Source: a virus | Reading direction: 5' to 3' (one strand) | IMG/VR virus record: IMGVR_UViG_3300005253_000098 | Coordinates: 1-64,000 of that record | DNA length: 64,000 bases | Shown here: positions 1-64,000 of the stretch, one piece after another | Layout of the letters: each line of letters starts with the position of its first letter | Position numbering within the stretch: position 1 is the stretch's first letter | The notes under the pieces: model-generated | What the model was told of the DNA's origin: nothing | Databases searched by the model: none | Seen by the model: the letters and a program-made list of their open reading frames with translations, nothing else | Made by a program: the position numbers and the translations under genes

Positions 1-237
1 GTGGTAAAGAATGCTGTTTTATATTACAGGGATGGACAATATAGTGTCCCATGTATTTTATTGGACCATTCTGAGGCCGGTGCAAAAATTAGAATTGATA
101 ATCTTTCCGAATGCCCGCCAATGGATGATCTACATAGTTTACTTACCAGCGATACGTCACATCCATGTCGTTGTGTTTGGACCAATAGAAATGAACTAGG
201 AATCGAATACATCGAAGGAGATACGTCTCATGCTTAG
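1..237 (+). CDS. PilZ-domain protein (possibly 5'-partial)
   Basis: C-x3-DHSEAGAKI (DxSxxG motif) and C-terminal CRCVWTNRNELGIEY typical of PilZ beta-barrels. Confidence 0.7.
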   Translation: MVKNAVLYYRDGQYSVPCILLDHSEAGAKIRIDNLSECPPMDDLHSLLTSDTSHPCRCVWTNRNELGIEYIEGDTSHA

Positions 238-748
238 AGCAGTTGATTATGTTATGCGTGGTATGACTAAGAAGAATGCATTATTAAAGGCTGGTTATTC
301 TGATAGTGTTGCATCTACGGATGCAGTGAGTGTATTCGGGCGTGATGATGTTAAGGCAGAGATTGAAAGGCGCAGGAAGCGGATAGCTATGAAGGCTAAC
401 GTTGATGCAGCTTGGATTGTTAAGCGGCTTATGGATATTGCTAATGCTGATATTGCCGACTTGTTAATTGTCGATGATATTGGCAATACGCGTTTGGATA
501 TGGCGCTTATGACCCCTCAATTAAGGCGTGCATTAGAGGGTGAGTTTAGTCTTAGTGAGGAAGGCACTAGTAGTGTTCGTATGCGAGTTAAGACAACGGA
601 TAAGCTGCGTGCGTTAGAAATGTTAGGTAAGTATTTGGATATGTTTACGGATACGGTTAAAGTTGAAGGTGAGATTAGCCTGATTGAGCGCCTTCACGCG
701 GGCCGCTCTCGTGTGTCTGACGGGATCATCTCTGAAGACTTGGACTAA
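230..748 (+). CDS. terS: terminase small subunit (bacteriophage type)
   Basis: ALLKAGYS...A N-terminal motif and DKLRALEMLGKYLDMF C-terminal motif of Terminase_2-like small subunits. Confidence 0.85.
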   Translation: MLRAVDYVMRGMTKKNALLKAGYSDSVASTDAVSVFGRDDVKAEIERRRKRIAMKANVDAAWIVKRLMDIANADIADLLIVDDIGNTRLDMALMTPQLRRALEGEFSLSEEGTSSVRMRVKTTDKLRALEMLGKYLDMFTDTVKVEGEISLIERLHAGRSRVSDGIISEDLD

Positions 749-807
749 TCGGGGAATAGGTGGGCAATAACAGCGAGCTATTTTAGCTCTAGCTATAGGA
801 AAAAATT

Positions 808-1197
808 ATGGCTAAGAAGGTTACAACGAGTATTACAGCACAGAATACATTCACAGACAGTCTATTTCTTTTACCAAATGTAAGGGTTAGTGTTAGTATT
901 TCTGGAACATTCAACGCCACTGTAACAATACAGCGGCGCTTAGATGGAACTAATTGGCGTGATGTAGAGAGTTGGACTGGAGAAATTGAAACAGATTATA
1001 TTTCTGGGTATCAGCAAGATGTGCGCATTGGCGTGAAAACTGGAGACTTTACGAGCGGTACAGCAGTATTATATATTGGTGTGTTCCTTTTTCGATTATT
1101 TGTCGAATTGGAGGAACCATTCCAAACGGAAGTCAATGCGTTCATCGCCTTGGTTGTGATTCTTTACACTATTACTGTTCCACAGATAGTGAGATAA
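808..1197 (+). CDS. small beta-rich phage protein, probably chimeric at the C-terminus
   Basis: SISGTFNATVTIQR...DG.NW.DV motif seen in small phage proteins; AGGA SD upstream; last ~38 aa switch to a hydrophobic, unrelated-looking sequence. Confidence 0.5.
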   Translation: MAKKVTTSITAQNTFTDSLFLLPNVRVSVSISGTFNATVTIQRRLDGTNWRDVESWTGEIETDYISGYQQDVRIGVKTGDFTSGTAVLYIGVFLFRLFVELEEPFQTEVNAFIALVVILYTITVPQIVR

Positions 1198-1224
1198 ACC
1201 TCGACTGGTGCATAAGCCTTTGTT

Positions 1225-1479
1225 TTGTCTAACAAAGCTGGTCTCCCCGGGTCAGTTTCTTTTTTCTTGGTTACCACCTTGCATAAACAGTTAGAGGTTA
1301 ATTCTACCATGGTCGAACTTGATTTAGATGAAGAAGAATTTGAAGATCAACCCTATGAGTGTAATCTCTGTAGAGATCTATTAATAATAGGTTTCAATGA
1401 GGCACTTGCTCATAAATTACTTCATCTTCATCGCAAAGAGCAATCTTCAGTAAAAAGGCTGGGTGTCTCAAATGGTTGA
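1225..1479 (+). CDS. small Zn-finger protein (likely start ATG ~1309)
   Basis: CNLC...HKLLHLH. Confidence 0.45.
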   Translation: MSNKAGLPGSVSFFLVTTLHKQLEVNSTMVELDLDEEEFEDQPYECNLCRDLLIIGFNEALAHKLLHLHRKEQSSVKRLGVSNG

Positions 1480-4306
1480 GATCTACACTCTTATGGGTCA
1501 AGCCTACAAGCTGCAATACGGAGAACCATGGGTCTATTTTTTCTCACGAGATCAACAAGGTAAGGCTGTTAAACATGTCTTAAAGAATCATCGACCACAC
1601 TATAGTATATCCCTTGGGTCAACATCACAGGGGTATCCAGAAGATCACGACAACCTATCTTTATATGTTGACCAGTCTACTGGTGAGAAAGAATACTTCT
1701 TAAAATTTGATCACAATATTGATCCTGATTATGTGAACCCAATGAGAACCAAAGAGTTCAGGACAAACCATGAGTCCATGGGTTACACTCATTATGAGGC
1801 TAACATAACCTTCCCTGAGAGAACCATGATTGATCTGGGTCTCTTCGATAAGTATTACCTTGACTCTCATGATAATAATAAGATTGTTCCTATTAGACCA
1901 TGGTTATTCCCTGGAGAGGAACCAGAAAATAAAGAATTATTTGATAGAGCTCAGAAGTTAGTGATAAGACCACGTTGCTGTATTTTTGACATAGAAGTTG
2001 ACAATAAAGACGGCGGTGATTTCCCATCATGGAAACACCCTGTTTTTCCAGTGCAATCAATTCAGTTCATAGACTCTTACGAAGAAGGCATCTTACGTGT
2101 GTATTGGGTTCGATCAAAAGGAGATATCCCAAACATAACACAGATTGAACGTGAAGGACAGAAGTTCGAGGTAGTAACTACCATCTTTCCGACCGACAAG
2201 CAATTATTAGAAGCCTTCGTGGCATACGCTACACTGGTCAGGTTTGACCATTATTACGCACATTTCGGTAACGAATTTGATCTACCTTATTTATATGCAC
2301 GCATGGATCACGTCGGAGTCGATATCACGGGGCTGTCGCCCCTACGCAGAGTATATATGAGAAAGGAATTGTTGAGCGATGGATTTAGAGCAGGTGATAA
2401 AGGAAAAGCTGGTCAAACGAGTTCTGCTCAGCCAGTCGTTATATCGGGATGTTCCTGTATGGACACAATCCCGGTTATCAAAAAATACACTTATCAAAAA
2501 AAGGAGCCAGGTTATAGTCTTAAGATTCTCATCGAAAAGAATTTTGGCGAAGATTTTTATGAGGGTCACCCAGACTACGGTCGGAAATTCGGGTGGGCAT
2601 TACAAAACGATCCTGTTGGTGCATGGAAATACTCGGCACTGGATACTATTGGTCTCTATATCTTAATTACTAAAGTTTATCCGATCATAATTCAATACGA
2701 TAATTACAGGCGAATTGCAGGTGTAGCTGCACATGATAGTCTCGCCAATAACAAATTCATCAAGTTTCTAAAAATCAGAATGCGAAAGATGTTAGGACGT
2801 CCACCCATGCGGACCAATACCACATGGAAGACAGGAGATCCTACCGTTCCAGGAGCATTCGTGTTTCCGCCTGTCCCAGGTATTACCGACTGGGTAGTAG
2901 CCATAGATTTTTCTGGAATGTATACGACCATCATTGAGTCAGACAACATGGGATCTGATACACTTATCCCAGAACGATTCGCAAAAGACATGGGTATCCC
3001 CTACATCAAGTCTCATGATGGGATCTGTTTCAGGACAGATGTTGTCTCCATCAATAGTCTTATCGTTCAGGTTGTTAAGAAATATCGGAAGGAAGCCAAA
3101 GACTTAAAAAAGTATTATACCAAGTTAGGTAAAGAGGACTTAGCTAAAACGTATGACGACATACAATTAGCCTTTAAACTCTTAGGAGTAAGTATATATG
3201 GAGACGCAGTCTACCGTCATAGTTCTGACTATTCTTATGATGTCGGCAGGGCTATTACGGGTCGTGGACGTGAATACCTCACCGCTCTCAAGTCTTTTTA
3301 TGGTGCTAAGCATTCTCTCACTACCATTGCTGGGGATACCGATTCTACCTTTATTAAGTTACGGCAGTCAAGCTTTATCGTGGAAAACAACATTGATATT
3401 AGAAAACTCTACGACTACTGCCTCGATCTGGAACGATCCGCCAACGAATGGTTCTTAGACTACGCTCGTAAGAATCAGCATCGTATCCCTATGAGTGTAG
3501 AAGCAGAAAAGATTATCAAACGTATTGTATTCAAGGAACGATCTCTTACCATCAAGAAAGAAAAAGAGTTGATGTGGCTCCACCAGTCCCTCAAGGATGC
3601 CGACGCATTCGGTTGGGATGAGGATATCCCTCACATACAGGAGAAAATCAGGGAGTTAGAAGAAGAGAAGACTGTCAAGAAACAATACATTTATCACAGC
3701 ATAGCGGTAAAAGATGAGACCGGCAACTTCGTTGAGGTCGATAAGATAGTCGAGATGGGCTCAGCTGGTAAGAGAACCGATACCGCAGCTATCATCAGAC
3801 AGGTAATCAAGGAAGCTGGTGAAAAGCTTATGCGTGACACTATCTCCAACACCATGAAGTATATTCGATCTGAGTTCAAGAAAGCAGAAAGTTACGATCT
3901 CGATCAAGTCGCACTCACCAAGGGCTTCAACAAACACCCCAAATTCTACAAGACCCACAACGTCTACACTAACGGTGCTCGATACGCTGAGAGACACTTC
4001 ACTCAACAGGTCGACACATCCATCAAGCCCAAACTATTATATATTAAACCCATCGAAGGGAAATCCTCGGAGAGGTTTCCCAAACAATTAATCTGTTACG
4101 ATGGCATCCTCCGTTCCATAAAAGCAGTCGTTAGTTTGACCGAGTCCTTCAACGATATTCCTCAAGACTTCTGGAATCACTGGCAGATCGATTGGAAAAC
4201 TCAGCGTCAGAAGATCTTCTCTCCTCTTGAGTTATTGATCAAAGGCATAGGTGAGAACTGGGACATGCTTATCTCCGGTCAGAAAAGTTTAACGAGCTGG
4301 TTATAA
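1463..4306 (+). CDS. polB: family B DNA polymerase with 3'-5' exonuclease
   Basis: ExoI FDIEVD, ExoII HFGNEFDLPYL, ExoIII YSALD; Pol motifs DFSGMY, KLLGVSIYG, GDTDS, KKQY. Confidence 0.95.
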   Translation: MSQMVEIYTLMGQAYKLQYGEPWVYFFSRDQQGKAVKHVLKNHRPHYSISLGSTSQGYPEDHDNLSLYVDQSTGEKEYFLKFDHNIDPDYVNPMRTKEFRTNHESMGYTHYEANITFPERTMIDLGLFDKYYLDSHDNNKIVPIRPWLFPGEEPENKELFDRAQKLVIRPRCCIFDIEVDNKDGGDFPSWKHPVFPVQSIQFIDSYEEGILRVYWVRSKGDIPNITQIEREGQKFEVVTTIFPTDKQLLEAFVAYATLVRFDHYYAHFGNEFDLPYLYARMDHVGVDITGLSPLRRVYMRKELLSDGFRAGDKGKAGQTSSAQPVVISGCSCMDTIPVIKKYTYQKKEPGYSLKILIEKNFGEDFYEGHPDYGRKFGWALQNDPVGAWKYSALDTIGLYILITKVYPIIIQYDNYRRIAGVAAHDSLANNKFIKFLKIRMRKMLGRPPMRTNTTWKTGDPTVPGAFVFPPVPGITDWVVAIDFSGMYTTIIESDNMGSDTLIPERFAKDMGIPYIKSHDGICFRTDVVSINSLIVQVVKKYRKEAKDLKKYYTKLGKEDLAKTYDDIQLAFKLLGVSIYGDAVYRHSSDYSYDVGRAITGRGREYLTALKSFYGAKHSLTTIAGDTDSTFIKLRQSSFIVENNIDIRKLYDYCLDLERSANEWFLDYARKNQHRIPMSVEAEKIIKRIVFKERSLTIKKEKELMWLHQSLKDADAFGWDEDIPHIQEKIRELEEEKTVKKQYIYHSIAVKDETGNFVEVDKIVEMGSAGKRTDTAAIIRQVIKEAGEKLMRDTISNTMKYIRSEFKKAESYDLDQVALTKGFNKHPKFYKTHNVYTNGARYAERHFTQQVDTSIKPKLLYIKPIEGKSSERFPKQLICYDGILRSIKAVVSLTESFNDIPQDFWNHWQIDWKTQRQKIFSPLELLIKGIGENWDMLISGQKSLTSWL

Positions 4307-4492
4307 TGAATGTAGATATTATTAAAATTGAATATATGATGAACATGATCAAAAATAAGAACGTAGGACACTATGATCTTGATCTTATAATGTTTATTCT
4401 CTATAAAAATATTATAGATGAACTATTTGAACATGATGGTCCCTACAGTGTGGAACATCCGTGGCAACCTCCATATCAGCAGGTAGATTAAA

Positions 4493-4672
4493 ATGTGTAT
4501 GTGTCCTCCCTGTGAAAGTTGTTTAAAAGATATAGATGCCTGCTACGGTGCGTGTCCCTATTGTGGTCACCCCACCGGTCGAACGAGTATGATGGGTAAT
4601 ATTGATTATATAATCAAGCTTGTTATGTGTAATATATGTAATGTGTATCATCCGACAAGATATTATAGGTGA
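4493..4672 (+). CDS. Cys-rich microprotein (59 aa, not in ORF track)
   Basis: MCMCPPCESCLKDIDACYGACPYCGH...CNICNVYH; 9 Cys; fills the gap between neighbouring genes. Confidence 0.55.
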   Translation: MCMCPPCESCLKDIDACYGACPYCGHPTGRTSMMGNIDYIIKLVMCNICNVYHPTRYYR

Positions 4673-4926
4673 ATAAAATGGTAGAATTAGAAGCAAAAGA
4701 TGTAAAGAGAGGCGTAGAGTTGTATTTACACTACTACGGTCTAAGCACCCTGAACGAGATTGCTGATAATCTCGATATCTCAGGGTTAGTTGTTATGCTT
4801 TCTATTCATGATCTGGTAACAGATAAGAAAGTAGTAAAACAAATTATAAGACCTGATGAAGGACGTAGAGATATTAATATTCCAGGTCACTATTATCAAT
4901 ATGTTGCTAACATCGATGAGATGTAA
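4669..4926 (+). CDS. winged-HTH protein
   Basis: LSTLNEIADNLDIS...IHDLV..KKV pattern. Confidence 0.55.
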   Translation: MNKMVELEAKDVKRGVELYLHYYGLSTLNEIADNLDISGLVVMLSIHDLVTDKKVVKQIIRPDEGRRDINIPGHYYQYVANIDEM

Positions 4927-4969
4927 GACTTTATAAACCATAGTGGTTTCTATGGAGTTGTGAAAAACT

Positions 4970-5284
4970 ATGCCAAGAGGAGAAAAAGATAAGCTTACTG
5001 ATGCTCAGAAGGATCGTATCATGATCCTTAAGGGAGTAATGTCTGCATATCTGGTAGCTGAGGAATTCGGAGTCACTCATACCACCATTTATAATGTATG
5101 GAAATCAAAAAGAAACCAAAAGAAACCATTGTATGTTCCTACTTTTACTGATATTATTAATGAAATTCGAGAGGAGGGTATAAAGGGATTCAACCTCTCA
5201 CCCGAGAAACTCAATGATAAACCTTATAGAATGATCTTTGATATGACTATCGAACACATTAGGCGATTAAATGAAACTAATTGA
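4970..5284 (+). CDS. HTH DNA-binding protein
   Basis: SAYLVAEEFGVTHTTIYNVW HTH; TTTATAAA box upstream (~4930). Confidence 0.7.
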   Translation: MPRGEKDKLTDAQKDRIMILKGVMSAYLVAEEFGVTHTTIYNVWKSKRNQKKPLYVPTFTDIINEIREEGIKGFNLSPEKLNDKPYRMIFDMTIEHIRRLNETN

Positions 5285-5464
5285 GCAAATTGATCCAAAG
5301 AATTTTAATATTAGGATGCGGATAGATACCACTTACTGGGATATGATCAGAGAGATGTCTAAAAAGATGGCTGTTGGAGAACGCCTCGAAATTACTCCAA
5401 CAACAGTCAGACACTGGATGACTTTCAAGGATAAGGAAGTTTTAATTACCGAGGAGAAATTATA

Positions 5465-5857
5465 ATGGTATTAAATGAAGTATATTGTATGGAATGTGAA
5501 AAGTATTTCCGCTTCCAGATATCGGAAGAAGAGTCAGGGGACTTAGATATTCCCTGTAAAGAGTGCGGACACATGCACTTCCGAGTAGTCGAGAAAGGTC
5601 GTATCACCGAAGATCGCTGGGCTTTTGATCTTGGCGATGGCAAGCCAGTAACTCGGGAAGAATATATTCGTCGGATGGCTGACGCCCCAACAACTGTGAG
5701 TTTTGTTTACACAACAGGAACGTATACTGTCAGTATGTATGCCAGTTCTACTTCCAGTAGCACCTATTTAACTGATTCATGGGCATATATAACGGGCACA
5801 GGTGATTCTGCTAATGATGCTACCGATGCTGGCTACTATCATCCCGGAGCTCCGTAA
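5465..5857 (+). CDS. Zn-ribbon protein with Ser/Thr-rich tail
   Basis: CMEC...CKECGH. Confidence 0.6.
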   Translation: MVLNEVYCMECEKYFRFQISEEESGDLDIPCKECGHMHFRVVEKGRITEDRWAFDLGDGKPVTREEYIRRMADAPTTVSFVYTTGTYTVSMYASSTSSSTYLTDSWAYITGTGDSANDATDAGYYHPGAP

Positions 5858-6297
5858 TGTCAGGTAACATCTACAACCAGTATAATACATTGAGGAGACA
5901 GCGTCGACTCAACCTTCAAAATGCTGTCCTCAAGTGGATTCCTCGTTATCCTAATGTTATCGTCCGCTCATGGCTCATTAACAAATGGGAATACGAAGGA
6001 GGAAATATGAAGCTTCTACGTTCCACCTTAGCTGATCTCCGAGTTCATGGAATGGTCAGTAGAGTTAACTATCGCTGGGTGTTCGATCCTAATGATGAGT
6101 ATCTAATTAAGAATCCTGATTATCCCAGTAAAGCACACAAGACATTCTATGTTGAGGATATGTGTCCTCGTTATAAGAGACGTGTGAAGAGTGGTCACAA
6201 TCGTATTCCTGATAATTATAAGAAACCTCCACCCGGTAGATCAGCTCTGAGAGCTGAGCGAGAGTGGTTCAAGCATGGTAAACCTGTGAGAAGATGA
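5857..6297 (+). CDS. hypothetical basic protein
   Basis: translationally coupled ORF in the plus-strand operon. Confidence 0.5.
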   Translation: MSGNIYNQYNTLRRQRRLNLQNAVLKWIPRYPNVIVRSWLINKWEYEGGNMKLLRSTLADLRVHGMVSRVNYRWVFDPNDEYLIKNPDYPSKAHKTFYVEDMCPRYKRRVKSGHNRIPDNYKKPPPGRSALRAEREWFKHGKPVRR

Positions 6298-6686
6298 CAA
6301 CCATAGTCCATGTAGACAAGAGTAATTCTTTTCTGTGTATCAAATCCTTCCACGATAAGTTCTTGGAGGGACACATCTATTCAAGGGATCAGATTATGAG
6401 ATCACTTTTGAATATGTGTAAACGTAGTAATTGGATTGTATCTGAGGAAGAATACAAGAGCTTCTATCATATTTTCAAGATTACCAATAATAACATGACA
6501 CTACTGTTTATACCTATCGTTTGTAGTAAATGTTTTCCTAAATATGATGATGATATTCCAATCCAAAAATCCTGGGATGATCCCGATAAGTGGCTGATGT
6601 GCCGTAGATGTGAGCACTCATGGTATGAGGAGTCTTATGAATATATTGTGGGCACTATACCCCATAGGAAGTTGAATACTTTTTGA
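6294..6686 (+). CDS. hypothetical Zn-finger protein
   Basis: CSKC...CRRC; ATGA overlap with upstream gene. Confidence 0.5.
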   Translation: MTTIVHVDKSNSFLCIKSFHDKFLEGHIYSRDQIMRSLLNMCKRSNWIVSEEEYKSFYHIFKITNNNMTLLFIPIVCSKCFPKYDDDIPIQKSWDDPDKWLMCRRCEHSWYEESYEYIVGTIPHRKLNTF

Positions 6687-6934
6687 TCTGTCAGGACTGT
6701 TTCAAAGAAACTAATCGTAATCGGAGAGTATGCACTACTTGTTTGGACCAGCGTATTTTTGATGTTATAACTGATTACCAGCCCTGTAGTCGAGACGAGA
6801 TGGTCAGGGTTACCACCATGGCACGCTCAAGTGTATTCGATGCCCTGGTAAGATTAGAGGAGCAAGGGCTGGTCAAGAAACAATCACGACCTATGAAGAG
6901 GGGCAGACCAATGATTGAATGGGTGATAGCATGA
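6683..6934 (+). CDS. Zn-finger plus winged-HTH regulator
   Basis: CQDC..CTTC then MARSSVFDALVRLEEQGLV...GRP wing. Confidence 0.7.
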   Translation: MICQDCFKETNRNRRVCTTCLDQRIFDVITDYQPCSRDEMVRVTTMARSSVFDALVRLEEQGLVKKQSRPMKRGRPMIEWVIA

Positions 6935-7950
6935 GTCAAGATCCAATAGCAATACAACACGCCGAGAACTTAAAACGTGGTCTCTATCATAAGACTATGT
7001 TCATGGCGTGGAGGAAATGTAAATACTTCGGAGTAGTTAATGCCACCGAGATGTTAGCGGGGATAGAGGAGTATGAAAAGCTTCCTCGTATGTGGCTCAA
7101 GATCGGTAAAGATATTCACGCCTTAGTGGATACCCTACACCAAAAAGCCGCTCCTAAGATTATGTCGAGCTTCTTCCACATTGAAGCTGTTAAGAAATAT
7201 TTGTGGGAACTATTACTGGAGGAAGATCCTCCTGAGATGTATAAAGACTATCTGAAAAAAGTAGTCAGTATTGAATCTCAAAGATGGATGGTATGTATGC
7301 GTAGATCCAAGTCCAGGATGAGAATGCGAGATTGGAAAGTCGCTCTACGAGAGACTTATATCGAACAGCCGCAACTTAACATAGCTATGAATGTGGACCG
7401 ACTGGAGCGAGTGCCCGGGACGATCAATCAGTATGCCTTGATCGAGTGGAAATCCAAGGTCGATATCAATAGCATCCGACAGGAACTTGCGTTCTATTAC
7501 ACTGGACTCGAGCCATGGGTTGCTCAACACAACAGGATAGCTCGACAAAAGTTCGGCTTCATGGCACCCGAGAAACTGGAACCATATCTAATGTATATCA
7601 CTCACTGGGGAGCCTTCGGTTACAATCCAGAATCTGACGACCTATATGAACGGGTCAAGAAGATCTCCCTCACCTATTTCAAGAAAGCTTTTGCAGAGTT
7701 CCTCAAGGACATGGAGTTCGCCAAGAATTACAAAGGCACAATCGAGAATATACAGACCATCTACGAGCCTATCATGGGTAAACCCCTTAAGCGGATCATG
7801 GTTGATATCATGTGCAACTGGTGTGAGCTCAGTGGATTATGCTACAGCAAGAAGAACTTATTACCAATATTATTTAGACAGCAAGAGATAGATGACAACT
7901 TATTAACCGCTTCTGATCTCATGCTCTACGAGGAATTAAAGAATGGCTAA
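6919..7950 (+). CDS. PD-(D/E)XK exonuclease, Cas4/RecB-like with probable Fe-S cluster
   Basis: VDRLE...LIEWKS...QELAFYY catalytic motifs; N-terminal Cys (KCKY) plus C-terminal CNWC-x5-C. Confidence 0.75.
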   Translation: MGDSMSQDPIAIQHAENLKRGLYHKTMFMAWRKCKYFGVVNATEMLAGIEEYEKLPRMWLKIGKDIHALVDTLHQKAAPKIMSSFFHIEAVKKYLWELLLEEDPPEMYKDYLKKVVSIESQRWMVCMRRSKSRMRMRDWKVALRETYIEQPQLNIAMNVDRLERVPGTINQYALIEWKSKVDINSIRQELAFYYTGLEPWVAQHNRIARQKFGFMAPEKLEPYLMYITHWGAFGYNPESDDLYERVKKISLTYFKKAFAEFLKDMEFAKNYKGTIENIQTIYEPIMGKPLKRIMVDIMCNWCELSGLCYSKKNLLPILFRQQEIDDNLLTASDLMLYEELKNG

Positions 7951-8254
7951 TCATAAAATCGTAGTAAAGGATATCTTAAATCGTATCTTTAAGTGCACGA
8001 GATGCGGAGAAGAATTAAATGATATGGAGACTTTCAAATTGATGGAGTGCAAACCGTTTCCTATCCAGCGATGCTATGATAAAGATGAGTTCAGGGAAAT
8101 CGATTGGGAGATAGCAGAGATAGCCTATAAGGAATATAAGGCACAATATGGGAACTCTCAAAGTTTAGAACGCTTAGCTGAGAGAGGCGGCTTCGGTGCT
8201 CAAGAATTAGTTAATCTATTATATGGATATATAACAAGGATGTCTAAGAAATGA
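7943..8254 (+). CDS. hypothetical protein with Zn-finger
   Basis: CTRCG; QSLERLAERGGFG motif. Confidence 0.5.
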   Translation: MANHKIVVKDILNRIFKCTRCGEELNDMETFKLMECKPFPIQRCYDKDEFREIDWEIAEIAYKEYKAQYGNSQSLERLAERGGFGAQELVNLLYGYITRMSKK

Positions 8255-8610
8255 CTGAAGAAGATGTTAAACTCCAGTGCTCACGTTGTCTCAAGGAATT
8301 GGTTGACGACGAGGCATGGAGCTTCCTGAACCAAACAGGGATGGGAGAGTATGATATTCTCCTGATAAAGCTACGTGGTGTGATCATGCAGCTTGGTGCC
8401 CTCGAACCTAAGCTCACTGATCTGATGAACGAGGCTGATAAGTTCAAACGATTAGATATAATAATGTTTCATTTTATGAGTATTAATGATTATCGTAAGC
8501 TGTCTAAGCAGATAAAGATCTTCGGACCTGTGGTTAAAACAGCCCTCGAATTACTCGAGAGATTTAAAGAACAGCACGCAATGGCGTTGAAAGATAAAGA
8601 TGGAAGTTAA
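8251..8610 (+). CDS. hypothetical protein
   Basis: coupled ORF (ATGA overlap). Confidence 0.5.
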   Translation: MTEEDVKLQCSRCLKELVDDEAWSFLNQTGMGEYDILLIKLRGVIMQLGALEPKLTDLMNEADKFKRLDIIMFHFMSINDYRKLSKQIKIFGPVVKTALELLERFKEQHAMALKDKDGS

Positions 8611-8799
8611 AATAGATACAAAAAAGTTCTACGAAATCTTAAAGATGACGCTGAACACAACAACTATAAGTAATGATGCTGAAGACAAAAAGGATTTAGC
8701 TGGTCTTATCATGAGGCTCATGGACAATTTATCTGAGCCTAAATTCTTCGACCAAGTTGATTGGATCGAACGAATCGGAGTTCCCAAGGATGACTGGGA

Positions 8800-9072
8800 A
8801 TGACTGATCTAAAGCCCCTTGATCTTGGTATCAAATGGTATGACTGGATTCTTTCGTCTATCATATTTGTATTGATAGTTCTTTTTGTAAGTATTATATT
8901 AGATCGGCTTTTTTCACGACAGCCTACATTTGATCATTTTAGGGATGTCCTACTTTTTACATTGGTCTTCAGGGTATTCTATCAGAGACAGAAAGAATAC
9001 GAGGCTTACGAAAAGACTGCTGGTGTCTTAACAAAGGTTATGAATCTCCTATCCAAGAGATTTGGAAAATAA
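8800..9072 (+). CDS. small membrane protein
   Basis: one or two hydrophobic segments (WILSSIIFVLIVLFVSIIL). Confidence 0.55.
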   Translation: MTDLKPLDLGIKWYDWILSSIIFVLIVLFVSIILDRLFSRQPTFDHFRDVLLFTLVFRVFYQRQKEYEAYEKTAGVLTKVMNLLSKRFGK

Positions 9073-9101
9073 TAACATTTATATTTTCAACTCTTACATG
9101 G

Positions 9102-9515
9102 TTGATTATGTCCTTTTCTCTTCGTGAACCAACCGAGACCAAGAAGAAGTTCTTGCTTTGTCAATACCCAAAACCAGTAGTCTACGATAAGAATCTTGTT
9201 ATATTAAACCCTGATGGATCGACTCAAAAAGGTAGCTATAAGTATACCGGTCATAAAGACGACGTCATTAGGAATAGCTGTCCATTGGATAAGAATAAAC
9301 AGGGTGTTCTTGTGACAGACTGTAATGAGTGCTGGTTCAATAAATTAGGGCTGGGTTATGATGGCAAGGTGCATTTCATCTGCAGTGCTCAACCGATCTT
9401 AGCTCCAGGGATAGATCAACATCCTGATAATTTGGATGAGCTGATCGATGGCTTTACGTGGCATCGAGAATTGTCCGATGACGACAAGATGCAGGATCAA
9501 ACGAAAAAGTTTTAA
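9102..9515 (+). CDS. hypothetical Cys-containing protein
   Basis: ORF preceded by TTTATA box (~9078). Confidence 0.5.
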   Translation: MIMSFSLREPTETKKKFLLCQYPKPVVYDKNLVILNPDGSTQKGSYKYTGHKDDVIRNSCPLDKNKQGVLVTDCNECWFNKLGLGYDGKVHFICSAQPILAPGIDQHPDNLDELIDGFTWHRELSDDDKMQDQTKKF

Positions 9516-9516
9516 G
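9505..9516 (+). promoter_or_regulatory. archaeal-type BRE/TATA promoter
   Basis: AAAAAGTTTTAAG roughly 25 nt upstream of ATG 9540 (leaderless geometry). Confidence 0.5.
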
Positions 9517-9539
9517 CTCTCCTGTTCCAGATATCACTT

Positions 9540-9755
9540 ATGAGTGATATTGATGTCTGGGAACCATATGAAGCCTCCGACGTCGACCTCATCCGTGAGG
9601 CTCTGATGCTCCGTGGAGGTGTATCTCTGCCCGAGATAATCAAGCTAACTAATGTTAATAAAGTTACAATCGAGGAAGTTCTCGCTGGCTTTATGGATAT
9701 GAAATTTATTTACTATAACAAGAATACGGAACTATATCGGTGGAATGGTGGATGA
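9540..9755 (+). CDS. winged-HTH protein
   Basis: SLPEIIKLTNVNKVTIEEVL...FIYY...YRW. Confidence 0.65.
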   Translation: MSDIDVWEPYEASDVDLIREALMLRGGVSLPEIIKLTNVNKVTIEEVLAGFMDMKFIYYNKNTELYRWNGG

Positions 9756-10291
9756 CACAACGCACACTGTCGGACAGTATACAAGACGAACAATCTTACT
9801 GTGGACTGTGCAGAAAACCTACTGATGATTTCTATGAGAAGAAACTTGCTGGAAAGGATGCTTGTTTGAACTGTGCTATTCTTATTACTGATTATGGAGT
9901 TGAAACAGAACACTCCATGTATACAGACTCTTACCTGAATCAGCTTGAGTCCACATCAGCCACATTGTATGCTTCTGAGTTCAAATACGCTATGCGAGAA
10001 CATTATTTTTTCACGGATCAGACTGAAAATATCGACCCTGAATTGTTCGAGGTGCTCTATCATTTCGCCAAGAAAGGTATCGAGGTCAAATTCAAGTCCT
10101 TTATAGCGTTAGCTAAGTTTATATCTAAGCATGCTACTGATAAATTCTCTGGTCAGAGAGCTAAGATGGTAAGCAGTATTCTTGTTCGTGGATTAGAACA
10201 GAATCTTACTCGTAAGCAACGTTATGTTATCCAGAGGACTATATCTATCGTCAAGAAATTTGGTGATTATCCAACCAGTGATTTCATATGA
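9740..10291 (+). CDS. hypothetical Zn-finger protein
   Basis: CGLC...CLNC. Confidence 0.5.
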   Translation: MEWWMTQRTLSDSIQDEQSYCGLCRKPTDDFYEKKLAGKDACLNCAILITDYGVETEHSMYTDSYLNQLESTSATLYASEFKYAMREHYFFTDQTENIDPELFEVLYHFAKKGIEVKFKSFIALAKFISKHATDKFSGQRAKMVSSILVRGLEQNLTRKQRYVIQRTISIVKKFGDYPTSDFI

Positions 10292-10869
10292 AACCCTTTT
10301 TCATGCCGTTCGGTCTTGCTGCTGGTAAGATCGTTCTAATGGTCCCAGAATACGATAAAACTAAGTATCCTCTGGGAATGAGGAGCTATCCGGTTTATCA
10401 TCCGGAGCATATTTTCCTTACGTATACAAGACACGAGTATCCAGTAGCTAATAATCCAATTCATCATATTGCATTCTTCGAGCTTGAGGTAGAACAACCT
10501 GATGATTTCTATCGTAAATATCCTAAACGTAAGGAGCTGTTCAGGATCCTACATCCAAGAGTAGCACCAGATCTTGAAGATATAGAGTTATTTACTGGAG
10601 AATTTCGAGATCGTAATGAGATCTACTATGTGCCATTAAATAAAGAGTTGTTTGAGGATCATGACTGGCAAGAGTGGTTAATTGAACTGACTAACTGGGC
10701 TAATATCGTCCAGAAGAGTGTTGTAGTGCACGCTACAGAGGATATTCCTATGCTATCAGATTTCAAATTCCTTTATCATATACCAAATGTATTCATTTAT
10801 CAGTCACACACCGACTGGGGCATATTGCCGGGCATTATAAGCTCAGGTGAGAAGTTTGAAGGACTTTGA
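10288..10869 (+). CDS. hypothetical protein
   Basis: 193-aa ORF coupled by ATGA overlap. Confidence 0.55.
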   Translation: MKPFFMPFGLAAGKIVLMVPEYDKTKYPLGMRSYPVYHPEHIFLTYTRHEYPVANNPIHHIAFFELEVEQPDDFYRKYPKRKELFRILHPRVAPDLEDIELFTGEFRDRNEIYYVPLNKELFEDHDWQEWLIELTNWANIVQKSVVVHATEDIPMLSDFKFLYHIPNVFIYQSHTDWGILPGIISSGEKFEGL

Positions 10870-11602
10870 TAAATGGGTATTCGGTGCTCGTGAACTCATT
10901 GTAACAGGTGATACGAGAGAACCAAAGGATGTTCGTGGTGGGGAATTAATAGCAGCAGCCAGACAGGTCGGCATTCCTTATAGGGTTCAACCTCTACCGT
11001 GGGGAGACTTCCAGATCTATGATACTCTATGGGAACGCAAAACCATCGGTGATCTGTATGAGAAATGGAATAAGAACGAAATGCCATATCAGTTAAATGG
11101 TATGGTGGAGTTTTGTGTCGAGCACAACCTCGTGCCTGCTTTGTTTGTCCACGGTAATATCGAAAAATATATCGATATGCGCAAAGAGGTCACTCGAAAT
11201 TATTTGGAACGCTCAGATATACTGAATATAATCTCTGAAATAAAGCTACGTTATCCTCTAATCTCTATTCTCGCCTTCTTCGGAACCGACAATCATCCAG
11301 ATATCACTCCAAAAAACACGTTACTTTATGCACTGGAATCTATAATGTTTATGGCTCAAGAAAGTGAGAAACTTAGTCGTCAGATCAAATACGAAACACC
11401 AGCACGATATAATAAACTTAAAGATCCCAACTTACTATTCCTTGCTCGAGGTCTAAAGATCCCCATAGACGTTGCAGAACGTTTAATCGTTACATTTGGG
11501 AACATTAAGAAGATCCTTCAAGCAACAGACAACCAGCTCATTGCTATTCAAGGGGTTCATTTAAAAACCCTTGCTAAAATTAACAAGTTACGAGGTTCGT
11601 AG
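10847..11602 (+). CDS. ERCC4/XPF-family structure-specific nuclease with HhH tail
   Basis: DTRE...LPWGDF...WERKTIGD catalytic signature; C-terminal FGNIKKILQA...IQGV helix-hairpin-helix. Confidence 0.9.
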   Translation: MRSLKDFDKWVFGARELIVTGDTREPKDVRGGELIAAARQVGIPYRVQPLPWGDFQIYDTLWERKTIGDLYEKWNKNEMPYQLNGMVEFCVEHNLVPALFVHGNIEKYIDMRKEVTRNYLERSDILNIISEIKLRYPLISILAFFGTDNHPDITPKNTLLYALESIMFMAQESEKLSRQIKYETPARYNKLKDPNLLFLARGLKIPIDVAERLIVTFGNIKKILQATDNQLIAIQGVHLKTLAKINKLRGS

Positions 11603-11605
11603 ACT

Positions 11606-11974
11606 ATGCCAGGTGAAGAATCAAAATTAAATCCAGAAAATCCAGTGGATGCCCAACCGGGGATATCCCCAGGTGATCCGTTACAAAAAGTGGTAATAGA
11701 TCCCGCCAGTAATGTTGCCCCGTTTATGAGATTCATGAATGAAATGAAAGACAAATATAATACTCTTGAGAATGATTACAAGTGGCTCAAGGGAATGTAT
11801 GAGTTATTGAAGTCACGAATAGATGCTTACGATAAATTCTTTGGAGGAGAACCACCTCCTGTCCCCGCAATTGCGACTCCGCCTGTAATTATTCCTACAG
11901 ACGAGACTCCTACTCATATAAAACGAGGAGTGCATGGCACAGAGCGTAATGCGGGTGGAAAAACAAGTGGTTGA
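11606..11974 (+). CDS. hypothetical coiled-coil/Pro-rich protein
   Basis: 122-aa ORF within the operon. Confidence 0.5.
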   Translation: MPGEESKLNPENPVDAQPGISPGDPLQKVVIDPASNVAPFMRFMNEMKDKYNTLENDYKWLKGMYELLKSRIDAYDKFFGGEPPPVPAIATPPVIIPTDETPTHIKRGVHGTERNAGGKTSG

Positions 11975-13256
11975 AGTCGTCGATAACATTACGGCTCTAA
12001 TCGAGGAGGAACTGATCTACAGAAAAATCCTTGAAGTAAAGGAGATGGGTAGATTATTCATAGCTTCTACTGGAGCTCACATGTTTAATATCGAGAATAA
12101 GATGCGTATGCATAAACAGGGCATGATGCTCAACCCCGATACCCCTCGGATTCCACTCCATTATCGACAGAAATACCGAGATGTTATTGTTCGTCAGAAT
12201 AATCGTTGGCTTAGACCAATTGCTGAGGCTAATGCTAATGCCAAGGATACACGTATCCATATTATAACTGTTGCACCGGTAGGAACCGGCAAGACCTTGT
12301 ATATGGAACAATTTCTTTTTATTGAGAACGCACTCCTGAGAGGGACATTAATTCAACCCGTTTTTAGAGGCTCCATGACCGAACCTGGTTGGATCGGAAC
12401 TATGACTCTTGATCGTAATCAGACTCACATAGAGCATGGTGAAGCCTACATGAATGCCATGTCTATTATTGGAGTGGACGAGTTCCATGCCATTATTGAG
12501 CGAATGGGAGCATCCCATTCTAATACACTCGAGGATCAACTATTGATGTCCCTCGACCATGGACACGTATCCAAATCACTTGCAGCGGGAACCCTCGAAT
12601 ATACTACTTATGCTACTCTTCACGGAGGCATCCAGCCGACGAGAATATCTATGTCGTCTGGTATGGCACGCAGAATATGTTTCATCAATTTTATTCCTAC
12701 CAAGACTGACTACGATAACTTGAGGCAAGCTTGGTTTCAATCATGGGGAGCACATGCCCACTACAATCGTTTACAAACTATTCGTGCGAGTGTTAATGCG
12801 AAGATTCAAACACTAAAACTTGTTGAGCGTATTGATCTCGGTATGGATGAGCTCAAAGACTTTGTTATGAATATGGGTGTGCCTCACTTCGAGATAGAAT
12901 TACTTTTTCGTATTGCTCTTGGCTGGACTGTTATGACCACCGATATCTCTGATGGTATCGACATCAAACTCACTGATGACATCAAGAACATTATGTTGAA
13001 ACAAATTAAGTGGAGGGATGAAGTCAAGTTCGGTTCCGAGTTAGCTCTGATCCAACAACTTCTCAAGGAAAATAATGGTAAGATGCGTAAGCAAGATATC
13101 GTCAAGCATTTTGTTAAGATGCAAAACATACCACCAACAGAAATCAAAAACAATATTAAAGAGCTGGTTCGTTTAGGCATGGTCAGAGACAACGCATTCA
13201 ATGTTAGTGTCCGTGAGGATAACGAAACCGATGGAGCAGATGAAATAAATGAGTGA
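11934..13256 (+). CDS. MCM-like AAA+ ATPase/helicase (short) with C-terminal wHTH
   Basis: Walker A APVGTGKT, MCM-like SMTEPGWIG, Walker B IGVDEF, Arg finger MARR. Confidence 0.7.
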   Translation: MAQSVMRVEKQVVEVVDNITALIEEELIYRKILEVKEMGRLFIASTGAHMFNIENKMRMHKQGMMLNPDTPRIPLHYRQKYRDVIVRQNNRWLRPIAEANANAKDTRIHIITVAPVGTGKTLYMEQFLFIENALLRGTLIQPVFRGSMTEPGWIGTMTLDRNQTHIEHGEAYMNAMSIIGVDEFHAIIERMGASHSNTLEDQLLMSLDHGHVSKSLAAGTLEYTTYATLHGGIQPTRISMSSGMARRICFINFIPTKTDYDNLRQAWFQSWGAHAHYNRLQTIRASVNAKIQTLKLVERIDLGMDELKDFVMNMGVPHFEIELLFRIALGWTVMTTDISDGIDIKLTDDIKNIMLKQIKWRDEVKFGSELALIQQLLKENNGKMRKQDIVKHFVKMQNIPPTEIKNNIKELVRLGMVRDNAFNVSVREDNETDGADEINE

Positions 13257-13410
13257 ATTGAAATTAAATAAAACACTAATAGATCTTGATATGGGTGTAA
13301 TCCCTGAGTTTAAACTTGATTGTATCTACCATGATAAGGTAATACTTGATGCTTGTGACTTGTTCGGTTCAGCCAACTGCAAAGACTGTTCCAACTACAT
13401 AAAGAAATGA
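13249..13410 (+). CDS. small Cys-containing protein (53 aa, not in ORF track)
   Basis: MSELKLNK...DCIYH...ACDLFGSANCKDC; overlaps the upstream stop. Confidence 0.4.
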   Translation: MSELKLNKTLIDLDMGVIPEFKLDCIYHDKVILDACDLFGSANCKDCSNYIKK

Positions 13411-13416
13411 TTCACC

Positions 13417-14316
13417 ATGCCACTCTACTGTCATGACTGCAACGTCTCGATCAATATCGAACAGGCTACCTTAGATCTATTCTATGAGCATGTCCACCAT
13501 GTGACCGAGGTCTATAGATCTTCTGATAAACCGACCTTTGATCCGCCTAACAGGGTTATAGCCTGTTATAATATTTATGATTGTTTAACTTCACTGAAGA
13601 TATCATTATCATCGATTGCTCCGTATGTAGATGCAGTAATCTTTGTGTATGGACCATACAAATTGGTGTTTGATCCTACTGGTATCATGACCGAGGAAGA
13701 AGCCGATGAAGAGGAACGTAGTCATCTGGATCTGGCATTAGAATTTTTCGATAAAAGTGAGATCATGTGGATTTCCAGGTATGTCTGGGAGAACGAAATA
13801 GAGAAGCGGACTATGTATTTAAAGGCACCGGGGTTAAAAGAGGGAGACTACCTGTTTATTATTGATGACGATGAGTTATTCTTATCAGTTTCTCCCGCTA
13901 CACTCCGAGCAACCTTGTCCTTTGCCAACAGGAAAACCATAGCTATCGGCAGGCGAAGATCAAACAAAAAGAGTATCGGGCTTGATATTGAGAACCCTAC
14001 ACGTTTTAGTGTTCCCCTATATCATAGAGGATTCAGACGTCCTACTGATGCTATTGCTATGATGCGTATCTTTAGATGGTCACCTAACTACAAGTATTCA
14101 ATCAATCATTCTACTATAATTGATGTTACTAAGAGGGATGAAAAGAAGCTCGCTGCTGTCGTTGTGCCAGAGGTTATGCTTTGGAACATCTCTCTTATTC
14201 ACGTTGAAGATCTGAAAGATCCTGAACGTCTGCGGAGAAAGAGAGAGTATTATTTAATGAGAAATGAATTTCAATTAGAAGGAAAGCGTGAACCTCATCA
14301 GAACCCAGAAACTTAA
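13417..14316 (+). CDS. GT-A (family 2-like) glycosyltransferase with N-terminal Zn finger
   Basis: VIACYNIYD, VDAVIFVYG, ENEIEKR, LFIIDDDE (DxD), RIFRW, IH motifs. Confidence 0.7.
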   Translation: MPLYCHDCNVSINIEQATLDLFYEHVHHVTEVYRSSDKPTFDPPNRVIACYNIYDCLTSLKISLSSIAPYVDAVIFVYGPYKLVFDPTGIMTEEEADEEERSHLDLALEFFDKSEIMWISRYVWENEIEKRTMYLKAPGLKEGDYLFIIDDDELFLSVSPATLRATLSFANRKTIAIGRRRSNKKSIGLDIENPTRFSVPLYHRGFRRPTDAIAMMRIFRWSPNYKYSINHSTIIDVTKRDEKKLAAVVVPEVMLWNISLIHVEDLKDPERLRRKREYYLMRNEFQLEGKREPHQNPET

Positions 14317-14497
14317 ACAGGAATCGTATCGTATTCCGGAGTATATTATTACTTACATGGACAATTTAATCCATCTTGGAATCTATCCCACCAAATCGGA
14401 TATTGTCAGGCATGCCCTGATTCATTTTCTTGATACAGATCATAAGATGTTACCAACAATTGAGAAGGACGAGGAACAAACAAATGGTTCACAATAG
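14288..14497 (+). CDS. ribbon-helix-helix (CopG/Arc) regulator
   Basis: SYRIPE...MDNLIHLGIYPTKSDIVRHAL. Confidence 0.8.
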   Translation: MNLIRTQKLKQESYRIPEYIITYMDNLIHLGIYPTKSDIVRHALIHFLDTDHKMLPTIEKDEEQTNGSQ

Positions 14498-14657
14498 AGT
14501 ATTTACCTGTAGAAATATAGAGTGCCCAGTAGTCAGCCTGACTGCTGTGGTCAAGGAGAAAGTTGAGAACGTGGAATATAAGTGCCCACATTGCATTATG
14601 ACACTCGAGGAGTTCGCCCAAGTCACCGCTTCCTATAAATTGAGGGTGCCTAAATAA
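14430..14657 (+). CDS. Zn-ribbon protein (likely start ATG ~14484)
   Basis: CRNIEC...CPHC. Confidence 0.5.
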   Translation: MIQIIRCYQQLRRTRNKQMVHNRVFTCRNIECPVVSLTAVVKEKVENVEYKCPHCIMTLEEFAQVTASYKLRVPK

Positions 14658-15388
14658 TGGAATCATATATCGTAGCCTGTATGAATGTCTGGGATGATGA
14701 TTTTAACCTCAAATTAGCTATCAGCTCTATCATGGATCAGGTCGATGAGTTCATCTTCCTGCTTGGTCCATATAAGTATTATCCCCTGTTCAAGGATCAG
14801 AACATCTATGATATTAATCAGGAGACCCGAGAAATGATCTATAAACTGATGGGGAAGAAACGGTTCGTTATTGATAATAATATGAGTCAACCCTGGGAGA
14901 GAGAAATCGACAAACGATCCCGATACTTTGAATTGTTATCCGATTGGACACACCCAGCAGGTTTAGCATTGTGGGCATTTGTAATTGATTCAGATGAACT
15001 CTATACTGGGAACAACAATAATTTACGCACCTTATTCAAACAAGACCCCAAAGATTACAGCTTTATTGGAGTGCCGATCTTTGCCAAAGACCAAGTTCAT
15101 CCGGCAGATCTACGAACTCCTATTCGTTTATTCCGTATCCCTGAAGATGACGTCCTTAGATATGATGGCACCCACTATGAGGTCTATGATAAGAATGGAC
15201 TCTGCCGTTCAGAGGTTGTATTCTGGGATATTAAGATCTACCATTTGGTAGGTAACAGGCGTCAAGATCGTATGTATCAACAAGAATACTACTACAGTCA
15301 AGTTGTAAAGAATAAACTCGAAAAGAATGCCCTATTTCACCATTTGATCCGAGTCAATCCTGAAGAATTAGAAAAACGGTTGAAGTAA
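14657..15388 (+). CDS. GT-A (family 2-like) glycosyltransferase, paralog of 13417
   Basis: IVACMNVWD, VDEFIFLLG, EREIDKR, FVIDSDE, RLFR, YDGTH, IYH. Confidence 0.75.
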   Translation: MESYIVACMNVWDDDFNLKLAISSIMDQVDEFIFLLGPYKYYPLFKDQNIYDINQETREMIYKLMGKKRFVIDNNMSQPWEREIDKRSRYFELLSDWTHPAGLALWAFVIDSDELYTGNNNNLRTLFKQDPKDYSFIGVPIFAKDQVHPADLRTPIRLFRIPEDDVLRYDGTHYEVYDKNGLCRSEVVFWDIKIYHLVGNRRQDRMYQQEYYYSQVVKNKLEKNALFHHLIRVNPEELEKRLK

Positions 15389-15526
15389 ATTGTATTACGA
15401 ATTGAGAATAGAGCCCAAACAAGATATGAATTGGGAAAAGATCCAGGCAATTATCAAGGAAGCCTTCGAGAAACACGGTGGACTCTCTATTGAAGGAGTA
15501 GAGTTCCTAAATAAGGACTGATAAAC

Positions 15527-16033
15527 ATGGTTAAATTGAAGTATTATTCTGCTCTTGAGTATAAATTGAAGCCCGAAAAACCACATTCAGCTAATGTAGA
15601 TATCCAGTGCGGAGAGGACTTTGTTCTCGAGCAGGGTATCGTGCTGAAGGTTAGAACAGGTCTCTGGATAGACGTGCCTCCGGGTTATGTTTTCGAGATC
15701 TACCCGAGAAGCGGGCTCTCTGCCAAATATGGTATGATATTGGTGAACAGTCCGGGTCAGATTGATCCGGGCTACCGAGACGAGATTAGATTAATACTGA
15801 GCTCTGTGTCTCGTATGACAGTGCTAACTCCCAAACGCTTCAAGGCTGGGGAACGTATCTGTCAAGGTCGCTTAGTTCAGACTCAAAAAGATGTCTATCT
15901 GGATACTAAAAAATTTCCAGTAACATCATATCAAGATTCTGCAGTTTGGGAACCTGTCCTAAGCTTAGAAGACCTGTATAAGGATTCCTTAACCCCTGAC
16001 CGCAAGGGCGGTCTTGGATCAAGTGGAACATAA
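15527..16033 (+). CDS. dut: trimeric dUTPase
   Basis: PRSGL, NSPGQIDPGYRDEI, GERICQ, RKGGLGSSG motifs. Confidence 0.95.
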   Translation: MVKLKYYSALEYKLKPEKPHSANVDIQCGEDFVLEQGIVLKVRTGLWIDVPPGYVFEIYPRSGLSAKYGMILVNSPGQIDPGYRDEIRLILSSVSRMTVLTPKRFKAGERICQGRLVQTQKDVYLDTKKFPVTSYQDSAVWEPVLSLEDLYKDSLTPDRKGGLGSSGT

Positions 16034-17211
16034 TGACAAGACCCGATCCATTTAAACGAATTACCTCGATAGATGATGCTATTGAGGTTGACAATCAGTT
16101 GCAGTATCAAATGGTGCCTTCTGATCATGTCACTGTTGACACTATACGTAATGTCGATAGCAAAGCAGCACTGGAAGAATTTGATTACCCTACTCCATTA
16201 ACTTACGAGGGTAAGACATTCTATCTGGATGAAAAACAAGTAAGAGACATCTATAGATATAAGAACGTATTACAGTTACAGTATCTGGAGACTGAGCTCG
16301 ACCGCGTTGATGTTATCAACGTGTTCTCTGGTAGATATGCCCCTATTAAACTCGAGACTATCAAGAATAAGATCTACGAGATTATGGGTGAGCCGGAGCA
16401 AATTACATTTGGGAGAAAGGATTTCTCTCTCATGCAGTTTCCTCAGTTAGAATCAGCCTCATTTGAGGGTGTGCGTGAACAGGATAATACTGAGAAAGTA
16501 GACATGTATCCTACGATCATGTTTTCGTATAACAGTGGACGTCGTTCATTTATCTTCGGATATACAGTTAGTATTATCCATTGTATGAACGCACTACACT
16601 TATTGGTATCAGCCTCAGCCAAGTATAACCTGCTGAACACCAAAGTAGTGCATACTACTGATCAGGTAGCTGATCTTGATGTCTCTGTGATTGTCGAGAA
16701 CTGGAAAAACAATGCTGAGAAATACCAGGAAGCTATGCTTGAGGCTATGAGAAAGCGGTTGACTGTAGTCAATGAAATAATGCTCTATGTAGCATGTGCT
16801 CAATCAGTCGATATGTTATTTGAGTTGTTAACCAGACCTCAGATCGCTAATCCAGCATCATTTTGGGATGCAGTGATGAATGTCACTCGACTGAACTCCA
16901 ACTTCCATAACAATAGGAGCACTGATAGAGAGTTCCGACCCAAGCAATTGCAGGATGCAGCTATGAAAGCTGGAACATATATCATGGATGATAAAGAGTA
17001 TTCTATCCGTGATTATATTCGAGGCATCGATAACATCGAGGCTTTGAGAGAACAGATAACCGAGCGACCTAATCTGATCAAGGTTAATCTGGACATGTTC
17101 TATAAATTAGTAGGACTTCAGATCACTGAAGGTTGTCCAGAACACATTGAAGGAGAAGATATACAGGTATTACCTCAAATGGAAATTGCAGAAGCTGAAG
17201 AAGAAGAGTGA
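16033..17211 (+). CDS. DUF932-like protein
   Basis: SYNSGRRSF...IHCMNAL resembles the DUF932 S.DG...CxNGL motif; later WDAVMNVT. Confidence 0.45.
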   Translation: MTRPDPFKRITSIDDAIEVDNQLQYQMVPSDHVTVDTIRNVDSKAALEEFDYPTPLTYEGKTFYLDEKQVRDIYRYKNVLQLQYLETELDRVDVINVFSGRYAPIKLETIKNKIYEIMGEPEQITFGRKDFSLMQFPQLESASFEGVREQDNTEKVDMYPTIMFSYNSGRRSFIFGYTVSIIHCMNALHLLVSASAKYNLLNTKVVHTTDQVADLDVSVIVENWKNNAEKYQEAMLEAMRKRLTVVNEIMLYVACAQSVDMLFELLTRPQIANPASFWDAVMNVTRLNSNFHNNRSTDREFRPKQLQDAAMKAGTYIMDDKEYSIRDYIRGIDNIEALREQITERPNLIKVNLDMFYKLVGLQITEGCPEHIEGEDIQVLPQMEIAEAEEEE

Positions 17212-17699
17212 TTGATATCCGTAGTTATCCCCGTAATCGTGCGCCCCCTACGCCCAGGAAATTGGCTCCCAAACGAAGAGATGCTGTTGTATCTGTGGGT
17301 ATGAAGACCCAGCTATGGTTAGAGGAGATAGCATCCCATTATATCAATCATCTTCACTTTACGTATTCTGAGTTCATGCGTGCATCCATCAGGTCATTCC
17401 TGATCTTTGGGAATGTAGAGCTACTACCGCCCCTGGTTCACAAGGTTATAAATATGCCTGTGACTCACCGTGCTGATCCATTGTCTTTTAAGATCTCCCA
17501 GTCTATGGACACTGAATTATATCAGATAGAGCAGAAATTGAATAAGCGGATCATCGGGATAATTCTTACTCGTTCTATTGTAATTAGAGCCATGGTCTTA
17601 TGGTATGATGAGCAGATGAAAGATTATGCTCCTCCACTTAATTTTATAGGAAAAAGATCAGTATTACTCGGTGGACGTCCTCCGAATCTTAATCTCTAA
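17208..17699 (+). CDS. tandem ribbon-helix-helix protein
   Basis: two units: TYSEFMRASI and TRSIVIRAMV. Confidence 0.6.
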   Translation: MIDIRSYPRNRAPPTPRKLAPKRRDAVVSVGMKTQLWLEEIASHYINHLHFTYSEFMRASIRSFLIFGNVELLPPLVHKVINMPVTHRADPLSFKISQSMDTELYQIEQKLNKRIIGIILTRSIVIRAMVLWYDEQMKDYAPPLNFIGKRSVLLGGRPPNLNL

Positions 17700-17977
17700 C
17701 CTATGTTAGCAACCTTGTCCTTGTTCTGTAGAGACTTCATAACACCAATCAATTTTTTGTGGAGTAGTGCTTTATTCTCCCTGCTCAGCGGTGGTTGCAC
17801 AATATATTTACTCATCTCGGCTGGGATATAATCTGAGTCCCAGAAGTTAAAGTATCCTGTTTTTAATTCCTTGCTGTATTGCACTTCAAACACAGAAAAA
17901 GGAATCACACTGAAGATCGCGTCGCGAATCTTCTCAAAATCTGCATAATCTAATTCGGGTATTCTACACATTCTCAT
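17696..17977 (-). CDS. hypothetical protein, last gene of late arm
   Basis: starts 1 nt after the upstream stop; converges on 17699. Confidence 0.55.
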   Translation of the reverse strand: MRMCRIPELDYADFEKIRDAIFSVIPFSVFEVQYSKELKTGYFNFWDSDYIPAEMSKYIVQPPLSRENKALLHKKLIGVMKSLQNKDKVANIG

Positions 17978-17978
17978 T

Positions 17979-20900
17979 TTAGTCTACATCCTTTATTACT
18001 TGTCTACTTATTTTGGTTTCACTCATAAACTGATGGATAATATCCATTGGATAATTATGACCATTGCTTATCGGAATAATCCACATACCGTCTGTGAACA
18101 CAAATCCGCTCCCATTCATGCGAACTTCGACTTGTATATCAGTCAAGAATTCATTGTCAACAGTGAACACAGCGAATATTTGATTATTCCAATCGTCCGT
18201 ATTAACACTGTTAGTAACCTGGTCTGTTAATGTTTTTGATCCAGAACTAACATCGATATCAAGAGTCTGACTGACACCATTTCTCCTGGCTCCAACAATT
18301 ACTGCATAGCTCCCAGCTTCCAAATAGATATTGCTCCACCGAACATATTGATTATTTACACTAAAATATATGGTAGATGGGTTCTGTTCACCCAGATACG
18401 TAGATAAGGAACCACCGTTATTAGCTGACATATCACCAATTGGATAGAATATCTGGTGGAAATAAGGTATCGGTATCAGTCCTGTCTCCATTTGACCATC
18501 ATCAAAATCTCCCCGTTCTACCCAGAACAAATGGTTGTCTGTGAAGTAGTTTTTAGTTCCACCCTCGGTGCTAAAGTCTGCAGTCCCATCCACACCCGGT
18601 GTCATGTAGTTATAGACTGATACCCAGATCACATTGCTGGATGCCGAGTAGGTTATCGCATGGATGATTTCCACATGGTTCAAGGTAGCAGCAATCGGAT
18701 AATCAGATCCTAAGACATCTCTGCGTGAGTCCACGTATCTGATAGCATTATCATCATTTCTGGTTCCAAAAACATTTACTTTAAGCCTAACATTCCCGAA
18801 CTCAGTTCCAATAGGATTATAGGTCGCCATTGGAAACAGATTATCGTCTCGCATGATATGAAAGTATCTGAGATCATTCGCTGGTAATTTCTGGCTTCCA
18901 TATCTTTTATAGTTTTTGAGAACTATTCCACCAATATCTCCACGGAACTTCATCTCATAACTTGTCTGGTATGCTCCTTCTTTTATTCGTGCTCTGACGA
19001 AGTCTGGTCTGATCTCCTCGAGTTCTATTTTGTTGAAATGAGGAGCAGTAAGTGTTGTCTCACTGTAATGCTTGATTATGGCTCCAGCGCTTGGTCCCAT
19101 TTGCTTATCCACAAAGAACCCAAGCTCCTCATCCTTCAACCAGTAATCATGGATAATAATATTTCCAATTGCTCCATTATGGAATTCGCTCGCTACATAT
19201 CTACCAATACGCATATAACGAAGGTTTCGGATAGTAGTCTGGGCAGTCCCAGTCTTTGTTACAGTATGTTCTGTTCCATTAATTACTATTTTTCCAGTAT
19301 CATTTGGTATGTCACACCTGAATGAGATAGTATATAAAGTGTTAACAGCCAATGGAGTATCAGTAGTAATCATATAACGAGATACTCCTCCTGTTCCGAC
19401 TAATGCAAATTCTATATCTCCATCGCTGTAGATCCTACAATAGACAGTTGTTTCATATGAGGTATTGAATAATTCAAATGGTAACATATGGGAGGCTGGT
19501 AATGTAAAGATATATACGGAGAATTGCAAACTAAATACAGTGGGAAACTCGATATCTCCAGTATGATTAAATTCGACACCGCCTCGACTTTTCCACGCCC
19601 ACATGAAATCTCCTGTTATACCTGGAAATTTAAATCCAGGGTTCGTTACTACTTCTGCTCCTTCTACCACTCTACTTCCATGGCTATCTAACTGGATAGA
19701 TCTTCCATTATCGGAATGTTGGCTGAACCAGTAGATCGGTGCTCTCCACCTATCGGTTGGTCTCTTGACCCATCGCTTATCGATATATCTAAACTCACTC
19801 TTTAGATAAACCTCACCAGTCTTATACTGATCCTTAATTACTACCCCATCCTCATCTGGGGTAATAACCTTATCCCAGACCATGAATTCGTCCATATAAC
19901 CATCATATGTTGAGATCACATTTGCACCATTGCCACCAAGATACATATTAAAATTACTGGTAAATGTAGGAGTTGGTGTCGTAAAAGGAGACCCAGTTTG
20001 TAATACCCCATCCAAATATATATTCAGAGATCCATCATCCCACGATATAAGCACTCGATGAATTGTATTAATAACAATAGGAACAGCTCCTACAATCGTA
20101 CCATTAATGTTCACATCAAAGGTATTATTATCCTGTATGAAAATAGCGACTGCTTCTCCTGCTCCATTATTTATAATAAATAACAAATATGATGTTGCAG
20201 CAGCAGGAGTATTAATATACATAAAGGTTAGACTAATAGACCAGGTAGTTCCAATAGGAGTTTCCAATCCATCGATCCAACCCATAGACCAACCAATGAC
20301 AGCTGATTTCCGATATGCCCACTCATTAAACCGACCATGTGAATTCATCAAAAACAGATTATTAACATTCTGCAGGAGATGTAATCCATTCTCACTTTTA
20401 TCAGTCATTCGAGTATTACCGTTGTCCCAGTCATTGTGATCAAAGGTGATCCAGCATACAGGAGTATCATTCGAGACAGGCATTGTTTCTCCCCTGTTCC
20501 TGAGTCCTGTCTCTGCATAAGATATCTTCCCATTGAGAGGATTGGTTGCCCATGGTCGCTCTCGCTCTGTTGATCCAATACGAGGAGTCCTTCCAGATTG
20601 TATGAAAACCGTTTTACTTCTATCACGCACAGCAACTAATATTCCATTCTTGTAAAGCATTTCCCTGTTTTGAGAGAGAATATGCATTATTCGTGTTACT
20701 GTATTAGGATCTATACTTACCCCTGTATTCCAGACCGTATCACCTGATGCATCATTTCCAAAGTTTGCATATATGGTCTGGGTTGTTCCACTCGTAACAT
20801 AGATGTAGAATCCATCGTTCTGGAAGTCATCAGTATTCGAGAATATTCCCTGGAATTCTGTAGAGCTCCTCCACTTACTGAATTGTTCAACTGTGAATTC

Positions 20901-22559
20901 TACCTCTGTGTAAATATTCCAGCCCTCGAAACTATATTTTCCAACATAAAAGCTATGACCATAGGTCAGGTCAGTTTCTCTTGACTCGAACAATGGTGCG
21001 TGGTGAAAATCCTGTGATCCGTCATCACGGTCAATCCATTGCTCGTGTTGATCTCGTAAGTCCAGGTGATCATCTTTATTGTAACTTCTCCCTGCTTGTT
21101 CTGGTATGACGTCCAGTCTACGCATCCGTGGATTGGGCAGACTTGTATCTGTTCCTCCAGCTGTTAGGCTTTGTTTCCACATCGTCCTGAATCGGAATAC
21201 GTCTGGATACAGGTAGATCATACTGGTCTGTGAGGTCTGCACGTAAGCCATGATCCCGTTCTCGATCACACAATCTCCCTTGAATGTATGATTAGGGTCA
21301 TAGACTCGACTCCAATAGAGAGGCTTTAAGAAAAATCCTTTGTCTTCTGTCCATTTGTTCTCGTTGGTGTCCCATACCTTAACGTCCTCATCCCCGACCC
21401 TGCCCAACCAGGGCACGTAATCCACCGGCTCTCGTGCATAAACTATCTTATTGATTAATCCCCGGCTGGTATCCAACCAGCCCCGTGAACTCGAGTGTCT
21501 CCTGCTTATTGCTTGCCAGTTCGGAATTCTGACAATCGGATTGTCCCGTAGTATTTCACAATGAAAGCTCTGGAATTGAGTTGAACTGCTTCCAGTCCTT
21601 ACTCCTACTCCTCCTGTTACCCAGGTTGGATCTATGATCTTAACGTAGAATTTTCCGTTGTAATATAAGTAGAATGTATCACCGGATGCTATTACTGTTA
21701 ATGTATGTTGATCGGTGGTGCTAACATTTACTCCCAGGTTATGATCCCATATAGTTACGTCTGAAGCTCCATGCAGGTTCCGATTTATTTTTATGTTATC
21801 AACGGTTGATCCATTGAGATGATAATAATAGCCAGCATCATCAGAGTCTGCATGTTCTGCGTAGGAACTCTGTATTCGGAAATATATACCTGCGTGTGTT
21901 TCTGCTCCTCCGAAATTAAATGATATACTACAAATAAAGTCTGCTGTGTGATAGGGTGTTGCTCGTATTGAATTGTAGGTTGTAGAGCTTGTAGTAAACA
22001 AGAAACCGCTACCTACACTCCATATGCCAACTAAAGTTTCCCAGTGCGAAGGGACGCTGGAAAAGGTTTCGTAATGATCATAGATCCCATGTTGTCTTCG
22101 TTTGTTAGTATCTACATCCTCTTCAGCTACGAAGTTTGGTATAGGTAGTCTGGTGCTCCTGGCATTTAATCTAAGTTTGTTATATGATCCTTTTAAGTGA
22201 GCAGTAATAGTTTTAGTAACATATTCTATTTCTTTAAATTCTGCACCAGTAATAATTACTACACCATCGTAGCTGGTCGTCCATTGCAATCCCTGCACGG
22301 CGAAGTTATCATTTTCCATTAATTCTTTTAGTGCCTGGAATAATTCTGGTTCATAGATAGTAGTTATGGTTAGATCAAAAGAATGCTGATGTTGTTTTTG
22401 TTCCAATAAGCCAGTGGTATATTGTGAGACCATAATATTAGTAGCAAAGCTTACAGTTTCCTGTTCATATATCCAGTGATCACCGAATTTGATACCAAGT
22501 CTTGGTTCATCAATCATGTTATTTTTGCACCTATTTTTCCACCAACAGTGTTCTTGCAT
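17979..22559 (-). CDS. large tail/receptor-binding protein with LamG (ConA-like) domains (likely start 22517)
   Basis: repeated LamG signatures (LNIYLDGV, YDGYMDEFMVWDKV, HNGAIGNIIIHDYWL). Confidence 0.8.
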   Translation of the reverse strand: MQEHCWWKNRCKNNMIDEPRLGIKFGDHWIYEQETVSFATNIMVSQYTTGLLEQKQHQHSFDLTITTIYEPELFQALKELMENDNFAVQGLQWTTSYDGVVIITGAEFKEIEYVTKTITAHLKGSYNKLRLNARSTRLPIPNFVAEEDVDTNKRRQHGIYDHYETFSSVPSHWETLVGIWSVGSGFLFTTSSTTYNSIRATPYHTADFICSISFNFGGAETHAGIYFRIQSSYAEHADSDDAGYYYHLNGSTVDNIKINRNLHGASDVTIWDHNLGVNVSTTDQHTLTVIASGDTFYLYYNGKFYVKIIDPTWVTGGVGVRTGSSSTQFQSFHCEILRDNPIVRIPNWQAISRRHSSSRGWLDTSRGLINKIVYAREPVDYVPWLGRVGDEDVKVWDTNENKWTEDKGFFLKPLYWSRVYDPNHTFKGDCVIENGIMAYVQTSQTSMIYLYPDVFRFRTMWKQSLTAGGTDTSLPNPRMRRLDVIPEQAGRSYNKDDHLDLRDQHEQWIDRDDGSQDFHHAPLFESRETDLTYGHSFYVGKYSFEGWNIYTEVEFTVEQFSKWRSSTEFQGIFSNTDDFQNDGFYIYVTSGTTQTIYANFGNDASGDTVWNTGVSIDPNTVTRIMHILSQNREMLYKNGILVAVRDRSKTVFIQSGRTPRIGSTERERPWATNPLNGKISYAETGLRNRGETMPVSNDTPVCWITFDHNDWDNGNTRMTDKSENGLHLLQNVNNLFLMNSHGRFNEWAYRKSAVIGWSMGWIDGLETPIGTTWSISLTFMYINTPAAATSYLLFIINNGAGEAVAIFIQDNNTFDVNINGTIVGAVPIVINTIHRVLISWDDGSLNIYLDGVLQTGSPFTTPTPTFTSNFNMYLGGNGANVISTYDGYMDEFMVWDKVITPDEDGVVIKDQYKTGEVYLKSEFRYIDKRWVKRPTDRWRAPIYWFSQHSDNGRSIQLDSHGSRVVEGAEVVTNPGFKFPGITGDFMWAWKSRGGVEFNHTGDIEFPTVFSLQFSVYIFTLPASHMLPFELFNTSYETTVYCRIYSDGDIEFALVGTGGVSRYMITTDTPLAVNTLYTISFRCDIPNDTGKIVINGTEHTVTKTGTAQTTIRNLRYMRIGRYVASEFHNGAIGNIIIHDYWLKDEELGFFVDKQMGPSAGAIIKHYSETTLTAPHFNKIELEEIRPDFVRARIKEGAYQTSYEMKFRGDIGGIVLKNYKRYGSQKLPANDLRYFHIMRDDNLFPMATYNPIGTEFGNVRLKVNVFGTRNDDNAIRYVDSRRDVLGSDYPIAATLNHVEIIHAITYSASSNVIWVSVYNYMTPGVDGTADFSTEGGTKNYFTDNHLFWVERGDFDDGQMETGLIPIPYFHQIFYPIGDMSANNGGSLSTYLGEQNPSTIYFSVNNQYVRWSNIYLEAGSYAVIVGARRNGVSQTLDIDVSSGSKTLTDQVTNSVNTDDWNNQIFAVFTVDNEFLTDIQVEVRMNGSGFVFTDGMWIIPISNGHNYPMDIIHQFMSETKISRQVIKDVD

Positions 22560-25500
22560 TTAATCATTGCTAAGTATATGGTATCCATGATTCCCTGATA
22601 GTCCTTCTGCCCACTCATCGGTATACAGATAGCGTAGTCTATTTCTACGTTTGTTGCACTGGCAGTAAAATGAGTATTCAGATTGCTGGTCTGATCATAG
22701 TATTGATCAATCATAACTACAACTTCTCCAGTAGAAGAATTAACATAGATATCTGAAGTGCCATCTCTTAGTCTTAAAGAACCAGTAGCACCTCCTCCAT
22801 GGAATCTACCTCCCATCCAGTAATGTCCAGCATCTACTGTTCCCCAATCAACATTTACTGTATCAGTGCCAGAATTTAGTTCTGTGATATAACCATCAGG
22901 GGTGGTAGTAGCTGTAATAGAGTTAGCGATTTCTGCAGCAGCACCTCCTACATAGGTAACACCAGGTTCACTATTGTCTCGTGGGTAGACCAAGGGATAG
23001 AAGGGTGTAGGGACTGCTCCGACGATAAATCTTTCATCTACATCAAGTGAACGCATACTCATCTGTCTGGCTACGCCACTAACAGTAGCGAAATACCATC
23101 TGTCTGTTGCAGAAGAATATTTATTTCCTGCAGCAAAGCCAACCCATTTCCTACCATGCCTAACAAAGGCAGAAGCTGGCATCCATGCATGATCAGGTTC
23201 ATCTCGACTGGTTGAGGCTGTTCTACCAAATACGTCGGTTGAGGCACTGATTCCCCCGAGCACAGTGAAGTGATAGTATGCCCCTTCCATGAAGTGTATG
23301 AGCCACTGGAAACTTGTAGTAGAGAATGTTTCTTCATTCATAGGAGTGGAGACAATACTGAAGACCACAGTCTGTTGTCCACCAAACAATTCTACCCTGA
23401 TAATAATATCATTCTCCTTCCATGATCGGACATCTGTGGTCTGGATGATAGGATCGAGTTCCCAGTTATTCATCATCTGGCAATCGATAATAACAGAGTT
23501 GCCGGTAATTTCTACGATATCGAAACTCCTTACGTATTGATCATTATCACCAGTAGATTCAACAGTTTCTGCATATACCCCAATGTTACCTATGTAATCC
23601 CAATTGTCCACTGATGGATCCCACACAAACTGAGAGATGTGTCCAGCATCAAACTTACTCTGCTTACTTATTCGTAAGCCTATTAGTCCATTTTCTATCC
23701 ATAGAGTATCATTAGGAGAGCCAAGCACATTAACATTTTTCTTCTGGTGCCATCTCCAATCACGGGCACGATACAGTCGCTGAACGGTTCTTTCTAATTG
23801 AATGGTTGGACCAAACCAATTCTTATATGTTTCCCTTACATCAGACGCACTCCAGGCATAACTGTAAATTGAAAAGTGAACCATTTTCATTGCTATCCAG
23901 TTGGTTGAATTCCTCCAGTTACCAATAGCGATTTCTGCTGATGTTGAAGGAAACCCAGCTATCGTGGTGCTTGAATCAAATTTTCCATCTACGTAGATGA
24001 CCATGGTATTTGTAGATCGATTTACTGTAATAGTTAGCAGATGCCATACATCATCAAAGATATTGAACTTCTTACCGGTATATATATTAGGGACTCCACC
24101 GTCTCTCAACTCTATTTCTAAGCCTGTATCTGTATCACTACCATAATTGATTTGTATGAATTCCGTGGTTGAACCACTGTTGAAAATAGTCGCTTCGTCA
24201 GTAGTATCGCCTGTCTTAAGAATGAAGTTATAAGTTCGTTGATCTGATCCACCAGGAAAACCATACTCTACCCCAGACAATCCTGTCCTATATAATTGTT
24301 GATTTGTCCCATTGAATGAGAGAGAGTAGTCCCAATGTTTAGAGGGAGTATCTGGGTTCCACTGTGGACCATTAGCATCAGGAACATTATTAGTTAATGG
24401 TGTTACGCTATTATATCTCTGTAAATATACAACATTAGCACTTGTATCATGGATATAGGTCAATTGATGGTCTGGTGTTCCGTCATGAAAAGTCCACATG
24501 CCCAAGACATTAGTTTCTTTAGCAAAGTCTTCATTGTTCTCCTTTAATAAATATTGATGTCCTTGCCAGGTTTGGCGTGATTCGGGGATATACCATGCTT
24601 TTCTTGGATATGTCTGGTAAAGTAATTTGGCTTCAGCAGGGGTAATAGCTTTGTTTATCCAGAACCAGCCATGAATATTTCCTTCTAAAATATGAGTAGC
24701 GATTCCAGCCCAGGGTGCTTCAAAAGGATATACTGATCCAACCGAATGATAGGAAATATTATGGGCATTAACTATATCCCAATCTGACCATGTAAGGAAC
24801 TGATCTCGGATTAATCTACCATCTCGATAGAGTTGACAGTAATTGGCACTTACCACTACAATATACTGGTGCCAGGTGTCATCGTTCGAGTTGATATAAA
24901 TCAGCATATCTTCGGTTTCTGAGCTTGAGATAGTCTGGAGAATCCTAACATTTAACGCATTAATTGAATCATCCCATAAGAAAAAAATTCCGTATTCTGT
25001 ATTACTATTATATGGAATAGACCAGAGATATCCATCTGTAATTTCAGCGGAATCGTGCTTGAACCAGATAACAAAAGTGGTTGGTGCTCCGTGCCATGTT
25101 TCCTTATAAAACTGACGATCTGCTATACGAATACGTGAGTCCAATCCATTAAGAATAAATGAGTTATAGAATGCGAGATCGGGCATATCTGTCTGACTCC
25201 AGATACCTCCACCGTGTAGTGTGCCAGTTGAGAGAGCTGCTACTTCTGGAAAATCATTGAAGGCTGCAAACTCATATTGAGAGGTCTTTCCTGTCCAACG
25301 CTGTGTCCAACCCACTTCCAGTTGATCGATGACATTAGCTGAGTCTCTCCACCAGTCAAGTATAGAACTGTTGGGAATACGGTAGGCTCGCACATTCTCA
25401 GCTGATATCAAACCTTGTCCCTTAATAGGATGGATAACTGTTCTATAGATAGCTATTAGATCGACAGTCGCATTTATCCTGTAGTTGCCAGTAGGATAAA

Positions 25501-27772
25501 TTGATGTGTCGGTAGAAGTGTTACCTCCAATAATACTGTATAATGTAATAGCAGCTGGAGCATCAGTTATATCATAATCTTTACTGATTGGTTGACCGTC
25601 CAGGTATGTCATCTTATAATTATTGTCGTAATCCCAGATAAAAACAAAATCATAGTATTTCTCCAATTCGAGATCCATGTAGTGGGCAGTTCCTGTTGAG
25701 CCCTCGCTCCACTGGATAATCTTTACCCGATAAATCTTGCTTGTCCCAGCAAATTCCTGAACAGATGTTCTTTCATATATCATCTGAAGTTCTATGGCTT
25801 CTTTATGGCTTGAAGTCCGATGGGCATAGATGACCATAGGTTCTTCTCCAGTAGAGAACTCGTGGAACTTCATTCTAATACGAACGGTCGCCTTACCATT
25901 AGTATTAAATCCGAACTGATAAGGAAAGATTATAAACTTAGTTTTCTCAGGGGATGCTGTCGCTGGAACACTAAGGTTACTGTCTAATCGCAAAGCATTA
26001 CCACTTATCCCCCCGTTTTCGATGATTGATCCATTGGAGATCAGATCGAATCCATCATTAGTAACTGAACTGTCCAGGTTAAAGGCGTAGTTTTTTGGAT
26101 GGGAAGCATTCTTGTCTCTGAAGTCCGTATAGAGGATACAGTCTGGTCCAGTCTCTTCCCATCTCCCGATAAGCTGTTTCTCTCTTCCTATGCTTCTATA
26201 TATTTTTCCGTATGGAGTCTCGAGTGTGTGTATATTAGAGTAAGATCCTATCGGTTCTGATCCAGGTGGTAATGATATAACACTTCTTTTAGGTGTAGAT
26301 ACCTGGATTGTGTCCCACCACATTGTTTTAGTAGCAGCGCCGTTTGATTCAAATGAAATACCTCCAGTAGTATTGATACCAGCAGCTACTGCCTTCTCGA
26401 GCTGAACTGAAAATATATGTGTTCCATTTATCCAGACATTGACATTATGACCAATGTTTATGATTTTAAAACTATACCATGTATCGATATCCATTGGTAT
26501 TGGTTTTTGAGGGGTGATAATTTTCTGTGTTGTTCCTTCTCGATAAGCCAAGTAAATGATATTAGAGATTCGATCCATATATAATTCTATACTATCGCTA
26601 TATCCATCTCCATCGATCGGAGTATGCCACCGTATAATTGCATAGTCCGCAGGATCGAGAGGTCCGAGATCAATTTCCTCATTTTCACTGATGCCACTTG
26701 TAGTCATACTGAGACTGTCAATTGCTGAGTCTGAACCTCTATTTGGTGAATGTGTCCAGCGTATGGTCTTAATAATCTTACCAGCAGCCAATGTGCTCAG
26801 GTAGTTGTCTAATACCCATGTTCCAGAAGATGATGTGCGAGTATATTGATCTGTCGTGTCATCGGTATATGTGACCTTCATTGTAACTGTTCGAGTCGAG
26901 AAAAGCTTGGAATATCCAGTAAAGGCTGTAATATTATCAACAGGGATCATGACATTTTGTTCAATATAGCCCTCGTAATAAGTTGGAGATTGGTAAGGAG
27001 TTATTTTACATCCCCATGCCCCTGCTTGACGAAAAAAGGCACCTGTAGTTGCAGCTGGAGGAAGACTTGGATGAAGAGAATCGTAATCATCCCAATCAGT
27101 TGCTAAATTACCATTATCAAAATTTCCATCCTTTAAGAGATCAATGGTTATAATATTGGGTTCAAGATGCCAGTTAAACATTCCTTCGATCTGGACATCT
27201 CTTGCGTATGCATTAATAGTAACTCGTCCTCCATCTGTCTTGAGGACATCTCCCCCTTCATATGCTTCTGCATCGGCTACCGATTTAACAGTGCCAGTTT
27301 CTTTTTCCCAAGTGATAGAAGATTGTTGTTTTCCACCTGTCCTCCCTATGCCATCTACAGTTGTTATATCTGAACCTGTCCATTCCGCATTCTCGAATGA
27401 TTCATCAATGATGTATTCCCAGTCGTTCTCAATATAAATAGCTTTTGAGGTTACGATAATGCCCTCGACCTTCTGGAAAGTTATGTCAATATTATATCGA
27501 TTCTTTGATGTCTCTGAGTAGCTTAAACGATTGGCAATAACCATATAATTGACGTCATCTGGTCCTTTGATCTTCTTGGCTCCACTAATAGCTTTGGTAG
27601 TCAAAGCAATATATTCCTTGTATGTTATACCATTAAACATTAGTGTAAATACTGGAATAGTTGAAGAGGTTGGGAAAGAGGATATATATCCTTCTAAAAG
27701 AGAGATGTTAACATTAGAGTTTAGTTCACGAATAGCATGAAAGGGTGTTCCATCAATCTCGAATCGTTGCAT
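22514..27772 (-). CDS. large tail protein with CBM-like and multiple LamG domains
   Basis: LLKDGNFD CBM-like start; DDVWHLLTIT...MVIYVDG, INATVDLIAIY, WHQYIVV...LYRDG. Confidence 0.8.
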   Translation of the reverse strand: MQRFEIDGTPFHAIRELNSNVNISLLEGYISSFPTSSTIPVFTLMFNGITYKEYIALTTKAISGAKKIKGPDDVNYMVIANRLSYSETSKNRYNIDITFQKVEGIIVTSKAIYIENDWEYIIDESFENAEWTGSDITTVDGIGRTGGKQQSSITWEKETGTVKSVADAEAYEGGDVLKTDGGRVTINAYARDVQIEGMFNWHLEPNIITIDLLKDGNFDNGNLATDWDDYDSLHPSLPPAATTGAFFRQAGAWGCKITPYQSPTYYEGYIEQNVMIPVDNITAFTGYSKLFSTRTVTMKVTYTDDTTDQYTRTSSSGTWVLDNYLSTLAAGKIIKTIRWTHSPNRGSDSAIDSLSMTTSGISENEEIDLGPLDPADYAIIRWHTPIDGDGYSDSIELYMDRISNIIYLAYREGTTQKIITPQKPIPMDIDTWYSFKIINIGHNVNVWINGTHIFSVQLEKAVAAGINTTGGISFESNGAATKTMWWDTIQVSTPKRSVISLPPGSEPIGSYSNIHTLETPYGKIYRSIGREKQLIGRWEETGPDCILYTDFRDKNASHPKNYAFNLDSSVTNDGFDLISNGSIIENGGISGNALRLDSNLSVPATASPEKTKFIIFPYQFGFNTNGKATVRIRMKFHEFSTGEEPMVIYAHRTSSHKEAIELQMIYERTSVQEFAGTSKIYRVKIIQWSEGSTGTAHYMDLELEKYYDFVFIWDYDNNYKMTYLDGQPISKDYDITDAPAAITLYSIIGGNTSTDTSIYPTGNYRINATVDLIAIYRTVIHPIKGQGLISAENVRAYRIPNSSILDWWRDSANVIDQLEVGWTQRWTGKTSQYEFAAFNDFPEVAALSTGTLHGGGIWSQTDMPDLAFYNSFILNGLDSRIRIADRQFYKETWHGAPTTFVIWFKHDSAEITDGYLWSIPYNSNTEYGIFFLWDDSINALNVRILQTISSSETEDMLIYINSNDDTWHQYIVVVSANYCQLYRDGRLIRDQFLTWSDWDIVNAHNISYHSVGSVYPFEAPWAGIATHILEGNIHGWFWINKAITPAEAKLLYQTYPRKAWYIPESRQTWQGHQYLLKENNEDFAKETNVLGMWTFHDGTPDHQLTYIHDTSANVVYLQRYNSVTPLTNNVPDANGPQWNPDTPSKHWDYSLSFNGTNQQLYRTGLSGVEYGFPGGSDQRTYNFILKTGDTTDEATIFNSGSTTEFIQINYGSDTDTGLEIELRDGGVPNIYTGKKFNIFDDVWHLLTITVNRSTNTMVIYVDGKFDSSTTIAGFPSTSAEIAIGNWRNSTNWIAMKMVHFSIYSYAWSASDVRETYKNWFGPTIQLERTVQRLYRARDWRWHQKKNVNVLGSPNDTLWIENGLIGLRISKQSKFDAGHISQFVWDPSVDNWDYIGNIGVYAETVESTGDNDQYVRSFDIVEITGNSVIIDCQMMNNWELDPIIQTTDVRSWKENDIIIRVELFGGQQTVVFSIVSTPMNEETFSTTSFQWLIHFMEGAYYHFTVLGGISASTDVFGRTASTSRDEPDHAWMPASAFVRHGRKWVGFAAGNKYSSATDRWYFATVSGVARQMSMRSLDVDERFIVGAVPTPFYPLVYPRDNSEPGVTYVGGAAAEIANSITATTTPDGYITELNSGTDTVNVDWGTVDAGHYWMGGRFHGGGATGSLRLRDGTSDIYVNSSTGEVVVMIDQYYDQTSNLNTHFTASATNVEIDYAICIPMSGQKDYQGIMDTIYLAMIKCKNTVGGKIGAKIT

Positions 27773-28838
27773 AGGGAACTACATCTTTAAAGATTATTTC
27801 GTTTACCTGCCACTTTACAAGCTGTGTCTTACACCATTCTTGATTTAGAGCATACATACTTCCGGTTGCATCTTGGAAGTTTGAATAGCAGGTGCTACAC
27901 GGATAAGCAGGGCAGGAATGACACTGATTAAAGTCGTAGTTTTGGATCTTCAAAAACTTATCGTTAAAGAAAGTGGCTCCGTTTTCATTTATCTGTCCAA
28001 CTGGTTCTAAGTTAGAACGGTGGCAGGGCTTAATAGAGCTGTCAGTATCGATACCGATAGACTTCTGACAGGCTCCACAGGTAACACGATTCTGAGGTTT
28101 TGCTCCACCAGTTCTTTTATAAGCTCGTTTTACATTCTGAAAGTTTCTTATTGTTCCTAATTTAAATCCTTCCTTAACATACCATGTAGCAAGGTTGAGC
28201 CAATGTTTATGGAGTTCCCAGGTTGACCACTTGCCGGAATGTGTAGTGTCTAAGTTGAAATGCACGAATTGTTGCGAGCGTCCAAGAAGGAAAGCCGCCG
28301 AGTCTTTCACCATCTTAACCGTGTCAGGGGTTACGGTTGCAGCAATGGCTGGCACTATGCCCGAATCCAAGAGGTTATCCCAACCACGCACAACCCTACT
28401 ATGAGTAACATCACCAGTATTAGACACTCTGTGCAAATCGTGAGCCTCAGCTATACCATCGCAACTAAGCAATACACCAAACTTATTTTCTTTTAACCAT
28501 TTTGCTTTAGTTTTATCTATTAAAGAACCGTTGCTTGTCATCCCAAGAGTAAAGCTTTTGTTCATATTCTCTTGGAACCAGCTCACCATACCTGTCATTA
28601 AAGGGTAGGATAACATAGGCTCTGTGCCAAAAAAGTGTATCTTTCCTCCATCTTCTAATAAATCTCTAATGACCTCACAGACATGAAGAGATTCCTGCAC
28701 GGTCATAAACTTTGGTTGCTTGGGGATAAAACAGTAAGTGCAACGAAAATTGCACTCTTCATTTAAGTTGACAGTAATCTCACTATACTGGTTATTCTGC
28801 TGTGGAGGGGTAGAGGGCTTGAATTTTTGCTGACTCAT
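27753..28838 (-). CDS. radical SAM/SPASM peptide-maturase-like enzyme
   Basis: CNFRCTYC, HFFGTEPML, MTSNGSL, LSCDG...HDLHR; SPASM Cys: CGAC...PCHR...CHSC...CSTC...WC. Confidence 0.92.
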   Translation of the reverse strand: MSQQKFKPSTPPQQNNQYSEITVNLNEECNFRCTYCFIPKQPKFMTVQESLHVCEVIRDLLEDGGKIHFFGTEPMLSYPLMTGMVSWFQENMNKSFTLGMTSNGSLIDKTKAKWLKENKFGVLLSCDGIAEAHDLHRVSNTGDVTHSRVVRGWDNLLDSGIVPAIAATVTPDTVKMVKDSAAFLLGRSQQFVHFNLDTTHSGKWSTWELHKHWLNLATWYVKEGFKLGTIRNFQNVKRAYKRTGGAKPQNRVTCGACQKSIGIDTDSSIKPCHRSNLEPVGQINENGATFFNDKFLKIQNYDFNQCHSCPAYPCSTCYSNFQDATGSMYALNQEWCKTQLVKWQVNEIIFKDVVPYATIRD

Positions 28839-29259
28839 ACGTGTGTCTACCAGCTCTTGAGTTATGGATATTAAAGTGTTTAGCTAATAGTTTCTTAATA
28901 CTTTCGTGCTTAATTTCTACACCTGCTTCCTTTACGAAATCTAATTCTTTCAGGACGGTATGAATCATTCCAGTATTGATCTGCTTCCTATTAGAGGACA
29001 GATCCAAAACAATTTCCTGTATGTTTTCAATAAGTTTGACTTGAAAATCAAACATTTCCTGTATTTGTTTCCCGGGTTGCCAAATAAAAATATCGGACTT
29101 AACAGGAACTCGTGCCTGTTCTTTGCCTTCTTTACTGACTTCTACCGGGGCTTTAGCGACTGCTTTTTTCTTAGCAGTGGATTTCTTTTTTGATTTAACC
29201 GGAGCTACAACGGGTGCAACTTCTGGTTGTGGTTTAACTTTTTCTGGAGGGGCTGCCAT
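28792..29259 (-). CDS. hypothetical protein (Pro/Lys-rich N-terminus)
   Basis: GGTGA SD; overlaps the radical SAM start. Confidence 0.6.
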   Translation of the reverse strand: MAAPPEKVKPQPEVAPVVAPVKSKKKSTAKKKAVAKAPVEVSKEGKEQARVPVKSDIFIWQPGKQIQEMFDFQVKLIENIQEIVLDLSSNRKQINTGMIHTVLKELDFVKEAGVEIKHESIKKLLAKHFNIHNSRAGRHTYESAKIQALYPSTAE

Positions 29260-29352
29260 TATTTCACCATAAATTTAGGGATATTGAGTAGAACCGTTGA
29301 TTGGTTCTTAGCTTGACGATTGCATATTTTATACAGCCTATTTAAGCTTTAT

Positions 29353-29874
29353 CTATGATCTTATATTCCAGAAACATAGTGAGCCATTAGCAAGTATCCA
29401 AGTTCGTTGATGTAATTGGATCGTAATGGACGAATCATTGGTAGTCACATTATACAGGAGATCAAGGTCATAATTATACAATGAAAATTTAGCTTCACAC
29501 TTTGATGTAATAGTTATACTGGTGCTATTGACTCCATACGGTCCATCGAAGATAGCATCACCAAATAATAGGTTTGTAGGTGCTTCTGTTCTGGTGTATG
29601 TGAAAAATCTCCATCGCGTGTCCGGGTGACTATTATATATTATCTCGTAATCTTGTGATGGTAGTGAGATCCATGTATATTCAACATTCCAGGTAAGTGT
29701 AAGTTTATTATTAATACTGATATTGATATCTCGTTTCTCTTCTGATATGCTCTGAATTTCTATGACTGTCCACTCATCAGATATATCATCTGGTGGTGTA
29801 TATAGAATCATCCCTATAAATAATGTTAGAGTCCATACTGATAGTAAAAATATTGCAGTTCCTCTTTTGGACAT
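29353..29874 (-). CDS. N-terminally membrane-anchored beta-rich protein
   Basis: TAIFLLSVWTLTLFIGMILY hydrophobic helix. Confidence 0.6.
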   Translation of the reverse strand: MSKRGTAIFLLSVWTLTLFIGMILYTPPDDISDEWTVIEIQSISEEKRDINISINNKLTLTWNVEYTWISLPSQDYEIIYNSHPDTRWRFFTYTRTEAPTNLLFGDAIFDGPYGVNSTSITITSKCEAKFSLYNYDLDLLYNVTTNDSSITIQLHQRTWILANGSLCFWNIRS

Positions 29875-31829
29875 TATCTGGTCTCAACTTCCAAGTAGGT
29901 CTCACAATTTTCTAAACAGGGATTCTTAACAACTATACCTTCCGTAGTAAGTATCCCGGTTACCGTTTGATTTTTATCATTCTGGCAGACCTCTTCACAT
30001 TGTGCTTGACAAAATTCAAAGCATGTATCTTGATCGAAGGTCGCATTGAGCTTGTATCCTTGACCCGCTGTTTGTGTGTTGACGTTCATTACTCTAAACG
30101 CAGATAATATTGCTAACATATCAGGGTTCTCTGATCCGAGGATCATTACCATTTTCTCTTTTGACGTGACCGTAATAGCTCTGACCAGTAGCTTAAAACG
30201 CTTTCCTTTCCAAATAATATTGATCATATCATTAAGTCGAATGTTAGGGTTGAACGGCACTTCTACATCTCCAGTAATAACTTCTTTTTCTAACCTGGCA
30301 AGTATCCCCCTGCTTGTCTGATGAGCAGTCTGCCAATCCTTAAGATCTGGATTACTGAATGACTTAGTTCTGATCCCTATCTTATTAATAGAATCAGTAT
30401 TTCTTTTGACAATATTAATCTGATGAAATTGAAAGCTTAAATTATCGATCCATAAATGACAGTTCGCTGCTTTCATACTATAAGTGATACCTGACATTCT
30501 GAAAATAATACCCTCGATATCATTAGCCTTTAGGGATACTGAACCGCTTGAGACCGGGTAAAGAACTAATCTTTTCCAGCCTTTATTGGGATAAATCTGA
30601 AAAGTGTCACCTGTCCTAATCTCTTTTGTAGCAATATGGTTAGCTGTTGGTGAGTTCCCATTGGTAAGATATTCCTGTCCATCATTTGTATTGATATAAA
30701 CCTGAAAAAGTGGGAATGCACAATCTACTACCGGATTCCTGGTTAGTCCAACCTCTCCGTGTTGATCTTGACTCCACCTAAATGATACTGTTATAGTATC
30801 AAGGATTAAATTACCCAGATCAACATCTTCATATTGTTTGGCTCTTTTGACTGCTGAATTACAAACATCTCCTTCGCCATCACTCCAATCGGCTGAGGTT
30901 CCTTCAAACCCGAATGAACCGGTCTGATTGGAGAAGTTACAGTAAGCGTTTATAGATGGAGTATCATTAATAATATTAATTCTGATCGCATAATTTCCCT
31001 CTCGCACCCCACCAGTATTGACAACTGGAGCATCTTGTTCTGGATCATATAATTGTATTCCAGCATCTGAGCTGGGGTTATAGGTTAATGACCAACCTGT
31101 AGGTGTTCCACCTGGGGTTCCGTCTTCAGTAAAGAAGTCTTTGTCACCTGGGACTATTGGTGGGACTCCACCAATGAATTTAACATCATTAACGACCTGT
31201 GTATTGTCAAAGCTCAGGGACTGAACCTTATAGGTAATATTATCGTGATAGGTTCCCGAACCAAGTGGGTTGAACCTGACTCGTTTTCTTCCATCTATCC
31301 AGATAGAGAATCCTATATCAACTACACTAACACTTGAACTATTAGCCAGTTCAATCAGAGCATCAGCAAGCGTTCGATTATTAAACTTCCATTTTTTGGA
31401 GGTGTTGGTAGCATCAACATAAGTAATATAATTGTAATCCGTATCTGTGCTTGTCTTACCAGTGTAAGTATTGAACAATTGTCTTAATGCAAGAGTTGCA
31501 TTGACGGCTTCTAATAAGAAGGGTGTGGTGGTGTTAGCTGCTGCCCAATCTATTAATCGATCACCAAGTTTACCCATTTCGTCCTTCCCATTAAACGTAA
31601 CAGTAGTTTCAGTATCATCTATTAATGTTCCGAATCTCCCAGAGAACATTGGTTCACCTCTCCATTCAATTCGCATATCCATCCCTGGGATCATAAACTT
31701 AAGCATGTCTGCTTCCATGATTACACTAAAGATCCCAACCTGATTTATGGCTTGAGTATAAGTAAAACTGACAAAATTAATTTCTATTTCTTCCATCTGT
31801 TGGAACTGAGCGAATACTTTAAACGTCAT
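29874..31829 (-). CDS. baseplate hub/tail-tip protein with C-terminal CxxxC-repeat tag
   Basis: follows tape measure; FSGRF...TFNGKD..GKL, DSINKIGIR, NPNIRLNDMI hub motifs; ends CFEFCQAQCEEVC...CLENC. Confidence 0.75.
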   Translation of the reverse strand: MTFKVFAQFQQMEEIEINFVSFTYTQAINQVGIFSVIMEADMLKFMIPGMDMRIEWRGEPMFSGRFGTLIDDTETTVTFNGKDEMGKLGDRLIDWAAANTTTPFLLEAVNATLALRQLFNTYTGKTSTDTDYNYITYVDATNTSKKWKFNNRTLADALIELANSSSVSVVDIGFSIWIDGRKRVRFNPLGSGTYHDNITYKVQSLSFDNTQVVNDVKFIGGVPPIVPGDKDFFTEDGTPGGTPTGWSLTYNPSSDAGIQLYDPEQDAPVVNTGGVREGNYAIRINIINDTPSINAYCNFSNQTGSFGFEGTSADWSDGEGDVCNSAVKRAKQYEDVDLGNLILDTITVSFRWSQDQHGEVGLTRNPVVDCAFPLFQVYINTNDGQEYLTNGNSPTANHIATKEIRTGDTFQIYPNKGWKRLVLYPVSSGSVSLKANDIEGIIFRMSGITYSMKAANCHLWIDNLSFQFHQINIVKRNTDSINKIGIRTKSFSNPDLKDWQTAHQTSRGILARLEKEVITGDVEVPFNPNIRLNDMINIIWKGKRFKLLVRAITVTSKEKMVMILGSENPDMLAILSAFRVMNVNTQTAGQGYKLNATFDQDTCFEFCQAQCEEVCQNDKNQTVTGILTTEGIVVKNPCLENCETYLEVETR

Positions 31830-31975
31830 TTATTGTATACTTCCCACCAATCCAGATGTGGATAATATTTCTGCATCAACCTTACTTGCCATGGTTCTAA
31901 TGTTTTCACGTGCTTAAGTCCAGCTTTGATGCATTTCCATGTTTGTTTTACATTAAACTTATATTTGGTAGTCAT
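31826..31975 (-). CDS. small protein (49 aa, not in ORF track)
   Basis: MTTKYKFNVKQTWKCIK...WWEVYNK; ATGA overlaps with both neighbours. Confidence 0.5.
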   Translation of the reverse strand: MTTKYKFNVKQTWKCIKAGLKHVKTLEPWQVRLMQKYYPHLDWWEVYNK

Positions 31976-34900
31976 GCCATTACCTGTTTTAATTTTTCAG
32001 ATATTTGCTTAATTGTTCTGTCTGCTTCCATGGGATCATCTGCTTTGATAATAAAAGTAATGTTCTGAGTAACGTTATTATTATTGTTTGTGGTGCTTCT
32101 ACCATCGGCTATACGTATAGCAGTATTTAGAGTATCTGCATCTCTTGAGGAGAAGACTGGTTCTCCTCCATGAGCAATAATTGGAACACTGCCTGCCCCT
32201 GGAACTGTTCCACCTGTTTGGAAACTACTAAACCACCTGGCAACGTCTCCGAGACTACTCCATGTTCTTTCCTCTATCGAGCCTTTTCCACTACGTTGCC
32301 ACCGATCCTGTTCAAAGTCTTCAATCAGACCCTTTGCACCAAAGGTAAGTGCATTAAATCCATCCACAATAACCTTGACGATAGCATCTCCTATCATAAC
32401 GATAACATTAGAAATGCCTTCTACCAGGATCTCCGGCGAATTTATTAGTATATCTGTTGCTTTAGCTACTCCATCGACCATTTCAGTGAACCCATTAGCT
32501 AAGTTATCCAATCCATCCAGTAACCATTGAGTTAATCTACCGAGATCGTCCCAGAGATCCTGTAGGTTAAGTAATACAGTTATTGCTCCAAATAGACCAC
32601 CTACTAACCTGGCGAATCCATCAATGATTCCTAATAAACCCTGTATCAAGACTACTCCTGCAAATCTTCCGAGTTCGTAGAATAGACGTAATATATCTCC
32701 AAGTATCTGCATAAGTGGATTAATGACACCCATAATTGCACCGAAGATTGCTCCTAAACCATCACTAATTCCAGTCAGACCTTCCATGCTGGTGCCAAGA
32801 TTATCAAAAATCTTGATCGTTGCTTGAATTGCTCCTACGAGTCCTCCTATAACAAATGCTACTACTGATATAACAATAGATGCTTTAGCAAGGAGTTTTA
32901 CAAATCCCATGAGTCCTCCACCGGCATCAAATAGAGCCTTGTGAAATACAAGTTGTGCTCCTCTTCCAACGATAGCAGCAGCCTCGGGTCCGCCTCCAGC
33001 TCCTGCAATGATCGGTCCGATGGTAGCACCAATGATTCCACCTATTATACCAGCCATAATCTTACTGAATCCGCTTGCTCCAGTTGCTGCGGCTCCTGCT
33101 CCCTGGAATCCTAATGCCATGGTTGTCTTGAGTGTATTAAGTGCAAATATGAATCCACCAAGAACTGGTGTCAAAAGCGAAATGCTTGCTCCTACAACTT
33201 CGATGGCTACTCCTAATCCAGCCAATATTGGCACAGCTGCAACAGCAAACAATGCTATCTGTGTTAATCCGGATGCTATAGCTTCTACAGATGATCCACC
33301 TGTATCACCGAAGATTTTATCTATTATCTTACCTATTCCATCAAATATAAATTTTATAAATCCAAATCTTATTCCTATCCTGTCCAGTAGATCCATCATC
33401 ATCTTAGCAAAGCGTTGACCGTGTGTAGTAGTTGCCTCTAATCCATTTGTGACGGCATCGGTCCCCTTGGTAATCCATCGGAATAAGTTGACTACATCTT
33501 CCAGAAATCTGGTTACTCCTTTTCCTATTCCCGCCCCAATCTCTTCAAAGAATGGTGCCGCATCTTTTAGAACATCTACTAATCTCTCTAAGACACCTGT
33601 TTGCATTAATTGTTTTCCTATGGCTTCTCCTGTGGCTATTTTCATCTCATCAATAGTATTGATCACTGCTTTTAATGCCAGATCTAACCGTGGTGTAGTG
33701 TCATTAGCAAATTCTTCTGTTATACCATTTACGTTTCTATTAGATTCTGCCAGTTCATCGAGAGCATCTCTATTAGCTAATATCTTCTTAACTAATTCTG
33801 CCTGTCTGGCTCCGAACAATTCTGATAAGAACCCAGCTCTGTCAAGGTCTGTTCCAAAACTATCATATTGGACTTGTAGTAAATCGAACTGTTCTCCCAT
33901 CGATCTAAGCTCTCCGGTTGCTGGATCGAGGAAGTCTCTAATATAGAGCTTACCCTTGGTAGCTAATGAATCCAGGACACTACCGAACCTTCTTGCTCCA
34001 ACTGAAGGTGGAATACCAGCCTGTTGCAAAACTCCGAGTGCTGCTGCTACATCTGCTAAACTGAATGAATAAGCTTCTGCAATACCTGAGACGAACTGCA
34101 TTGATGTTCGTAATTCGCTCAATGTAATGTTAGTTTGGTTAGCTGTATTAGTCAAAATATCTGAGGCTTTAGCTGCTGATAAGAATGTATCCTGTGGTAA
34201 TGATTCCCTGAATGATACCATGACATCTGTTAAGGTATCGACTGCTGTTTGTGTATCAGAAAATGTGGCTTTACCAAGTAGCACAGCCTGGTTGAATACG
34301 ATCATAGATTCTGCTCCCCTGAATCCTGCCTGTTGAACCTCGATAAGCATTTCTGCAGTCTCTTGTAACGATACTCCGAAGCTCCTGGCTATGTCGAAGC
34401 CGTCTTTGATCTGAGCCATTCCTACATCGAAAGCATCTCCGGTCTCACCCATAGCTATTCCTAACTGGATAGCTGATTTTTCAAGCTCGGCGAACGATTT
34501 GACTCCAAATATTGCAAATGAACCCAATGCTCCTACAGTAAATAGTATGTCTCGGGCTGTGAACTGTAGATTACGACCGAAGTTCCTGGCTTGTCTGCCT
34601 GCTCGACTGAGAGATCTTCCCAGGCTGTTAGTTTTTCTCCTGACTTTCTCCTGTTCTTTCCTGAACTTTACGAGATCCCTTCGAGTATCCTCTAAGATTT
34701 TCTTGTAGGTTGTCTTTCTCTGGGTGATCTTCTTTGTTTCCTTGGCAACTAAGGCTTCTTCTCTCGCCAAGGACTTCATCTGGATAGCAAATGATTTAGC
34801 AGCGGTTTTTGCGACAGCCATGGCTGTAGCCATTTGATCTCGTTTATTTCCGAGTTCCTCCTCTACTGAAAGTATTTTCTCCTGACTTGCTCCTACTGCT

Positions 34901-35715
34901 GCCATAATCTCAGTTTGATCTTTCCCAGCTTTATCTAAGGCTTTCATGGATTCTTCTACCCGTTTTCTAAACTGTAAGGCTGTTTTTGCCAATTTCTCGA
35001 ATCCAGCGGCGGTCTCTGTTTGCCCGGGGATTACAGTTCCCATTAAAATATTCTGCAATTGTTCCCTTGCTCCTGAAATACGAGCCTGACCTGCTCTATT
35101 CTCAAATGATGAAATCAGCATGCCTCCTTCTGCTTCTCCGGTTACTCCACCTTTCCCGGTTCTTGCTGGCATCCGTTGCGAGTCAAGCATACCCCTGGCT
35201 CTTCTTATTAGTTCCAATTGGAACTGAAGAGAGTGTTCTCTCTCCTTTTCATCTTTTATCAGCTTCTTAAGGACAATTTCTTCTGCCTGTAACTGTATGG
35301 TTATATCTTTACTGAATCTTAGACTCGCCTTCCGTGTTTCGAGATTGTGTTCAAGCACCCTTCTACCTGTTTCACTGTCTCTTCTCTCTGTTTGTATGAG
35401 CTGGTTTCGTTTCTTTTCGGCTTCTAATAGACGACGGACGCCAACTAATTCTCTCTGTTTCATTAGAACGATAAGATTGGATTTTCTTAACTGTATGTCC
35501 ATGTTACGAGTTTGTGATTCCGTCAGTATTTTGATAGAGGGTTTACCTAATTCCTCTTTAGCAAATTTATTATAAGACTTGCTCATTCGATTGATGGCTT
35601 TATTTACTGCATCGAATTGACCACTGATTCCCTTCAATCGGCTACGTATAATATTAGAAGCCTGATCTTCTCCAATAACTAAATCAATGGGGATTTCTAT
35701 TGATGGTGCACTCAT
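31972..35715 (-). CDS. tail tape measure protein (TP901-like core)
   Basis: 1247 aa helical; ASDILTNTANQTNITLSEL...DVAAALGVLQQAGI motif; FQTGG...IIAHGGE C-terminus. Confidence 0.92.
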   Translation of the reverse strand: MSAPSIEIPIDLVIGEDQASNIIRSRLKGISGQFDAVNKAINRMSKSYNKFAKEELGKPSIKILTESQTRNMDIQLRKSNLIVLMKQRELVGVRRLLEAEKKRNQLIQTERRDSETGRRVLEHNLETRKASLRFSKDITIQLQAEEIVLKKLIKDEKEREHSLQFQLELIRRARGMLDSQRMPARTGKGGVTGEAEGGMLISSFENRAGQARISGAREQLQNILMGTVIPGQTETAAGFEKLAKTALQFRKRVEESMKALDKAGKDQTEIMAAVGASQEKILSVEEELGNKRDQMATAMAVAKTAAKSFAIQMKSLAREEALVAKETKKITQRKTTYKKILEDTRRDLVKFRKEQEKVRRKTNSLGRSLSRAGRQARNFGRNLQFTARDILFTVGALGSFAIFGVKSFAELEKSAIQLGIAMGETGDAFDVGMAQIKDGFDIARSFGVSLQETAEMLIEVQQAGFRGAESMIVFNQAVLLGKATFSDTQTAVDTLTDVMVSFRESLPQDTFLSAAKASDILTNTANQTNITLSELRTSMQFVSGIAEAYSFSLADVAAALGVLQQAGIPPSVGARRFGSVLDSLATKGKLYIRDFLDPATGELRSMGEQFDLLQVQYDSFGTDLDRAGFLSELFGARQAELVKKILANRDALDELAESNRNVNGITEEFANDTTPRLDLALKAVINTIDEMKIATGEAIGKQLMQTGVLERLVDVLKDAAPFFEEIGAGIGKGVTRFLEDVVNLFRWITKGTDAVTNGLEATTTHGQRFAKMMMDLLDRIGIRFGFIKFIFDGIGKIIDKIFGDTGGSSVEAIASGLTQIALFAVAAVPILAGLGVAIEVVGASISLLTPVLGGFIFALNTLKTTMALGFQGAGAAATGASGFSKIMAGIIGGIIGATIGPIIAGAGGGPEAAAIVGRGAQLVFHKALFDAGGGLMGFVKLLAKASIVISVVAFVIGGLVGAIQATIKIFDNLGTSMEGLTGISDGLGAIFGAIMGVINPLMQILGDILRLFYELGRFAGVVLIQGLLGIIDGFARLVGGLFGAITVLLNLQDLWDDLGRLTQWLLDGLDNLANGFTEMVDGVAKATDILINSPEILVEGISNVIVMIGDAIVKVIVDGFNALTFGAKGLIEDFEQDRWQRSGKGSIEERTWSSLGDVARWFSSFQTGGTVPGAGSVPIIAHGGEPVFSSRDADTLNTAIRIADGRSTTNNNNNVTQNITFIIKADDPMEADRTIKQISEKLKQVMA

Positions 35716-36062
35716 CTTTTTCTTCTTTGATCCATTTTCTCAAATTGCCCTTTTTTTACAGGCATAACTTTCTTGGTTGACATTTTGGGTATTGGTCTAT
35801 CGGCGAATATATCTAACTGCCTTTGGATTTCTGGTCTATCTCTTCTTGTATCACCTAACAGGTGTTTGTCCCTGGCTTTGGATTGACCTGTTTTACTTCT
35901 TGCTTCATCTGATGCTTCAGTCTCTAACCGAATCATTTCTCCGGCGAGAGTCATATCGAAAAATAGATTATCTGGATAACGTTTGATCATTATAAGGACG
36001 GATGGACGCACCTGCCAATATTTAGCAGTTGCACCCAGTGACCGACCAAATTCACTCGTCAC
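35712..36062 (-). CDS. tail assembly chaperone extension (GT-like frameshift product)
   Basis: between chaperone and tape measure, in the +1 frame overlapping the upstream stop. Confidence 0.65.
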   Translation of the reverse strand: MTSEFGRSLGATAKYWQVRPSVLIMIKRYPDNLFFDMTLAGEMIRLETEASDEARSKTGQSKARDKHLLGDTRRDRPEIQRQLDIFADRPIPKMSTKKVMPVKKGQFEKMDQRRKR

Positions 36063-36525
36063 GAAAGGAATCTATTTCTGCTTGTGTTAGTTCTGGTAAT
36101 TCTCCTGTGGATGCCCATGTTAATATGGCTATTTGATCGTTTGCTGTAAGTATCCTGGTTGATAGCACTCCATCGAGAAGTTCTTCATCCTCTGCTGGTG
36201 GTTTACTAACTGATGGTTTGGTTATAATACGTGGTATATATTCGTCAGCCAGCTTTTCTAAATCGTTGTAAGCTTCTTTCTTAAAGTTACCATTCTTCAA
36301 CCGTGGAAGGTTAGAGAAACGATACGTTAGCATATTAGCTGACTTTGGACTTAATATTTTTGCTCTAAAGACAAGCCTTGATTGGGGTAACTTTATGGCA
36401 TAGTCTTTTTCAATTCTCTCCTCATAAGCCTCGGCGGAGCTAATAGGAGTATCATCTGCGACTATAGTAGCTTGGAATGGTCTCAAATCCAAGTCTTCGT
36501 CGTTTTCATCAAATTTTGTGGACAT
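36052..36525 (-). CDS. tail assembly chaperone (G-like)
   Basis: position between tail tube and tape measure; ends ...DSFRDE. Confidence 0.7.
   Translation of the reverse strand: MSTKFDENDEDLDLRPFQATIVADDTPISSAEAYEERIEKDYAIKLPQSRLVFRAKILSPKSANMLTYRFSNLPRLKNGNFKKEAYNDLEKLADEYIPRIITKPSVSKPPAEDEELLDGVLSTRILTANDQIAILTWASTGELPELTQAEIDSFRDE
36061..36069 (-). other. putative +1 programmed ribosomal frameshift site TCC TTT CGT
   Basis: in-frame UCC UUU CGU two codons before the stop; +1 slip reads TTC GTG ACG AGT into the 35712..36062 ORF. Confidence 0.65.
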
Positions 36526-36556
36526 AGTATATCACAACTGCCACTCCACGAAGGGA

Positions 36557-36564
36557 ATTTAAAA
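36557..36564 (-). promoter_or_regulatory. TATA box for chaperone/tape-measure genes
   Basis: TTTTAAAT about 32 nt upstream of ATG 36525. Confidence 0.45.
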
Positions 36565-36571
36565 GCGTTCC

Positions 36572-37663
36572 CTAATACGTATCGTAAAGTGTTGCGATAT
36601 CGTTCACCATTACAGCCAGCATTTCGTATTGATCGGGTATACCCGAGTAAGCGAGTCCATCATATAGATTGGTAACTGTTGGAGAGACCAAAGACTCATA
36701 CGCACGGAACACCATCGATTGAACCAACGCTCCACGACCATCGAGGTTCGGAGGACCGCTTTCATAGACCGTTCTGGGTAGATAGAACTTGGCTTCGTGT
36801 GCCTGAGCAACCGTGAATGCCTCGGCACTGGTCAACACAAAGGAGATCGAATTCTCGGCAAGGAAGGTCTGTGGTCCGGTTGCACCTGCTGCACCGAGGA
36901 ATTTCTCATATTCGTCCTCTGCACCATAGGCTGCACCTACATCGTCCTCAAACAGAAAGTCCATATTACCACCAACATCACGTCCACCCTCTCTGACCTT
37001 ATAGACTGTTCTTTGTCCAAGAACGTAATCTGGAGTAAGGTTATTTCCTATTTCGAGAGTGAACCTTGTTGCGTGTCTAACTGCGTGTGATCCAATATCT
37101 TCTCCTTCAGTTCCGAAAGCTAAAGCAGCTTCATGGAATCCGTAGAGAATACCGTGATGGAATGTCCCATCGAATCCATAATAAGTAGAAGTAATCGCAG
37201 TATCATTAAACTCGTCCAGATGGTAAGGCGTATCATAATCAGCAGTGGTAATTCCACCTGCCTCACAAGTCAAGCTTAACCTGTCTACACCAGCCCCAGA
37301 AATTCGTCTGACACCGAGGTCATCGAGTCCTAAGTCCAGTGAATAACTGGGGAGATTAAGCTCTGGGTAAAATACATGTTCTGTTGCTCCTGTAGTAGGA
37401 GTATCCGCTTCCAATTCAGTTGCACCCAATGCGGCGAATAGCATCTGCCCAAAGGTTCTTGCATCGATGGCTTCCGCAAATCCACCGGAATCCGTCACGA
37501 ATTTTCCGGGTGAGAATCGAGTCCTTGCTCGTGCAACTCCTGGTGGTTCCTGTAAATCGTTAGAAGCTTCAAATTTGGTCGAGTCTACGTCTTTAAAGAC
37601 CGTGTCAGGTGTTACGTAAACTCCAGCAGTCGTTTCTTTCTTTATTCCTATTATCCGAGACAT
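36572..37663 (-). CDS. major tail tube protein
   Basis: IGIKKETTAG start, LPSYSLD, GAGVDRLSL, FTLEIGNNL...GGRDVGGNMDFLFED. Confidence 0.85.
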   Translation of the reverse strand: MSRIIGIKKETTAGVYVTPDTVFKDVDSTKFEASNDLQEPPGVARARTRFSPGKFVTDSGGFAEAIDARTFGQMLFAALGATELEADTPTTGATEHVFYPELNLPSYSLDLGLDDLGVRRISGAGVDRLSLTCEAGGITTADYDTPYHLDEFNDTAITSTYYGFDGTFHHGILYGFHEAALAFGTEGEDIGSHAVRHATRFTLEIGNNLTPDYVLGQRTVYKVREGGRDVGGNMDFLFEDDVGAAYGAEDEYEKFLGAAGATGPQTFLAENSISFVLTSAEAFTVAQAHEAKFYLPRTVYESGPPNLDGRGALVQSMVFRAYESLVSPTVTNLYDGLAYSGIPDQYEMLAVMVNDIATLYDTY

Positions 37664-37727
37664 TTATACCACTTACATATATTATTTACATACATTTTTT
37701 ATTTGTTTGGCTATCTTAGGATTTCAT

Positions 37728-39902
37728 TTAAGCAACCCTGTGTTTACGGACAGTTAAAGTTATCTTGAACGCACTGACTCCGGGTTTAGCCTCACTGATA
37801 AATATCATTTCTGGTGGGGTTGTTATTAAATCTATAGTTCCATTTAGCAATGTCCTTGGAACACTATTAATGAATATCTCATTAAAGTAAGAGAATATCC
37901 TTATCTTTTCTATAAACTCTGTATCTGGATTGAACTTCTCAAATATCATTATTTTGATCGGGATGTTGTGTCCTGGTGTTGTTCCAATCGTATAGTATTG
38001 AGCACCTACTGAATCAAAGTCTATTACACAGTATGGATGCACTGCTCCCAGTTTCTCGTTCCCAATGAACACATCCGTGAACTCAAACCTCTCCATTTCT
38101 ATCTTGGTCAACTCATCAGATAACTGGACTGTCTTTGGTTCTATTACAAAATCCAACATGAGTTTTCGTAGTTCAATCAATAAGTTTGTATAGTTCGTAA
38201 AGACCTTACCAATTCTGATATCCGGTCTAATGACAAACCTGGTCAGGGTTCTTGATTCCCTGGCAGAAATAGACCCGATATCGACCGACCTGGTCAAACT
38301 TCTACTTTCTTGAGCAAAGCTTTGAACTATTAATGCTATTGCCCTTGATTCCCTCGCTGTTTGCTGGACAGTTCTTGTTAATGTTCTTGATTCTTGAGCA
38401 GTAGCCTGAACAATACGTGTAAGAGTTCTTGATTCTTTTACGGGAGTTAATACACTTCTTGTAAGTGCCCTGGATTCTCTATTAAAAGCTTGCACAGTTA
38501 AAGCTAAGGTTCTACTCTCTCTGACAGTAATACGAACACTCCTGGTGAGTGTCCTACTCTCACGAGCAATGATTCTAACTACTCTCGTAAGTGCTCTTGG
38601 TTCCCTGGCGAATTGTTGGATTATCAGTGCCAAGGTTCTACTTTTTCTATCCGTCAGTATAGCTGATCTTGTAAGTGTTCTCGATATTCTATCTGTTATT
38701 TGTGCAGTCCTTACAAGTGTTCTACTCTCACGAGTTACCTGTTTGACTGTTCTTGTAAGAGTTCTGCTTTCCTTATCAGTCAATATGACTGACCTTGTTA
38801 GTGTTCTTGAAACGCGATCGGATATCTGTGCAGTCCTTGTTAGTGCTCGGCTCTCCCTATCAGTCTGCTGGACTGTCCTGGTCAGGGTTCTTGATTCTTT
38901 ACTTGGAGCTAATACGGTTCTGGCTAATGTTCTTGATTCTTTCGATGCTAAGATTACTGATCGTGTAAGAGTTCTGCTTACTTGATTCATTATCTGTGCA
39001 GTTCTTGTAAGTGTCCTTGACTCTCTTACAGTTATAACAACAGTTCTTGTTAATGTTCTACTCTCTTTATCAGTAAGGATAACATTTCTGGTTAGTGTCC
39101 TTGATTCCCTATCACTAATCTGTGCGGTTCTAACTAATGTTCTTGATTCCTGATCCCAAACTTGCACGGTTCTTGTAAGAGGTCTACTTTCCCTATCATA
39201 GACCTGGACTATTAGTGCTAAGGTTCTACTGACTTTATCTACGATGATTACTGATCTGCTAAGAGTTCTGCTTTCCTTATCAAACCATTGTGCTTCTCTG
39301 GTAAGGGTTCGTGATTCTCGATCCCAAACTTGAACCTCCCTTGTTAGTGTCCTGGATTCTCTGGCTGATAATACTCCAGCCTCAGTCGTGACCTGTGCAG
39401 CTAAGGTCGTTGATAAGGCTGATCCTTGTGTTTCATCATAGAGTCTAAATTCGTATTGTTTATTGTCTAAAGCATTAGACATATCAATAAGAAACTGGAA
39501 TTCTATACCATTGTTCTGGGTGCCCGTTACCGAAGCAGTAGTATAAGGAGATTCAGTATCTATTTCGTGAGATTCGGAATCCAGGGTTCCAGACTCACAT
39601 CCTGCTGAATCTCCAATAGGATCATTATTAACTAATAATCCAGCAGACACACCTGTTCTTAATTCTCCAGAACCACTGACTAAATTAGTAAAAGAACCAG
39701 CATCAGTAACATTTCTCCACTGAAGAGTGAACGATGCCGCAGTAGGAGTATGCTTTGTTGAAACTATCCCATACGATAAGATTAGTTTATTAGTCTTGAC
39801 CCAACCAGTGACATCTACTCCACAAGCTGCCTCCCAAGTCATAGTAGTTGCATGATCTTTAGCAATCCTACCACCTTCAGAGTCGTAGTCAGATGCAGTC
39901 AT
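37728..39902 (-). CDS. fibre-like repeat protein fused to a putative tail-terminator domain
   Basis: 27 tandem ~14-aa repeats (xRESRTLTRxVxxx); C-terminal ~160 aa with HPYCVID...FKITLTV directly before the tail tube. Confidence 0.65.
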   Translation of the reverse strand: MTASDYDSEGGRIAKDHATTMTWEAACGVDVTGWVKTNKLILSYGIVSTKHTPTAASFTLQWRNVTDAGSFTNLVSGSGELRTGVSAGLLVNNDPIGDSAGCESGTLDSESHEIDTESPYTTASVTGTQNNGIEFQFLIDMSNALDNKQYEFRLYDETQGSALSTTLAAQVTTEAGVLSARESRTLTREVQVWDRESRTLTREAQWFDKESRTLSRSVIIVDKVSRTLALIVQVYDRESRPLTRTVQVWDQESRTLVRTAQISDRESRTLTRNVILTDKESRTLTRTVVITVRESRTLTRTAQIMNQVSRTLTRSVILASKESRTLARTVLAPSKESRTLTRTVQQTDRESRALTRTAQISDRVSRTLTRSVILTDKESRTLTRTVKQVTRESRTLVRTAQITDRISRTLTRSAILTDRKSRTLALIIQQFAREPRALTRVVRIIARESRTLTRSVRITVRESRTLALTVQAFNRESRALTRSVLTPVKESRTLTRIVQATAQESRTLTRTVQQTARESRAIALIVQSFAQESRSLTRSVDIGSISARESRTLTRFVIRPDIRIGKVFTNYTNLLIELRKLMLDFVIEPKTVQLSDELTKIEMERFEFTDVFIGNEKLGAVHPYCVIDFDSVGAQYYTIGTTPGHNIPIKIMIFEKFNPDTEFIEKIRIFSYFNEIFINSVPRTLLNGTIDLITTPPEMIFISEAKPGVSAFKITLTVRKHRVA
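38223..39365 (-). repeat. 27 degenerate 42-bp coding repeats
   Basis: counted in translation from ARESRTLTREVQVW to ARESRTLTRFVIRP; synonymous sites diverged. Confidence 0.9.
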
Positions 39903-40348
39903 TAATAAGTCTCCTCTGACATTATTACTTGAATATCATCTATTGAAATAAGTTTTTCAGTGCAGTTCTCTGACCAACCCTCACAATTAGACGAAATACA
40001 AGAATAAGGAATAGAAGTCCCTAATGTGCAGCCCTCATCTCCCAATAAAGGGCAAGGATTCCCTGTTCCCTGCCACTCGTAATCTTTTAGTCTGGATTGG
40101 ATTTTCTCTAATAATCCCTTAGAGAATGGCGAGCCGCCAGTGGAACAGCAGTCCCCACAGCCATTGCATCTCCCATCTTCGGGCTTTACTGCCATAGGCA
40201 TATATTTCTTGATCCTGGTTATAGTGCCATCTGGGTTAGTAGTTTTAGTATAAATAAATTGCATCTGAGCTAAAAGCTCAACCCCAGCTAAAACAGTAAT
40301 ATGCCTACCAATAGCCCAATCTGGTATTTCAAGTTCTATCTTTACCAA
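39902..40348 (-). CDS. YkgJ/CxxCxxCC cysteine-cluster protein
   Basis: CNGCGDCC...CPLL...GC......PYSC. Confidence 0.8.
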   Translation of the reverse strand: MVKIELEIPDWAIGRHITVLAGVELLAQMQFIYTKTTNPDGTITRIKKYMPMAVKPEDGRCNGCGDCCSTGGSPFSKGLLEKIQSRLKDYEWQGTGNPCPLLGDEGCTLGTSIPYSCISSNCEGWSENCTEKLISIDDIQVIMSEETY

Positions 40349-41126
40349 TCACTGTCTCCTCGATATTAGTTGTAATACGAGGAGGTGTTCCCAACTCCGG
40401 TAAATCTTCTAATCGACCAAAACGGGCGATATTTACAGCAACGCTATTTCTCATAGATTTAGGGTCTTTAATAGTTGGCGTTCCATCAGCAAACTGATCC
40501 TGTGAGTTAATATTCTCAGTATCCTCTTGTATGTCAACACCATACTTAATGTTGGCATTTAAAATCCTGGTTATCTGAGGGAAGGCATCTAAGTTGATAT
40601 TCTCATTCTGGAGCTCTGGATGATTGTTCGGTAGACCAGCCAGTATTTCTCTGATCCTCTCAAACTTCATCCTTACTGGATGAGCATAAGCAATATGATC
40701 GAGCTTCACAAACTTGGCGTCGCCATTAGAGTTATAACAGAAACCGATGCGTTCCTCAAAATAACCGACATCTAATCCGATCTGTGAGCCCATAGCAATC
40801 TTGCGACCAGCCTTGATATGATAAAAGAAGCCCTCGATAATCTGATTATTAACTTTCCTGCTGATAGTAATGTTTCTATCACCTGAGATTAATCGTAGAG
40901 CTCTGATATTCAGACGTTTCTCCTCTGGTATGAGATGAAAGTTTTTGTATTGTTTTTTATTTCCAGACGTGCCATCTGCAAAGTTTACTGTCCAGTCAAG
41001 AGGTTTAAGAGCATCAAACTGTTGCATATATACCGGTGTCGGAAAATGAAAGTTCTTTATACCCACGGTGCTACCATCCGTAACAATATGAATTTTAGGT
41101 AAGCGTGCCGGTCTTATGACCCACAA
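40329..41126 (-). CDS. hypothetical protein
   Basis: 265-aa ORF; true start uncertain. Confidence 0.55.
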   Translation of the reverse strand: MWVIRPARLPKIHIVTDGSTVGIKNFHFPTPVYMQQFDALKPLDWTVNFADGTSGNKKQYKNFHLIPEEKRLNIRALRLISGDRNITISRKVNNQIIEGFFYHIKAGRKIAMGSQIGLDVGYFEERIGFCYNSNGDAKFVKLDHIAYAHPVRMKFERIREILAGLPNNHPELQNENINLDAFPQITRILNANIKYGVDIQEDTENINSQDQFADGTPTIKDPKSMRNSVAVNIARFGRLEDLPELGTPPRITTNIEETVIGKDRT

Positions 41127-41191
41127 ACTTATAAGATGCTCTCATCTTATCCTATCTACTTTAAAAGATTTCTATTTTCGAGTAATCGACA

Positions 41192-42313
41192 ATGACTAAA
41201 ATCGGACTCTCTATTATCGTAAGTGATAGACCGGAAGAATTAGAACGTTGCTTAGAGGCAGCACAGCACCTATATGACCACCTTTCAGTAACTATAGTTC
41301 ACGCACCTACATTAATAACACAACCCTGCTTAATAATAGCAGAAAAATACAAAGCTATTGTTTCTCATTATTATACTAATCCCCAGTGGAGACATCATTT
41401 TATTGATGATTTCTCAGCTGCTCGCAACATATCCTGGAAAGAGTTACCAGAAGACTGTGATTGGATATTCGTGCTCGATACTGATGATAGAATAGAGGAT
41501 TGTAAGTTAGCCCGAGAAATTGTCTTAGCACAGAAGTCTCCCGGTGTAGGCTTTGTGAAAATTATCAATAGTGAGGGTGATGGTCACTTTTTACAGCCGA
41601 GATTCTGGTCCCATGGAGATGCCCATTGGGAACACAGGATGCATGAGCAATTAGAGAAAGATATTGATGATTTACCACAAATCTTTGCTGATAAAATTGT
41701 CATTATCCACGACTACGAGAAAGTAGAAAAGAACAATCGAGAGGAACGCAATCATACCTTAGCCCAAGAAATTATGAAAGAAGGCAATGTTAGTCCACGG
41801 TTTAAGTTCTTCTTTGCTGAAAAGCAATATATTAAATACCTGAAACAGGGTATCAAAGAGGGAGAAGAATTAAAAGAAGCAGTCGAGATCTTCCATGAGA
41901 TTACTGGTAAAGATCTTGGTAAAAAAGATACTATTGCAGTATTCAAAGCTTTTTATTACTTAGCTGATTATTATTCGATCTCAAAAGAAAGAGATTACTT
42001 AAGAGCTATCCGCTATGGCTTAGAAGCCCTCAAACATAATATGGATGATGGTCGACCCTACTTCGTCATTGGTCGAGCACTATACTCTATGAATCACCAT
42101 GAGCAAGCTATAGTATGGCTTGAACATGCTATGAGTCTACCCGATTCTCTTGGACCATTCCCAATCTTTGCTGCGTTCAAAACATGGCTCCCAATCGAAC
42201 AGATAGCGTTCTGTTATCTAAAATTAGGAAAAAAAGAGAAAGCTCAAGGCTATCATTCCCGAGCCCGCTACATGAATAAGGAATACGAAAAACACGACAA
42301 GGACTTTGACTGA
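41192..42313 (+). CDS. GT2 glycosyltransferase with C-terminal TPR repeats
   Basis: LSIIV...LERCLE, DDFSAARN, WIFVLDTDD, HEQL, IIHDY, ERN; TPR-like YFVIGRALY...QAIVWL. Confidence 0.9.
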   Translation: MTKIGLSIIVSDRPEELERCLEAAQHLYDHLSVTIVHAPTLITQPCLIIAEKYKAIVSHYYTNPQWRHHFIDDFSAARNISWKELPEDCDWIFVLDTDDRIEDCKLAREIVLAQKSPGVGFVKIINSEGDGHFLQPRFWSHGDAHWEHRMHEQLEKDIDDLPQIFADKIVIIHDYEKVEKNNREERNHTLAQEIMKEGNVSPRFKFFFAEKQYIKYLKQGIKEGEELKEAVEIFHEITGKDLGKKDTIAVFKAFYYLADYYSISKERDYLRAIRYGLEALKHNMDDGRPYFVIGRALYSMNHHEQAIVWLEHAMSLPDSLGPFPIFAAFKTWLPIEQIAFCYLKLGKKEKAQGYHSRARYMNKEYEKHDKDFD

Positions 42314-42988
42314 TTACGTATAGTAATACTTATACGTTAACTCACAGCTTGATGCGCCCGCAGTAGAGTCATCTACCACGAACACATGCATAGCAATCCT
42401 ATTTCCAAAATCAACAGTTCCAATAGCCGCAGAAAAGGTCAAACTCCTGGTATCTCCCTGTAACTGATACGTAGTAGTAACAGCAGCCTGTGAAGAATAA
42501 CCAGCAGGTATGGCTCCAATACCAGTAGTAGAAATAACATTAACGGCAGTTTCAACAGCTCTAAGCTGTGAATGCACCCCCAGATTGGTTGTGCCTGCTA
42601 AAATCTCATTAATTGTTGAGTTAAACGAGGTATTGTCCCAAGCCTCTAATTCTCCTGCCTGTGATTCTATATCAACAGTGGCTCGTATTCCAAGCGTGTT
42701 GGTTGTAGTTGGATTGGAGGCAAACATATCAACTGTATAGGAGTCCGTTTCCTGTCCGGGTGCAGGGTCATCAGCATAAATAGTTATCTCGATATCTGTA
42801 GATGTATCGACCCAAAGCTCGTCAGCAATTCTTACCAAGTTAGCTCCAGTAGGAACTGGAATTGGTTTCAAGTCACCATCAGCAGAACCCGCACCAGTAA
42901 AGGTAATAGTGGTATTAGTATCAATATCCACCCAAACTGGTGTGGTTTCACTTGTAGTTCGCTCAAATACTATAGTTGGTTGTGCCAT
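42314..42988 (-). CDS. virion structural protein (acidic, Thr-rich)
   Basis: beta-rich composition and position in the neck region. Confidence 0.5.
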   Translation of the reverse strand: MAQPTIVFERTTSETTPVWVDIDTNTTITFTGAGSADGDLKPIPVPTGANLVRIADELWVDTSTDIEITIYADDPAPGQETDSYTVDMFASNPTTTNTLGIRATVDIESQAGELEAWDNTSFNSTINEILAGTTNLGVHSQLRAVETAVNVISTTGIGAIPAGYSSQAAVTTTYQLQGDTRSLTFSAAIGTVDFGNRIAMHVFVVDDSTAGASSCELTYKYYYT

Positions 42989-43060
42989 TATATTTTTCCT
43001 CTTATAAATATTATATATATATTATTGAAAGTTTCATTTTTTAATGATTCCTATATCTTA

Positions 43061-44020
43061 TTATCGAGATTCTCCTTCTTTAATTAAATCCTTTGCCAGC
43101 TGTTCTACGATAGCTCGGGCGATATCTGCTCCATGATTAGCAATAACCTGTGATTGTAGAGTTTGCATATCTGCAAAGATATTACCTGTTGCTGAATCGT
43201 CATTAATACCATAATCTGCATCTGAAAACTGCTGGGTAAAGTCTTTGGACGGATAACCTGGATGGGTAGTATTAACATCGCCTATATCTTGAGGTGGACC
43301 AATTTGAATCAACTGTCGTATTTCCTTGATTGATCTACTTCTGGGTGGCTTTCTCCTGATCCTTTCAGTCTCTGCTCTACCTGATGTCAGGGCATCGATA
43401 AAAGTGGTCTTGAATGGATCCGACAAAACTTTTTGTCGTTGCTTGCGTATCTCCTCGATTGCCGCACTTGGAGTTATTCTTCTACGAGCAGGTCGATCTC
43501 CTCGTTTAGATCTGAACCCCTTAGGATCTCCTTTACTCCTATTGGGACTTTTAAGACCAGTCGGGACGTATCTACCTGTGGAGGCTTCTGTTCCCTTATC
43601 GTGCCAATGATAGACTTCACCCCAATAAGTCCTGCTGACCGTCATAACAATGTTTCCAACTCGATATGTGGCTTTTCTTTTTAAACTTCGTATGGTTGGT
43701 AAGTTTCCAGCCATCAGACCTCCCTCGAAGTTGATTCCCTCCATTACCATTGGCTCATAATCCAACCTATCTTTTCGGGTAGGTGCTTTGGTTCCTCGGA
43801 AGCTTTGTGCATTCTGCATAGATTCAGTGACTATATCGAGCAGATTCTTCCTGAGTTCTGGAATAATGACCCTATTAATCATAGTATCGTAAGAATCTTT
43901 TCGCCCTTGACGAACGGCAAGATGCATTCTTCTCGAGGGTCTAAAACCCCAGATTATCTTTATGAGTTGAGCATCAGCTGGAGGATTTAAACTGGGTAAT
44001 CCGGTTGTTTGGACAGGCAC
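43061..44020 (-). CDS. neck/tail-completion protein (HK97 gp10-like) with Arg-rich insert
   Basis: Y..WHDKGT...HPGYP..DF motifs; position. Confidence 0.5.
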   Translation of the reverse strand: MPVQTTGLPSLNPPADAQLIKIIWGFRPSRRMHLAVRQGRKDSYDTMINRVIIPELRKNLLDIVTESMQNAQSFRGTKAPTRKDRLDYEPMVMEGINFEGGLMAGNLPTIRSLKRKATYRVGNIVMTVSRTYWGEVYHWHDKGTEASTGRYVPTGLKSPNRSKGDPKGFRSKRGDRPARRRITPSAAIEEIRKQRQKVLSDPFKTTFIDALTSGRAETERIRRKPPRSRSIKEIRQLIQIGPPQDIGDVNTTHPGYPSKDFTQQFSDADYGINDDSATGNIFADMQTLQSQVIANHGADIARAIVEQLAKDLIKEGESR

Positions 44021-44023
44021 TAA

Positions 44024-44770
44024 TTAACCTCCGATATTTCCCCCACCGGGTAATCTTCGGGAAACCGACTTCCCATAGACTGCTGCGATCGTATCCATTG
44101 TGAAATCGATCCCAACTGTATCTCCAGTCTTAGCGAGAATCTCAAATTCAAAAGCCTTACTCTCAAAAGTCCTGACCAAGTTCTCATTATTAATATTGTC
44201 TTCCTCGGTCATAGTCCTCTCATGATTAGCTGTATAAATAGCGTATGCATGATGTGCTATCCTGAATATCTTAGCCCATATTATAACATCAGAATCTGCC
44301 AATGCACTCTTGATCTGATCGATATACAAACTCTGAGCAGTGATCTCCATTGATATCGTTGAATTAGGAAGTATGTTCTGTGAGATATTTATCAGATAAC
44401 CTCGCATCCAGCTAACAGTAATGATCGTAGGAGTCGTCGTATAATCAAAGGTTTGTATTTGATCGACCTCGAACTTCCTGCTGTTGATAGGAGAATCTGT
44501 TCCGAGTGTATAGGAAAATGATATCTTCCAGCCTCCAGTTGGACCAGCAGATGGTATCGTATAAGAATAATAATATAAACCAACTGCTGTTCGAGTAGCA
44601 GCATCCGAAGTTATCAGCTGATTATTAGCAGAATCGTAAACATCCACTGTTACTGACTGACCGGCAGGATCAGCTAATTTTGCCACTCCATCCCTGACCT
44701 GCATAGACCAAGTAAAAATTTCTCCATATAATAGAGCTCCGTGTGGTTCCTGAACCGTAAAATCAGTCAT
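44024..44770 (-). CDS. head-tail adaptor with N-terminal Ig-like domain
   Basis: GLYYYSYTIP...GGWKISF Ig-like domain plus helical C-terminal half. Confidence 0.5.
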   Translation of the reverse strand: MTDFTVQEPHGALLYGEIFTWSMQVRDGVAKLADPAGQSVTVDVYDSANNQLITSDAATRTAVGLYYYSYTIPSAGPTGGWKISFSYTLGTDSPINSRKFEVDQIQTFDYTTTPTIITVSWMRGYLINISQNILPNSTISMEITAQSLYIDQIKSALADSDVIIWAKIFRIAHHAYAIYTANHERTMTEEDNINNENLVRTFESKAFEFEILAKTGDTVGIDFTMDTIAAVYGKSVSRRLPGGGNIGG

Positions 44771-45162
44771 TATGTTGGACTCGTAGCTGATCTTACTCCG
44801 CCTGTTAAGTTTAGTCCATTAAATACCGATATAAAGCCGGCTTGGTTCCCAGCTAAATTAGCAGCCAATTCTAATCTGAATTCTCTGAATCTACTATCAA
44901 TAGTTACATTCACAGTCGTTACACCAGCTAACGTGGTCTCTGCTTGTATAAGAGCAGACATAGTCCTGGCACTATTATAGTAACCAGTTATGGTAAACTT
45001 TATCACATTAGCAGCATGTGTATTCCTGATAGAGATAACTGGCTTTCCTGCTACACTATAATCTAAGTGATTAATTGGAGAAACATATACAGTATTACCC
45101 GAATACACATCGGTTGTGGTTCCACTTATTAGTGGATCTAAATGCACAGATTTATTACTCAT
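44770..45162 (-). CDS. virion protein
   Basis: beta-rich, coupled ORF. Confidence 0.5.
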   Translation of the reverse strand: MSNKSVHLDPLISGTTTDVYSGNTVYVSPINHLDYSVAGKPVISIRNTHAANVIKFTITGYYNSARTMSALIQAETTLAGVTTVNVTIDSRFREFRLELAANLAGNQAGFISVFNGLNLTGGVRSATSPT

Positions 45163-45422
45163 TCTTCATCTTCCTCATCTATTGGATTACTCGAATCATA
45201 CCTGTCTGGGTAAGGATATCGTTCCTTAGGGGACATAGCTGCCCATTTCCGTAATTCTTCCTCAATTACGACATTCTGATCATATCGAGTCTTGATAATC
45301 GTAACTAACGCAGGGCTATACTGCTGATCATTTAGAGAACGCAAAAGTGTCATTTCCTGAAGCTGTCCGAGGATCTCTTCAAGTGTTTTGATATCCACTT
45401 CATTGTTACTATTCTTAATCAT
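45159..45422 (-). CDS. hypothetical protein
   Basis: coupled ORF. Confidence 0.45.
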   Translation of the reverse strand: MIKNSNNEVDIKTLEEILGQLQEMTLLRSLNDQQYSPALVTIIKTRYDQNVVIEEELRKWAAMSPKERYPYPDRYDSSNPIDEEDEE

Positions 45423-46237
45423 ATTTCAAACTTTACCTTACTCTTCTTTTTTATAGGGGGTTCGAGTATGTTCTCAGTTTCGGTCAACAGCAATCCGAAG
45501 TCTCGCCTGTTAGGACAATCCTGACAAACTGCCTCAACTTTACCAGAGAACCGAGCTTTGATTCGACCGAGCTCGTCACCCTGACGTTTCATTTGTTGTC
45601 TGTATGTGAGAACCTCATCTTTAAACTCTTCCTCTATCATTTCTTTTCCAATATTAATACCCTGTTTGATTCCGTTGTCTCGTTCCTCTTTAATCAACAT
45701 GTTGTAATGATCGTGAACCTTTCCGTCCTCACTTCTATATTTCTGGTTCTGTTTGAGCACATTTCTCTTAGCTTCACGTTCCATCTCATTAAAAAATAAA
45801 CTAAATCTGTATGACCACCTGGTCTTATATTCAGTCCTCAGACGATCAATACCCCAGAAAAACATCAACAATGCTAATACAATCAATGCTACAAATACAT
45901 AGAACAGTCCTTCTTGACCTAATCTAAGGGATAGGAGCTGAGCTCCTACGGTGGACATGGCGCCAATAAAGAACCACTTGACCAACCATTCTGCAAGAAT
46001 AATAACCCTTATTTTTCGTATTCCTTTAGTGAACCCATCCATTCGTTTTCTTTCTCTCTTAAGAAGTTGAGTTGTTTCCCTTGCCTGTTCCGTATAACTT
46101 GGAGATCTTATTATCCCTTCAATAATACCAGAGTCATCATTTTGTGACATCCTTTCGTCCACCAGTTTTTTGCTTCTTTTCAAGTTCATATAATGTTTGA
46201 ATATGTGGTAAATTTTCAACCGAAACACCGAATACAT
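45419..46237 (-). CDS. two-TM membrane protein with coiled coil (start probably internal, MSQND)
   Basis: two hydrophobic helices. Confidence 0.55.
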   Translation of the reverse strand: MYSVFRLKIYHIFKHYMNLKRSKKLVDERMSQNDDSGIIEGIIRSPSYTEQARETTQLLKRERKRMDGFTKGIRKIRVIILAEWLVKWFFIGAMSTVGAQLLSLRLGQEGLFYVFVALIVLALLMFFWGIDRLRTEYKTRWSYRFSLFFNEMEREAKRNVLKQNQKYRSEDGKVHDHYNMLIKEERDNGIKQGINIGKEMIEEEFKDEVLTYRQQMKRQGDELGRIKARFSGKVEAVCQDCPNRRDFGLLLTETENILEPPIKKKSKVKFEI

Positions 46238-46472
46238 TTGATATCGTGTAAAACAACTTATATAAAGTATCCGACAACATCAATAACTCCTCCGGTGTGG
46301 AACCATCTGCCATCTCTCTTACACTGGTGGCTAAATCAAAACCATTCTTCGTAAGGACAGGCATAAGATGTCTTCTCTTAGCTCCACGTAAATAGACAAG
46401 AATTAAGGCTAATATAGCAAGTATTGCTATGATCCATGGTAAATATGAGAGTGTGTCATCTACAGTAATCAC
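46137..46472 (-). CDS. single-TM membrane protein
   Basis: LPWIIAILAILALILVYL followed by basic residues. Confidence 0.55.
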   Translation of the reverse strand: MITVDDTLSYLPWIIAILAILALILVYLRGAKRRHLMPVLTKNGFDLATSVREMADGSTPEELLMLSDTLYKLFYTISNVFGVSVENLPHIQTLYELEKKQKTGGRKDVTK

Positions 46473-46545
46473 TAATGGTCACCAAATAATAGAAGAGAAA
46501 GGGAATATAAAAATATTCCGACTAATAACTTATAGAGAAAACGAC

Positions 46546-47790
46546 TTATTCTGAGAAGATATCGGTTATTAATCCTACGTTTCTTGAGGTAGTGTCACCT
46601 TCAAGAGCGGGCACGAATTGAGTATTGAAGAGTCTTTTCCAGGTCACAATTGTTCCTTGACCTCTCCAGCGTTCTTGCTCCATTAAGGGGATTTCTCCAC
46701 CACTGTATGTTCCATGGATACAAGTATCAGCTCCTTTATAAGTTACAAGAGCATCGTTGTCAAAGGTTGCGTTTCTGGTAAAGTATATTTCAAATCCTTC
46801 AGCAGATAAGGCTGCTCCGACTTTTCCTTCAGTGATAACGGCTGGGTGTCCAGCTGTTTGTCCACCTTGGGTGATACCAGGCTTTATAGCAAGATAAGGT
46901 TTAAGAACCAAGGGTGCAACTACATATTTCTTATCTCCAAGCTCGCCTACTGGTTTCCGAGTTTGATCCAATAGTGTTGAGTGAGCAGAGCCGAAGTCTT
47001 GAACGAAATCTGGTTCATTAGCTGCAGAGCCATCCCATTTGTCGGCAGATGCTACATCTGCGAGGACTCCGAAAGAAGATGAAAACAACTCCGCAAGGAT
47101 GTTATTATCAATTTCTAAAGCCACAGCCTCAGATTGTCTTTTCATGAAGTCTGATCTGAATTGTCCGATTTGATTGCTTGCCATTGAAGCATCGGTAATA
47201 TACATACTCATTGAACCGAGTTTGAGACCCATTCCGTATCCCCAGTAGGTCAGTGTTTGGATATTTCCAATTCCAGACTCTATAGGTAGTGGATACTCGA
47301 AAGTCAACTCGTTAGGACGAAGCCATCCCATCTCAAGCGTGCTTGAACTCTCAGTGTAGACTACATTTAATCCAACTGATATGTTCCTTGTAGCTTGATA
47401 CCAGAGCTTACGATAGATTTCTCGCACAATAGCCCCATCAATCGTAGTAGATCCAGCCGCCAGGTGAGATGCATACGGTTGTGGGAAATAGCAAGCATTT
47501 TCATCGGCTTTCACACCGACTAATGTGCCATTTTGGATTGCACTTTCAGGAATCCATTTTCCACCAAATCCAGGGATTTCTCCCGGTTTGATTAGAGCAT
47601 AAGACTTATTCTGATATTCAGATAAGATTTGTTCGGAAGTCTTAAATTGACTTAAATATTCTTTGATTGCGTGATCGCCACGAGCTGGATTAGGCTCTTG
47701 AAGCTGATGCTCTTTCTGTTGAGCAGCAAATTCAGCCTGTTGCTTCGCGGCAGCAGCCATTTCAGGGGTTACAGTTGCTTGTGCTGTCAT
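46546..47790 (-). CDS. major capsid protein (HK97 fold)
   Basis: position; SEAVALEIDNNILAEL long-helix signature; GGTGA SD. Confidence 0.75.
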   Translation of the reverse strand: MTAQATVTPEMAAAAKQQAEFAAQQKEHQLQEPNPARGDHAIKEYLSQFKTSEQILSEYQNKSYALIKPGEIPGFGGKWIPESAIQNGTLVGVKADENACYFPQPYASHLAAGSTTIDGAIVREIYRKLWYQATRNISVGLNVVYTESSSTLEMGWLRPNELTFEYPLPIESGIGNIQTLTYWGYGMGLKLGSMSMYITDASMASNQIGQFRSDFMKRQSEAVALEIDNNILAELFSSSFGVLADVASADKWDGSAANEPDFVQDFGSAHSTLLDQTRKPVGELGDKKYVVAPLVLKPYLAIKPGITQGGQTAGHPAVITEGKVGAALSAEGFEIYFTRNATFDNDALVTYKGADTCIHGTYSGGEIPLMEQERWRGQGTIVTWKRLFNTQFVPALEGDTTSRNVGLITDIFSE

Positions 47791-47799
47791 ATAATCACC

Positions 47800-48459
47800 T
47801 TAAGCTGAGGGCACCCAGAACACAGGAGATCCCAACATTAGAATTACGTCTATGTTTACGTCTCCAGGTGTTGCACCGACATCTTGGTCGGATTGTCCTA
47901 CATATTGACACCCTGCCTTTTGCATAATATCTCTAAGGTTCAAACCATCGACAGGCTCACCGTCAGTTATGACGGCAGCTACCCAGGTTGCTCCATAGGC
48001 AGATCCAGCCTCGTCTTCTTCATAGAAGGGAGTTAAGGAGGGCAGATTTCCTGCTGATGATTCCCATACATGGGAATCTACAACGAGACCTAATTGGTCA
48101 CCTTGAACGAACGCAGTTGAAAAATCACTATCGACCGGCATAGAGAAAATCCCTACGAGTGCGACAGCTACTTGGTTAAAAGCAGAAATATCTCCTCGTA
48201 TAATATGATCATAATCCGTGAATTTTTCACCATAATTACGATTGGGATCAGTCCCAGAAACTGCAGCACCCATAATTCTCTGTCTTAGATCATCATTCGT
48301 GTCCCATATCTTTGCTAATGATTGGTCGGTTCCGTCTCTTTGGATAGCGAGTCCACCGAACCATACTGGGGCAGCTGCTTCATATCTACGATGATCTGTC
48401 ACAACTCTGCTTAATCCACCGGTTTTTGTTGGAGGTTTGTAATGAATACTTGTTACCAT
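47800..48459 (-). CDS. head decoration/cement protein
   Basis: between scaffold and MCP; IMGAAV...VAVALVG...GDQLG pattern. Confidence 0.55.
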   Translation of the reverse strand: MVTSIHYKPPTKTGGLSRVVTDHRRYEAAAPVWFGGLAIQRDGTDQSLAKIWDTNDDLRQRIMGAAVSGTDPNRNYGEKFTDYDHIIRGDISAFNQVAVALVGIFSMPVDSDFSTAFVQGDQLGLVVDSHVWESSAGNLPSLTPFYEEDEAGSAYGATWVAAVITDGEPVDGLNLRDIMQKAGCQYVGQSDQDVGATPGDVNIDVILMLGSPVFWVPSA

Positions 48460-48498
48460 AATTTACACCATATTAATTCTGTTTATTCTTTATTCTCC

Positions 48499-49836
48499 TT
48501 ATTCGTATCCAAATCTTTTTAGAGCTTCTTTCTCTAAATCTTCTATTTTTTCAGGTTTGTTTGGATCGCCAGCGGAAAGATTAACAGTAGAATCGGTTTG
48601 TCCAGGTGTCACTTGAGGGTTTGGTGGTGTCTGTTGTCCGTCAGGTGGCGGTGCCTGGGCTAATGCTGTAATCCTGCTATTGCGTCTTAGCATTCCTGAT
48701 AAAAATTCACGTTTAGAACAGAAGGTGTCTTTTCCAGCAAGCTCTATCTCAAAATTGAATTCTGGGTCATCTTTGAGAACTGCTGTTTTCAGAGCCTCTA
48801 ATTCTGAAGCATCTGCTTGAATCTTGCTTGCGAGCACCTGCTCTTTTATTGGTGTAAGTTCTGCCATGAATTTCTCCGTTTGTTTTTCCATAGCATCAGT
48901 CACCAATTTACCTACAATATTTCCGTAAGCATTGACTCCAGCATTAGCTGGATCTTGCCCACCAGCTGTGTAGGGGGACGGATTGGACAGTTGGACACTA
49001 TCAGCAGGAGCAGCTTGGGTTATTTCAAAACCTGCGTCCTTAAGCGATGCCAATAATTCCATCTGTGCTTTTTTCTTGTTTTCTTCTTCTGAACCAGTCA
49101 TAGATATCATACCATCTTTTATACTTTTCATGTTTAACGAGGTGTTTTTAATAATTTGTGTATCATGGGAAGAGGGTAGCGTGGTTATAGGCATAATGAC
49201 ATTATAGATACCTTCCTCTGTTTGAGACAAAGTCACAGTTTGACTGTGATAATTAACACAGCTCTTACAAGCAGGATTAGGCACGAGTGCAACCCTATTT
49301 GCTATAACTTGATCAACAGTAAGATTTCCTTCAGCGTCTTTTTGACCAAGTTTAACAGATGCTTCAATAGAATTCTGTAAATCACCGGTCTCTATTGCAT
49401 CAGCAATCCGTTTGTTAATTACCACATATGTAATATGCACTTCTTTGAAGTCTTTTGCATATCCAATATTTATAATTGTCCCCACATTTGGAGACCTGCC
49501 TCCTGGCACCATAGCTGGATGAAGCAATCCTATCGGTTTATACAATAATCCAGCAAAGAAATCTTGTAGATTAGTCGAAGTCCACTTAATCAGTTTACCA
49601 TCAATTCCCTTAAACACACCCTCAGCAAGTGCTACTCCCTTAACAACGTATAATTCGTCCTGTTGGAGCACCCAATTTACGCCCTGTTCCTGTCCGATTG
49701 TGATCTGTGGACTCACTCCATATTGTGCTATCACGTCAGATCCCGAATGCACGGAGCACGAACTTACGCTGGGTGTATTCCCTGCTGTGAGGGTGATATT
49801 TACGGCAGTTACGCCAGATGAATCGGTATCGTTCAT
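48499..49836 (-). CDS. prohead protease/scaffold fusion
   Basis: GVALAEGV, KPIGLLH, NSIEA, VALVPNPAC then a helical/low-complexity scaffold. Confidence 0.75.
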   Translation of the reverse strand: MNDTDSSGVTAVNITLTAGNTPSVSSCSVHSGSDVIAQYGVSPQITIGQEQGVNWVLQQDELYVVKGVALAEGVFKGIDGKLIKWTSTNLQDFFAGLLYKPIGLLHPAMVPGGRSPNVGTIINIGYAKDFKEVHITYVVINKRIADAIETGDLQNSIEASVKLGQKDAEGNLTVDQVIANRVALVPNPACKSCVNYHSQTVTLSQTEEGIYNVIMPITTLPSSHDTQIIKNTSLNMKSIKDGMISMTGSEEENKKKAQMELLASLKDAGFEITQAAPADSVQLSNPSPYTAGGQDPANAGVNAYGNIVGKLVTDAMEKQTEKFMAELTPIKEQVLASKIQADASELEALKTAVLKDDPEFNFEIELAGKDTFCSKREFLSGMLRRNSRITALAQAPPPDGQQTPPNPQVTPGQTDSTVNLSAGDPNKPEKIEDLEKEALKRFGYE

Positions 49837-50021
49837 TCCTTTTTCCTCTTATGCTTAGTGTCATATTTAGCGTCGTTAGCAAATTCTTTCATTTTTTCTG
49901 TATTGGGCGCCTTTTTGTGTGGACGCTTGAGCAAACTTCGACTCCTTCCGTCAGTTCGCTGGGGCAATAAATCATCCTCTGAACCGCCCGGTCCAAGCAT
50001 CATTTTTCTTCTGGGACTCAT
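49833..50021 (-). CDS. small basic protein
   Basis: ATGA-coupled to portal and protease. Confidence 0.4.
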   Translation of the reverse strand: MSPRRKMMLGPGGSEDDLLPQRTDGRSRSLLKRPHKKAPNTEKMKEFANDAKYDTKHKRKKE

Positions 50022-51697
50022 CTGGTTTTCTGCCTCTGTAATTTTGAATTATCTGTTGTGGGTCTATTTGCTTGAGGACCCTGTTTCTTAGCTGGTTCTC
50101 TACCAGCGGTCTGAGAACTTATCTTTTTAGTGCTGGCATTCGATCCAGTCTTTCCGCCTGGTTGAACACCCACTTCTTTTCCAAAACTGGTAATTTTCTC
50201 GTAGAACTTGTCTCGTTCTTTCTTCTCGTTGGGAGTTAAGCGTTTCTCCTCGCCAGCAATCAATCTTAATTCGTCCTCGGTGAAGATCATCAGCTCTTTA
50301 GCCACTGCAGCTCGTCTCATCATCATGTCCTTATCCTTGTCAAGTGATGTGCTACGAGAGATGCGTATACGTGAGATCTCCTTCTTAAACAGGGGATAGA
50401 TTCCCAATAATATCTCCTTGATATACCTTTCTAATGGTTTGAAGACTACATTAATCAGGTGCTCGGTCGTAACAGAGCTATGAGACATTCTATTAACGTC
50501 AGTCGCAAAACTCCCGCTGCCAGTGCTCGTTTCGGAGATCGGAAGACCGATGGCTCGTGTATGAGCTTCATCGATCTGCTTGAGTAAGTCATTTGATTGC
50601 AGGTAAGTGACCGCCTGTGGCTCAACAATCTGCACCTTGACATGCTCATCAGTAACAAGGGCTGAATCTGGTGCCCTCAACTCCTGCATCTGAATATAAG
50701 CATTCAAATAGTCTCTCCTCTGTTTAATTATGTGACTCATCCTCGAGTCAGTCGAACCTTTTGGTAAGTTTACAGTTTGTTCATTAATCCAGCTCAAGTC
50801 CACTTGATGCCACTGTATCGGCTGTGTTTGCTCCCTCGCTAACATATCCGCCCACATGATCTCCTGTTTCCACCACCAGGTAGTAACCAGTCTCTGCAGG
50901 GGTGCTCTGCTCCACACTCCATATGTCCACCTGTTCATAGAATCATCTACTTGATCATCCCCTTTATTAACCTGAATATGAATAATCTGATTCTCATCGA
51001 ACACGATTGGCAACGGATCGTCCTTGTGATGCAGTCTCATAATATTACTCATCACATTTGATAACCGTGAATCCATCACTTCATTTAGCACATAGTAATT
51101 GGGCTCCCATACCTGAAAATCCCTGCCCTGACCCATCCCATACAACTGCTTCATATTCTCTACTATAGTTAGATAATTAATAGGCAAGGATCTGAGCACC
51201 GGATAACCGTGTTTGACACTCTTCAAGTAAACAGCATTACCAAAAGTGATAGCATTAGCCGTAGCCTGATAAATCAAAGTCCTATAGTCAAGCAACTCCT
51301 CAGCTATCTTCTCCCCTGTCGTAAGCAAAAATAGTTCCTGATCATCCAGCTCACGCCCCGCATCCATGACCAATCCCTTATAGGCATTACTAACGAGCCC
51401 TGATTTTGTTCCAATACTGGCTCCAAGGTTAGCATCTGACCAATTCATATAACTGTAAAGTTCGTTCTGATTACTCCTATCTACGAAACTTCTCTCCACT
51501 GCATCAACCGCAAATTTCAATGGGTGATCAGTCTGTCGAGACATAGCTATCTTGAATGCACTCCTGTTATCAATTCCACCGACTGGAATATCGGACAGTA
51601 TTACATTCTTCCCATTATGATAGACTGGACGTTCGTTGATCCACTTCTTGACGTGACTATATGGACCGAAATTTGCATCCTGGAACTCTGTTGCCAT
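50018..51697 (-). CDS. portal protein
   Basis: follows terL; TFGNAVY, ENQIIHI, YG...APL, IFTEDELR motifs. Confidence 0.8.
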   Translation of the reverse strand: MATEFQDANFGPYSHVKKWINERPVYHNGKNVILSDIPVGGIDNRSAFKIAMSRQTDHPLKFAVDAVERSFVDRSNQNELYSYMNWSDANLGASIGTKSGLVSNAYKGLVMDAGRELDDQELFLLTTGEKIAEELLDYRTLIYQATANAITFGNAVYLKSVKHGYPVLRSLPINYLTIVENMKQLYGMGQGRDFQVWEPNYYVLNEVMDSRLSNVMSNIMRLHHKDDPLPIVFDENQIIHIQVNKGDDQVDDSMNRWTYGVWSRAPLQRLVTTWWWKQEIMWADMLAREQTQPIQWHQVDLSWINEQTVNLPKGSTDSRMSHIIKQRRDYLNAYIQMQELRAPDSALVTDEHVKVQIVEPQAVTYLQSNDLLKQIDEAHTRAIGLPISETSTGSGSFATDVNRMSHSSVTTEHLINVVFKPLERYIKEILLGIYPLFKKEISRIRISRSTSLDKDKDMMMRRAAVAKELMIFTEDELRLIAGEEKRLTPNEKKERDKFYEKITSFGKEVGVQPGGKTGSNASTKKISSQTAGREPAKKQGPQANRPTTDNSKLQRQKTR

Positions 51698-51725
51698 GGT
51701 TGAATTACTGGATGTAATATCAACC

Positions 51726-51731
51726 TATAAA
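51726..51731 (-). promoter_or_regulatory. TATA box for portal operon
   Basis: TTTATA about 29 nt upstream of the portal ATG. Confidence 0.5.
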
Positions 51732-51738
51732 GATTCCT

Positions 51739-53550
51739 CTATCTTCGCCTGCGTGACAAAGAAAGAGATCTCGATGCCATACTTCCCATTCTACGAGCAG
51801 AACTCATCATAGGCATACTTTTGGCTACTACGGCAGGGATAGCAGTTGGTGGACTGAACGTAGCACTAAGAGCTGGTCCAATTCCCACTTCTGGCATCTC
51901 CTGAATGAGATTCGCACCAGTTATGACCAGCACAGCTACATCCAGAATATCTTTCGAGCCCTTTGGTGGATGGTCGATACCCTTGGTGGTAGCCGTAACT
52001 TTCAATTGCATCTCTTTAACTTCCCTTGTGAAAACAGGATACTCCGGCATAGTGAACATCCTAAATTGAGCATAATTCTTAAACAGTTCCGCTTCGGGAA
52101 ATCGGATCTGCCGTTGAACTACGTCCAAACCCTCTCGATCGAGTGTTTGTTGAAGTATCGGATAGTTCAACGTATCAAACATCGCACGCCTCAAAGGAAA
52201 CAAATAATTACAAGAAAGGAAGAAATCCCTAACCTTAAAGGCATCAATATCAGACTCCTTCGGAACAAACCTGTAAAAACCATCAAACTGAATATGATAA
52301 AGCAATCGATCCTCAGCCTCAGAACCCATCAACTTACCAGCAGTATTATACTTATAGACCTTGTGCCACTCACCCTCACCAATAGTATGACCGACTGCGA
52401 TGCCGAACGCATCGAGTCGTGTTGCCGGATCACCAGCAATAATATAGTAAGCATTACTATCAATAGGCATACCAGACTCGTGTTTAAGAACGTCGAGACG
52501 TTCCGTCGCATAGCCATGCTCCTCCACGATCTCTCCAATGGGTTGTAAGAGATTGGGTAAGTTGGGTTGGATGTTTGGTCGGATGGTCTGGTCGTAATCT
52601 TTGATCCAAACATTAGAAGCAAAACTGGGATCGCAACCATAAAGTTGCCAGAACTCAGCAGGTTCGGTCGTTCGCTCGGTGTCAAAGTCCTCAAACTTGT
52701 AAAGCTTATTCCCGAAGGGATTAGTAACCTCATCATACCAGGTCACGACCTTCATCCAGATAGTTTCTCCACCACTGGCTTCAGCAGGCTGCTTTAACCT
52801 CCACATCTTAGAGCCTGCCAGTCCACTACTCGAAATCATAAACACCTTCCCAAAAAGACCTTTAGTAGCTTGGTAGAGTGTCTTAGTCGAGTTCTTCATA
52901 ATCTTATAAACATTATCGACTCCACTTGGTCCCTCTGTATCATCGAACTGATCTACTTCGTCCATACTAAAGAAAGCAGCAGTCTTACCAGCCGCACCGC
53001 CAGACTTGCTCGCAAGTGCAATAACATCAACATTCTCCCTCGGAAAATTGATCTCCTCACTCCTGATGTTCATCTCAGGAGCATATTCCCTAAAGTAGGG
53101 TGAACTATCAAACATAGCTTTGCTAATGGCGAACACCGAGTCCAGGGACTGTGGCTTATTGGTAGCAACATTAGTGATTTTAATGTGCTGATCCTTCATT
53201 TGACCGAATTCTTTTGCAGGAGTCCAGCCTGGCTTATCTGCAATCCTGTGCATCTTATACATAGCTACGAAAGCTTGAATACCAGCAGTAGTCGTTTTAC
53301 TTAGACGCATACCGCCCATTACGACCATTTCTCTGATATTCTGGTTGGGAATACCCCTTACGGTATTACACGGACTCCACAAGCGACGACTGACCTCCTT
53401 TTGCAGTGGTGTCGGCTCAACATATTGCCCTCCATGAAAATAAGGATCAGAAATAAGATAGACTGGATCGAGGAACCCCTTATACATTTTTGTTCTTCGT
53501 TGCAGATCAGTAAGTCTGCCCCAGCTCTTAACCATATCGTGTCGCCGCAA
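51739..53550 (-). CDS. terL: terminase large subunit
   Basis: Walker A-like GGMRLSKTT, Walker B FSMDEVD, MISS coupling motif, nuclease AGDPA...D...SKDILD. Confidence 0.88.
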   Translation of the reverse strand: MRRHDMVKSWGRLTDLQRRTKMYKGFLDPVYLISDPYFHGGQYVEPTPLQKEVSRRLWSPCNTVRGIPNQNIREMVVMGGMRLSKTTTAGIQAFVAMYKMHRIADKPGWTPAKEFGQMKDQHIKITNVATNKPQSLDSVFAISKAMFDSSPYFREYAPEMNIRSEEINFPRENVDVIALASKSGGAAGKTAAFFSMDEVDQFDDTEGPSGVDNVYKIMKNSTKTLYQATKGLFGKVFMISSSGLAGSKMWRLKQPAEASGGETIWMKVVTWYDEVTNPFGNKLYKFEDFDTERTTEPAEFWQLYGCDPSFASNVWIKDYDQTIRPNIQPNLPNLLQPIGEIVEEHGYATERLDVLKHESGMPIDSNAYYIIAGDPATRLDAFGIAVGHTIGEGEWHKVYKYNTAGKLMGSEAEDRLLYHIQFDGFYRFVPKESDIDAFKVRDFFLSCNYLFPLRRAMFDTLNYPILQQTLDREGLDVVQRQIRFPEAELFKNYAQFRMFTMPEYPVFTREVKEMQLKVTATTKGIDHPPKGSKDILDVAVLVITGANLIQEMPEVGIGPALSATFSPPTAIPAVVAKSMPMMSSARRMGSMASRSLSLSRRRR

Positions 53551-53911
53551 AAATAGTATTCTTGACCTGATCTCCCTTCATATAAGTAATATCGAGAGAG
53601 TCAAGCATTTTTTGAGCATATTCGTAGAGAATTTCCGTCAATTGCAACTTGAAGGGATTACCCCAGCGATCAGTCCCAATATCACAAATAATAATCTTTT
53701 CCTTGCTGATGTGTTCCTGAACACGTTTGATATCATATCCCCTGTGAGCGAGAACTACGACTTTATCTGCCCAATGACCGAGTTCCTGGAGAGACACGTC
53801 ACCAGTAAAGTCAATACCGATAGCGATAGCCTCATGATCCATATACTTGAGCATACGAGCTAAAGCATAGCTCCTGCAGTTGCCCTGGTTGCAAATAGTG
53901 AGAAACCTCAT
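53528..53911 (-). CDS. low-molecular-weight protein phosphatase/arsenate-reductase-fold protein
   Basis: N-terminal P-loop C-x5-R: TICNQGNCRS; WADKVVVL; DRWGNP. Confidence 0.8.
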   Translation of the reverse strand: MRFLTICNQGNCRSYALARMLKYMDHEAIAIGIDFTGDVSLQELGHWADKVVVLAHRGYDIKRVQEHISKEKIIICDIGTDRWGNPFKLQLTEILYEYAQKMLDSLDITYMKGDQVKNTIFAATRYG

Positions 53912-54618
53912 CTGTCTTGATTCCTGTTCCTGTTAGCTAAATGACTCAGGTGATCGTCCATGCGAGACCTGACCCGAACTTTCTTGACCTCATCGCGTTT
54001 AGTCACGACTTCGAGTTTTTCCTCAGCTTCCTTTTCTTCTTTAACATCAGCTTTCTCTTCCATCTTATCGAGAACCTTGATCTGACACTTTGGACACAAT
54101 TCCATGGTCACGAGATTGAAGAAATAATCGTATTCTTCTTGGACGTTGACTTCAGTCTCCTCATTAACTGGGAGCTCGCTCATAGCCTTGAAGGTATCTC
54201 TAATCTCTCTCGTGATCTTTGTGATGTCACGAGTATCCGAGAGTAGTCTGATTAGTTCACGAGTGAGGATCTTTTGCTGAATAATGTAGTATTTATGTGG
54301 TTTCTTTACCAGTTCCTCGAGATTTTCGGTCAGGTTCGTTCGATCAGCCGCTTGTTGAGTGTTGTTTTCCTCTCGGGTCTGATAATAACTGGAGTCCTGG
54401 TAGGATAAATGGTGTCCCTCGACAACATGCGTTCGGACAGCTTGAACAGAGATATGATAGAAGCGAGCAACTTCTTCTTCTGGAGCATCAGCGATCGATT
54501 GATTGATTTCTGACACTCTGGGGTGGAGACCGACCGGACAAGGCGTTGGGAGCACAGAGCACCAATCAATACGCCGGCGGTTAGCATCTGATGACATTTG
54601 AATAGGAGATAAAAACAA
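53908..54618 (-). CDS. putative terminase small subunit
   Basis: position upstream of terL; CPVGLHP..HTH (VARFYHISVQAVRTH) then coiled coil. Confidence 0.55.
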   Translation of the reverse strand: MFLSPIQMSSDANRRRIDWCSVLPTPCPVGLHPRVSEINQSIADAPEEEVARFYHISVQAVRTHVVEGHHLSYQDSSYYQTREENNTQQAADRTNLTENLEELVKKPHKYYIIQQKILTRELIRLLSDTRDITKITREIRDTFKAMSELPVNEETEVNVQEEYDYFFNLVTMELCPKCQIKVLDKMEEKADVKEEKEAEEKLEVVTKRDEVKKVRVRSRMDDHLSHLANRNRNQDR

Positions 54619-54652
54619 GGTTATTTAATGTTTTTGGTATCAGTGATTTAAT

Positions 54653-54853
54653 ATGAACAATTTGTCTAAAATAGTAATAAAATTGAAAACAAGAGAAGAT
54701 GGGCTTACCCCAGCTCACGATACACATGTCTTTATTGACGGTAAAGAGATACATGGTATTTTTAAGATAGAAGCAGAAATAGAAGCTGATACTATCCAGA
54801 TAATGAAATTAAGCTTCCATGCAGCCCTTATCAAGTTTGAATACGAAACATGA
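54653..54853 (+). CDS. hypothetical protein
   Basis: VFIDGKEIHG motif; divergent from terS. Confidence 0.5.
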   Translation: MNNLSKIVIKLKTREDGLTPAHDTHVFIDGKEIHGIFKIEAEIEADTIQIMKLSFHAALIKFEYET

Positions 54854-54887
54854 TAGGGAAAAGTTTATGAAATAGTGTTTTCAGGAC

Positions 54888-55316
54888 TTGCCAGTGATCA
54901 TGATGGTCTGGATATTTAATTGGTTTACGAAGGCTGACGAACTCAAGTTATGTCAGGATGCACTCGATATTGCACAAGCAGAGAACAAGAAGTTCAGAAC
55001 GGAGTTTAAGCTTGACAAATTCGAGATTAAATACAACTACAAAGTTGATTTAAAAAGGAAAGTCATAAAATCATTTACCGCTGGTAAGTCTGCACAGCTT
55101 ATCTATGATGAGATAATAGACTTCTTCCCAAGTCTGGCTGAAGAAGGCGAATCATTAGAAGCTTGGCTACCGATAGACGCCGAGAAACAGGAAGATAGTT
55201 CCGTCCAATTCCGAGTCGCAAACGGCTGGGCTATCGTGCTTGTTAACGAAAAAGCAGTTCTCATTGACGGTTGTTCATTCCATAACTACGTCGCTGAGCT
55301 GTTTAAGATTGCCTGA
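54888..55316 (+). CDS. hypothetical protein
   Basis: 142-aa ORF. Confidence 0.5.
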   Translation: MPVIMMVWIFNWFTKADELKLCQDALDIAQAENKKFRTEFKLDKFEIKYNYKVDLKRKVIKSFTAGKSAQLIYDEIIDFFPSLAEEGESLEAWLPIDAEKQEDSSVQFRVANGWAIVLVNEKAVLIDGCSFHNYVAELFKIA

Positions 55317-55504
55317 ATTGAAATTTGGACATTTCAATTTTCTTTCTATATATAATATAATGAGTTGAAAAATATGAACAAAAATATTATGTTTGTTCCG
55401 CCTTTTCACTCCAAAGAATGCGGTTGTTACTGGTATATAGGAAAAGAAATGGTTGTCTGTGATTATCATAAGAAAAATACTGTAATAATAAAAGATGTTA
55501 AATA

Positions 55505-55645
55505 ATGAACGATTTTGAATGCCCGAGCTGCCATAAAATCGGAGGAATTTACTTTATGAGCGGAGCTAATTGTGGATTATGTGGTTGGGATGACAAAAGA
55601 ATCGAGAGAGAGTTAGCCGAGACAGAAATGATGAATAATGGGTAA
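55505..55645 (+). CDS. Zn-ribbon microprotein (46 aa, not in ORF track)
   Basis: CPSC...CGLCGW. Confidence 0.5.
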   Translation: MNDFECPSCHKIGGIYFMSGANCGLCGWDDKRIERELAETEMMNNG

Positions 55646-56033
55646 ATGGTCCAAACTATGGTTCGCGATGTGCTTCCCGCCAAGATTTTTCTATGCCTTC
55701 CTGACGCTCTTGTTCTGGTCGATACTCGTGGTTTTAGCTACTATATCTATGTTGACGGGTCTGGGAGAAGCAATTTTAGGACTACTTTTATTCCTCGGAT
55801 TGTTTGGTCAGACTATTATTACGTGGCTGTGGTTGCGGGCTAAGTGGCTCGGAAAGAAAGCCCAACATTATTTAGACACCATTGGAACCGGCGTAAGCAA
55901 TAAACTCGGTCAGATCGGTGGTTTTACTCTCGAGACCATGGGAAAGGGAAAAGTTGTTTTTCGCGATAAGACCGGCAATATCGTCGGAAAATCTATCGAA
56001 CAAGCCAGATCCGGCATCGATAGACTTAAATAA
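55638..56033 (+). CDS. membrane protein (2 TM)
   Basis: two long hydrophobic helices. Confidence 0.6.
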   Translation: MGKWSKLWFAMCFPPRFFYAFLTLLFWSILVVLATISMLTGLGEAILGLLLFLGLFGQTIITWLWLRAKWLGKKAQHYLDTIGTGVSNKLGQIGGFTLETMGKGKVVFRDKTGNIVGKSIEQARSGIDRLK

Positions 56034-56121
56034 TGATTACTGCATTAGATAGACCAACCTGTAAGTAATATGAACCCACCTGGGCATGTGGCAAAACCGC
56101 CTATTTTTATTGTGATAGATT

Positions 56122-56334
56122 ATGACTTTCATTAACGGTATATGTTCTGCCTGTGGGCACGAATCTACTGAGCATCACGAGAGATTTGTTATGTGTGACT
56201 TTACTCGCTTCTGCAAGAAGTGCGGTGAACTTCACCCCGATCCTTATGTTAAGGCTGTGGCTTGTTTCTGGTATCCAGCCCATTTTCACCCGGATGTTGG
56301 CGGTCAGGTTCCTTGCGTTGAAGTGACCATATGA
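56122..56334 (+). CDS. Cys/His-rich Zn-finger protein
   Basis: CSACGH...CKKCGELH. Confidence 0.55.
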   Translation: MTFINGICSACGHESTEHHERFVMCDFTRFCKKCGELHPDPYVKAVACFWYPAHFHPDVGGQVPCVEVTI

Positions 56335-56555
56335 AGATTTTCGATCATCGAGAGAGATGTGCTGGCTGCAAAGGCTACATAGACCGAGGTGAACACGTCG
56401 ATTGTCTGGAGAGACTGCCTGATGGTTACTTTAGTCAAGAAGCTCGAGAGATCACCTTCCATGGTCCGTCGTTCAACCTGTTCGTCATTGATGATATGGA
56501 ACCAACTCTCGGTAGTGTGGAAGTCCAATTAACATATAAATATTATTACAAGTGA
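56331..56555 (+). CDS. CxxC..HxxC Zn-finger protein (family member 1)
   Basis: RCAGCK...HVDCLERL. Confidence 0.55.
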   Translation: MKIFDHRERCAGCKGYIDRGEHVDCLERLPDGYFSQEAREITFHGPSFNLFVIDDMEPTLGSVEVQLTYKYYYK

Positions 56556-56560
56556 TTACT

Positions 56561-56719
56561 ATGACACACAAACAAGCTAAAAGTTTAGAAGAACTACCAC
56601 ATGTCTGCCCCGAGTGCAAAGCGGACCTCCTAAAGGTAGGATATTCCCAGACATTGAATATAAATCCTCCACACAAGCATTCCTGTGGTAATTGTGATGT
56701 ATTGTTGGGGTATTTTTAA
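56561..56719 (+). CDS. Zn-ribbon microprotein (52 aa, not in ORF track)
   Basis: CPEC...CGNC. Confidence 0.5.
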   Translation: MTHKQAKSLEELPHVCPECKADLLKVGYSQTLNINPPHKHSCGNCDVLLGYF

Positions 56720-56942
56720 CATGGATAATCAAGAAGATAAAGACGCCATCAAGGCTGGAATGGCTGCCCTCGAGGTATTGAAGATGCAAATGAAGTTGTT
56801 TGATATTTTTGGCATAGATGATCCCGAGGTGACTGGTGATCATGAGCTAATGGAGTTCCGTGCTGATTGTCAGATCGTGGTTGAGGCTCTGGATCGAATT
56901 GTCAAGTTTGCCAAGAAACGCTGGGTGGATAAAGTTCAATGA
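56685..56942 (+). CDS. hypothetical protein (likely start MDNQ)
   Basis: helical acidic ORF within the operon. Confidence 0.45.
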   Translation: MVIVMYCWGIFNMDNQEDKDAIKAGMAALEVLKMQMKLFDIFGIDDPEVTGDHELMEFRADCQIVVEALDRIVKFAKKRWVDKVQ

Positions 56943-57214
56943 GTATGCATGATCCCTGTCAGAAGTGCACCCATCGACAGAGCTTCCATTATTATCATCT
57001 CGAGAGAGGCAGATCGAATGTTGATCATGAGCACTCTATTGTTCTGATGTGCACACAGTGTGATACTGAGAACACTCTTCTTACTGAGGAGGCTTATGTT
57101 ATCGAGTCGACTATTGGTTTCTGTGAAAGAGTTGTTCTTAAGTCTGGTGATACGTATGCTGTTGGTGTTCGTGATGGTTTATTGACTATCGGAGTGGAGT
57201 CCTGGTTCAGATGA
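56939..57214 (+). CDS. Zn-finger protein
   Basis: CQKCTH...CTQC. Confidence 0.5.
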   Translation: MSMHDPCQKCTHRQSFHYYHLERGRSNVDHEHSIVLMCTQCDTENTLLTEEAYVIESTIGFCERVVLKSGDTYAVGVRDGLLTIGVESWFR

Positions 57215-57377
57215 GTGTTGTATCGTTTATCTATGCTATTTTGATTGTTTTCGTGTCCGCTGGTGTTGTTATAGTTATGTCTATGATTGACCTTACCGGG
57301 GAACCGACTATAGAACGCGTGACCTTCATTATTGCGGTCATTGCTTTAACGCATTCTCTTGATAAGAGGTCTGTGAA

Positions 57378-57755
57378 ATGAGTGTTGTTGACGAAGGTGA
57401 GAGGCGTTGTCCTGGTTGCAGGCAAGAAGTGACCGTAGAGAACATTCTGGTTCATATGGATTGCCTTGAGAACCTGATGACGGCTTTCCGAGCTGCTCGG
57501 TTGGAGAGAGGGCATGCTACTTCTTTGGAGATTGAGATCGAGGTCAACGACGAGAGACTGCGGAATTCGCTCCTTAATTATCGGGCTGGTATGGAGTCTC
57601 TGATGGTGGCTTATGGTGAAGGTATTCGTCGCCATAATCGAGAGGCTATTCGTATGTATGCTCGTCACCGCGGATTGATTCATATTGTGAGTGTTGCTCT
57701 CGGTGCGTTTGTGGGCTCGTTCATCGGACTGGGTATTATCAACCTGCTTTTTTAG
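57378..57755 (+). CDS. CxxC..HxxC Zn-finger protein with C-terminal TM (family member 2)
   Basis: RCPGCR...HMDCLENL; C-terminal hydrophobic helix. Confidence 0.65.
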   Translation: MSVVDEGERRCPGCRQEVTVENILVHMDCLENLMTAFRAARLERGHATSLEIEIEVNDERLRNSLLNYRAGMESLMVAYGEGIRRHNREAIRMYARHRGLIHIVSVALGAFVGSFIGLGIINLLF

Positions 57756-57795
57756 GTTTGTGAAATATGAAATACTATAGAGGATAAAAGTTCAA

Positions 57796-58128
57796 ATGAG
57801 TATTGTTGGTGATGGTGAGATCCGCTGTGCCGGTTGTAAGCAGATTATTTCTATGGAGATAATTACTAATCACCAGGACTGTATGCAAAGAATTGATACA
57901 CATCGCAATCTGCTCCAGTTCGTGCTCGAGGTCAATCCAGAGGCTCTACAGGAACGCTTGAATCAGCATTATAACACTATGGAGGTATTTGACTCACATT
58001 TTTACGATACGGCTGCTAAGGCTCACGTTTTAGCCAAGAAACGTATTCGTCGGACTGCTATAGTTTGGACTGCTGGTTCTATTTTTGCTATTCTTCTCAC
58101 CCAGTTCCTCTCTTACCTGTTGTTTTAG
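57796..58128 (+). CDS. CxxC..HxxC Zn-finger protein with C-terminal TM (family member 3)
   Basis: RCAGCK...HQDCMQRI; C-terminal hydrophobic helix ending LLF, as in member 2. Confidence 0.65.
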   Translation: MSIVGDGEIRCAGCKQIISMEIITNHQDCMQRIDTHRNLLQFVLEVNPEALQERLNQHYNTMEVFDSHFYDTAAKAHVLAKKRIRRTAIVWTAGSIFAILLTQFLSYLLF

Positions 58129-58802
58129 GTTGATTTTCCCGCAGGAATTCAACCACCTCCTCTTCTAATTGGATACCCCCCTCCGATCTTTGTTACTGTT
58201 TTAGGGTCGGATACTCTTGTGTGGGGTAAGAGCTTTTGCAGGTCAATCTCCCCAGCTGGGTGAGCGACTGTGCCCAGAAATCCTGCAGATCATCGAATTT
58301 CGTAGATTTGTTTGAACTGAGCTTATTTGCAGCTATAAACGTTGATTTATGCTCTATTTTTAATTTAATGTTATTAGATAAGAATACAGCTGCACAAGTA
58401 GATAGAATAGGGTTATAATATAGCTGCTAATAGCTGCTGCTTTGCGGAACTCGTTAGGAACCCTAATTTGCACTCCTTTAGGTAACTAAAAGGGAAAAAA
58501 CAAAGGATTTATAAAGAGAAGTATTATATATAATATAAGACAAAATAAAGGTAAAGTGATAGATGAATAAAAAAATTAAACCAGTATTAGTTTTAAGCAG
58601 CGTAAAGTTAGCTAAAAAACCGCTGCCGTGTAATTCTCAGCTTTCACGTGTGTTAATTGCTGAACCGTAAAAACTTGTTAGGTCTGCCTTGAATTTACTA
58701 CAACCTCTCTGATTCAATTACGTTCATAGTGTATAAGTCAACTACTTCTTCATTTCTTCACTCTCTAAGGTAAGATAGCACGAAAAGACGGTATATATAT
58801 AA

Positions 58803-59921
58803 GTGAATATACTAATAGAAATAGGTGTGAACAATATGGATACAAATGACATAGAAAAACAAATCGAATTGTTACGTAGTAAGTCTAAGACTAACTACGA
58901 CTCTTACAATATATTTAGTGATATTGTAAGTCCTAAAAAGGAAAGAATGGATTCTAAGAGGTCAACAAAGCTAAGAATACAAAGCTTACCTGATATGGAG
59001 ACAATAGATGCAACTACTACTTTAAAGATAGTATTTAATCAACTCGTTGGGTCTGATAACGTCTTTACTTATCCTGCAGTCCTAAAGGGCAGCAAAAAGA
59101 AGCTTAATGATGCTATGGATATTTATCATCCTATAGTTTTTGGTTTTAATGTAGCTAAGAGCTTAATTCAAAACAAGACAAGACTACTTAAGTCTAATTG
59201 GTCTCATATATGGGAAATATTGGAGTTAGCTTTAGCAATAACACCAATAAGCCGTTCTTCTACAGCAGATTCTTTTGCGGGTAGTATGGATTATTTAGAC
59301 GATAAAGGTAACATACTTAACTATGGTAATGGAAATTTTAACTCCAAAGTTAGAGCTGCCTTTAATTATCTTATTGTTGATGATAAGATAAGCCCAAGTT
59401 ATGAGAAAAGATTCAATAAGCTCATAGACCAAGAGGTTTTAATTGAGAAGTCAAAAGAAACCTTTGGAGTTAATCCTAACTTAGAAGAATATACGATTGA
59501 TCTATTGACTGAAGAACAACAAACCTTTTACAAATGCTTCTTTGATTCTAAGAGCAATATCCATTTCTATCTAAGAGATAATCCTAAAAGGTCTCAATAC
59601 AAGCAAGGCAATACACATATAGAGGTCGTTAAGGGATATATGCACAGAGCTGGGATAAGCTATTATAATCCCGTCTTAGATGGAACAATAGCAGGGTTAC
59701 AAACCAATAACCCAAAGCTTTGTGTTCCTTACCAATTTAAGCAATTCCTTAACGTAATAAGCGATGATACCTTAAAGCTTAAACCTTTCTCAGAGAAGAA
59801 CTTAACGGTAAAACAATTACAGTCTAAGTTAGATGAGAAAACATCTAAAACCCTTAAGACAATCTCTGAGCGATCTCATAACTTCTATAAACTTCCTTTC
59901 CCTTATAGCGTAAAGGATTAA
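58803..59921 (+). CDS. hypothetical protein (probable start ATG 58836)
   Basis: 372-aa ORF; TATATATAA box and GGTG SD upstream. Confidence 0.7.
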   Translation: MNILIEIGVNNMDTNDIEKQIELLRSKSKTNYDSYNIFSDIVSPKKERMDSKRSTKLRIQSLPDMETIDATTTLKIVFNQLVGSDNVFTYPAVLKGSKKKLNDAMDIYHPIVFGFNVAKSLIQNKTRLLKSNWSHIWEILELALAITPISRSSTADSFAGSMDYLDDKGNILNYGNGNFNSKVRAAFNYLIVDDKISPSYEKRFNKLIDQEVLIEKSKETFGVNPNLEEYTIDLLTEEQQTFYKCFFDSKSNIHFYLRDNPKRSQYKQGNTHIEVVKGYMHRAGISYYNPVLDGTIAGLQTNNPKLCVPYQFKQFLNVISDDTLKLKPFSEKNLTVKQLQSKLDEKTSKTLKTISERSHNFYKLPFPYSVKD

Positions 59922-60030
59922 CCAATACGCTAATCTACTATAACCAATTTCTTCTTCCCTTTTTTAATACTCACGAATTTAAGTAGTAATAGATTTAACT
60001 CGGTATATAATTAAATGGAGTGATAGAATA

Positions 60031-60180
60031 ATGCACGATTTAGTAGAGATAAGCCCTAAAGACATAAACAAGTATGATAAAACAGAAGTAATTGAAACAG
60101 GAGTTTTAGAGTGGATTCCATTACTTAGACAATATGTTAAGGTTATTAGGTATTACGTTCACCAAACCTTAAGAGAATAA
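60031..60180 (+). CDS. small hypothetical protein (49 aa)
   Basis: GGAGTGA SD; MHDLVEISPKD... Confidence 0.45.
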   Translation: MHDLVEISPKDINKYDKTEVIETGVLEWIPLLRQYVKVIRYYVHQTLRE

Positions 60181-60195
60181 TAGGAGTAATCAATA

Positions 60196-60339
60196 ATGAG
60201 CAAAGGATATATATTTACTCCCAAAGAAATAGCAAGGTTTGAGTATACAAGAATAACAAGGAAAGATATTAATAATGAGGAATTAACGAAAGCTGAAATA
60301 GACTTCGTTATCTTCATAGAACAAGATTTTATAGAATAA
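60196..60339 (+). CDS. small hypothetical protein (47 aa)
   Basis: AGGAG SD; MSKGYIFTPKE... Confidence 0.45.
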   Translation: MSKGYIFTPKEIARFEYTRITRKDINNEELTKAEIDFVIFIEQDFIE

Positions 60340-60374
60340 ACTACTACATAAGAAACCAAATTCTTATTCTAATA

Positions 60375-60402
60375 TTTTTTTTCTTTTTTTTATTTTTTTT
60401 TT
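60375..60402 (+). terminator. long oligo-T tract (archaeal-type terminator)
   Basis: about 28 nt almost pure T directly after the small ORFs. Confidence 0.6.
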
Positions 60403-61545
60403 GGCACTCGGACTCGGACTCCTGGACCAGGGCAATCGTCCTGCCACGAACCCATGCATTTGCCTCATTTCCCTGAACTATTATTTTTTTAACTCGCACT
60501 CGGACTCGGTGGGATAACGCACCCATGCTCAAACTCGGCTTCTTTGGGCTGATCGTCCTGACTCGTGCTCGTTCTCATGCTCATGACTCGTGCTCGGTGG
60601 TATCGGACTTAAGCACTCGGTCACCCCCCTCCAAACTAAACTATTCTTATGATGTCGGACTCGTTCTCGGACTCGTGCTCGGACTGTTCCCAGATTCGAT
60701 CTTTTTGTCTTTTTGAGCACTCGGTCGATCGACTTTCTGGTCTGAACACTAATGCAATCTCAACGCAGCGGTGTATCCAGCTCTCTAAGACCACCTTTCT
60801 GATGTCCCTCTTTTTTCATCGGGCATGAGGGGCTCTCCTGCAATAGGTATTTTAGCGATGCAGAGGTTAAACCACTCGTATAACTGACGATCTACCTATG
60901 CTATCCCGATTGCTTTTTGTCTTTTTATGGGTAGTAATGAACACTCACTCACCCACTTGGGTATGGGTAATTGTAATTTGAACATTACAATTAAATATTG
61001 CACATACACCCATCACACTCGATCACTATCGTTATTATAGCCCGTTCTGTAAAAGTTGTCTTACAAGCTTGTCGGACAAAGTGCTCGCTAACACTCGCAT
61101 TAGTCCGTATAGCCGCTAATTCGGATTTACTCCACACGCTTTTACTCAAATCCACCCTCGTCAAGCGTGATCGATCACTCGGACTACCTCTCGACGCCCT
61201 ACCCTGACCTCCGTTGGACGAACGGACAGCTAATTCACCGCCGAGTGCTGCACTACATTTGAACGCAGCGAAATCTGTTAAGGAAATCAAAAAGAGTGCC
61301 CAATCCACGCACTCAATCCCAAAGCTAAGCAGATTTCGTGCACAAAACAAAAAATGTCAAGACCTCACGACTCGTTAGCTCAGCTTACCATCCGTTGCGT
61401 AAGCCGAAGCACATTTACCCACTCGTTGAACGAGTGCTAATCAAATCCAAGCACATTTCAGCTTTTCGCCACTCGGACTCGATGCCTTGATTTACCGTCC
61501 GTTTGCCAATTGCTGCCCAAATATCCGCTTGTTTTGGCACTCGTC
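60403..61545. repeat. largely non-coding region dense in (A)CTCG motifs
   Basis: about 28 CTCG versus 2 CGAG on + strand by hand count; includes GCACTCGGACTCGG and GACTCGTGCTCG units. Confidence 0.75.
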
Positions 61546-61608
61546 AACTACTCTCCTTTATAAAGACAATTTCCCTCTAAATAAATAAAACACTTTGAGA
61601 TATACTTT

Positions 61609-62547
61609 ATGCTACCGAGTGCTAACCCCTCTCTGAACGAGTCCTCTGAAGAGGTCGTGTGGATAGACGAGTCCCGACTACGTAGGTTTAACGAGTGGTA
61701 TTCCAAAACTATCGCTTGTGATCAACAGTTAGCCGAGCTCAATCTACGGATCGAGTTTGAGGAGAACGAGTTTGAGTTAGAATTACTGAAAAAAGATCGA
61801 ACTAAAATTAGAGCGAGGGTATTAACCAGAACCAAATACTTCTTTTCTATGTGGGGGCTTCTCTATAACTACCACAACAACCCCGAGTTATTTCTATCAC
61901 GTAAACGAGGGCGTAATCCCTCACAACGAGGCGTAACTCACGACGAGTCAGGTCTGACAATCGGTGTTCCTACCCGAGTAACTGGTATGGATATACGAAT
62001 ATACGAACTACACGAGATGATTAAAACTATCGAGTTACTCTCACTACTTATGCCCGAGCGTGAGCCACACGCCCTTATCTCCTTCTATGAATCAGTCCAA
62101 ATCTTCAGGATGTCCGAAGGAAAACGAAACCTGATCCTTGCCGAGTTAGAACAATATATTCTCCCACCTACATTTACCCGACGAGTTATAACCAAAAACA
62201 AAACCATTACCTACATTGTGGAGGTCGAGGTAGAAAGCAATCCCGATGCGAGTAGAACAGCGAGTCTACCGAGTGGTATAAGTAACAAATCTATTCGTCG
62301 ATGGTATCGCTTACGCCGAGACTCTGAGGGTCTCATTACTAAGAAGTGGTATGCTAAAGCTACAGATTTGAACCAACGCCAACGCACAGTTAAACTACAG
62401 TTCGACGAGCTCTCCAAAGACTATATCCCTCCAGAGAAACCCAAACCCACATTACCCCGACGAGTCCTCAAAGCCATGATGCAGCCGAGTAAATATGTCG
62501 ATCCCTTCTCTTTCCTACAAGAGCAACTAAGGATGGAACAAAAATGA
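61609..62547 (+). CDS. hypothetical protein
   Basis: 312-aa ORF with TTTATAAA box upstream. Confidence 0.65.
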   Translation: MLPSANPSLNESSEEVVWIDESRLRRFNEWYSKTIACDQQLAELNLRIEFEENEFELELLKKDRTKIRARVLTRTKYFFSMWGLLYNYHNNPELFLSRKRGRNPSQRGVTHDESGLTIGVPTRVTGMDIRIYELHEMIKTIELLSLLMPEREPHALISFYESVQIFRMSEGKRNLILAELEQYILPPTFTRRVITKNKTITYIVEVEVESNPDASRTASLPSGISNKSIRRWYRLRRDSEGLITKKWYAKATDLNQRQRTVKLQFDELSKDYIPPEKPKPTLPRRVLKAMMQPSKYVDPFSFLQEQLRMEQK

Positions 62548-62723
62548 ACGAGAAACATAGCTGGTGGCTTTATTTCTTTTTTTCCACGAGTGAAGAAGAA
62601 ATGATCGAGGTAGATATGTTAGACTTCCTTGAGATAACTCCAGAACAAGCCCGAGTGATCCGAGAAAGACGTAAGAAGAATCGAAAAGCCATCCGAGAGA
62701 TTGAAAAGAAATTGAACGAGTGA
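62544..62723 (+). CDS. small hypothetical protein (59 aa, not in ORF track)
   Basis: ATGA overlap with the upstream stop; MNEKHSWWLYFFF...KKLNE. Confidence 0.45.
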   Translation: MNEKHSWWLYFFFSTSEEEMIEVDMLDFLEITPEQARVIRERRKKNRKAIREIEKKLNE

Positions 62724-63013
62724 TAAATAAATTGAACGAGACACCCAAATTCAGCGAGTGGAAAACAACCATCGAGGTCTTACTCTGGTATTCCGAGTCC
62801 AAAGAAGATTTAGAGAGATTGTTGAAGCTCAGCGAGGAAAAGAAATAAATTGACCGAGCCGATTGTCATGCGAGTCCCATATACGCCCATGCTTACCAGT
62901 TATCCATATCTCCTTGATATAAAACTCATACCGAGTATTCAATATGAGTGTATCGAGTTATATACATACCCAGTCAAGCGATCTACCCTACCGCTTGAGG
63001 AGGTGAATTCCAC

Positions 63014-63943
63014 ATGGTAGATGAACAAAAACCTAAAACTAAAGCCCAAATTAAAGCAGAAAAAGAAGCCGCTAAGAATAAGCCCGAGTCCCAACCAGAA
63101 ACACAAGCTGCAATTACTTCCACCGACGCTATGTCCTCACTTGACTTATCGAGTGAAGAACAAATCCAAAAACACATAGCTTCCCACGAGGAAATGGATG
63201 ACATGGTTACTTATCTAAGTAACACAGTTACCCAACGAGTCAATAGATCACGAAAACGAGCACAAGTCGGTTATTCAGTCCAACAAATCAACAAATCACG
63301 TATCCTTAAATTGGCAGTAATTGTGAACGAGATAAACGGATATTCCAATCCCTCTTTCCTCAAGAACAGTTACTTCGACTTCTTCACTCTTCCCTTAGCC
63401 AAACGAGAGGAGGTTGCAGCTATCCGAGCTATAACAACTCTTGCTGACCGAGCTGAAGCAGTCCTTGATTTCAAGAACCTGAGAACTATCTCAAGAACTA
63501 AACAGAAATTCGACAGAAACCTTGCCGAGATCAAGAAATACTACCGAGTTGCTGAAACTTGCCGAGCTCTATTCACTGGCTCTAACGCTTTGATTAAAAT
63601 TGCCTTCGAGGAAAAACTCTTATTACCCGACGAGTCAGCTCTTGGTAATCCTGACGGTTACTTTTTCAATCCCAACGTATCCGAGTTAATCGACTCTTGG
63701 AAAGGTCAAGCCGCAGGTCTAAGAGAGGAGGTTGGCGGTGAGCCTAACGAGGACGACATCAAACATACTATCAACGTATTTGCAGCTCTCTACGAGTTAC
63801 AACAGAAATACTTCGACAGTATTAGCGAGGTGTTTGGATTCCTTCAACGAGCTTCCCCAATCGTCAATAAATATATGCTGAGTTCCTACGAGCAGATCAA
63901 AACTGCAGCTTTAAAGGTTGGTCTCTTGAAAGCAACGAATTAG
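63014..63943 (+). CDS. hypothetical helical protein
   Basis: 309 aa; strong GGAGGTGA SD. Confidence 0.7.
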   Translation: MVDEQKPKTKAQIKAEKEAAKNKPESQPETQAAITSTDAMSSLDLSSEEQIQKHIASHEEMDDMVTYLSNTVTQRVNRSRKRAQVGYSVQQINKSRILKLAVIVNEINGYSNPSFLKNSYFDFFTLPLAKREEVAAIRAITTLADRAEAVLDFKNLRTISRTKQKFDRNLAEIKKYYRVAETCRALFTGSNALIKIAFEEKLLLPDESALGNPDGYFFNPNVSELIDSWKGQAAGLREEVGGEPNEDDIKHTINVFAALYELQQKYFDSISEVFGFLQRASPIVNKYMLSSYEQIKTAALKVGLLKATN

Positions 63944-64000
63944 GATCGTTTCCTATCGAGCCTCATGGCTCTAATTCTTCTCTTTTAAAATTTTTTTGCA

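Follow-up and report, generated by a model that had tools for sequence, protein, structure and literature searches.

Possible radical SAM thioether stapling of a cysteine-tagged tail hub in an uncultured marine-sediment virus

An uncultured marine-sediment virus (IMG/VR record IMGVR_UViG_3300005253_000098) carries, within its tail operon, a gene for a radical SAM enzyme with a SPASM-type cysteine set, and the C-terminus of its tail-tip hub protein bears a ladder of evenly spaced cysteines. We propose, at a probability of about one in two, that the enzyme staples this C-terminal tag through thioether bonds. Under this model, the virus would build a tail-tip hub with a cysteine ladder at its C-terminus, and the enzyme, co-transcribed late along with the tail genes, would link some of the tag cysteines through thioethers to carbon atoms close by, in side chains or in the backbone. 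The chemistry would be of the RiPP type (ranthipeptide- or sactipeptide-like), here applied to a 651-residue virion protein. The order of the genes, the class of the enzyme, the fold of the hub and the conservation of its tag are established below; that the enzyme acts on the tag, by which bond and for what purpose, we infer.

The window that we analyzed is the 64,000-nucleotide stretch comprising positions 1-64,000 of the 90.5-kb record, and the features that enter the argument are as follows:

17979..22559, minus strand: second giant tail/fibre protein, 1526 aa (PF13385, 2.6e-25)
22514..27772, minus strand: giant tail/fibre protein with lectin-like domains, 1752 aa (PF13385 Laminin_G_3, 7.3e-14)
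27753..28838, minus strand: radical SAM enzyme with a SPASM-type C-terminal cysteine set, 361 aa, PapB-like but below the family cut-off
28792..29259, minus strand: 155-aa open reading frame, N-terminus rich in Lys, Ala and Pro, no cysteine
29353..29874, minus strand: 173-aa open reading frame between hub and enzyme, with an N-terminal hydrophobic stretch
29874..31829, minus strand: baseplate hub / Tal-type tail tip protein, 651 aa, with gp27-like hub domains, an insert and the cysteine tag
29877..30023, minus strand: cysteine tag, hub residues 603-651, the proposed substrate region
31972..35715, minus strand: tape measure protein, 1247 aa (PF10145, 1.1e-23; phrog_167, 1.9e-33)
36572..37663, minus strand: tail tube protein (PF18906 Phage_tube_2, 3.2e-12)

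The tail genes and the enzyme gene share one strand, with the enzyme gene set between the hub gene and the giant fibre genes. Its last 20 nt also belong to the start of the 1752-aa gene (22514-27772), its first 47 nt are shared with the 155-aa frame (28792-29259), and the hub gene, which is the first one directly downstream of the tape measure gene, lies about 1 kb upstream of it. For the 173-aa frame we found no Pfam or PHROG family at E<=0.01 and only chance-level matches at E<=1, and searches of the 155-aa frame at the same two thresholds returned no significant family. The window sequence occurs in marine sediment metagenomes of two studies; an oxygen-sensitive enzyme could work well there provided that the sediment is anoxic.

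That the cysteine-tagged protein is a tail hub, as originally predicted, follows from its modeled structure: The AlphaFold model (mean pLDDT 70, with 80-94 in the hub parts) matches, each with a Foldseek probability of 1.00, Listeria prophage gp18 (3gs9), MuSo2 (3cdd) and Mu gp44 (1wru), as well as the HFTV1 tail (9h4p_BD), phage 80alpha (6v8i) and T5 pb3 (7zqp). Both this fold and the position of the gene directly after the tape measure gene are those of hubs of the gp27/Mu gp44/Tal type. The sequence itself has no Pfam, PHROG or NCBIfam match at E<=0.01; a distant relative (P0041) matches PF24032 YQBQ-like at 1.5e-06. A variable domain is inserted at about residues 221-500.

The C-terminal end of the hub reads TCFEFCQAQCEEVCQ...PCLENCETYLEVETR and contains the four cysteines at i+4 spacing plus another CxxxC that had been noted there, at residues 603, 607, 611, 615, 638 and 642 (first codon 30021-30023, last codon 29904-29906). 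The pattern is thus C603-x3-C607-x3-C611-x3-C615, then 22 residues, then NPC638-x3-C642-ETY. When ten cysteines were placed at random in 651 positions 200,000 times, no placement had four or more CX3C pairs and only three contained a CX3CX3CX3C run; therefore, the pattern is not due to chance. All six tag cysteines are invariant in the hub and its three nearest relatives (four sequences; 29-47% identity), and C603, C611, C615, C638 and C642 are invariant across 14 hub sequences; the consensus of the module is C...CE..Ce..Cl.d...cQt...nPC....Cqty. The tag is also the best-conserved region of the protein, at 64, 54 and 39% identity versus 31, 26 and 25% for the insert. This persistence of the cysteines down to 29% identity suggests that the tag is under selection. 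It corresponds to none of the known target families in NCBIfam or Pfam (hub searched at E<=0.01, nine relatives at E<=1).

The enzyme belongs to the radical SAM superfamily (PF04055, 2e-12; 48 bits against a gathering cut-off of 29.5), and its cluster motif, CNFRCTYC (C29-x3-C33-x2-C36), is preceded by only 28 residues. Its best family is PapB (NF047865; 1.5e-38, profile positions 3-327 of 330), with a score of 132.9 bits against a curated cut-off of 340, such that it is PapB-like rather than a full member. PapB is likewise the best family for all nine members of the enzyme clade (best E-value 2.2e-45), two of which (P0009 and P0010) start, as called, downstream of the CX3CX2C motif. The families that come after PapB are QhpD, the nif11 maturase, CcpM and the SCIFF maturase, all of which work on cysteine-containing peptides or proteins, and matches to MoaA and viperin-type profiles are much weaker. 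By profile, the best solved relative is CteB (5wgg, 4.2e-30), with anSME second (1.5e-21), and a fold search returned the same two at 2.9e-12 and 6.7e-12. Eight C-terminal cysteines (C254, C257, C272, C306, C309, C314, C317 and C336) are invariant in all nine family members and align with the stretch of CteB and anSME that holds the auxiliary clusters. They correspond to the SPASM-type set noted originally, in an enzyme whose gene does lie inside the tail operon and overlaps its first giant gene. The usual SPASM spacing is CX2CX5CX3C; here the auxiliary cysteines are spaced CX2CX4CX2C, the Pfam SPASM family (PF13186) was not reported at E<=0.01, and the model is of low confidence in this region. 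On these comparisons, the enzyme groups with the PapB-like maturases that form cysteine thioethers in peptides and proteins, and not with enzymes that modify nucleotides or cofactors, which is the grouping that the original prediction needed.

The profile alignment to CteB begins only at CteB residue 92, and residues 1-91, the N-terminal leader-binding (RRE) domain, have no counterpart in the viral enzyme. Because the enzyme lacks this domain, it would have to recognize the tag itself, in the same direct manner in which anSME and QhpD recognize their protein substrates.

Among known systems, PapB and its substrate PapA, which yield the ranthipeptide freyrasin, provide the closest comparison: PapB is the best-scoring family over nearly its full length, and it combines a radical SAM domain with an auxiliary cysteine set. 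According to the available excerpt of PMC12373016, PapB joins the cysteine sulfur to an Asp or Glu lying C-terminal to the cysteine, at any spacing; its substrates contain several cysteines, each followed by acidic residues; and the enzyme recognizes a leader peptide through its RRE. PapB needs such a C-terminal acceptor (same excerpt), and acidic residues also follow the tag cysteines: E612 is invariant in the four closest hub sequences, and position 618 is Asp or Glu in all six sequences of the closest hub group. The viral system differs in having neither a leader nor a separate peptide, in its CX3C rather than CX3D motif, and in that the candidate substrate is the C-terminus of a 651-aa structural protein. 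A separate precursor of the PapB type, with leader, CX3D repeats and RRE docking, is not present, there being no free cysteine-rich reading frame.

CteB is the best solved relative both by profile and by fold, shares with the viral enzyme a PCH motif after an auxiliary cysteine, and acts on a SCIFF peptide whose core, CQTSCQSACKTSC (as seen in contig L008), resembles the C[QE]xxC ladder of the hub. The SCIFF peptide is a free 45-aa molecule, whereas the viral tag is fused to the hub, and the enzyme scores 65.1 bits against a SCIFF maturase cut-off of 425 (TIGR03974; structures 5WGG/5WHY), with neither an RRE nor an adjacent SCIFF gene. CteB is described as having an open iron site (excerpt of PMC8326336); since C257 of the viral enzyme replaces a Gly of CteB, this site may be filled. 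QhpD (TIGR03906), the second-best family at 85.6 bits against a cut-off of 453, is the known case of a radical SAM enzyme that links Cys to Asp and Glu through thioethers within a protein subunit, QhpC, that is not a RiPP (excerpt of PMC8326336); unlike the hub, QhpC is a small enzyme subunit and not a virion protein. The CXXX-repeat systems also combine a cysteine at every fourth residue with a dedicated SPASM-type enzyme, but their targets are separate small proteins with dozens of cysteines as opposed to a hub-fused tag with 4+2; the score for their maturase is 53.5 bits against a cut-off of 350 (TIGR04115), and no target family such as TIGR04114 or TIGR04117 was reported for the hub at E<=0.01 or for nine of its relatives at E<=1.

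The hub stands alone as a candidate substrate. Of all reading frames of at least 30 aa throughout the 90.5-kb record, that of the hub alone encodes at least three CX3C pairs. Between 17 and 43 kb, all small frames (15-120 aa, at least four cysteines) fall entirely within a large gene on the opposite strand, in agreement with the earlier view that there is no free-standing precursor peptide gene nearby. Mean cysteine content across the 13 proteins of the structural module is 0.69%: The 1752-aa and 1526-aa fibre proteins have only six and eight, respectively, all scattered, and the tape measure protein has none. Within such a cysteine-poor module, the tag would be the only sequence suited to an enzyme of this class.

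If the enzyme serves the tag, the two might be expected together, and the original prediction had proposed examining whether hub relatives carry the tag only when the enzyme gene is present. Contigs shared by enzyme and hub relatives were judged solely by equal size in bases; the hub lists comprised 50%-identity representatives along with members of their 90% clusters, and the enzyme search, a word-indexed one by family profile, returned 104 radical SAM proteins and would miss more distant radical SAM enzymes. By this measure, two further contigs appear to carry both the enzyme and a tagged hub: one from JGI with 11,141 bases, where the enzyme is 83% identical (P0006) and the hub 47% (P0002), and one from Logan with 44,050 bases, where the enzyme is 80% identical (P0007) and the hub belongs to the 40% cluster (P0015). 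Overall, the outcome is mixed: For nine tagged hubs, on contigs of 8-68 kb, there is no equal-sized contig among those of the 104 enzymes (P0017, 22,326 bases; P0018, 8,446; P0019, 13,681; P0022, 51,002; P0023, 13,982; P0025, 68,314; P0034, 67,299; P0041, 20,932; P0042, 13,739). Therefore, the tag probably exists without this clade of enzymes, and it may work on its own. In addition, two enzyme relatives (P0009, 81,815 bases; P0012, 55,522 bases) lack an equal-sized hub contig among the representatives and 90%-cluster members.

These nine hubs, which include one with the very same six-cysteine tag (P0017), lend weight to the alternative that the ladder is a self-sufficient module of the hub, one that either binds a metal ion or an Fe-S cluster or locks a helical hairpin of the trimeric tip through disulfides, with the enzyme acting on another tail protein or on a non-structural target. 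We regard this as unlikely, although it is the most serious competitor. Hub and spike proteins commonly have metal sites at their tips, and the predicted helix of the tag (residues 597-619, at pLDDT below 50) would align the i/i+4 cysteines along one face. An extra pair of cysteines, present together in distant hubs and absent together from the six closest sequences, comes and goes as a unit, as cysteines that pair in a disulfide or ligate a metal typically do; this joint gain or loss may be a single evolutionary event. A precedent exists in siphophage lambda, where conserved cysteines in the C-terminal part of the tail tip protein gpL (C173, C182, C205 and C212) hold a [4Fe-4S] cluster, and the RcGTA tail-tip protein also holds a Cys4 [4Fe-4S] cluster (both from the excerpt of PMC10721106). 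However, the gpL ligands do not follow the CX3C ladder, no radical SAM enzyme takes part there, and gpL was absent from the chains listed in the Foldseek search with the hub model. Moreover, from the geometry of an alpha-helix, four i+4 cysteines could not all reach a single cubane, and disulfides would presumably neither form in the cytoplasm nor last in reducing sediment. A self-sufficient ladder would also leave the enzyme with no other PapB- or CteB-type substrate in the tail module, and it does not account for the cysteine arrays that adjoin enzymes of the same type in other viral contigs.

Evidence for the latter comes from a search that was blind to the enzyme, in which a DNA pattern for CQxxCQxxCQxxC was run against IMG/VR. 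On reading the 106 stretches listed, eight were judged to be real cysteine-array proteins, six of which have one to four same-strand radical SAM genes directly adjacent; for the other two, there is no sequence on the relevant side. PapB was the best family for each of the nine adjacent enzymes scanned, at 51-194 bits and thus, as for the viral enzyme, below threshold. The gene next to one array (L125) is a tail fibre gene (phrog_819, 1e-50), and another (L028) matches virion structural PHROGs. In a phage database, 84 records match the enzyme, and a cysteine-dense reading frame occurs within about 3 kb in seven of the eight examined. Three of the seven, in faecal contigs marked 'UNVERIFIED', are canonical SCIFF systems of probable bacterial origin; two others are Erwinia jumbo phages. 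The radical SAM protein gp172 of one such phage, Huxley, which scores best with TIGR04115 (126.6 bits) and next with PapB (125.0), is encoded about 2 kb downstream of two cysteine-array frames. Hence, pairs of such an enzyme and a cysteine array recur across other viruses.

It is also conceivable, but improbable, that the enzyme modifies the tag by some other radical chemistry, such as sactionine alpha-carbon links that form a helical hairpin, formylglycine formation or epimerization. The CX3C spacing of the tag is typical of the donor half of hairpin sactipeptides, and the cysteines of thuricin CD are placed in this manner. Thuricin CD has three bridges (excerpt of PMC8326336), and whether PapB itself makes alpha or beta links depends on its substrate (excerpt of PMC12373016). 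Likewise, anSME (TIGR03942; 4K36-4K39) practically ties with CteB in the fold search, and resembles the viral enzyme in size, in lacking an RRE, in its two auxiliary clusters and in acting on whole proteins. Against an anSME-type reaction, the score for that family is 62.7 bits (cut-off 349) versus 133 for PapB, there is no C/S-x-P/A-x-R sulfatase-type motif in the hub, and the cysteine version of this motif occurs in none of the 13 structural proteins. Furthermore, the residue after the auxiliary cysteine is His in the viral enzyme (PCHR), as in CteB (PCHQ), and not the Asp of anSME (PCDF), where it has a catalytic role.

More improbable still is an enzyme that takes no part in virion maturation, its gene having been captured from a host for a role in metabolism, cofactor chemistry or anti-defence and lying in the tail operon only incidentally: Viral radical SAM genes are often read as auxiliary metabolic genes (excerpt of PMC13452462), and one relative is labeled 'sulfatase maturation enzyme AslB' by its source, but every one of the best families is a maturase of peptides or proteins, the gene overlaps its neighbors in the tail operon on both sides, and the enzyme is better conserved than the hub on the contigs that they apparently share (83% and 80% versus 47% and 40%).

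If stapling does occur, its purpose would be to provide a covalent, redox-proof staple for a helical module of the tail tip, which would be favored because disulfides would not hold in anoxic, reducing sediment. A full-text literature search returned no report of radical SAM thioether stapling of virion proteins in any virus, consistent with the original statement that no system pairing such an enzyme with a hub tag has been described. More tentatively, we suggest that tailed viruses of anoxic habitats staple their own virion proteins, here the ladder of the trimeric hub, where redox-proof links would take the place of disulfides at the end of the tail facing the host, with leader-independent, PapB-like radical SAM enzymes, and that the system in this window is a compact member, with 4+2 cysteines and one enzyme, of a broad and undescribed viral class of cysteine arrays and radical SAM enzymes that includes jumbo phages and many IMG/VR contigs. 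If true, the RiPP chemistry known from small antibiotic-like peptides, and from the subunit QhpC, would also build virus particles, which would account for the recurrence of PapB-like radical SAM genes in phage tail modules. Such an enzyme, leaderless and accepting the tail of a folded protein, would be useful for protein stapling, and its action would show how virions keep rigid in reducing, anoxic settings.

The best single explanation of the arrangement in this tail operon, to which we assign a probability of about 0.5, is that the radical SAM enzyme introduces thioether staples into the C-terminal tail of the hub protein. We favor this reading because of the type of enzyme and the position of its gene, because no other substrate is present, because the tag (the cysteine ladder at hub residues 603-651) is conserved, and because viral radical SAM enzymes of this type are recurrently paired with cysteine arrays. 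The genes concerned are:

36572-37663, minus strand: tail tube (PF18906)
31972-35715, minus strand: tape measure (PF10145)
29874-31829, minus strand: hub, 651 aa (assigned by fold match)
29353-29874, minus strand: 173-aa ORF between hub and enzyme
overlapping the enzyme gene by 47 nt, minus strand: 155-aa ORF (placed by tail operon order)
27753-28838, minus strand: radical SAM enzyme, 361 aa (PF04055)
within the tail operon, minus strand: two giant lectin-domain proteins, 1752 and 1526 aa (PF13385)

The enzyme gene shares 47 nt with the 155-aa ORF on one side and 20 nt with the 1752-aa gene on the other, so that the enzyme is most likely produced together with the tail proteins. The source record spans 90.5 kb in IMG/VR, the window being its first 64 kb; marine sediment metagenomes of two studies contain the stretch, and no RNA data set containing it was found among the sequencing runs listed. 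In the 173-aa ORF, a hydrophobic stretch in the N-terminal part is accompanied by several N-x-S/T sites, which is odd for a tail operon, and family searches assigned the ORF to no family. Comparison of the 155-aa and 173-aa ORFs with five phage loci by tblastn returned nothing below E 0.4, and we therefore do not claim a shared 'helper' protein.

When twenty replication and structural proteins were compared with family libraries, the few hits were to a family B DNA polymerase, weakly to ERCC4, and to a glycosyltransferase. A glycosyltransferase PHROG (phrog_13126, 4.5e-11) is matched by the gene at 41192-42313 (plus strand), the sole large plus-strand gene within the minus-strand structural block. 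About 11 kb from the enzyme, a 148-aa structural-module protein (39902-40348, minus strand) is a second Cys-rich protein; its 9 Cys include CNGCGDCC, and it has a weak, below-cut-off match (E 0.0034) to PF03692, a CxxCxxCC family with a putative zinc/iron-chelating domain.

Sequence-family libraries gave no match for the hub, and a profile search of the PDB produced chance hits only (E about 0.5). An AlphaFold model built from 14 sequences (mean pLDDT 70; 80-94 in the hub domains) matched gp27-type baseplate hubs and Tal proteins with a Foldseek probability of 1.00, among them Listeria prophage gp18, MuSo2, Mu gp44, the tail of the archaeal virus HFTV1, phage 80alpha and T5 pb3; judged from these predicted-fold matches, the label of 'tail hub' in the original prediction is therefore correct. 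Near relatives number three among 5.8 billion proteins (47, 40 and 29% identity), and a full HMM search with the hub recovered 40 proteins. One distant relative, P0041, on a 20,932-base contig, bears the source label of a Candidatus Heimdallarchaeota MAG, a weak hint of archaeal hosts for the hub family; no host is claimed for the virus.

The C-terminus of the hub reads exactly as predicted, with Cys at positions 603, 607, 611, 615, 638 and 642. When the 10 hub Cys were placed at random, four CX3C pairs arose in 0 of 200,000 trials; the Cys content of 13 structural proteins averages 0.69%. All six tag Cys are invariant across the three near relatives, and no other part of the hub is as well conserved as the tag (64, 54 and 39% identity vs 31, 26 and 25% in the central insert). 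A C-terminal Cys-dense CX3C module occurs in 21 of the 40 proteins from the HMM search, with the consensus C-aromatic-x-x-C-E-x-x-C-E-x-x-C-L-x-D ... (C)QT ... NPC-x3-C-Q-x-Y; the remaining 19 have no such module and share mainly the N-terminal hub domain. In some distant hubs, such as P0027, P0041 and P0045, the ladder is SCIFF-like and much longer, with 10-15 Cys in 80 residues. The model places a tentative helix at 597-619 (pLDDT below 50), and a search of the protein atlas with residues 566-651 yielded nothing usable (best feature score 0.76, TM scores below 0.5). The DNA pattern C[FYW]xxCExx[EQ]CExxC matched 12 stretches of IMG/VR, none of them hub-like; tblastn with the enzyme and with three hubs detected no relative in any of them. 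The IMG/VR loci L012/L019, L016/L018 and L017, which in the sequence available have neither enzyme nor hub relative, contain small open frames of 58-68 aa with 8-9 Cys, e.g. ...CCYECEEQCEFIC...

As originally predicted, a separate Cys-rich precursor gene is absent: the hub is the sole ORF of at least 30 aa with three or more CX3C pairs, and in the interval from 17 to 43 kb each small ORF containing at least four Cys is wholly enclosed by a large gene on the opposite strand.

The enzyme contains the CX3CX2C motif and PF04055 but belongs to none of the curated families. Among NCBIfam models it matches best, and end-to-end, the thioether maturase of freyrasin (PapB), with a score of 132.9 bits that falls far short of the family cut-off of 340; QhpD (85.6 bits), the nif11 and SCIFF maturases and others follow, with anSME at 62.7 and MoaA at 43 bits. 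PapB is also the best family for all nine members of its clade (44-100% identity), in which eight C-terminal Cys are invariant. Two of these members, P0009 and P0010, as called, start at the equivalent of M45 and have no CX3CX2C, for which wrongly called starts or gene truncation may be the reason. By profile, the best solved relative is CteB (4.2e-30), the alignment starting at CteB residue 92, past the leader-binding RRE, and the second is anSME (1.5e-21), which has an active-site Asp; the two are near-equal nearest folds of a modest predicted model (pLDDT 61). Taken together, the family, profile, fold and Cys evidence places the enzyme among the Cys-directed maturases of peptides and proteins. 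It has no leader-docking domain of the usual kind, and its build is similar to that of anSME and QhpD, both of which act on protein substrates (PMC8326336).

Cysteine arrays beside radical SAM genes recur in other viruses; the pairing was checked in part, on Erwinia jumbo phages, on Phass-1 and on IMG/VR loci. An enzyme-blind scan of IMG/VR for DNA encoding CQxxCQxxCQxxC gave at least 106 stretches; sorting the 106 listed by reading their translated frames, we found about 98 to be tandem DNA repeats and eight to encode real Cys-array proteins (L022, L024, L028, L061, L076, L105, L116 and L125). With an HMM built from 104 radical SAM proteins, one to four radical SAM genes were found in six of the eight loci, on the same strand and directly adjoining the array gene (at L076 the enzyme frame opens 4 nt past the end of the array frame); the other two, L028 and L116, have no sequence on the relevant side. 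Of 14 radical SAM ORFs at array loci, nine were scanned, and PapB was the best family for every one (51-194 bits), below threshold, the same profile as that of the window's enzyme, to which the array-adjacent enzymes are 21-31% identical. Some array loci lie in tail or virion modules: the gene next to the L125 array is a collagen-like tail fibre (phrog_819, 1e-50), L028 has virion structural PHROG matches, and a neighbor at L022 matches an adhesin.

The array proteins themselves are of several kinds. Those of L022, L024, L061 and L105 form one family of 190-305 aa, ending in CX3C x4 and then ...CH[ND]Q[NK]CG; three or four consecutive radical SAM genes flank the members at L024, L061 and L105, and at L022 one lies next to the array gene and another some 8 kb off. 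A 1752-aa open frame in L024 matches phrog_358. Long C[QE]xxC ladders with an adjoining PapB-like radical SAM gene are found at L076 (2-2191, plus strand, 730 aa) and L125 (4561-6951, minus strand, 797 aa). Homology between the tag (query A3, hub residues 588-651) and the L076 protein was rejected, the hhalign alignment covering only 26 Cys-tract columns.

In the phage database, 84 records match the enzyme, and a Cys-dense ORF lies within about 3 kb in seven of the eight examined. Three of the seven (L005, L006 and L008; GenBank 'UNVERIFIED Bacteriophage sp.', human faeces) are canonical SCIFF systems with peptides of the form ...GGCGECQTSCQSACKTSC...; L008 additionally encodes an ScfB-like maturase of 468 aa that carries an N-terminal domain. 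All three are probably bacterial sequence deposited as phage. Two tandem, unannotated Cys-array ORFs of 129-133 aa occur in each of the Erwinia jumbo phages Huxley and pEa_SNUABM_29:

L002 4173-4964, plus strand: tandem ORFs, about 20 Cys per ORF in CX2-3C arrays
L009 5121-5924, plus strand: tandem ORFs, about 20 Cys per ORF in CX2-3C arrays

The two Huxley ORFs are paralogs, 42% identical in their N-terminal 64 residues. In both phages the ORFs lie about 1-2 kb upstream of a radical SAM pair, gp172/gp173 in Huxley, and the records annotate hypothetical genes on the opposite strand at their positions.

A less probable account, though the most serious rival, is that the tag is a self-sufficient metal or disulfide module and that the enzyme acts elsewhere. 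Conserved tail-tip Cys of lambda gpL (C173, C182, C205 and C212) can hold an Fe-S cluster (PMC10721106), and distant hubs have an extra Cys pair, both absent in the six closest sequences, as is typical of disulfide or metal-ligand pairs. Furthermore, some tagged hubs seem to have no accompanying enzyme. Co-occurrence in relatives could be judged solely from contigs with identical base counts, which is weak, indirect and incomplete evidence: scans of viral, metagenome and genome contigs for related loci (with the enzyme, the hub, alignments A1 and A2, and the relatives P0022, P0025 and P0041) found no relative, nor did P0025 match the phage collection by tblastn. The expected pairing of enzyme and tag held in part. 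Two close relatives apparently show it, enzyme P0006 (83% identity) sharing an 11,141-base JGI contig with hub P0002, and enzyme P0007 (80%) a 44,050-base Logan contig with hub P0015, the enzyme being far better conserved than the hub on both. For nine tagged hubs, whose contigs measure 8-68 kb and which include P0017 (22,326 bases) with the same six-Cys tag, there was no size-matched contig among those of the 104 radical SAM proteins listed, and the enzyme contigs of 81,815 bases (P0009) and 55,522 bases (P0012) had no hub on one of equal size. This suggests that the enzyme clade is younger than the tag and less widely distributed. We first took the nine unmatched hubs to be strong counter-evidence and now give them less weight, because the array-adjacent IMG/VR enzymes are so divergent (21-31% identity) that such proteins would fall outside the word-indexed list of radical SAM relatives (E<=1e-20).

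Some other chemistry on the tag is improbable, and a non-structural role for the enzyme more so. Under thioether stapling, the enzyme would link tag Cys to nearby candidate acidic acceptors; the tag has acidic residues at E612/E613 and D618, and others follow its second motif (E640, E643 and E647). PapB needs an Asp or Glu acceptor on the C-terminal side of the donor Cys, at whatever spacing (PMC12373016). A complex prediction with the enzyme, hub residues 588-651, SAM and three 4Fe-4S clusters scored 0.00 ('no answer'), had no controls and is evidence in neither direction.

Full-text literature searches found no report of radical SAM modification of a virion protein. The purpose of any such cross-links may be to lock the hub tail covalently, independent of redox state. 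SPASM-type thioether maturation is itself a known process; the new part would be a leaderless enzyme whose substrate is a structural protein.

Follow-up and report, generated by a model that had tools for sequence, protein, structure and literature searches.

The genome of an uncultured tailed virus from marine sediment carries the tetranucleotide CGAG as a selected, orientation-sensitive cis-signal overlaid on the protein code. The word is packed at ~25 copies per kb into one domain of ~6.7 kb, where it points outward on both sides of an AT-rich centre, and the array is independent of codon and amino-acid usage. The window analysed here is a stretch of 64,000 nucleotides, positions 1-64000 of a contig of 90526 bp with the same numbering. 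Because the contig carries the array on past 64000 to ~67082, the window cuts the domain, which in full comprises 28 sites in a left arm of 1.15 kb and 137 in a right arm of 5.5 kb (Table 1), together ~6-7% of the contig. The virus may be archaeal; the nearest named relatives of its PolB are haloarchaeal, at 22% identity.

Table 1 Features of the CGAG domain in the window (contig numbering)
Feature	Coordinates	Strand	Remarks
T-rich tract (T8, T8, T10 on + strand)	60361..60402	.	left-arm end; array halts abruptly
Left arm, gene-free, 28 CGAG	60403..61545	-	21/28 followed by T; many tandem CGAGNN hexamers, 2-4 copies
Palindrome CACTCG-TTGAA-CGAGTG	61420..61436	.	holds one of the two + strand left-arm CGAG; repeat families D6, I4
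AT-rich centre, orientation flip	61546..61608	.	63 bp, 25% G+C
Palindromic TATA-like box TTTATAAA	61557..61564	.	52 nt ahead of ORF1 ATG
Right arm, window part	61609..64000	+	extends to ~67082; 12 small genes and spacers
ORF1, 312 aa, no known family	61609..62547	+	26 CGAG, 26/52 opportunities
Small ORF, 59 aa	62544..62723	+	7/14 opportunities; coding score
Small ORF, 56 aa	62850..63020	+	4/7 opportunities
ORF, 309 aa, no family above threshold	63014..63943	+	20/39 opportunities
T7 run after the 309-aa ORF	63991..63997	+	CGAG density unchanged across it: 63957, 64017, 64039, 64062, 64106

The array had been picked out by a sequence-only reading of the window, whose hand counts (about 63 and 0; about 28 and 2) proved exact on recount. 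On the + strand, 61609-63960 contains 63 CGAG (32 of them CGAGT) and no CTCG, and 60403-61545 contains 28 CTCG (21 as ACTCG) and two CGAG. The centre has neither word, and the recount places across it the flip that makes CGAG point outward, as that reading had described. The arrays begin 3 nt to the left and 8 nt to the right of the centre, the innermost words forming an inverted pair (GCACTCG at 61537-61543, CGAGTGC at 61616-61622). Over the whole right arm, 137 CGAG stand against 0 CTCG. The earlier estimate of 6-7 copies expected per 2.3 kb was correct for base composition, which gives 7.2 CGAG in 61609-63960; first- and second-order Markov models give 12.8 and 36.2, and the corresponding values for CTCG are 6.0, 8.9 and 6.2. 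The word is enriched five- to eight-fold over the composition and first-order expectations. For the right arm to ~67082, the second-order model predicts 77 CGAG and 12.3 CTCG, and the probability of finding none of the latter is 4.6e-6. Among all 4-mers and 5-mers scanned genome-wide in 5-kb windows, CGAG/CTCG is the top strand asymmetry (121:0), and among all 4-mers CGAG is the top outlier (z=19.1). A T follows CGAG at 34% of the right-arm sites and at 73-75% of the left-arm sites; CGAGT is the form of the word where the sequence escapes coding constraints.

The strong skew is restricted to 60.4-67.1 kb. On the left, it halts at a T-rich tract, an oligo-T end resembling a terminator for the + strand genes upstream, and 58001-60400 contains no CGAG. 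On the right, a weaker one-sided surplus continues over 67083-79611 (126 CGAG vs 29 CTCG). Further left, both words are raised in the + strand genes of 54.9-58.1 kb (CTCG at 16/59 and CGAG at 17/77 opportunities), and the CGAG/CTCG excess in 46.5-54.6 kb is directed towards the centre. There is therefore no consistent genome-wide polarity. The sequence-only reading had proposed GC skew as a check on the switch: the polarity of the word does flip at the centre, but GC skew does not, the + strand being C-rich on both sides.

Within the 12 early-type genes, CGAG occupies 119 of 219 synonymous opportunities (54%), and CTCG 0 of 130. Each of these genes, which span 61609-67082, takes 43-78% of its CGAG opportunities. 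The word is spread over all three frames (CGA|G 43/50; xCG|AGx 18/53; xxC|GAG 58/116), so that it is not a single-frame effect. With an alternative gene set, the values are 114/205 for CGAG and 0/115 for CTCG. Usage steps down along the + strand gene series, from 54% to ~27% (88/324) in the genes of 67.1-79.6 kb and then to ~12-15%; in late/reference genes, CGAG takes 136 of 1124 opportunities (12%) and CTCG 9%. Synonymous shuffles within genes yield 60.7±4.7 and 60.9±4.9 CGAG vs 114 observed, with a maximum of 74 in 500, and recoding with the codon usage of late genes yields 22.2±4.1. At least 114 of the 137 right-arm sites lie within genes; the non-genic DNA of this arm has a similar density (15 CGAG in 525 nt, 28.6 per kb). 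The earlier claim of an oriented, selected code running through coding and intergenic DNA holds on both counts, and the enrichment survives controls for codon and amino-acid usage, the first of two ways in which it might have dissolved. The second, a left block that is in truth a minus-strand coding region, falls away as well, since its six frames lack coding potential.

The sites are also placed non-randomly with respect to each other. When the opportunities are thinned at random as a control, nearest-neighbour distances of 18-24 nt prove to be in surplus (32 vs 16.1±3.2 expected) and those below 18 nt are in deficit (16 vs 31.7±3.4), either value being matched by 0 of 2000 random sets. Sites in the spacers, free of coding constraint, are 22, 23 and 44 nt apart. 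In the left arm, 9 of the 27 neighbour distances equal 6 nt. No long-range periodicity of 10.5 or 21 nt was found for CGAG. In addition, the positions of the word appear to be conserved in P0022, the one relative of ORF1 (74% identity), as judged at the protein level from this single pair: dipeptides compatible with CGAG are present at 24/26 realised vs 16/26 unrealised sites (Fisher P=0.019) and, among changed dipeptides, at 8/10 vs 3/13 (P=0.012). ORF1 itself gave an AlphaFold2 model with a pLDDT of 35.9 and no usable Atlas match.

The left arm has no open frame, all three stop types occurring in every frame, and no positive coding score in any of the six. It has no Rfam match at E ≤ 1, and its folds are not more stable than shuffles (z of -1.6, +1.2 and +1.1). 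No promoter is recognisable in it; a T6+T4 run lies on the - strand at ~61340-61355, ~200 nt from the centre. Both of its + strand CGAG sit in short palindromes. As for the centre, the TATA-like box within it is a putative promoter element. The contig contains 6 copies of this box, about the chance number, and those at 4930, 58508 and 83713 are also 40-55 nt ahead of a + strand ATG.

The right-arm genes are all on the + strand, and word orientation there is therefore also the direction of transcription. A second internal T7 run, at 66230, leaves the density unchanged like the first, and the right boundary at ~67.08 kb falls where two genes overlap by 4 nt, which is neither a spacer nor a T-run. 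Hence, the array domain is not a single transcription unit. Two products of the block are candidate readers of the word: a protein of 132 aa that is very basic, and one with a weak match to a zinc ribbon (E = 0.008, which misses the cut-off). No DNA-binding family was recognised, nor did Pfam, PHROGs, PADLOC, AlphaFold2 or Atlas reveal a reader. The upstream 372-aa ORF belongs to no family (model pLDDT 38.7). As for a modification array, one of the functions suggested by the sequence-only reading, marking of its own DNA by the virus would need a methyltransferase: no match to the DNA methyltransferase families PF01555, PF00145 and PF02086 was found in the six frames of the contig, which is an estimated 74% complete, so that the missing part may encode one.

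Our preferred reading, to which we assign a probability of roughly 40%, is that of an orientation-sensitive DNA signal acting on a machine that leaves the centre both ways, most plausibly early transcription. A sequence-specific factor covering ~20 bp would recognise CGAG, either in duplex DNA or in the displaced sense strand. Once bound, it would act in an orientation-dependent manner on the machine departing either way, for which the most plausible candidate is RNA polymerase as infection begins. The array would then serve as a domain-wide operator of the "stoperator" kind, controlling the immediate-early block by switch-off, protection or anti-silencing. Accordingly worded, the proposal takes the genes of 61609-67082 to be probably early, the AT-rich centre to be a putative (bidirectional) promoter, and the reader to bind presumably DNA, not RNA. 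In its favour, the enrichment exceeds what coding accounts for, the avoidance of CTCG points to an orientation sensitivity of the duplex, the preference for 18-24 nt fits the footprint, the positions appear conserved in P0022, the right-arm words are all sense, usage follows the gene classes, and the centre holds TTTATAAA 52 nt before ORF1. The density steps of 54%, 27% and 12% look more like expression classes than like a genome-wide skew of the Chi or KOPS type. Several observations speak against this reading. The left arm lacks a recognisable promoter, and the - strand T-run would stop a leftward transcript at ~200 nt, so that transcription from the centre would miss most of the left array. 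Nor is the domain a single transcription unit, as its right boundary and the two T7 runs show. A stoperator-type model does not explain the forbidden inverse copies or the 137 mostly intragenic sites, and the 6-nt spacing in the left arm conflicts with a simple 20-bp exclusion footprint. The TATA-like box is close to its chance number, and periodicity at 10.5 or 21 nt is lacking.

The nearest described parallel is provided by the stoperators of Cluster A mycobacteriophages. According to PMC9283540, these are asymmetric sites, co-oriented with transcription, and their effect on elongating polymerase disappears on reversal, a precedent for DNA-bound proteins that act on polymerase in one orientation. 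Stoperators, with L5 gp71 and the TipsytheTRex repressor as their proteins, are 13-mers; each genome has slightly more than twenty, placed in promoters and in short gaps between genes. Like the stoperators described there, CGAG is a multi-copy asymmetric word, and all 137 right-arm sites are sense, with transcription taken from gene orientation. Unlike them, it is a 4-5-mer present in 137+28 copies, mostly intragenic and gathered at ~25 per kb in one 6.7-kb domain, with a spacing preference, a mirrored gene-free arm and no recognised cognate repressor. The array may even be an undescribed kind of virus genome mark, which we regard as possible though doubtful: a near-saturating oriented word on a lattice of ~22 nt could nucleate two nucleoprotein filaments that grow outward head to tail, or some comparable polar reader, and so set the immediate-early domain and its mirrored gene-free arm apart for expression, protection or shut-off.

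An equally doubtful alternative is that the AT-rich centre is an origin or loading site, with CGAG as a Chi-, KOPS- or primase-type word steering a helicase-nuclease, a translocase or a primase. For instance, CGAG could stop exonucleases nearing the origin, or stimulate recombination in a variable early block. The layout has an origin-like trait, an AT-rich element between oppositely oriented repeats (the GCACTCG/CGAGTGC pair, then the arrays). The mirror-image arrays flank an element of 63 bp and 25% G+C, one arm is gene-free, and CGAG would occupy the lagging-strand template in both arms. A polar DNA signal also predicts the strict avoidance of CTCG (0/130), and the right boundary lies off any transcription-unit end. 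The branching of the Logan contigs of run X1 past ORF1 is compatible with a region hot for recombination. On the other hand, the centre shows no flip in GC skew, the strong array takes up no more than ~6-7% of the contig with steps that follow the gene series, and the flanks (46.5-58.1 kb) show no consistent genome-wide polarity. Beside the centre, no initiator, Orc1/Cdc6-type or Rep-type protein is recognised, ORF1 and the 372-aa ORF having poor models. The preference for 18-24 nt is not predicted, and a 4-5-mer at 25 per kb exceeds by far the known Chi and KOPS densities and what a primase would need. The excess also differs from a primase-site skew in being confined to a small domain, where it steps down, instead of being replicon-wide. 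Finally, the nearest named PolB relatives are archaeal, and we know of no Chi-reading enzyme in archaea.

The known polar words share some of these features. Chi sites have a length of 5-8 nt. In the phages covered by PMC3784561, Chi occurs at ~0.2 sites per kb and is locally dense near the origin and pac in some; in the lambdoid phages treated there, it is densest by the origin and the packaging site, which would suit an origin here. Like Chi as read by RecBCD/AddAB and outlined in that source, CGAG is a short, oriented word, over-represented by selection, with a polarity relevant to a moving enzyme. Unlike it, CGAG is ~100 times denser, confined to a small domain and has a core of 4 nt; moreover, Chi, on the same account, is dictated by an enzyme of the host, whose genome has it in excess as well. 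The virus here is possibly archaeal. KOPS/SRS, as presented in PMC3384302, are highly skewed words that switch orientation at a defined chromosomal point, and CGAG resembles them in its high skew and its switch at one point. Yet KOPS are 8-mers, replichore-wide and converging on dif, where they guide FtsK, whereas the CGAG array is local, with inconsistent flanks.

It is somewhat less likely still that the tag operates at the RNA level, with CGAG(U) in early and, more weakly, middle sense transcripts recognised by an RNA-binding, -cleaving or -modifying factor, for instance to destroy early mRNA at a set time or to tie up a host regulator; the left arm would then encode a non-coding "sponge" RNA with tandem CGAGU. 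Precedents exist: T4 RegB destroys early mRNA at GGAG, CsrB/RsmZ are sponge RNAs with many short sites, and CsrA is a dimeric RNA binder with a preferred distance of ~20 nt between sites. The CGAG array shows a similar ~20 nt preference, as with dimeric RNA binders, and the clusters of tandem CGAGNN, set in a stretch that lacks both genes and structure (z = +1.2), resemble many-site sponge RNAs. In addition, every gene enriched in the word has it on the sense strand, usage of the word falls by presumed temporal class (54%, 27%, 12%), and a single strand naturally yields a single orientation. However, a tag on RNA leaves the total avoidance of CUCG unexplained. CGAG is predicted to be unpaired with a below-average probability (0.38 vs a mean of 0.47, rank 138 of 199), and CTTG, the wobble complement (CUUG in RNA), is enriched twofold; avoidance of RNA pairing therefore does not explain the absence of CTCG. 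Moreover, the left arm shows no recognisable promoter, its - strand T-run is ~200 nt from the centre, it gave no Rfam family and no significant structure, and no RNase or RNA-binding domain is recognisable in the block.

A defence layout is very unlikely. Here, one orientation would shield the first-expressed or first-entering DNA from Type III or Type ISP restriction, or the array would be a decoy for a host enzyme. The palindromic 4-mers CTAG, GGCC and GTAC are nearly missing from the genome, which suggests restriction pressure. Orientation is single within each arm (137:0 and 28:2), and the arms lie tail-to-tail. In phage T7, all known sites of the Type III enzyme EcoP15I share one orientation, and they are not known to be enriched; CGAG has a single orientation within its stretch as well, but it is enriched five- to eight-fold and spaced. 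Evasion predicts loss of sites or neutrality, not such an enrichment at 54% of opportunities, and neither the spacing preference nor a gene-free arm with tandem sites is predicted. According to PMC12455610, early-injected regions decide restriction sensitivity. The only packaging gene recognised in the contig, the small terminase at 230-748, is however ~30 kb from the array on the map, and the contig gave no terminal repeat.

It is hardly conceivable that the array is a by-product of codon usage, amino acids, dinucleotides or a context-dependent mutation bias of the early block, without any reader: the early-type genes are indeed richer than late genes in GAG (83/132 vs 304/729 of Glu codons) and CGA (66/125 vs 106/620 of Arg codons), and the second-order model already accounts for 77 of the 137 right-arm sites, but shuffles that preserve codon usage halve the count (61±5 vs 114, 0/500 above 74), three frames are used, CGA is picked 43 of 50 times ahead of G, intergenic and genic densities are equal, the word points the other way in the non-coding left arm, the inverse word stands at 0/130 and the spacing is non-random.

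If a reader exists, the array is a clear example, found in nature, of a second code over protein-coding sequence, in which 12 genes spend over half of their synonymous choices on an oriented word of 4 nt and forbid its inverse. It would offer a testable handle on the first minutes of infection by an uncultured, possibly archaeal virus, as the few small early proteins could be assayed on arrays in the form of duplex DNA, single strands or RNA. Polar signals such as Chi, KOPS and stoperators would also gain a much shorter and denser member, and synonymous recoding or codon-based analysis of viral early genes could destroy or misread function. The array may exemplify a broader practice among tailed viruses, marine and probably archaeal, that have words of their own (GGTTACAAAA, GAG); no gene free of GAG/CTC was found in this genome. 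Logan contigs of run X1 fork just past ORF1 (62558-62765), with depths passing from 78.9 to 66.3 and then 34.9, and this branching suggests co-occurring strains that have the centre in common and differ in the early block.

The window covers positions 1-64000 of one contig of 90,526 bp. The hand counts of the sequence-only reading proved exact: positions 61609-63960 carry 63 CGAG and 0 CTCG, and the left arm of the array carries 28 CTCG and 2 CGAG. The centre between the two arms (63 bases, 25% G+C) holds neither word. On the contig, the right arm contains 137 CGAG up to ~67,082, compared to 17.3 expected from base composition, 29.5 from a first-order and 77 from a second-order Markov model. 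CTCG is absent from it (0 observed), the corresponding expectations being 14.0, 20.0 and 12.3. A weaker one-sided excess continues beyond the right arm to ~79.6 kb (126 CGAG versus 29 CTCG). When all 4-mers and 5-mers were scanned in 5-kb windows, CGAG/CTCG (121:0) was by far the top strand asymmetry of the genome; the runners-up are sub- or super-strings of these words or ordinary coding-strand skews. A longer consensus around CGAG was tried and dropped.

The CGAG array is not a product of codon or amino-acid usage. Genes were called from ORFs with a codon-score model, and every adjacent codon pair in which a synonymous choice could make the word was counted as an opportunity. The 12 small + strand genes at 61609-67082 (putative early genes) use CGAG at 119 of 219 opportunities (54%), compared to 88/324 (27%) in the genes of 67.1-79.6 kb and 136/1124 (12%) in nineteen reference genes. 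For CTCG, the values are 0/130, 20/183 and 99/1117, respectively. Each of the 12 early genes uses 43-78% of its CGAG opportunities and CTCG is used in 0/12; CGAG usage then drops at ~67.08 kb. One ORF of the early set (66287-66820) is doubtful by coding score, and swapping it for 66441-66749 gives 114/205 for CGAG and 0/115 for CTCG.

The sequence-only reading had taken the motif for a code overlaid on the genes. In agreement with this, CGAG occurs in all three frames of the early genes (CGA-G, 43/50; xCG-AGx, 18/53; xxC-GAG, 58/116; hyphens mark codon boundaries), and the enrichment survives within-gene synonymous shuffling, which yields 60.7±4.7 sites (maximum 74 in 500 shuffles) versus 114 observed. 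Recoding the early genes by late-gene codon usage leaves 22.2±4.1 CGAG versus the same 114. Relative to the late-gene rate, CGAG is the leading outlier of all 4-mers (z = 19.1), followed by its overlaps CCGA, CCCG and ACGA, with CCCG over-used in early genes at 20/99 versus 4%. In addition, the 525 bases of non-genic right-arm DNA carry 15 sites (28.6 per kb), a density equal to that of the genes.

Other usage biases were observed. The Shine-Dalgarno-like GGAG is under-used in early genes (8/121 versus 22% in reference genes). To the left of the centre, + strand genes at 54888-58128 over-use CTCG (16/59, P = 4e-5 versus the 9% baseline) and CGAG too (17/77, P = 0.01), and minus-strand genes of 46.5-54.6 kb use coding-strand CTCG at 35/238 (P = 0.002).

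Neighbouring right-arm sites lie 18-24 nt apart in 42 of 136 cases and closer in 17, with a second peak at 44-45 nt. Genic sites were compared with equal-sized random picks among opportunities (2000 sets). Distances of 18-24 nt number 32 versus 16.1±3.2 at random, and distances under 18 nt number 16 versus 31.7±3.4; each value was reached by 0/2000 sets. Opportunities at 18-24 nt from a different realised site are themselves realised in 48/55 cases, and those 6-17 nt away in 25/70. The spacer sites at 64017, 64039, 64062 and 64106, which are free of coding constraint, are 22, 23 and 44 nt apart. Long-range helical periodicity was sought in the right-arm sites and none was found.

The 28 left-arm sites have CGAG on the minus strand, 21 of them with T as the next base. 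Tandem CGAGNN hexamers of 2-4 copies are frequent, and a spacing of 6 nt separates neighbours in 9 of 27 cases. That this block might be a minus-strand coding region, which would have reduced the skew to transcription direction, does not hold: each of the six frames contains all three types of stop codon, and no coding score is positive. Recoding the arm with an alternative genetic code was tried and dropped. Directly upstream, a 372-aa ORF lies in an AT-rich island (31-34% G+C). It uses CGAG at 0/20 and CTCG at 1/35 opportunities, has 2 homologues only among 1.8 billion representatives and belongs to no family; its AlphaFold2 model is poor (pLDDT 38.7).

Coordinates of the array and of selected features of the contig
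Feature	Position	Remarks
Small terminase gene	230-748	very start of contig; PF03592, E = 6e-17
dUTPase/dCTP-deaminase-like gene	15527-16033	
372-aa ORF	58803-59921	
T-rich tract	60361-60402	42 nt; end of left arm
Left arm	60403-61545	
Centre	61546-61608	
TATA-like box	61557-61564	
Right arm	61609 to ~67082	
ORF1	61609-62547	312 aa
309-aa ORF	63014-63943	
Early-block small ORF	64117-64515	
Early-block small ORF	64515-64727	
Early-block small ORF	65599-65901	
Early-block small ORF	65898-66224	

We favour, with a probability of about 0.4, a reading in which the array is an orientation-sensitive DNA signal that is read by a factor with a footprint of ~20 bp and influences a machine moving out from the centre on both sides. 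The most plausible candidate for this machine would be RNA polymerase, at work on the immediate-early block. Three observations speak for a link with expression. CGAG usage steps down from 54% through 27% to 12% over a series of genes on the same strand, the arrays begin 3 nt and 8 nt from the AT-rich centre, and the centre holds a palindromic TATA-like box, TTTATAAA, a putative promoter element located 52 nt before ORF1, the first early gene; three further copies of the box lie at about that distance before a + strand ATG. Among known systems, the stoperators of Cluster A mycobacteriophages are the nearest working precedent; they are described as asymmetric, co-oriented with transcription and ineffective when reversed (PMC9283540). 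The CGAG array differs from them in site length, placement and number, and is without a known repressor.

An origin-centred array of Chi, KOPS or primase type is a possible but less probable alternative. From the replication-origin guess of the sequence-only reading, the geometry is the part that stands and the sole support; against it, the centre shows no switch in GC skew, no initiator protein was recognised, and the regions flanking the array have no consistent polarity. Chi clusters near the origin and pac sites are described in lambdoid phages (PMC3784561).

Somewhat more doubtful is a tag read at the RNA level, in which case the left arm would produce a sponge RNA. Every credible gene of the right arm and of the weaker zone lies on the + strand, so that the orientation of the array there is that of the sense strand. 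Minus-strand genes inside the array were considered as an internal test between DNA and RNA, and none was credible. Three observations tilt the balance towards duplex DNA: the absent inverse word, the gene-free mirrored arm, and the right boundary, which falls at two overlapping genes, the density being unaltered across two internal T7 runs. Avoidance of pairing in RNA does not seem to account for the absence of CTCG, because CGAG is predicted to be unpaired with less than average probability (0.38 versus 0.47; rank 138 of 199) and because CTTG, its wobble complement, is enriched two-fold. Concerning the left arm, an Rfam search gave no match, its folds are no better than those of shuffles (z = -1.6, +1.2, +1.1), and no promoter was recognisable; a minus-strand T-run lies ~200 nt from the centre on this side.

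A restriction-related layout or decoy for a host enzyme is improbable. DNA methyltransferases of three main families were sought in the contig and none was found. Nor was a GAG/CTC-free gene found in this genome. A compositional by-product, finally, is hardly credible in view of the codon controls.

ORF1 has one homologue, P0022, with 74% identity. Dipeptides compatible with CGAG are found in P0022 at 24/26 used sites versus 16/26 unused opportunities (P = 0.019). Among changed dipeptides, 8/10 at used sites stay compatible versus 3/13 at unused ones (P = 0.012). Typically, Glu stays from ORF1 to P0022 and the preceding residue is swapped for another having a C-ending codon. From this single protein pair, we infer that site positions may be conserved.

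No related locus was found in viral, metagenome and genome collections with the 309-aa ORF, the family B DNA polymerase (PolB), P0022 or the ORF1 and PolB alignments as queries. Searching a phage collection by blastn gave no match, and tblastn returned PolB matches only (~23% identity). In IMG/VR, the exact pattern of a left-arm 14-mer occurs at at least 119 loci and four tandem CGAGNN units at at least 120; among the matches listed, none is array-like and the contigs are unrelated and mostly G+C-rich. One unrelated viral contig matching the tandem hexamers (24 kb, 52% G+C) uses sense-strand CTCG at 165/465 and CGAG at 43/386, a strong one-sided 4-mer bias of opposite sense across its whole 13.2-kb locus. 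Read-derived contigs are identical or come from a distant relative barely covering the early block. The literature searched, supplementary files aside, holds no description of such an array.

The genome is that of a tailed virus, with a tape-measure protein gene. The closest named relatives of its PolB are haloarchaeal (~22% identity), and two further relatives have 82% and 62% identity. The host is possibly archaeal; a search with the GT2-TPR protein gave no hint of it. Bacterial-type promoters and intrinsic terminators were looked for, with a frequency no higher than in shuffles. Most proteins have no family match. Pfam, PHROGs and PADLOC gave only sub-threshold matches for ORF1, the 309-aa and 372-aa ORFs and the small early ORFs, an Atlas search gave no usable match, and the AlphaFold2 model of ORF1 is poor (pLDDT 35.9).

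The stretch is present in marine-sediment metagenomes of two studies, in four DNA runs; the runs listed as containing it include no RNA run. IMG/VR classes the record as 'linear' and CheckV estimates it as 74% complete; a quarter of the genome may be missing from the contig. A terminal repeat was dropped: there is no head/tail repeat, the class is 'linear', and the depth step of sequencing run X1 is tied to contig branching and absent in run X2. A 143-codon open frame would span the head-to-tail junction, where there is no end repeat. Logan depths in X1, which may be the sample of origin, are 78.9 for ~56873-62587, 66.3 for a 208-nt contig at 62558-62765 and 34.9 for 62736-76599. Because contigs break right after ORF1, this suggests co-occurring strains that have the centre and ORF1 in common and differ in the following early genes.

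Of the palindromic 4-mers, CTAG, GGCC, GTAC and, less so, CGCG are almost absent contig-wide (e.g. 61609-67000; 67001-90526 plus 1-17700). In the right arm, they number 0; the other + strand-coded parts of the genome predict 0.2-1.6 in 5.4 kb. This scarcity looks like restriction avoidance. Among the small early-block ORFs, that at 64117-64515 encodes a 132-aa protein that is very basic (28 K+R). CxxC pairs are present in several small early proteins, one of which (64515-64727) has a sub-threshold zinc-ribbon match (E = 0.008). The basic protein and the CxxC proteins are candidate nucleic-acid binders.
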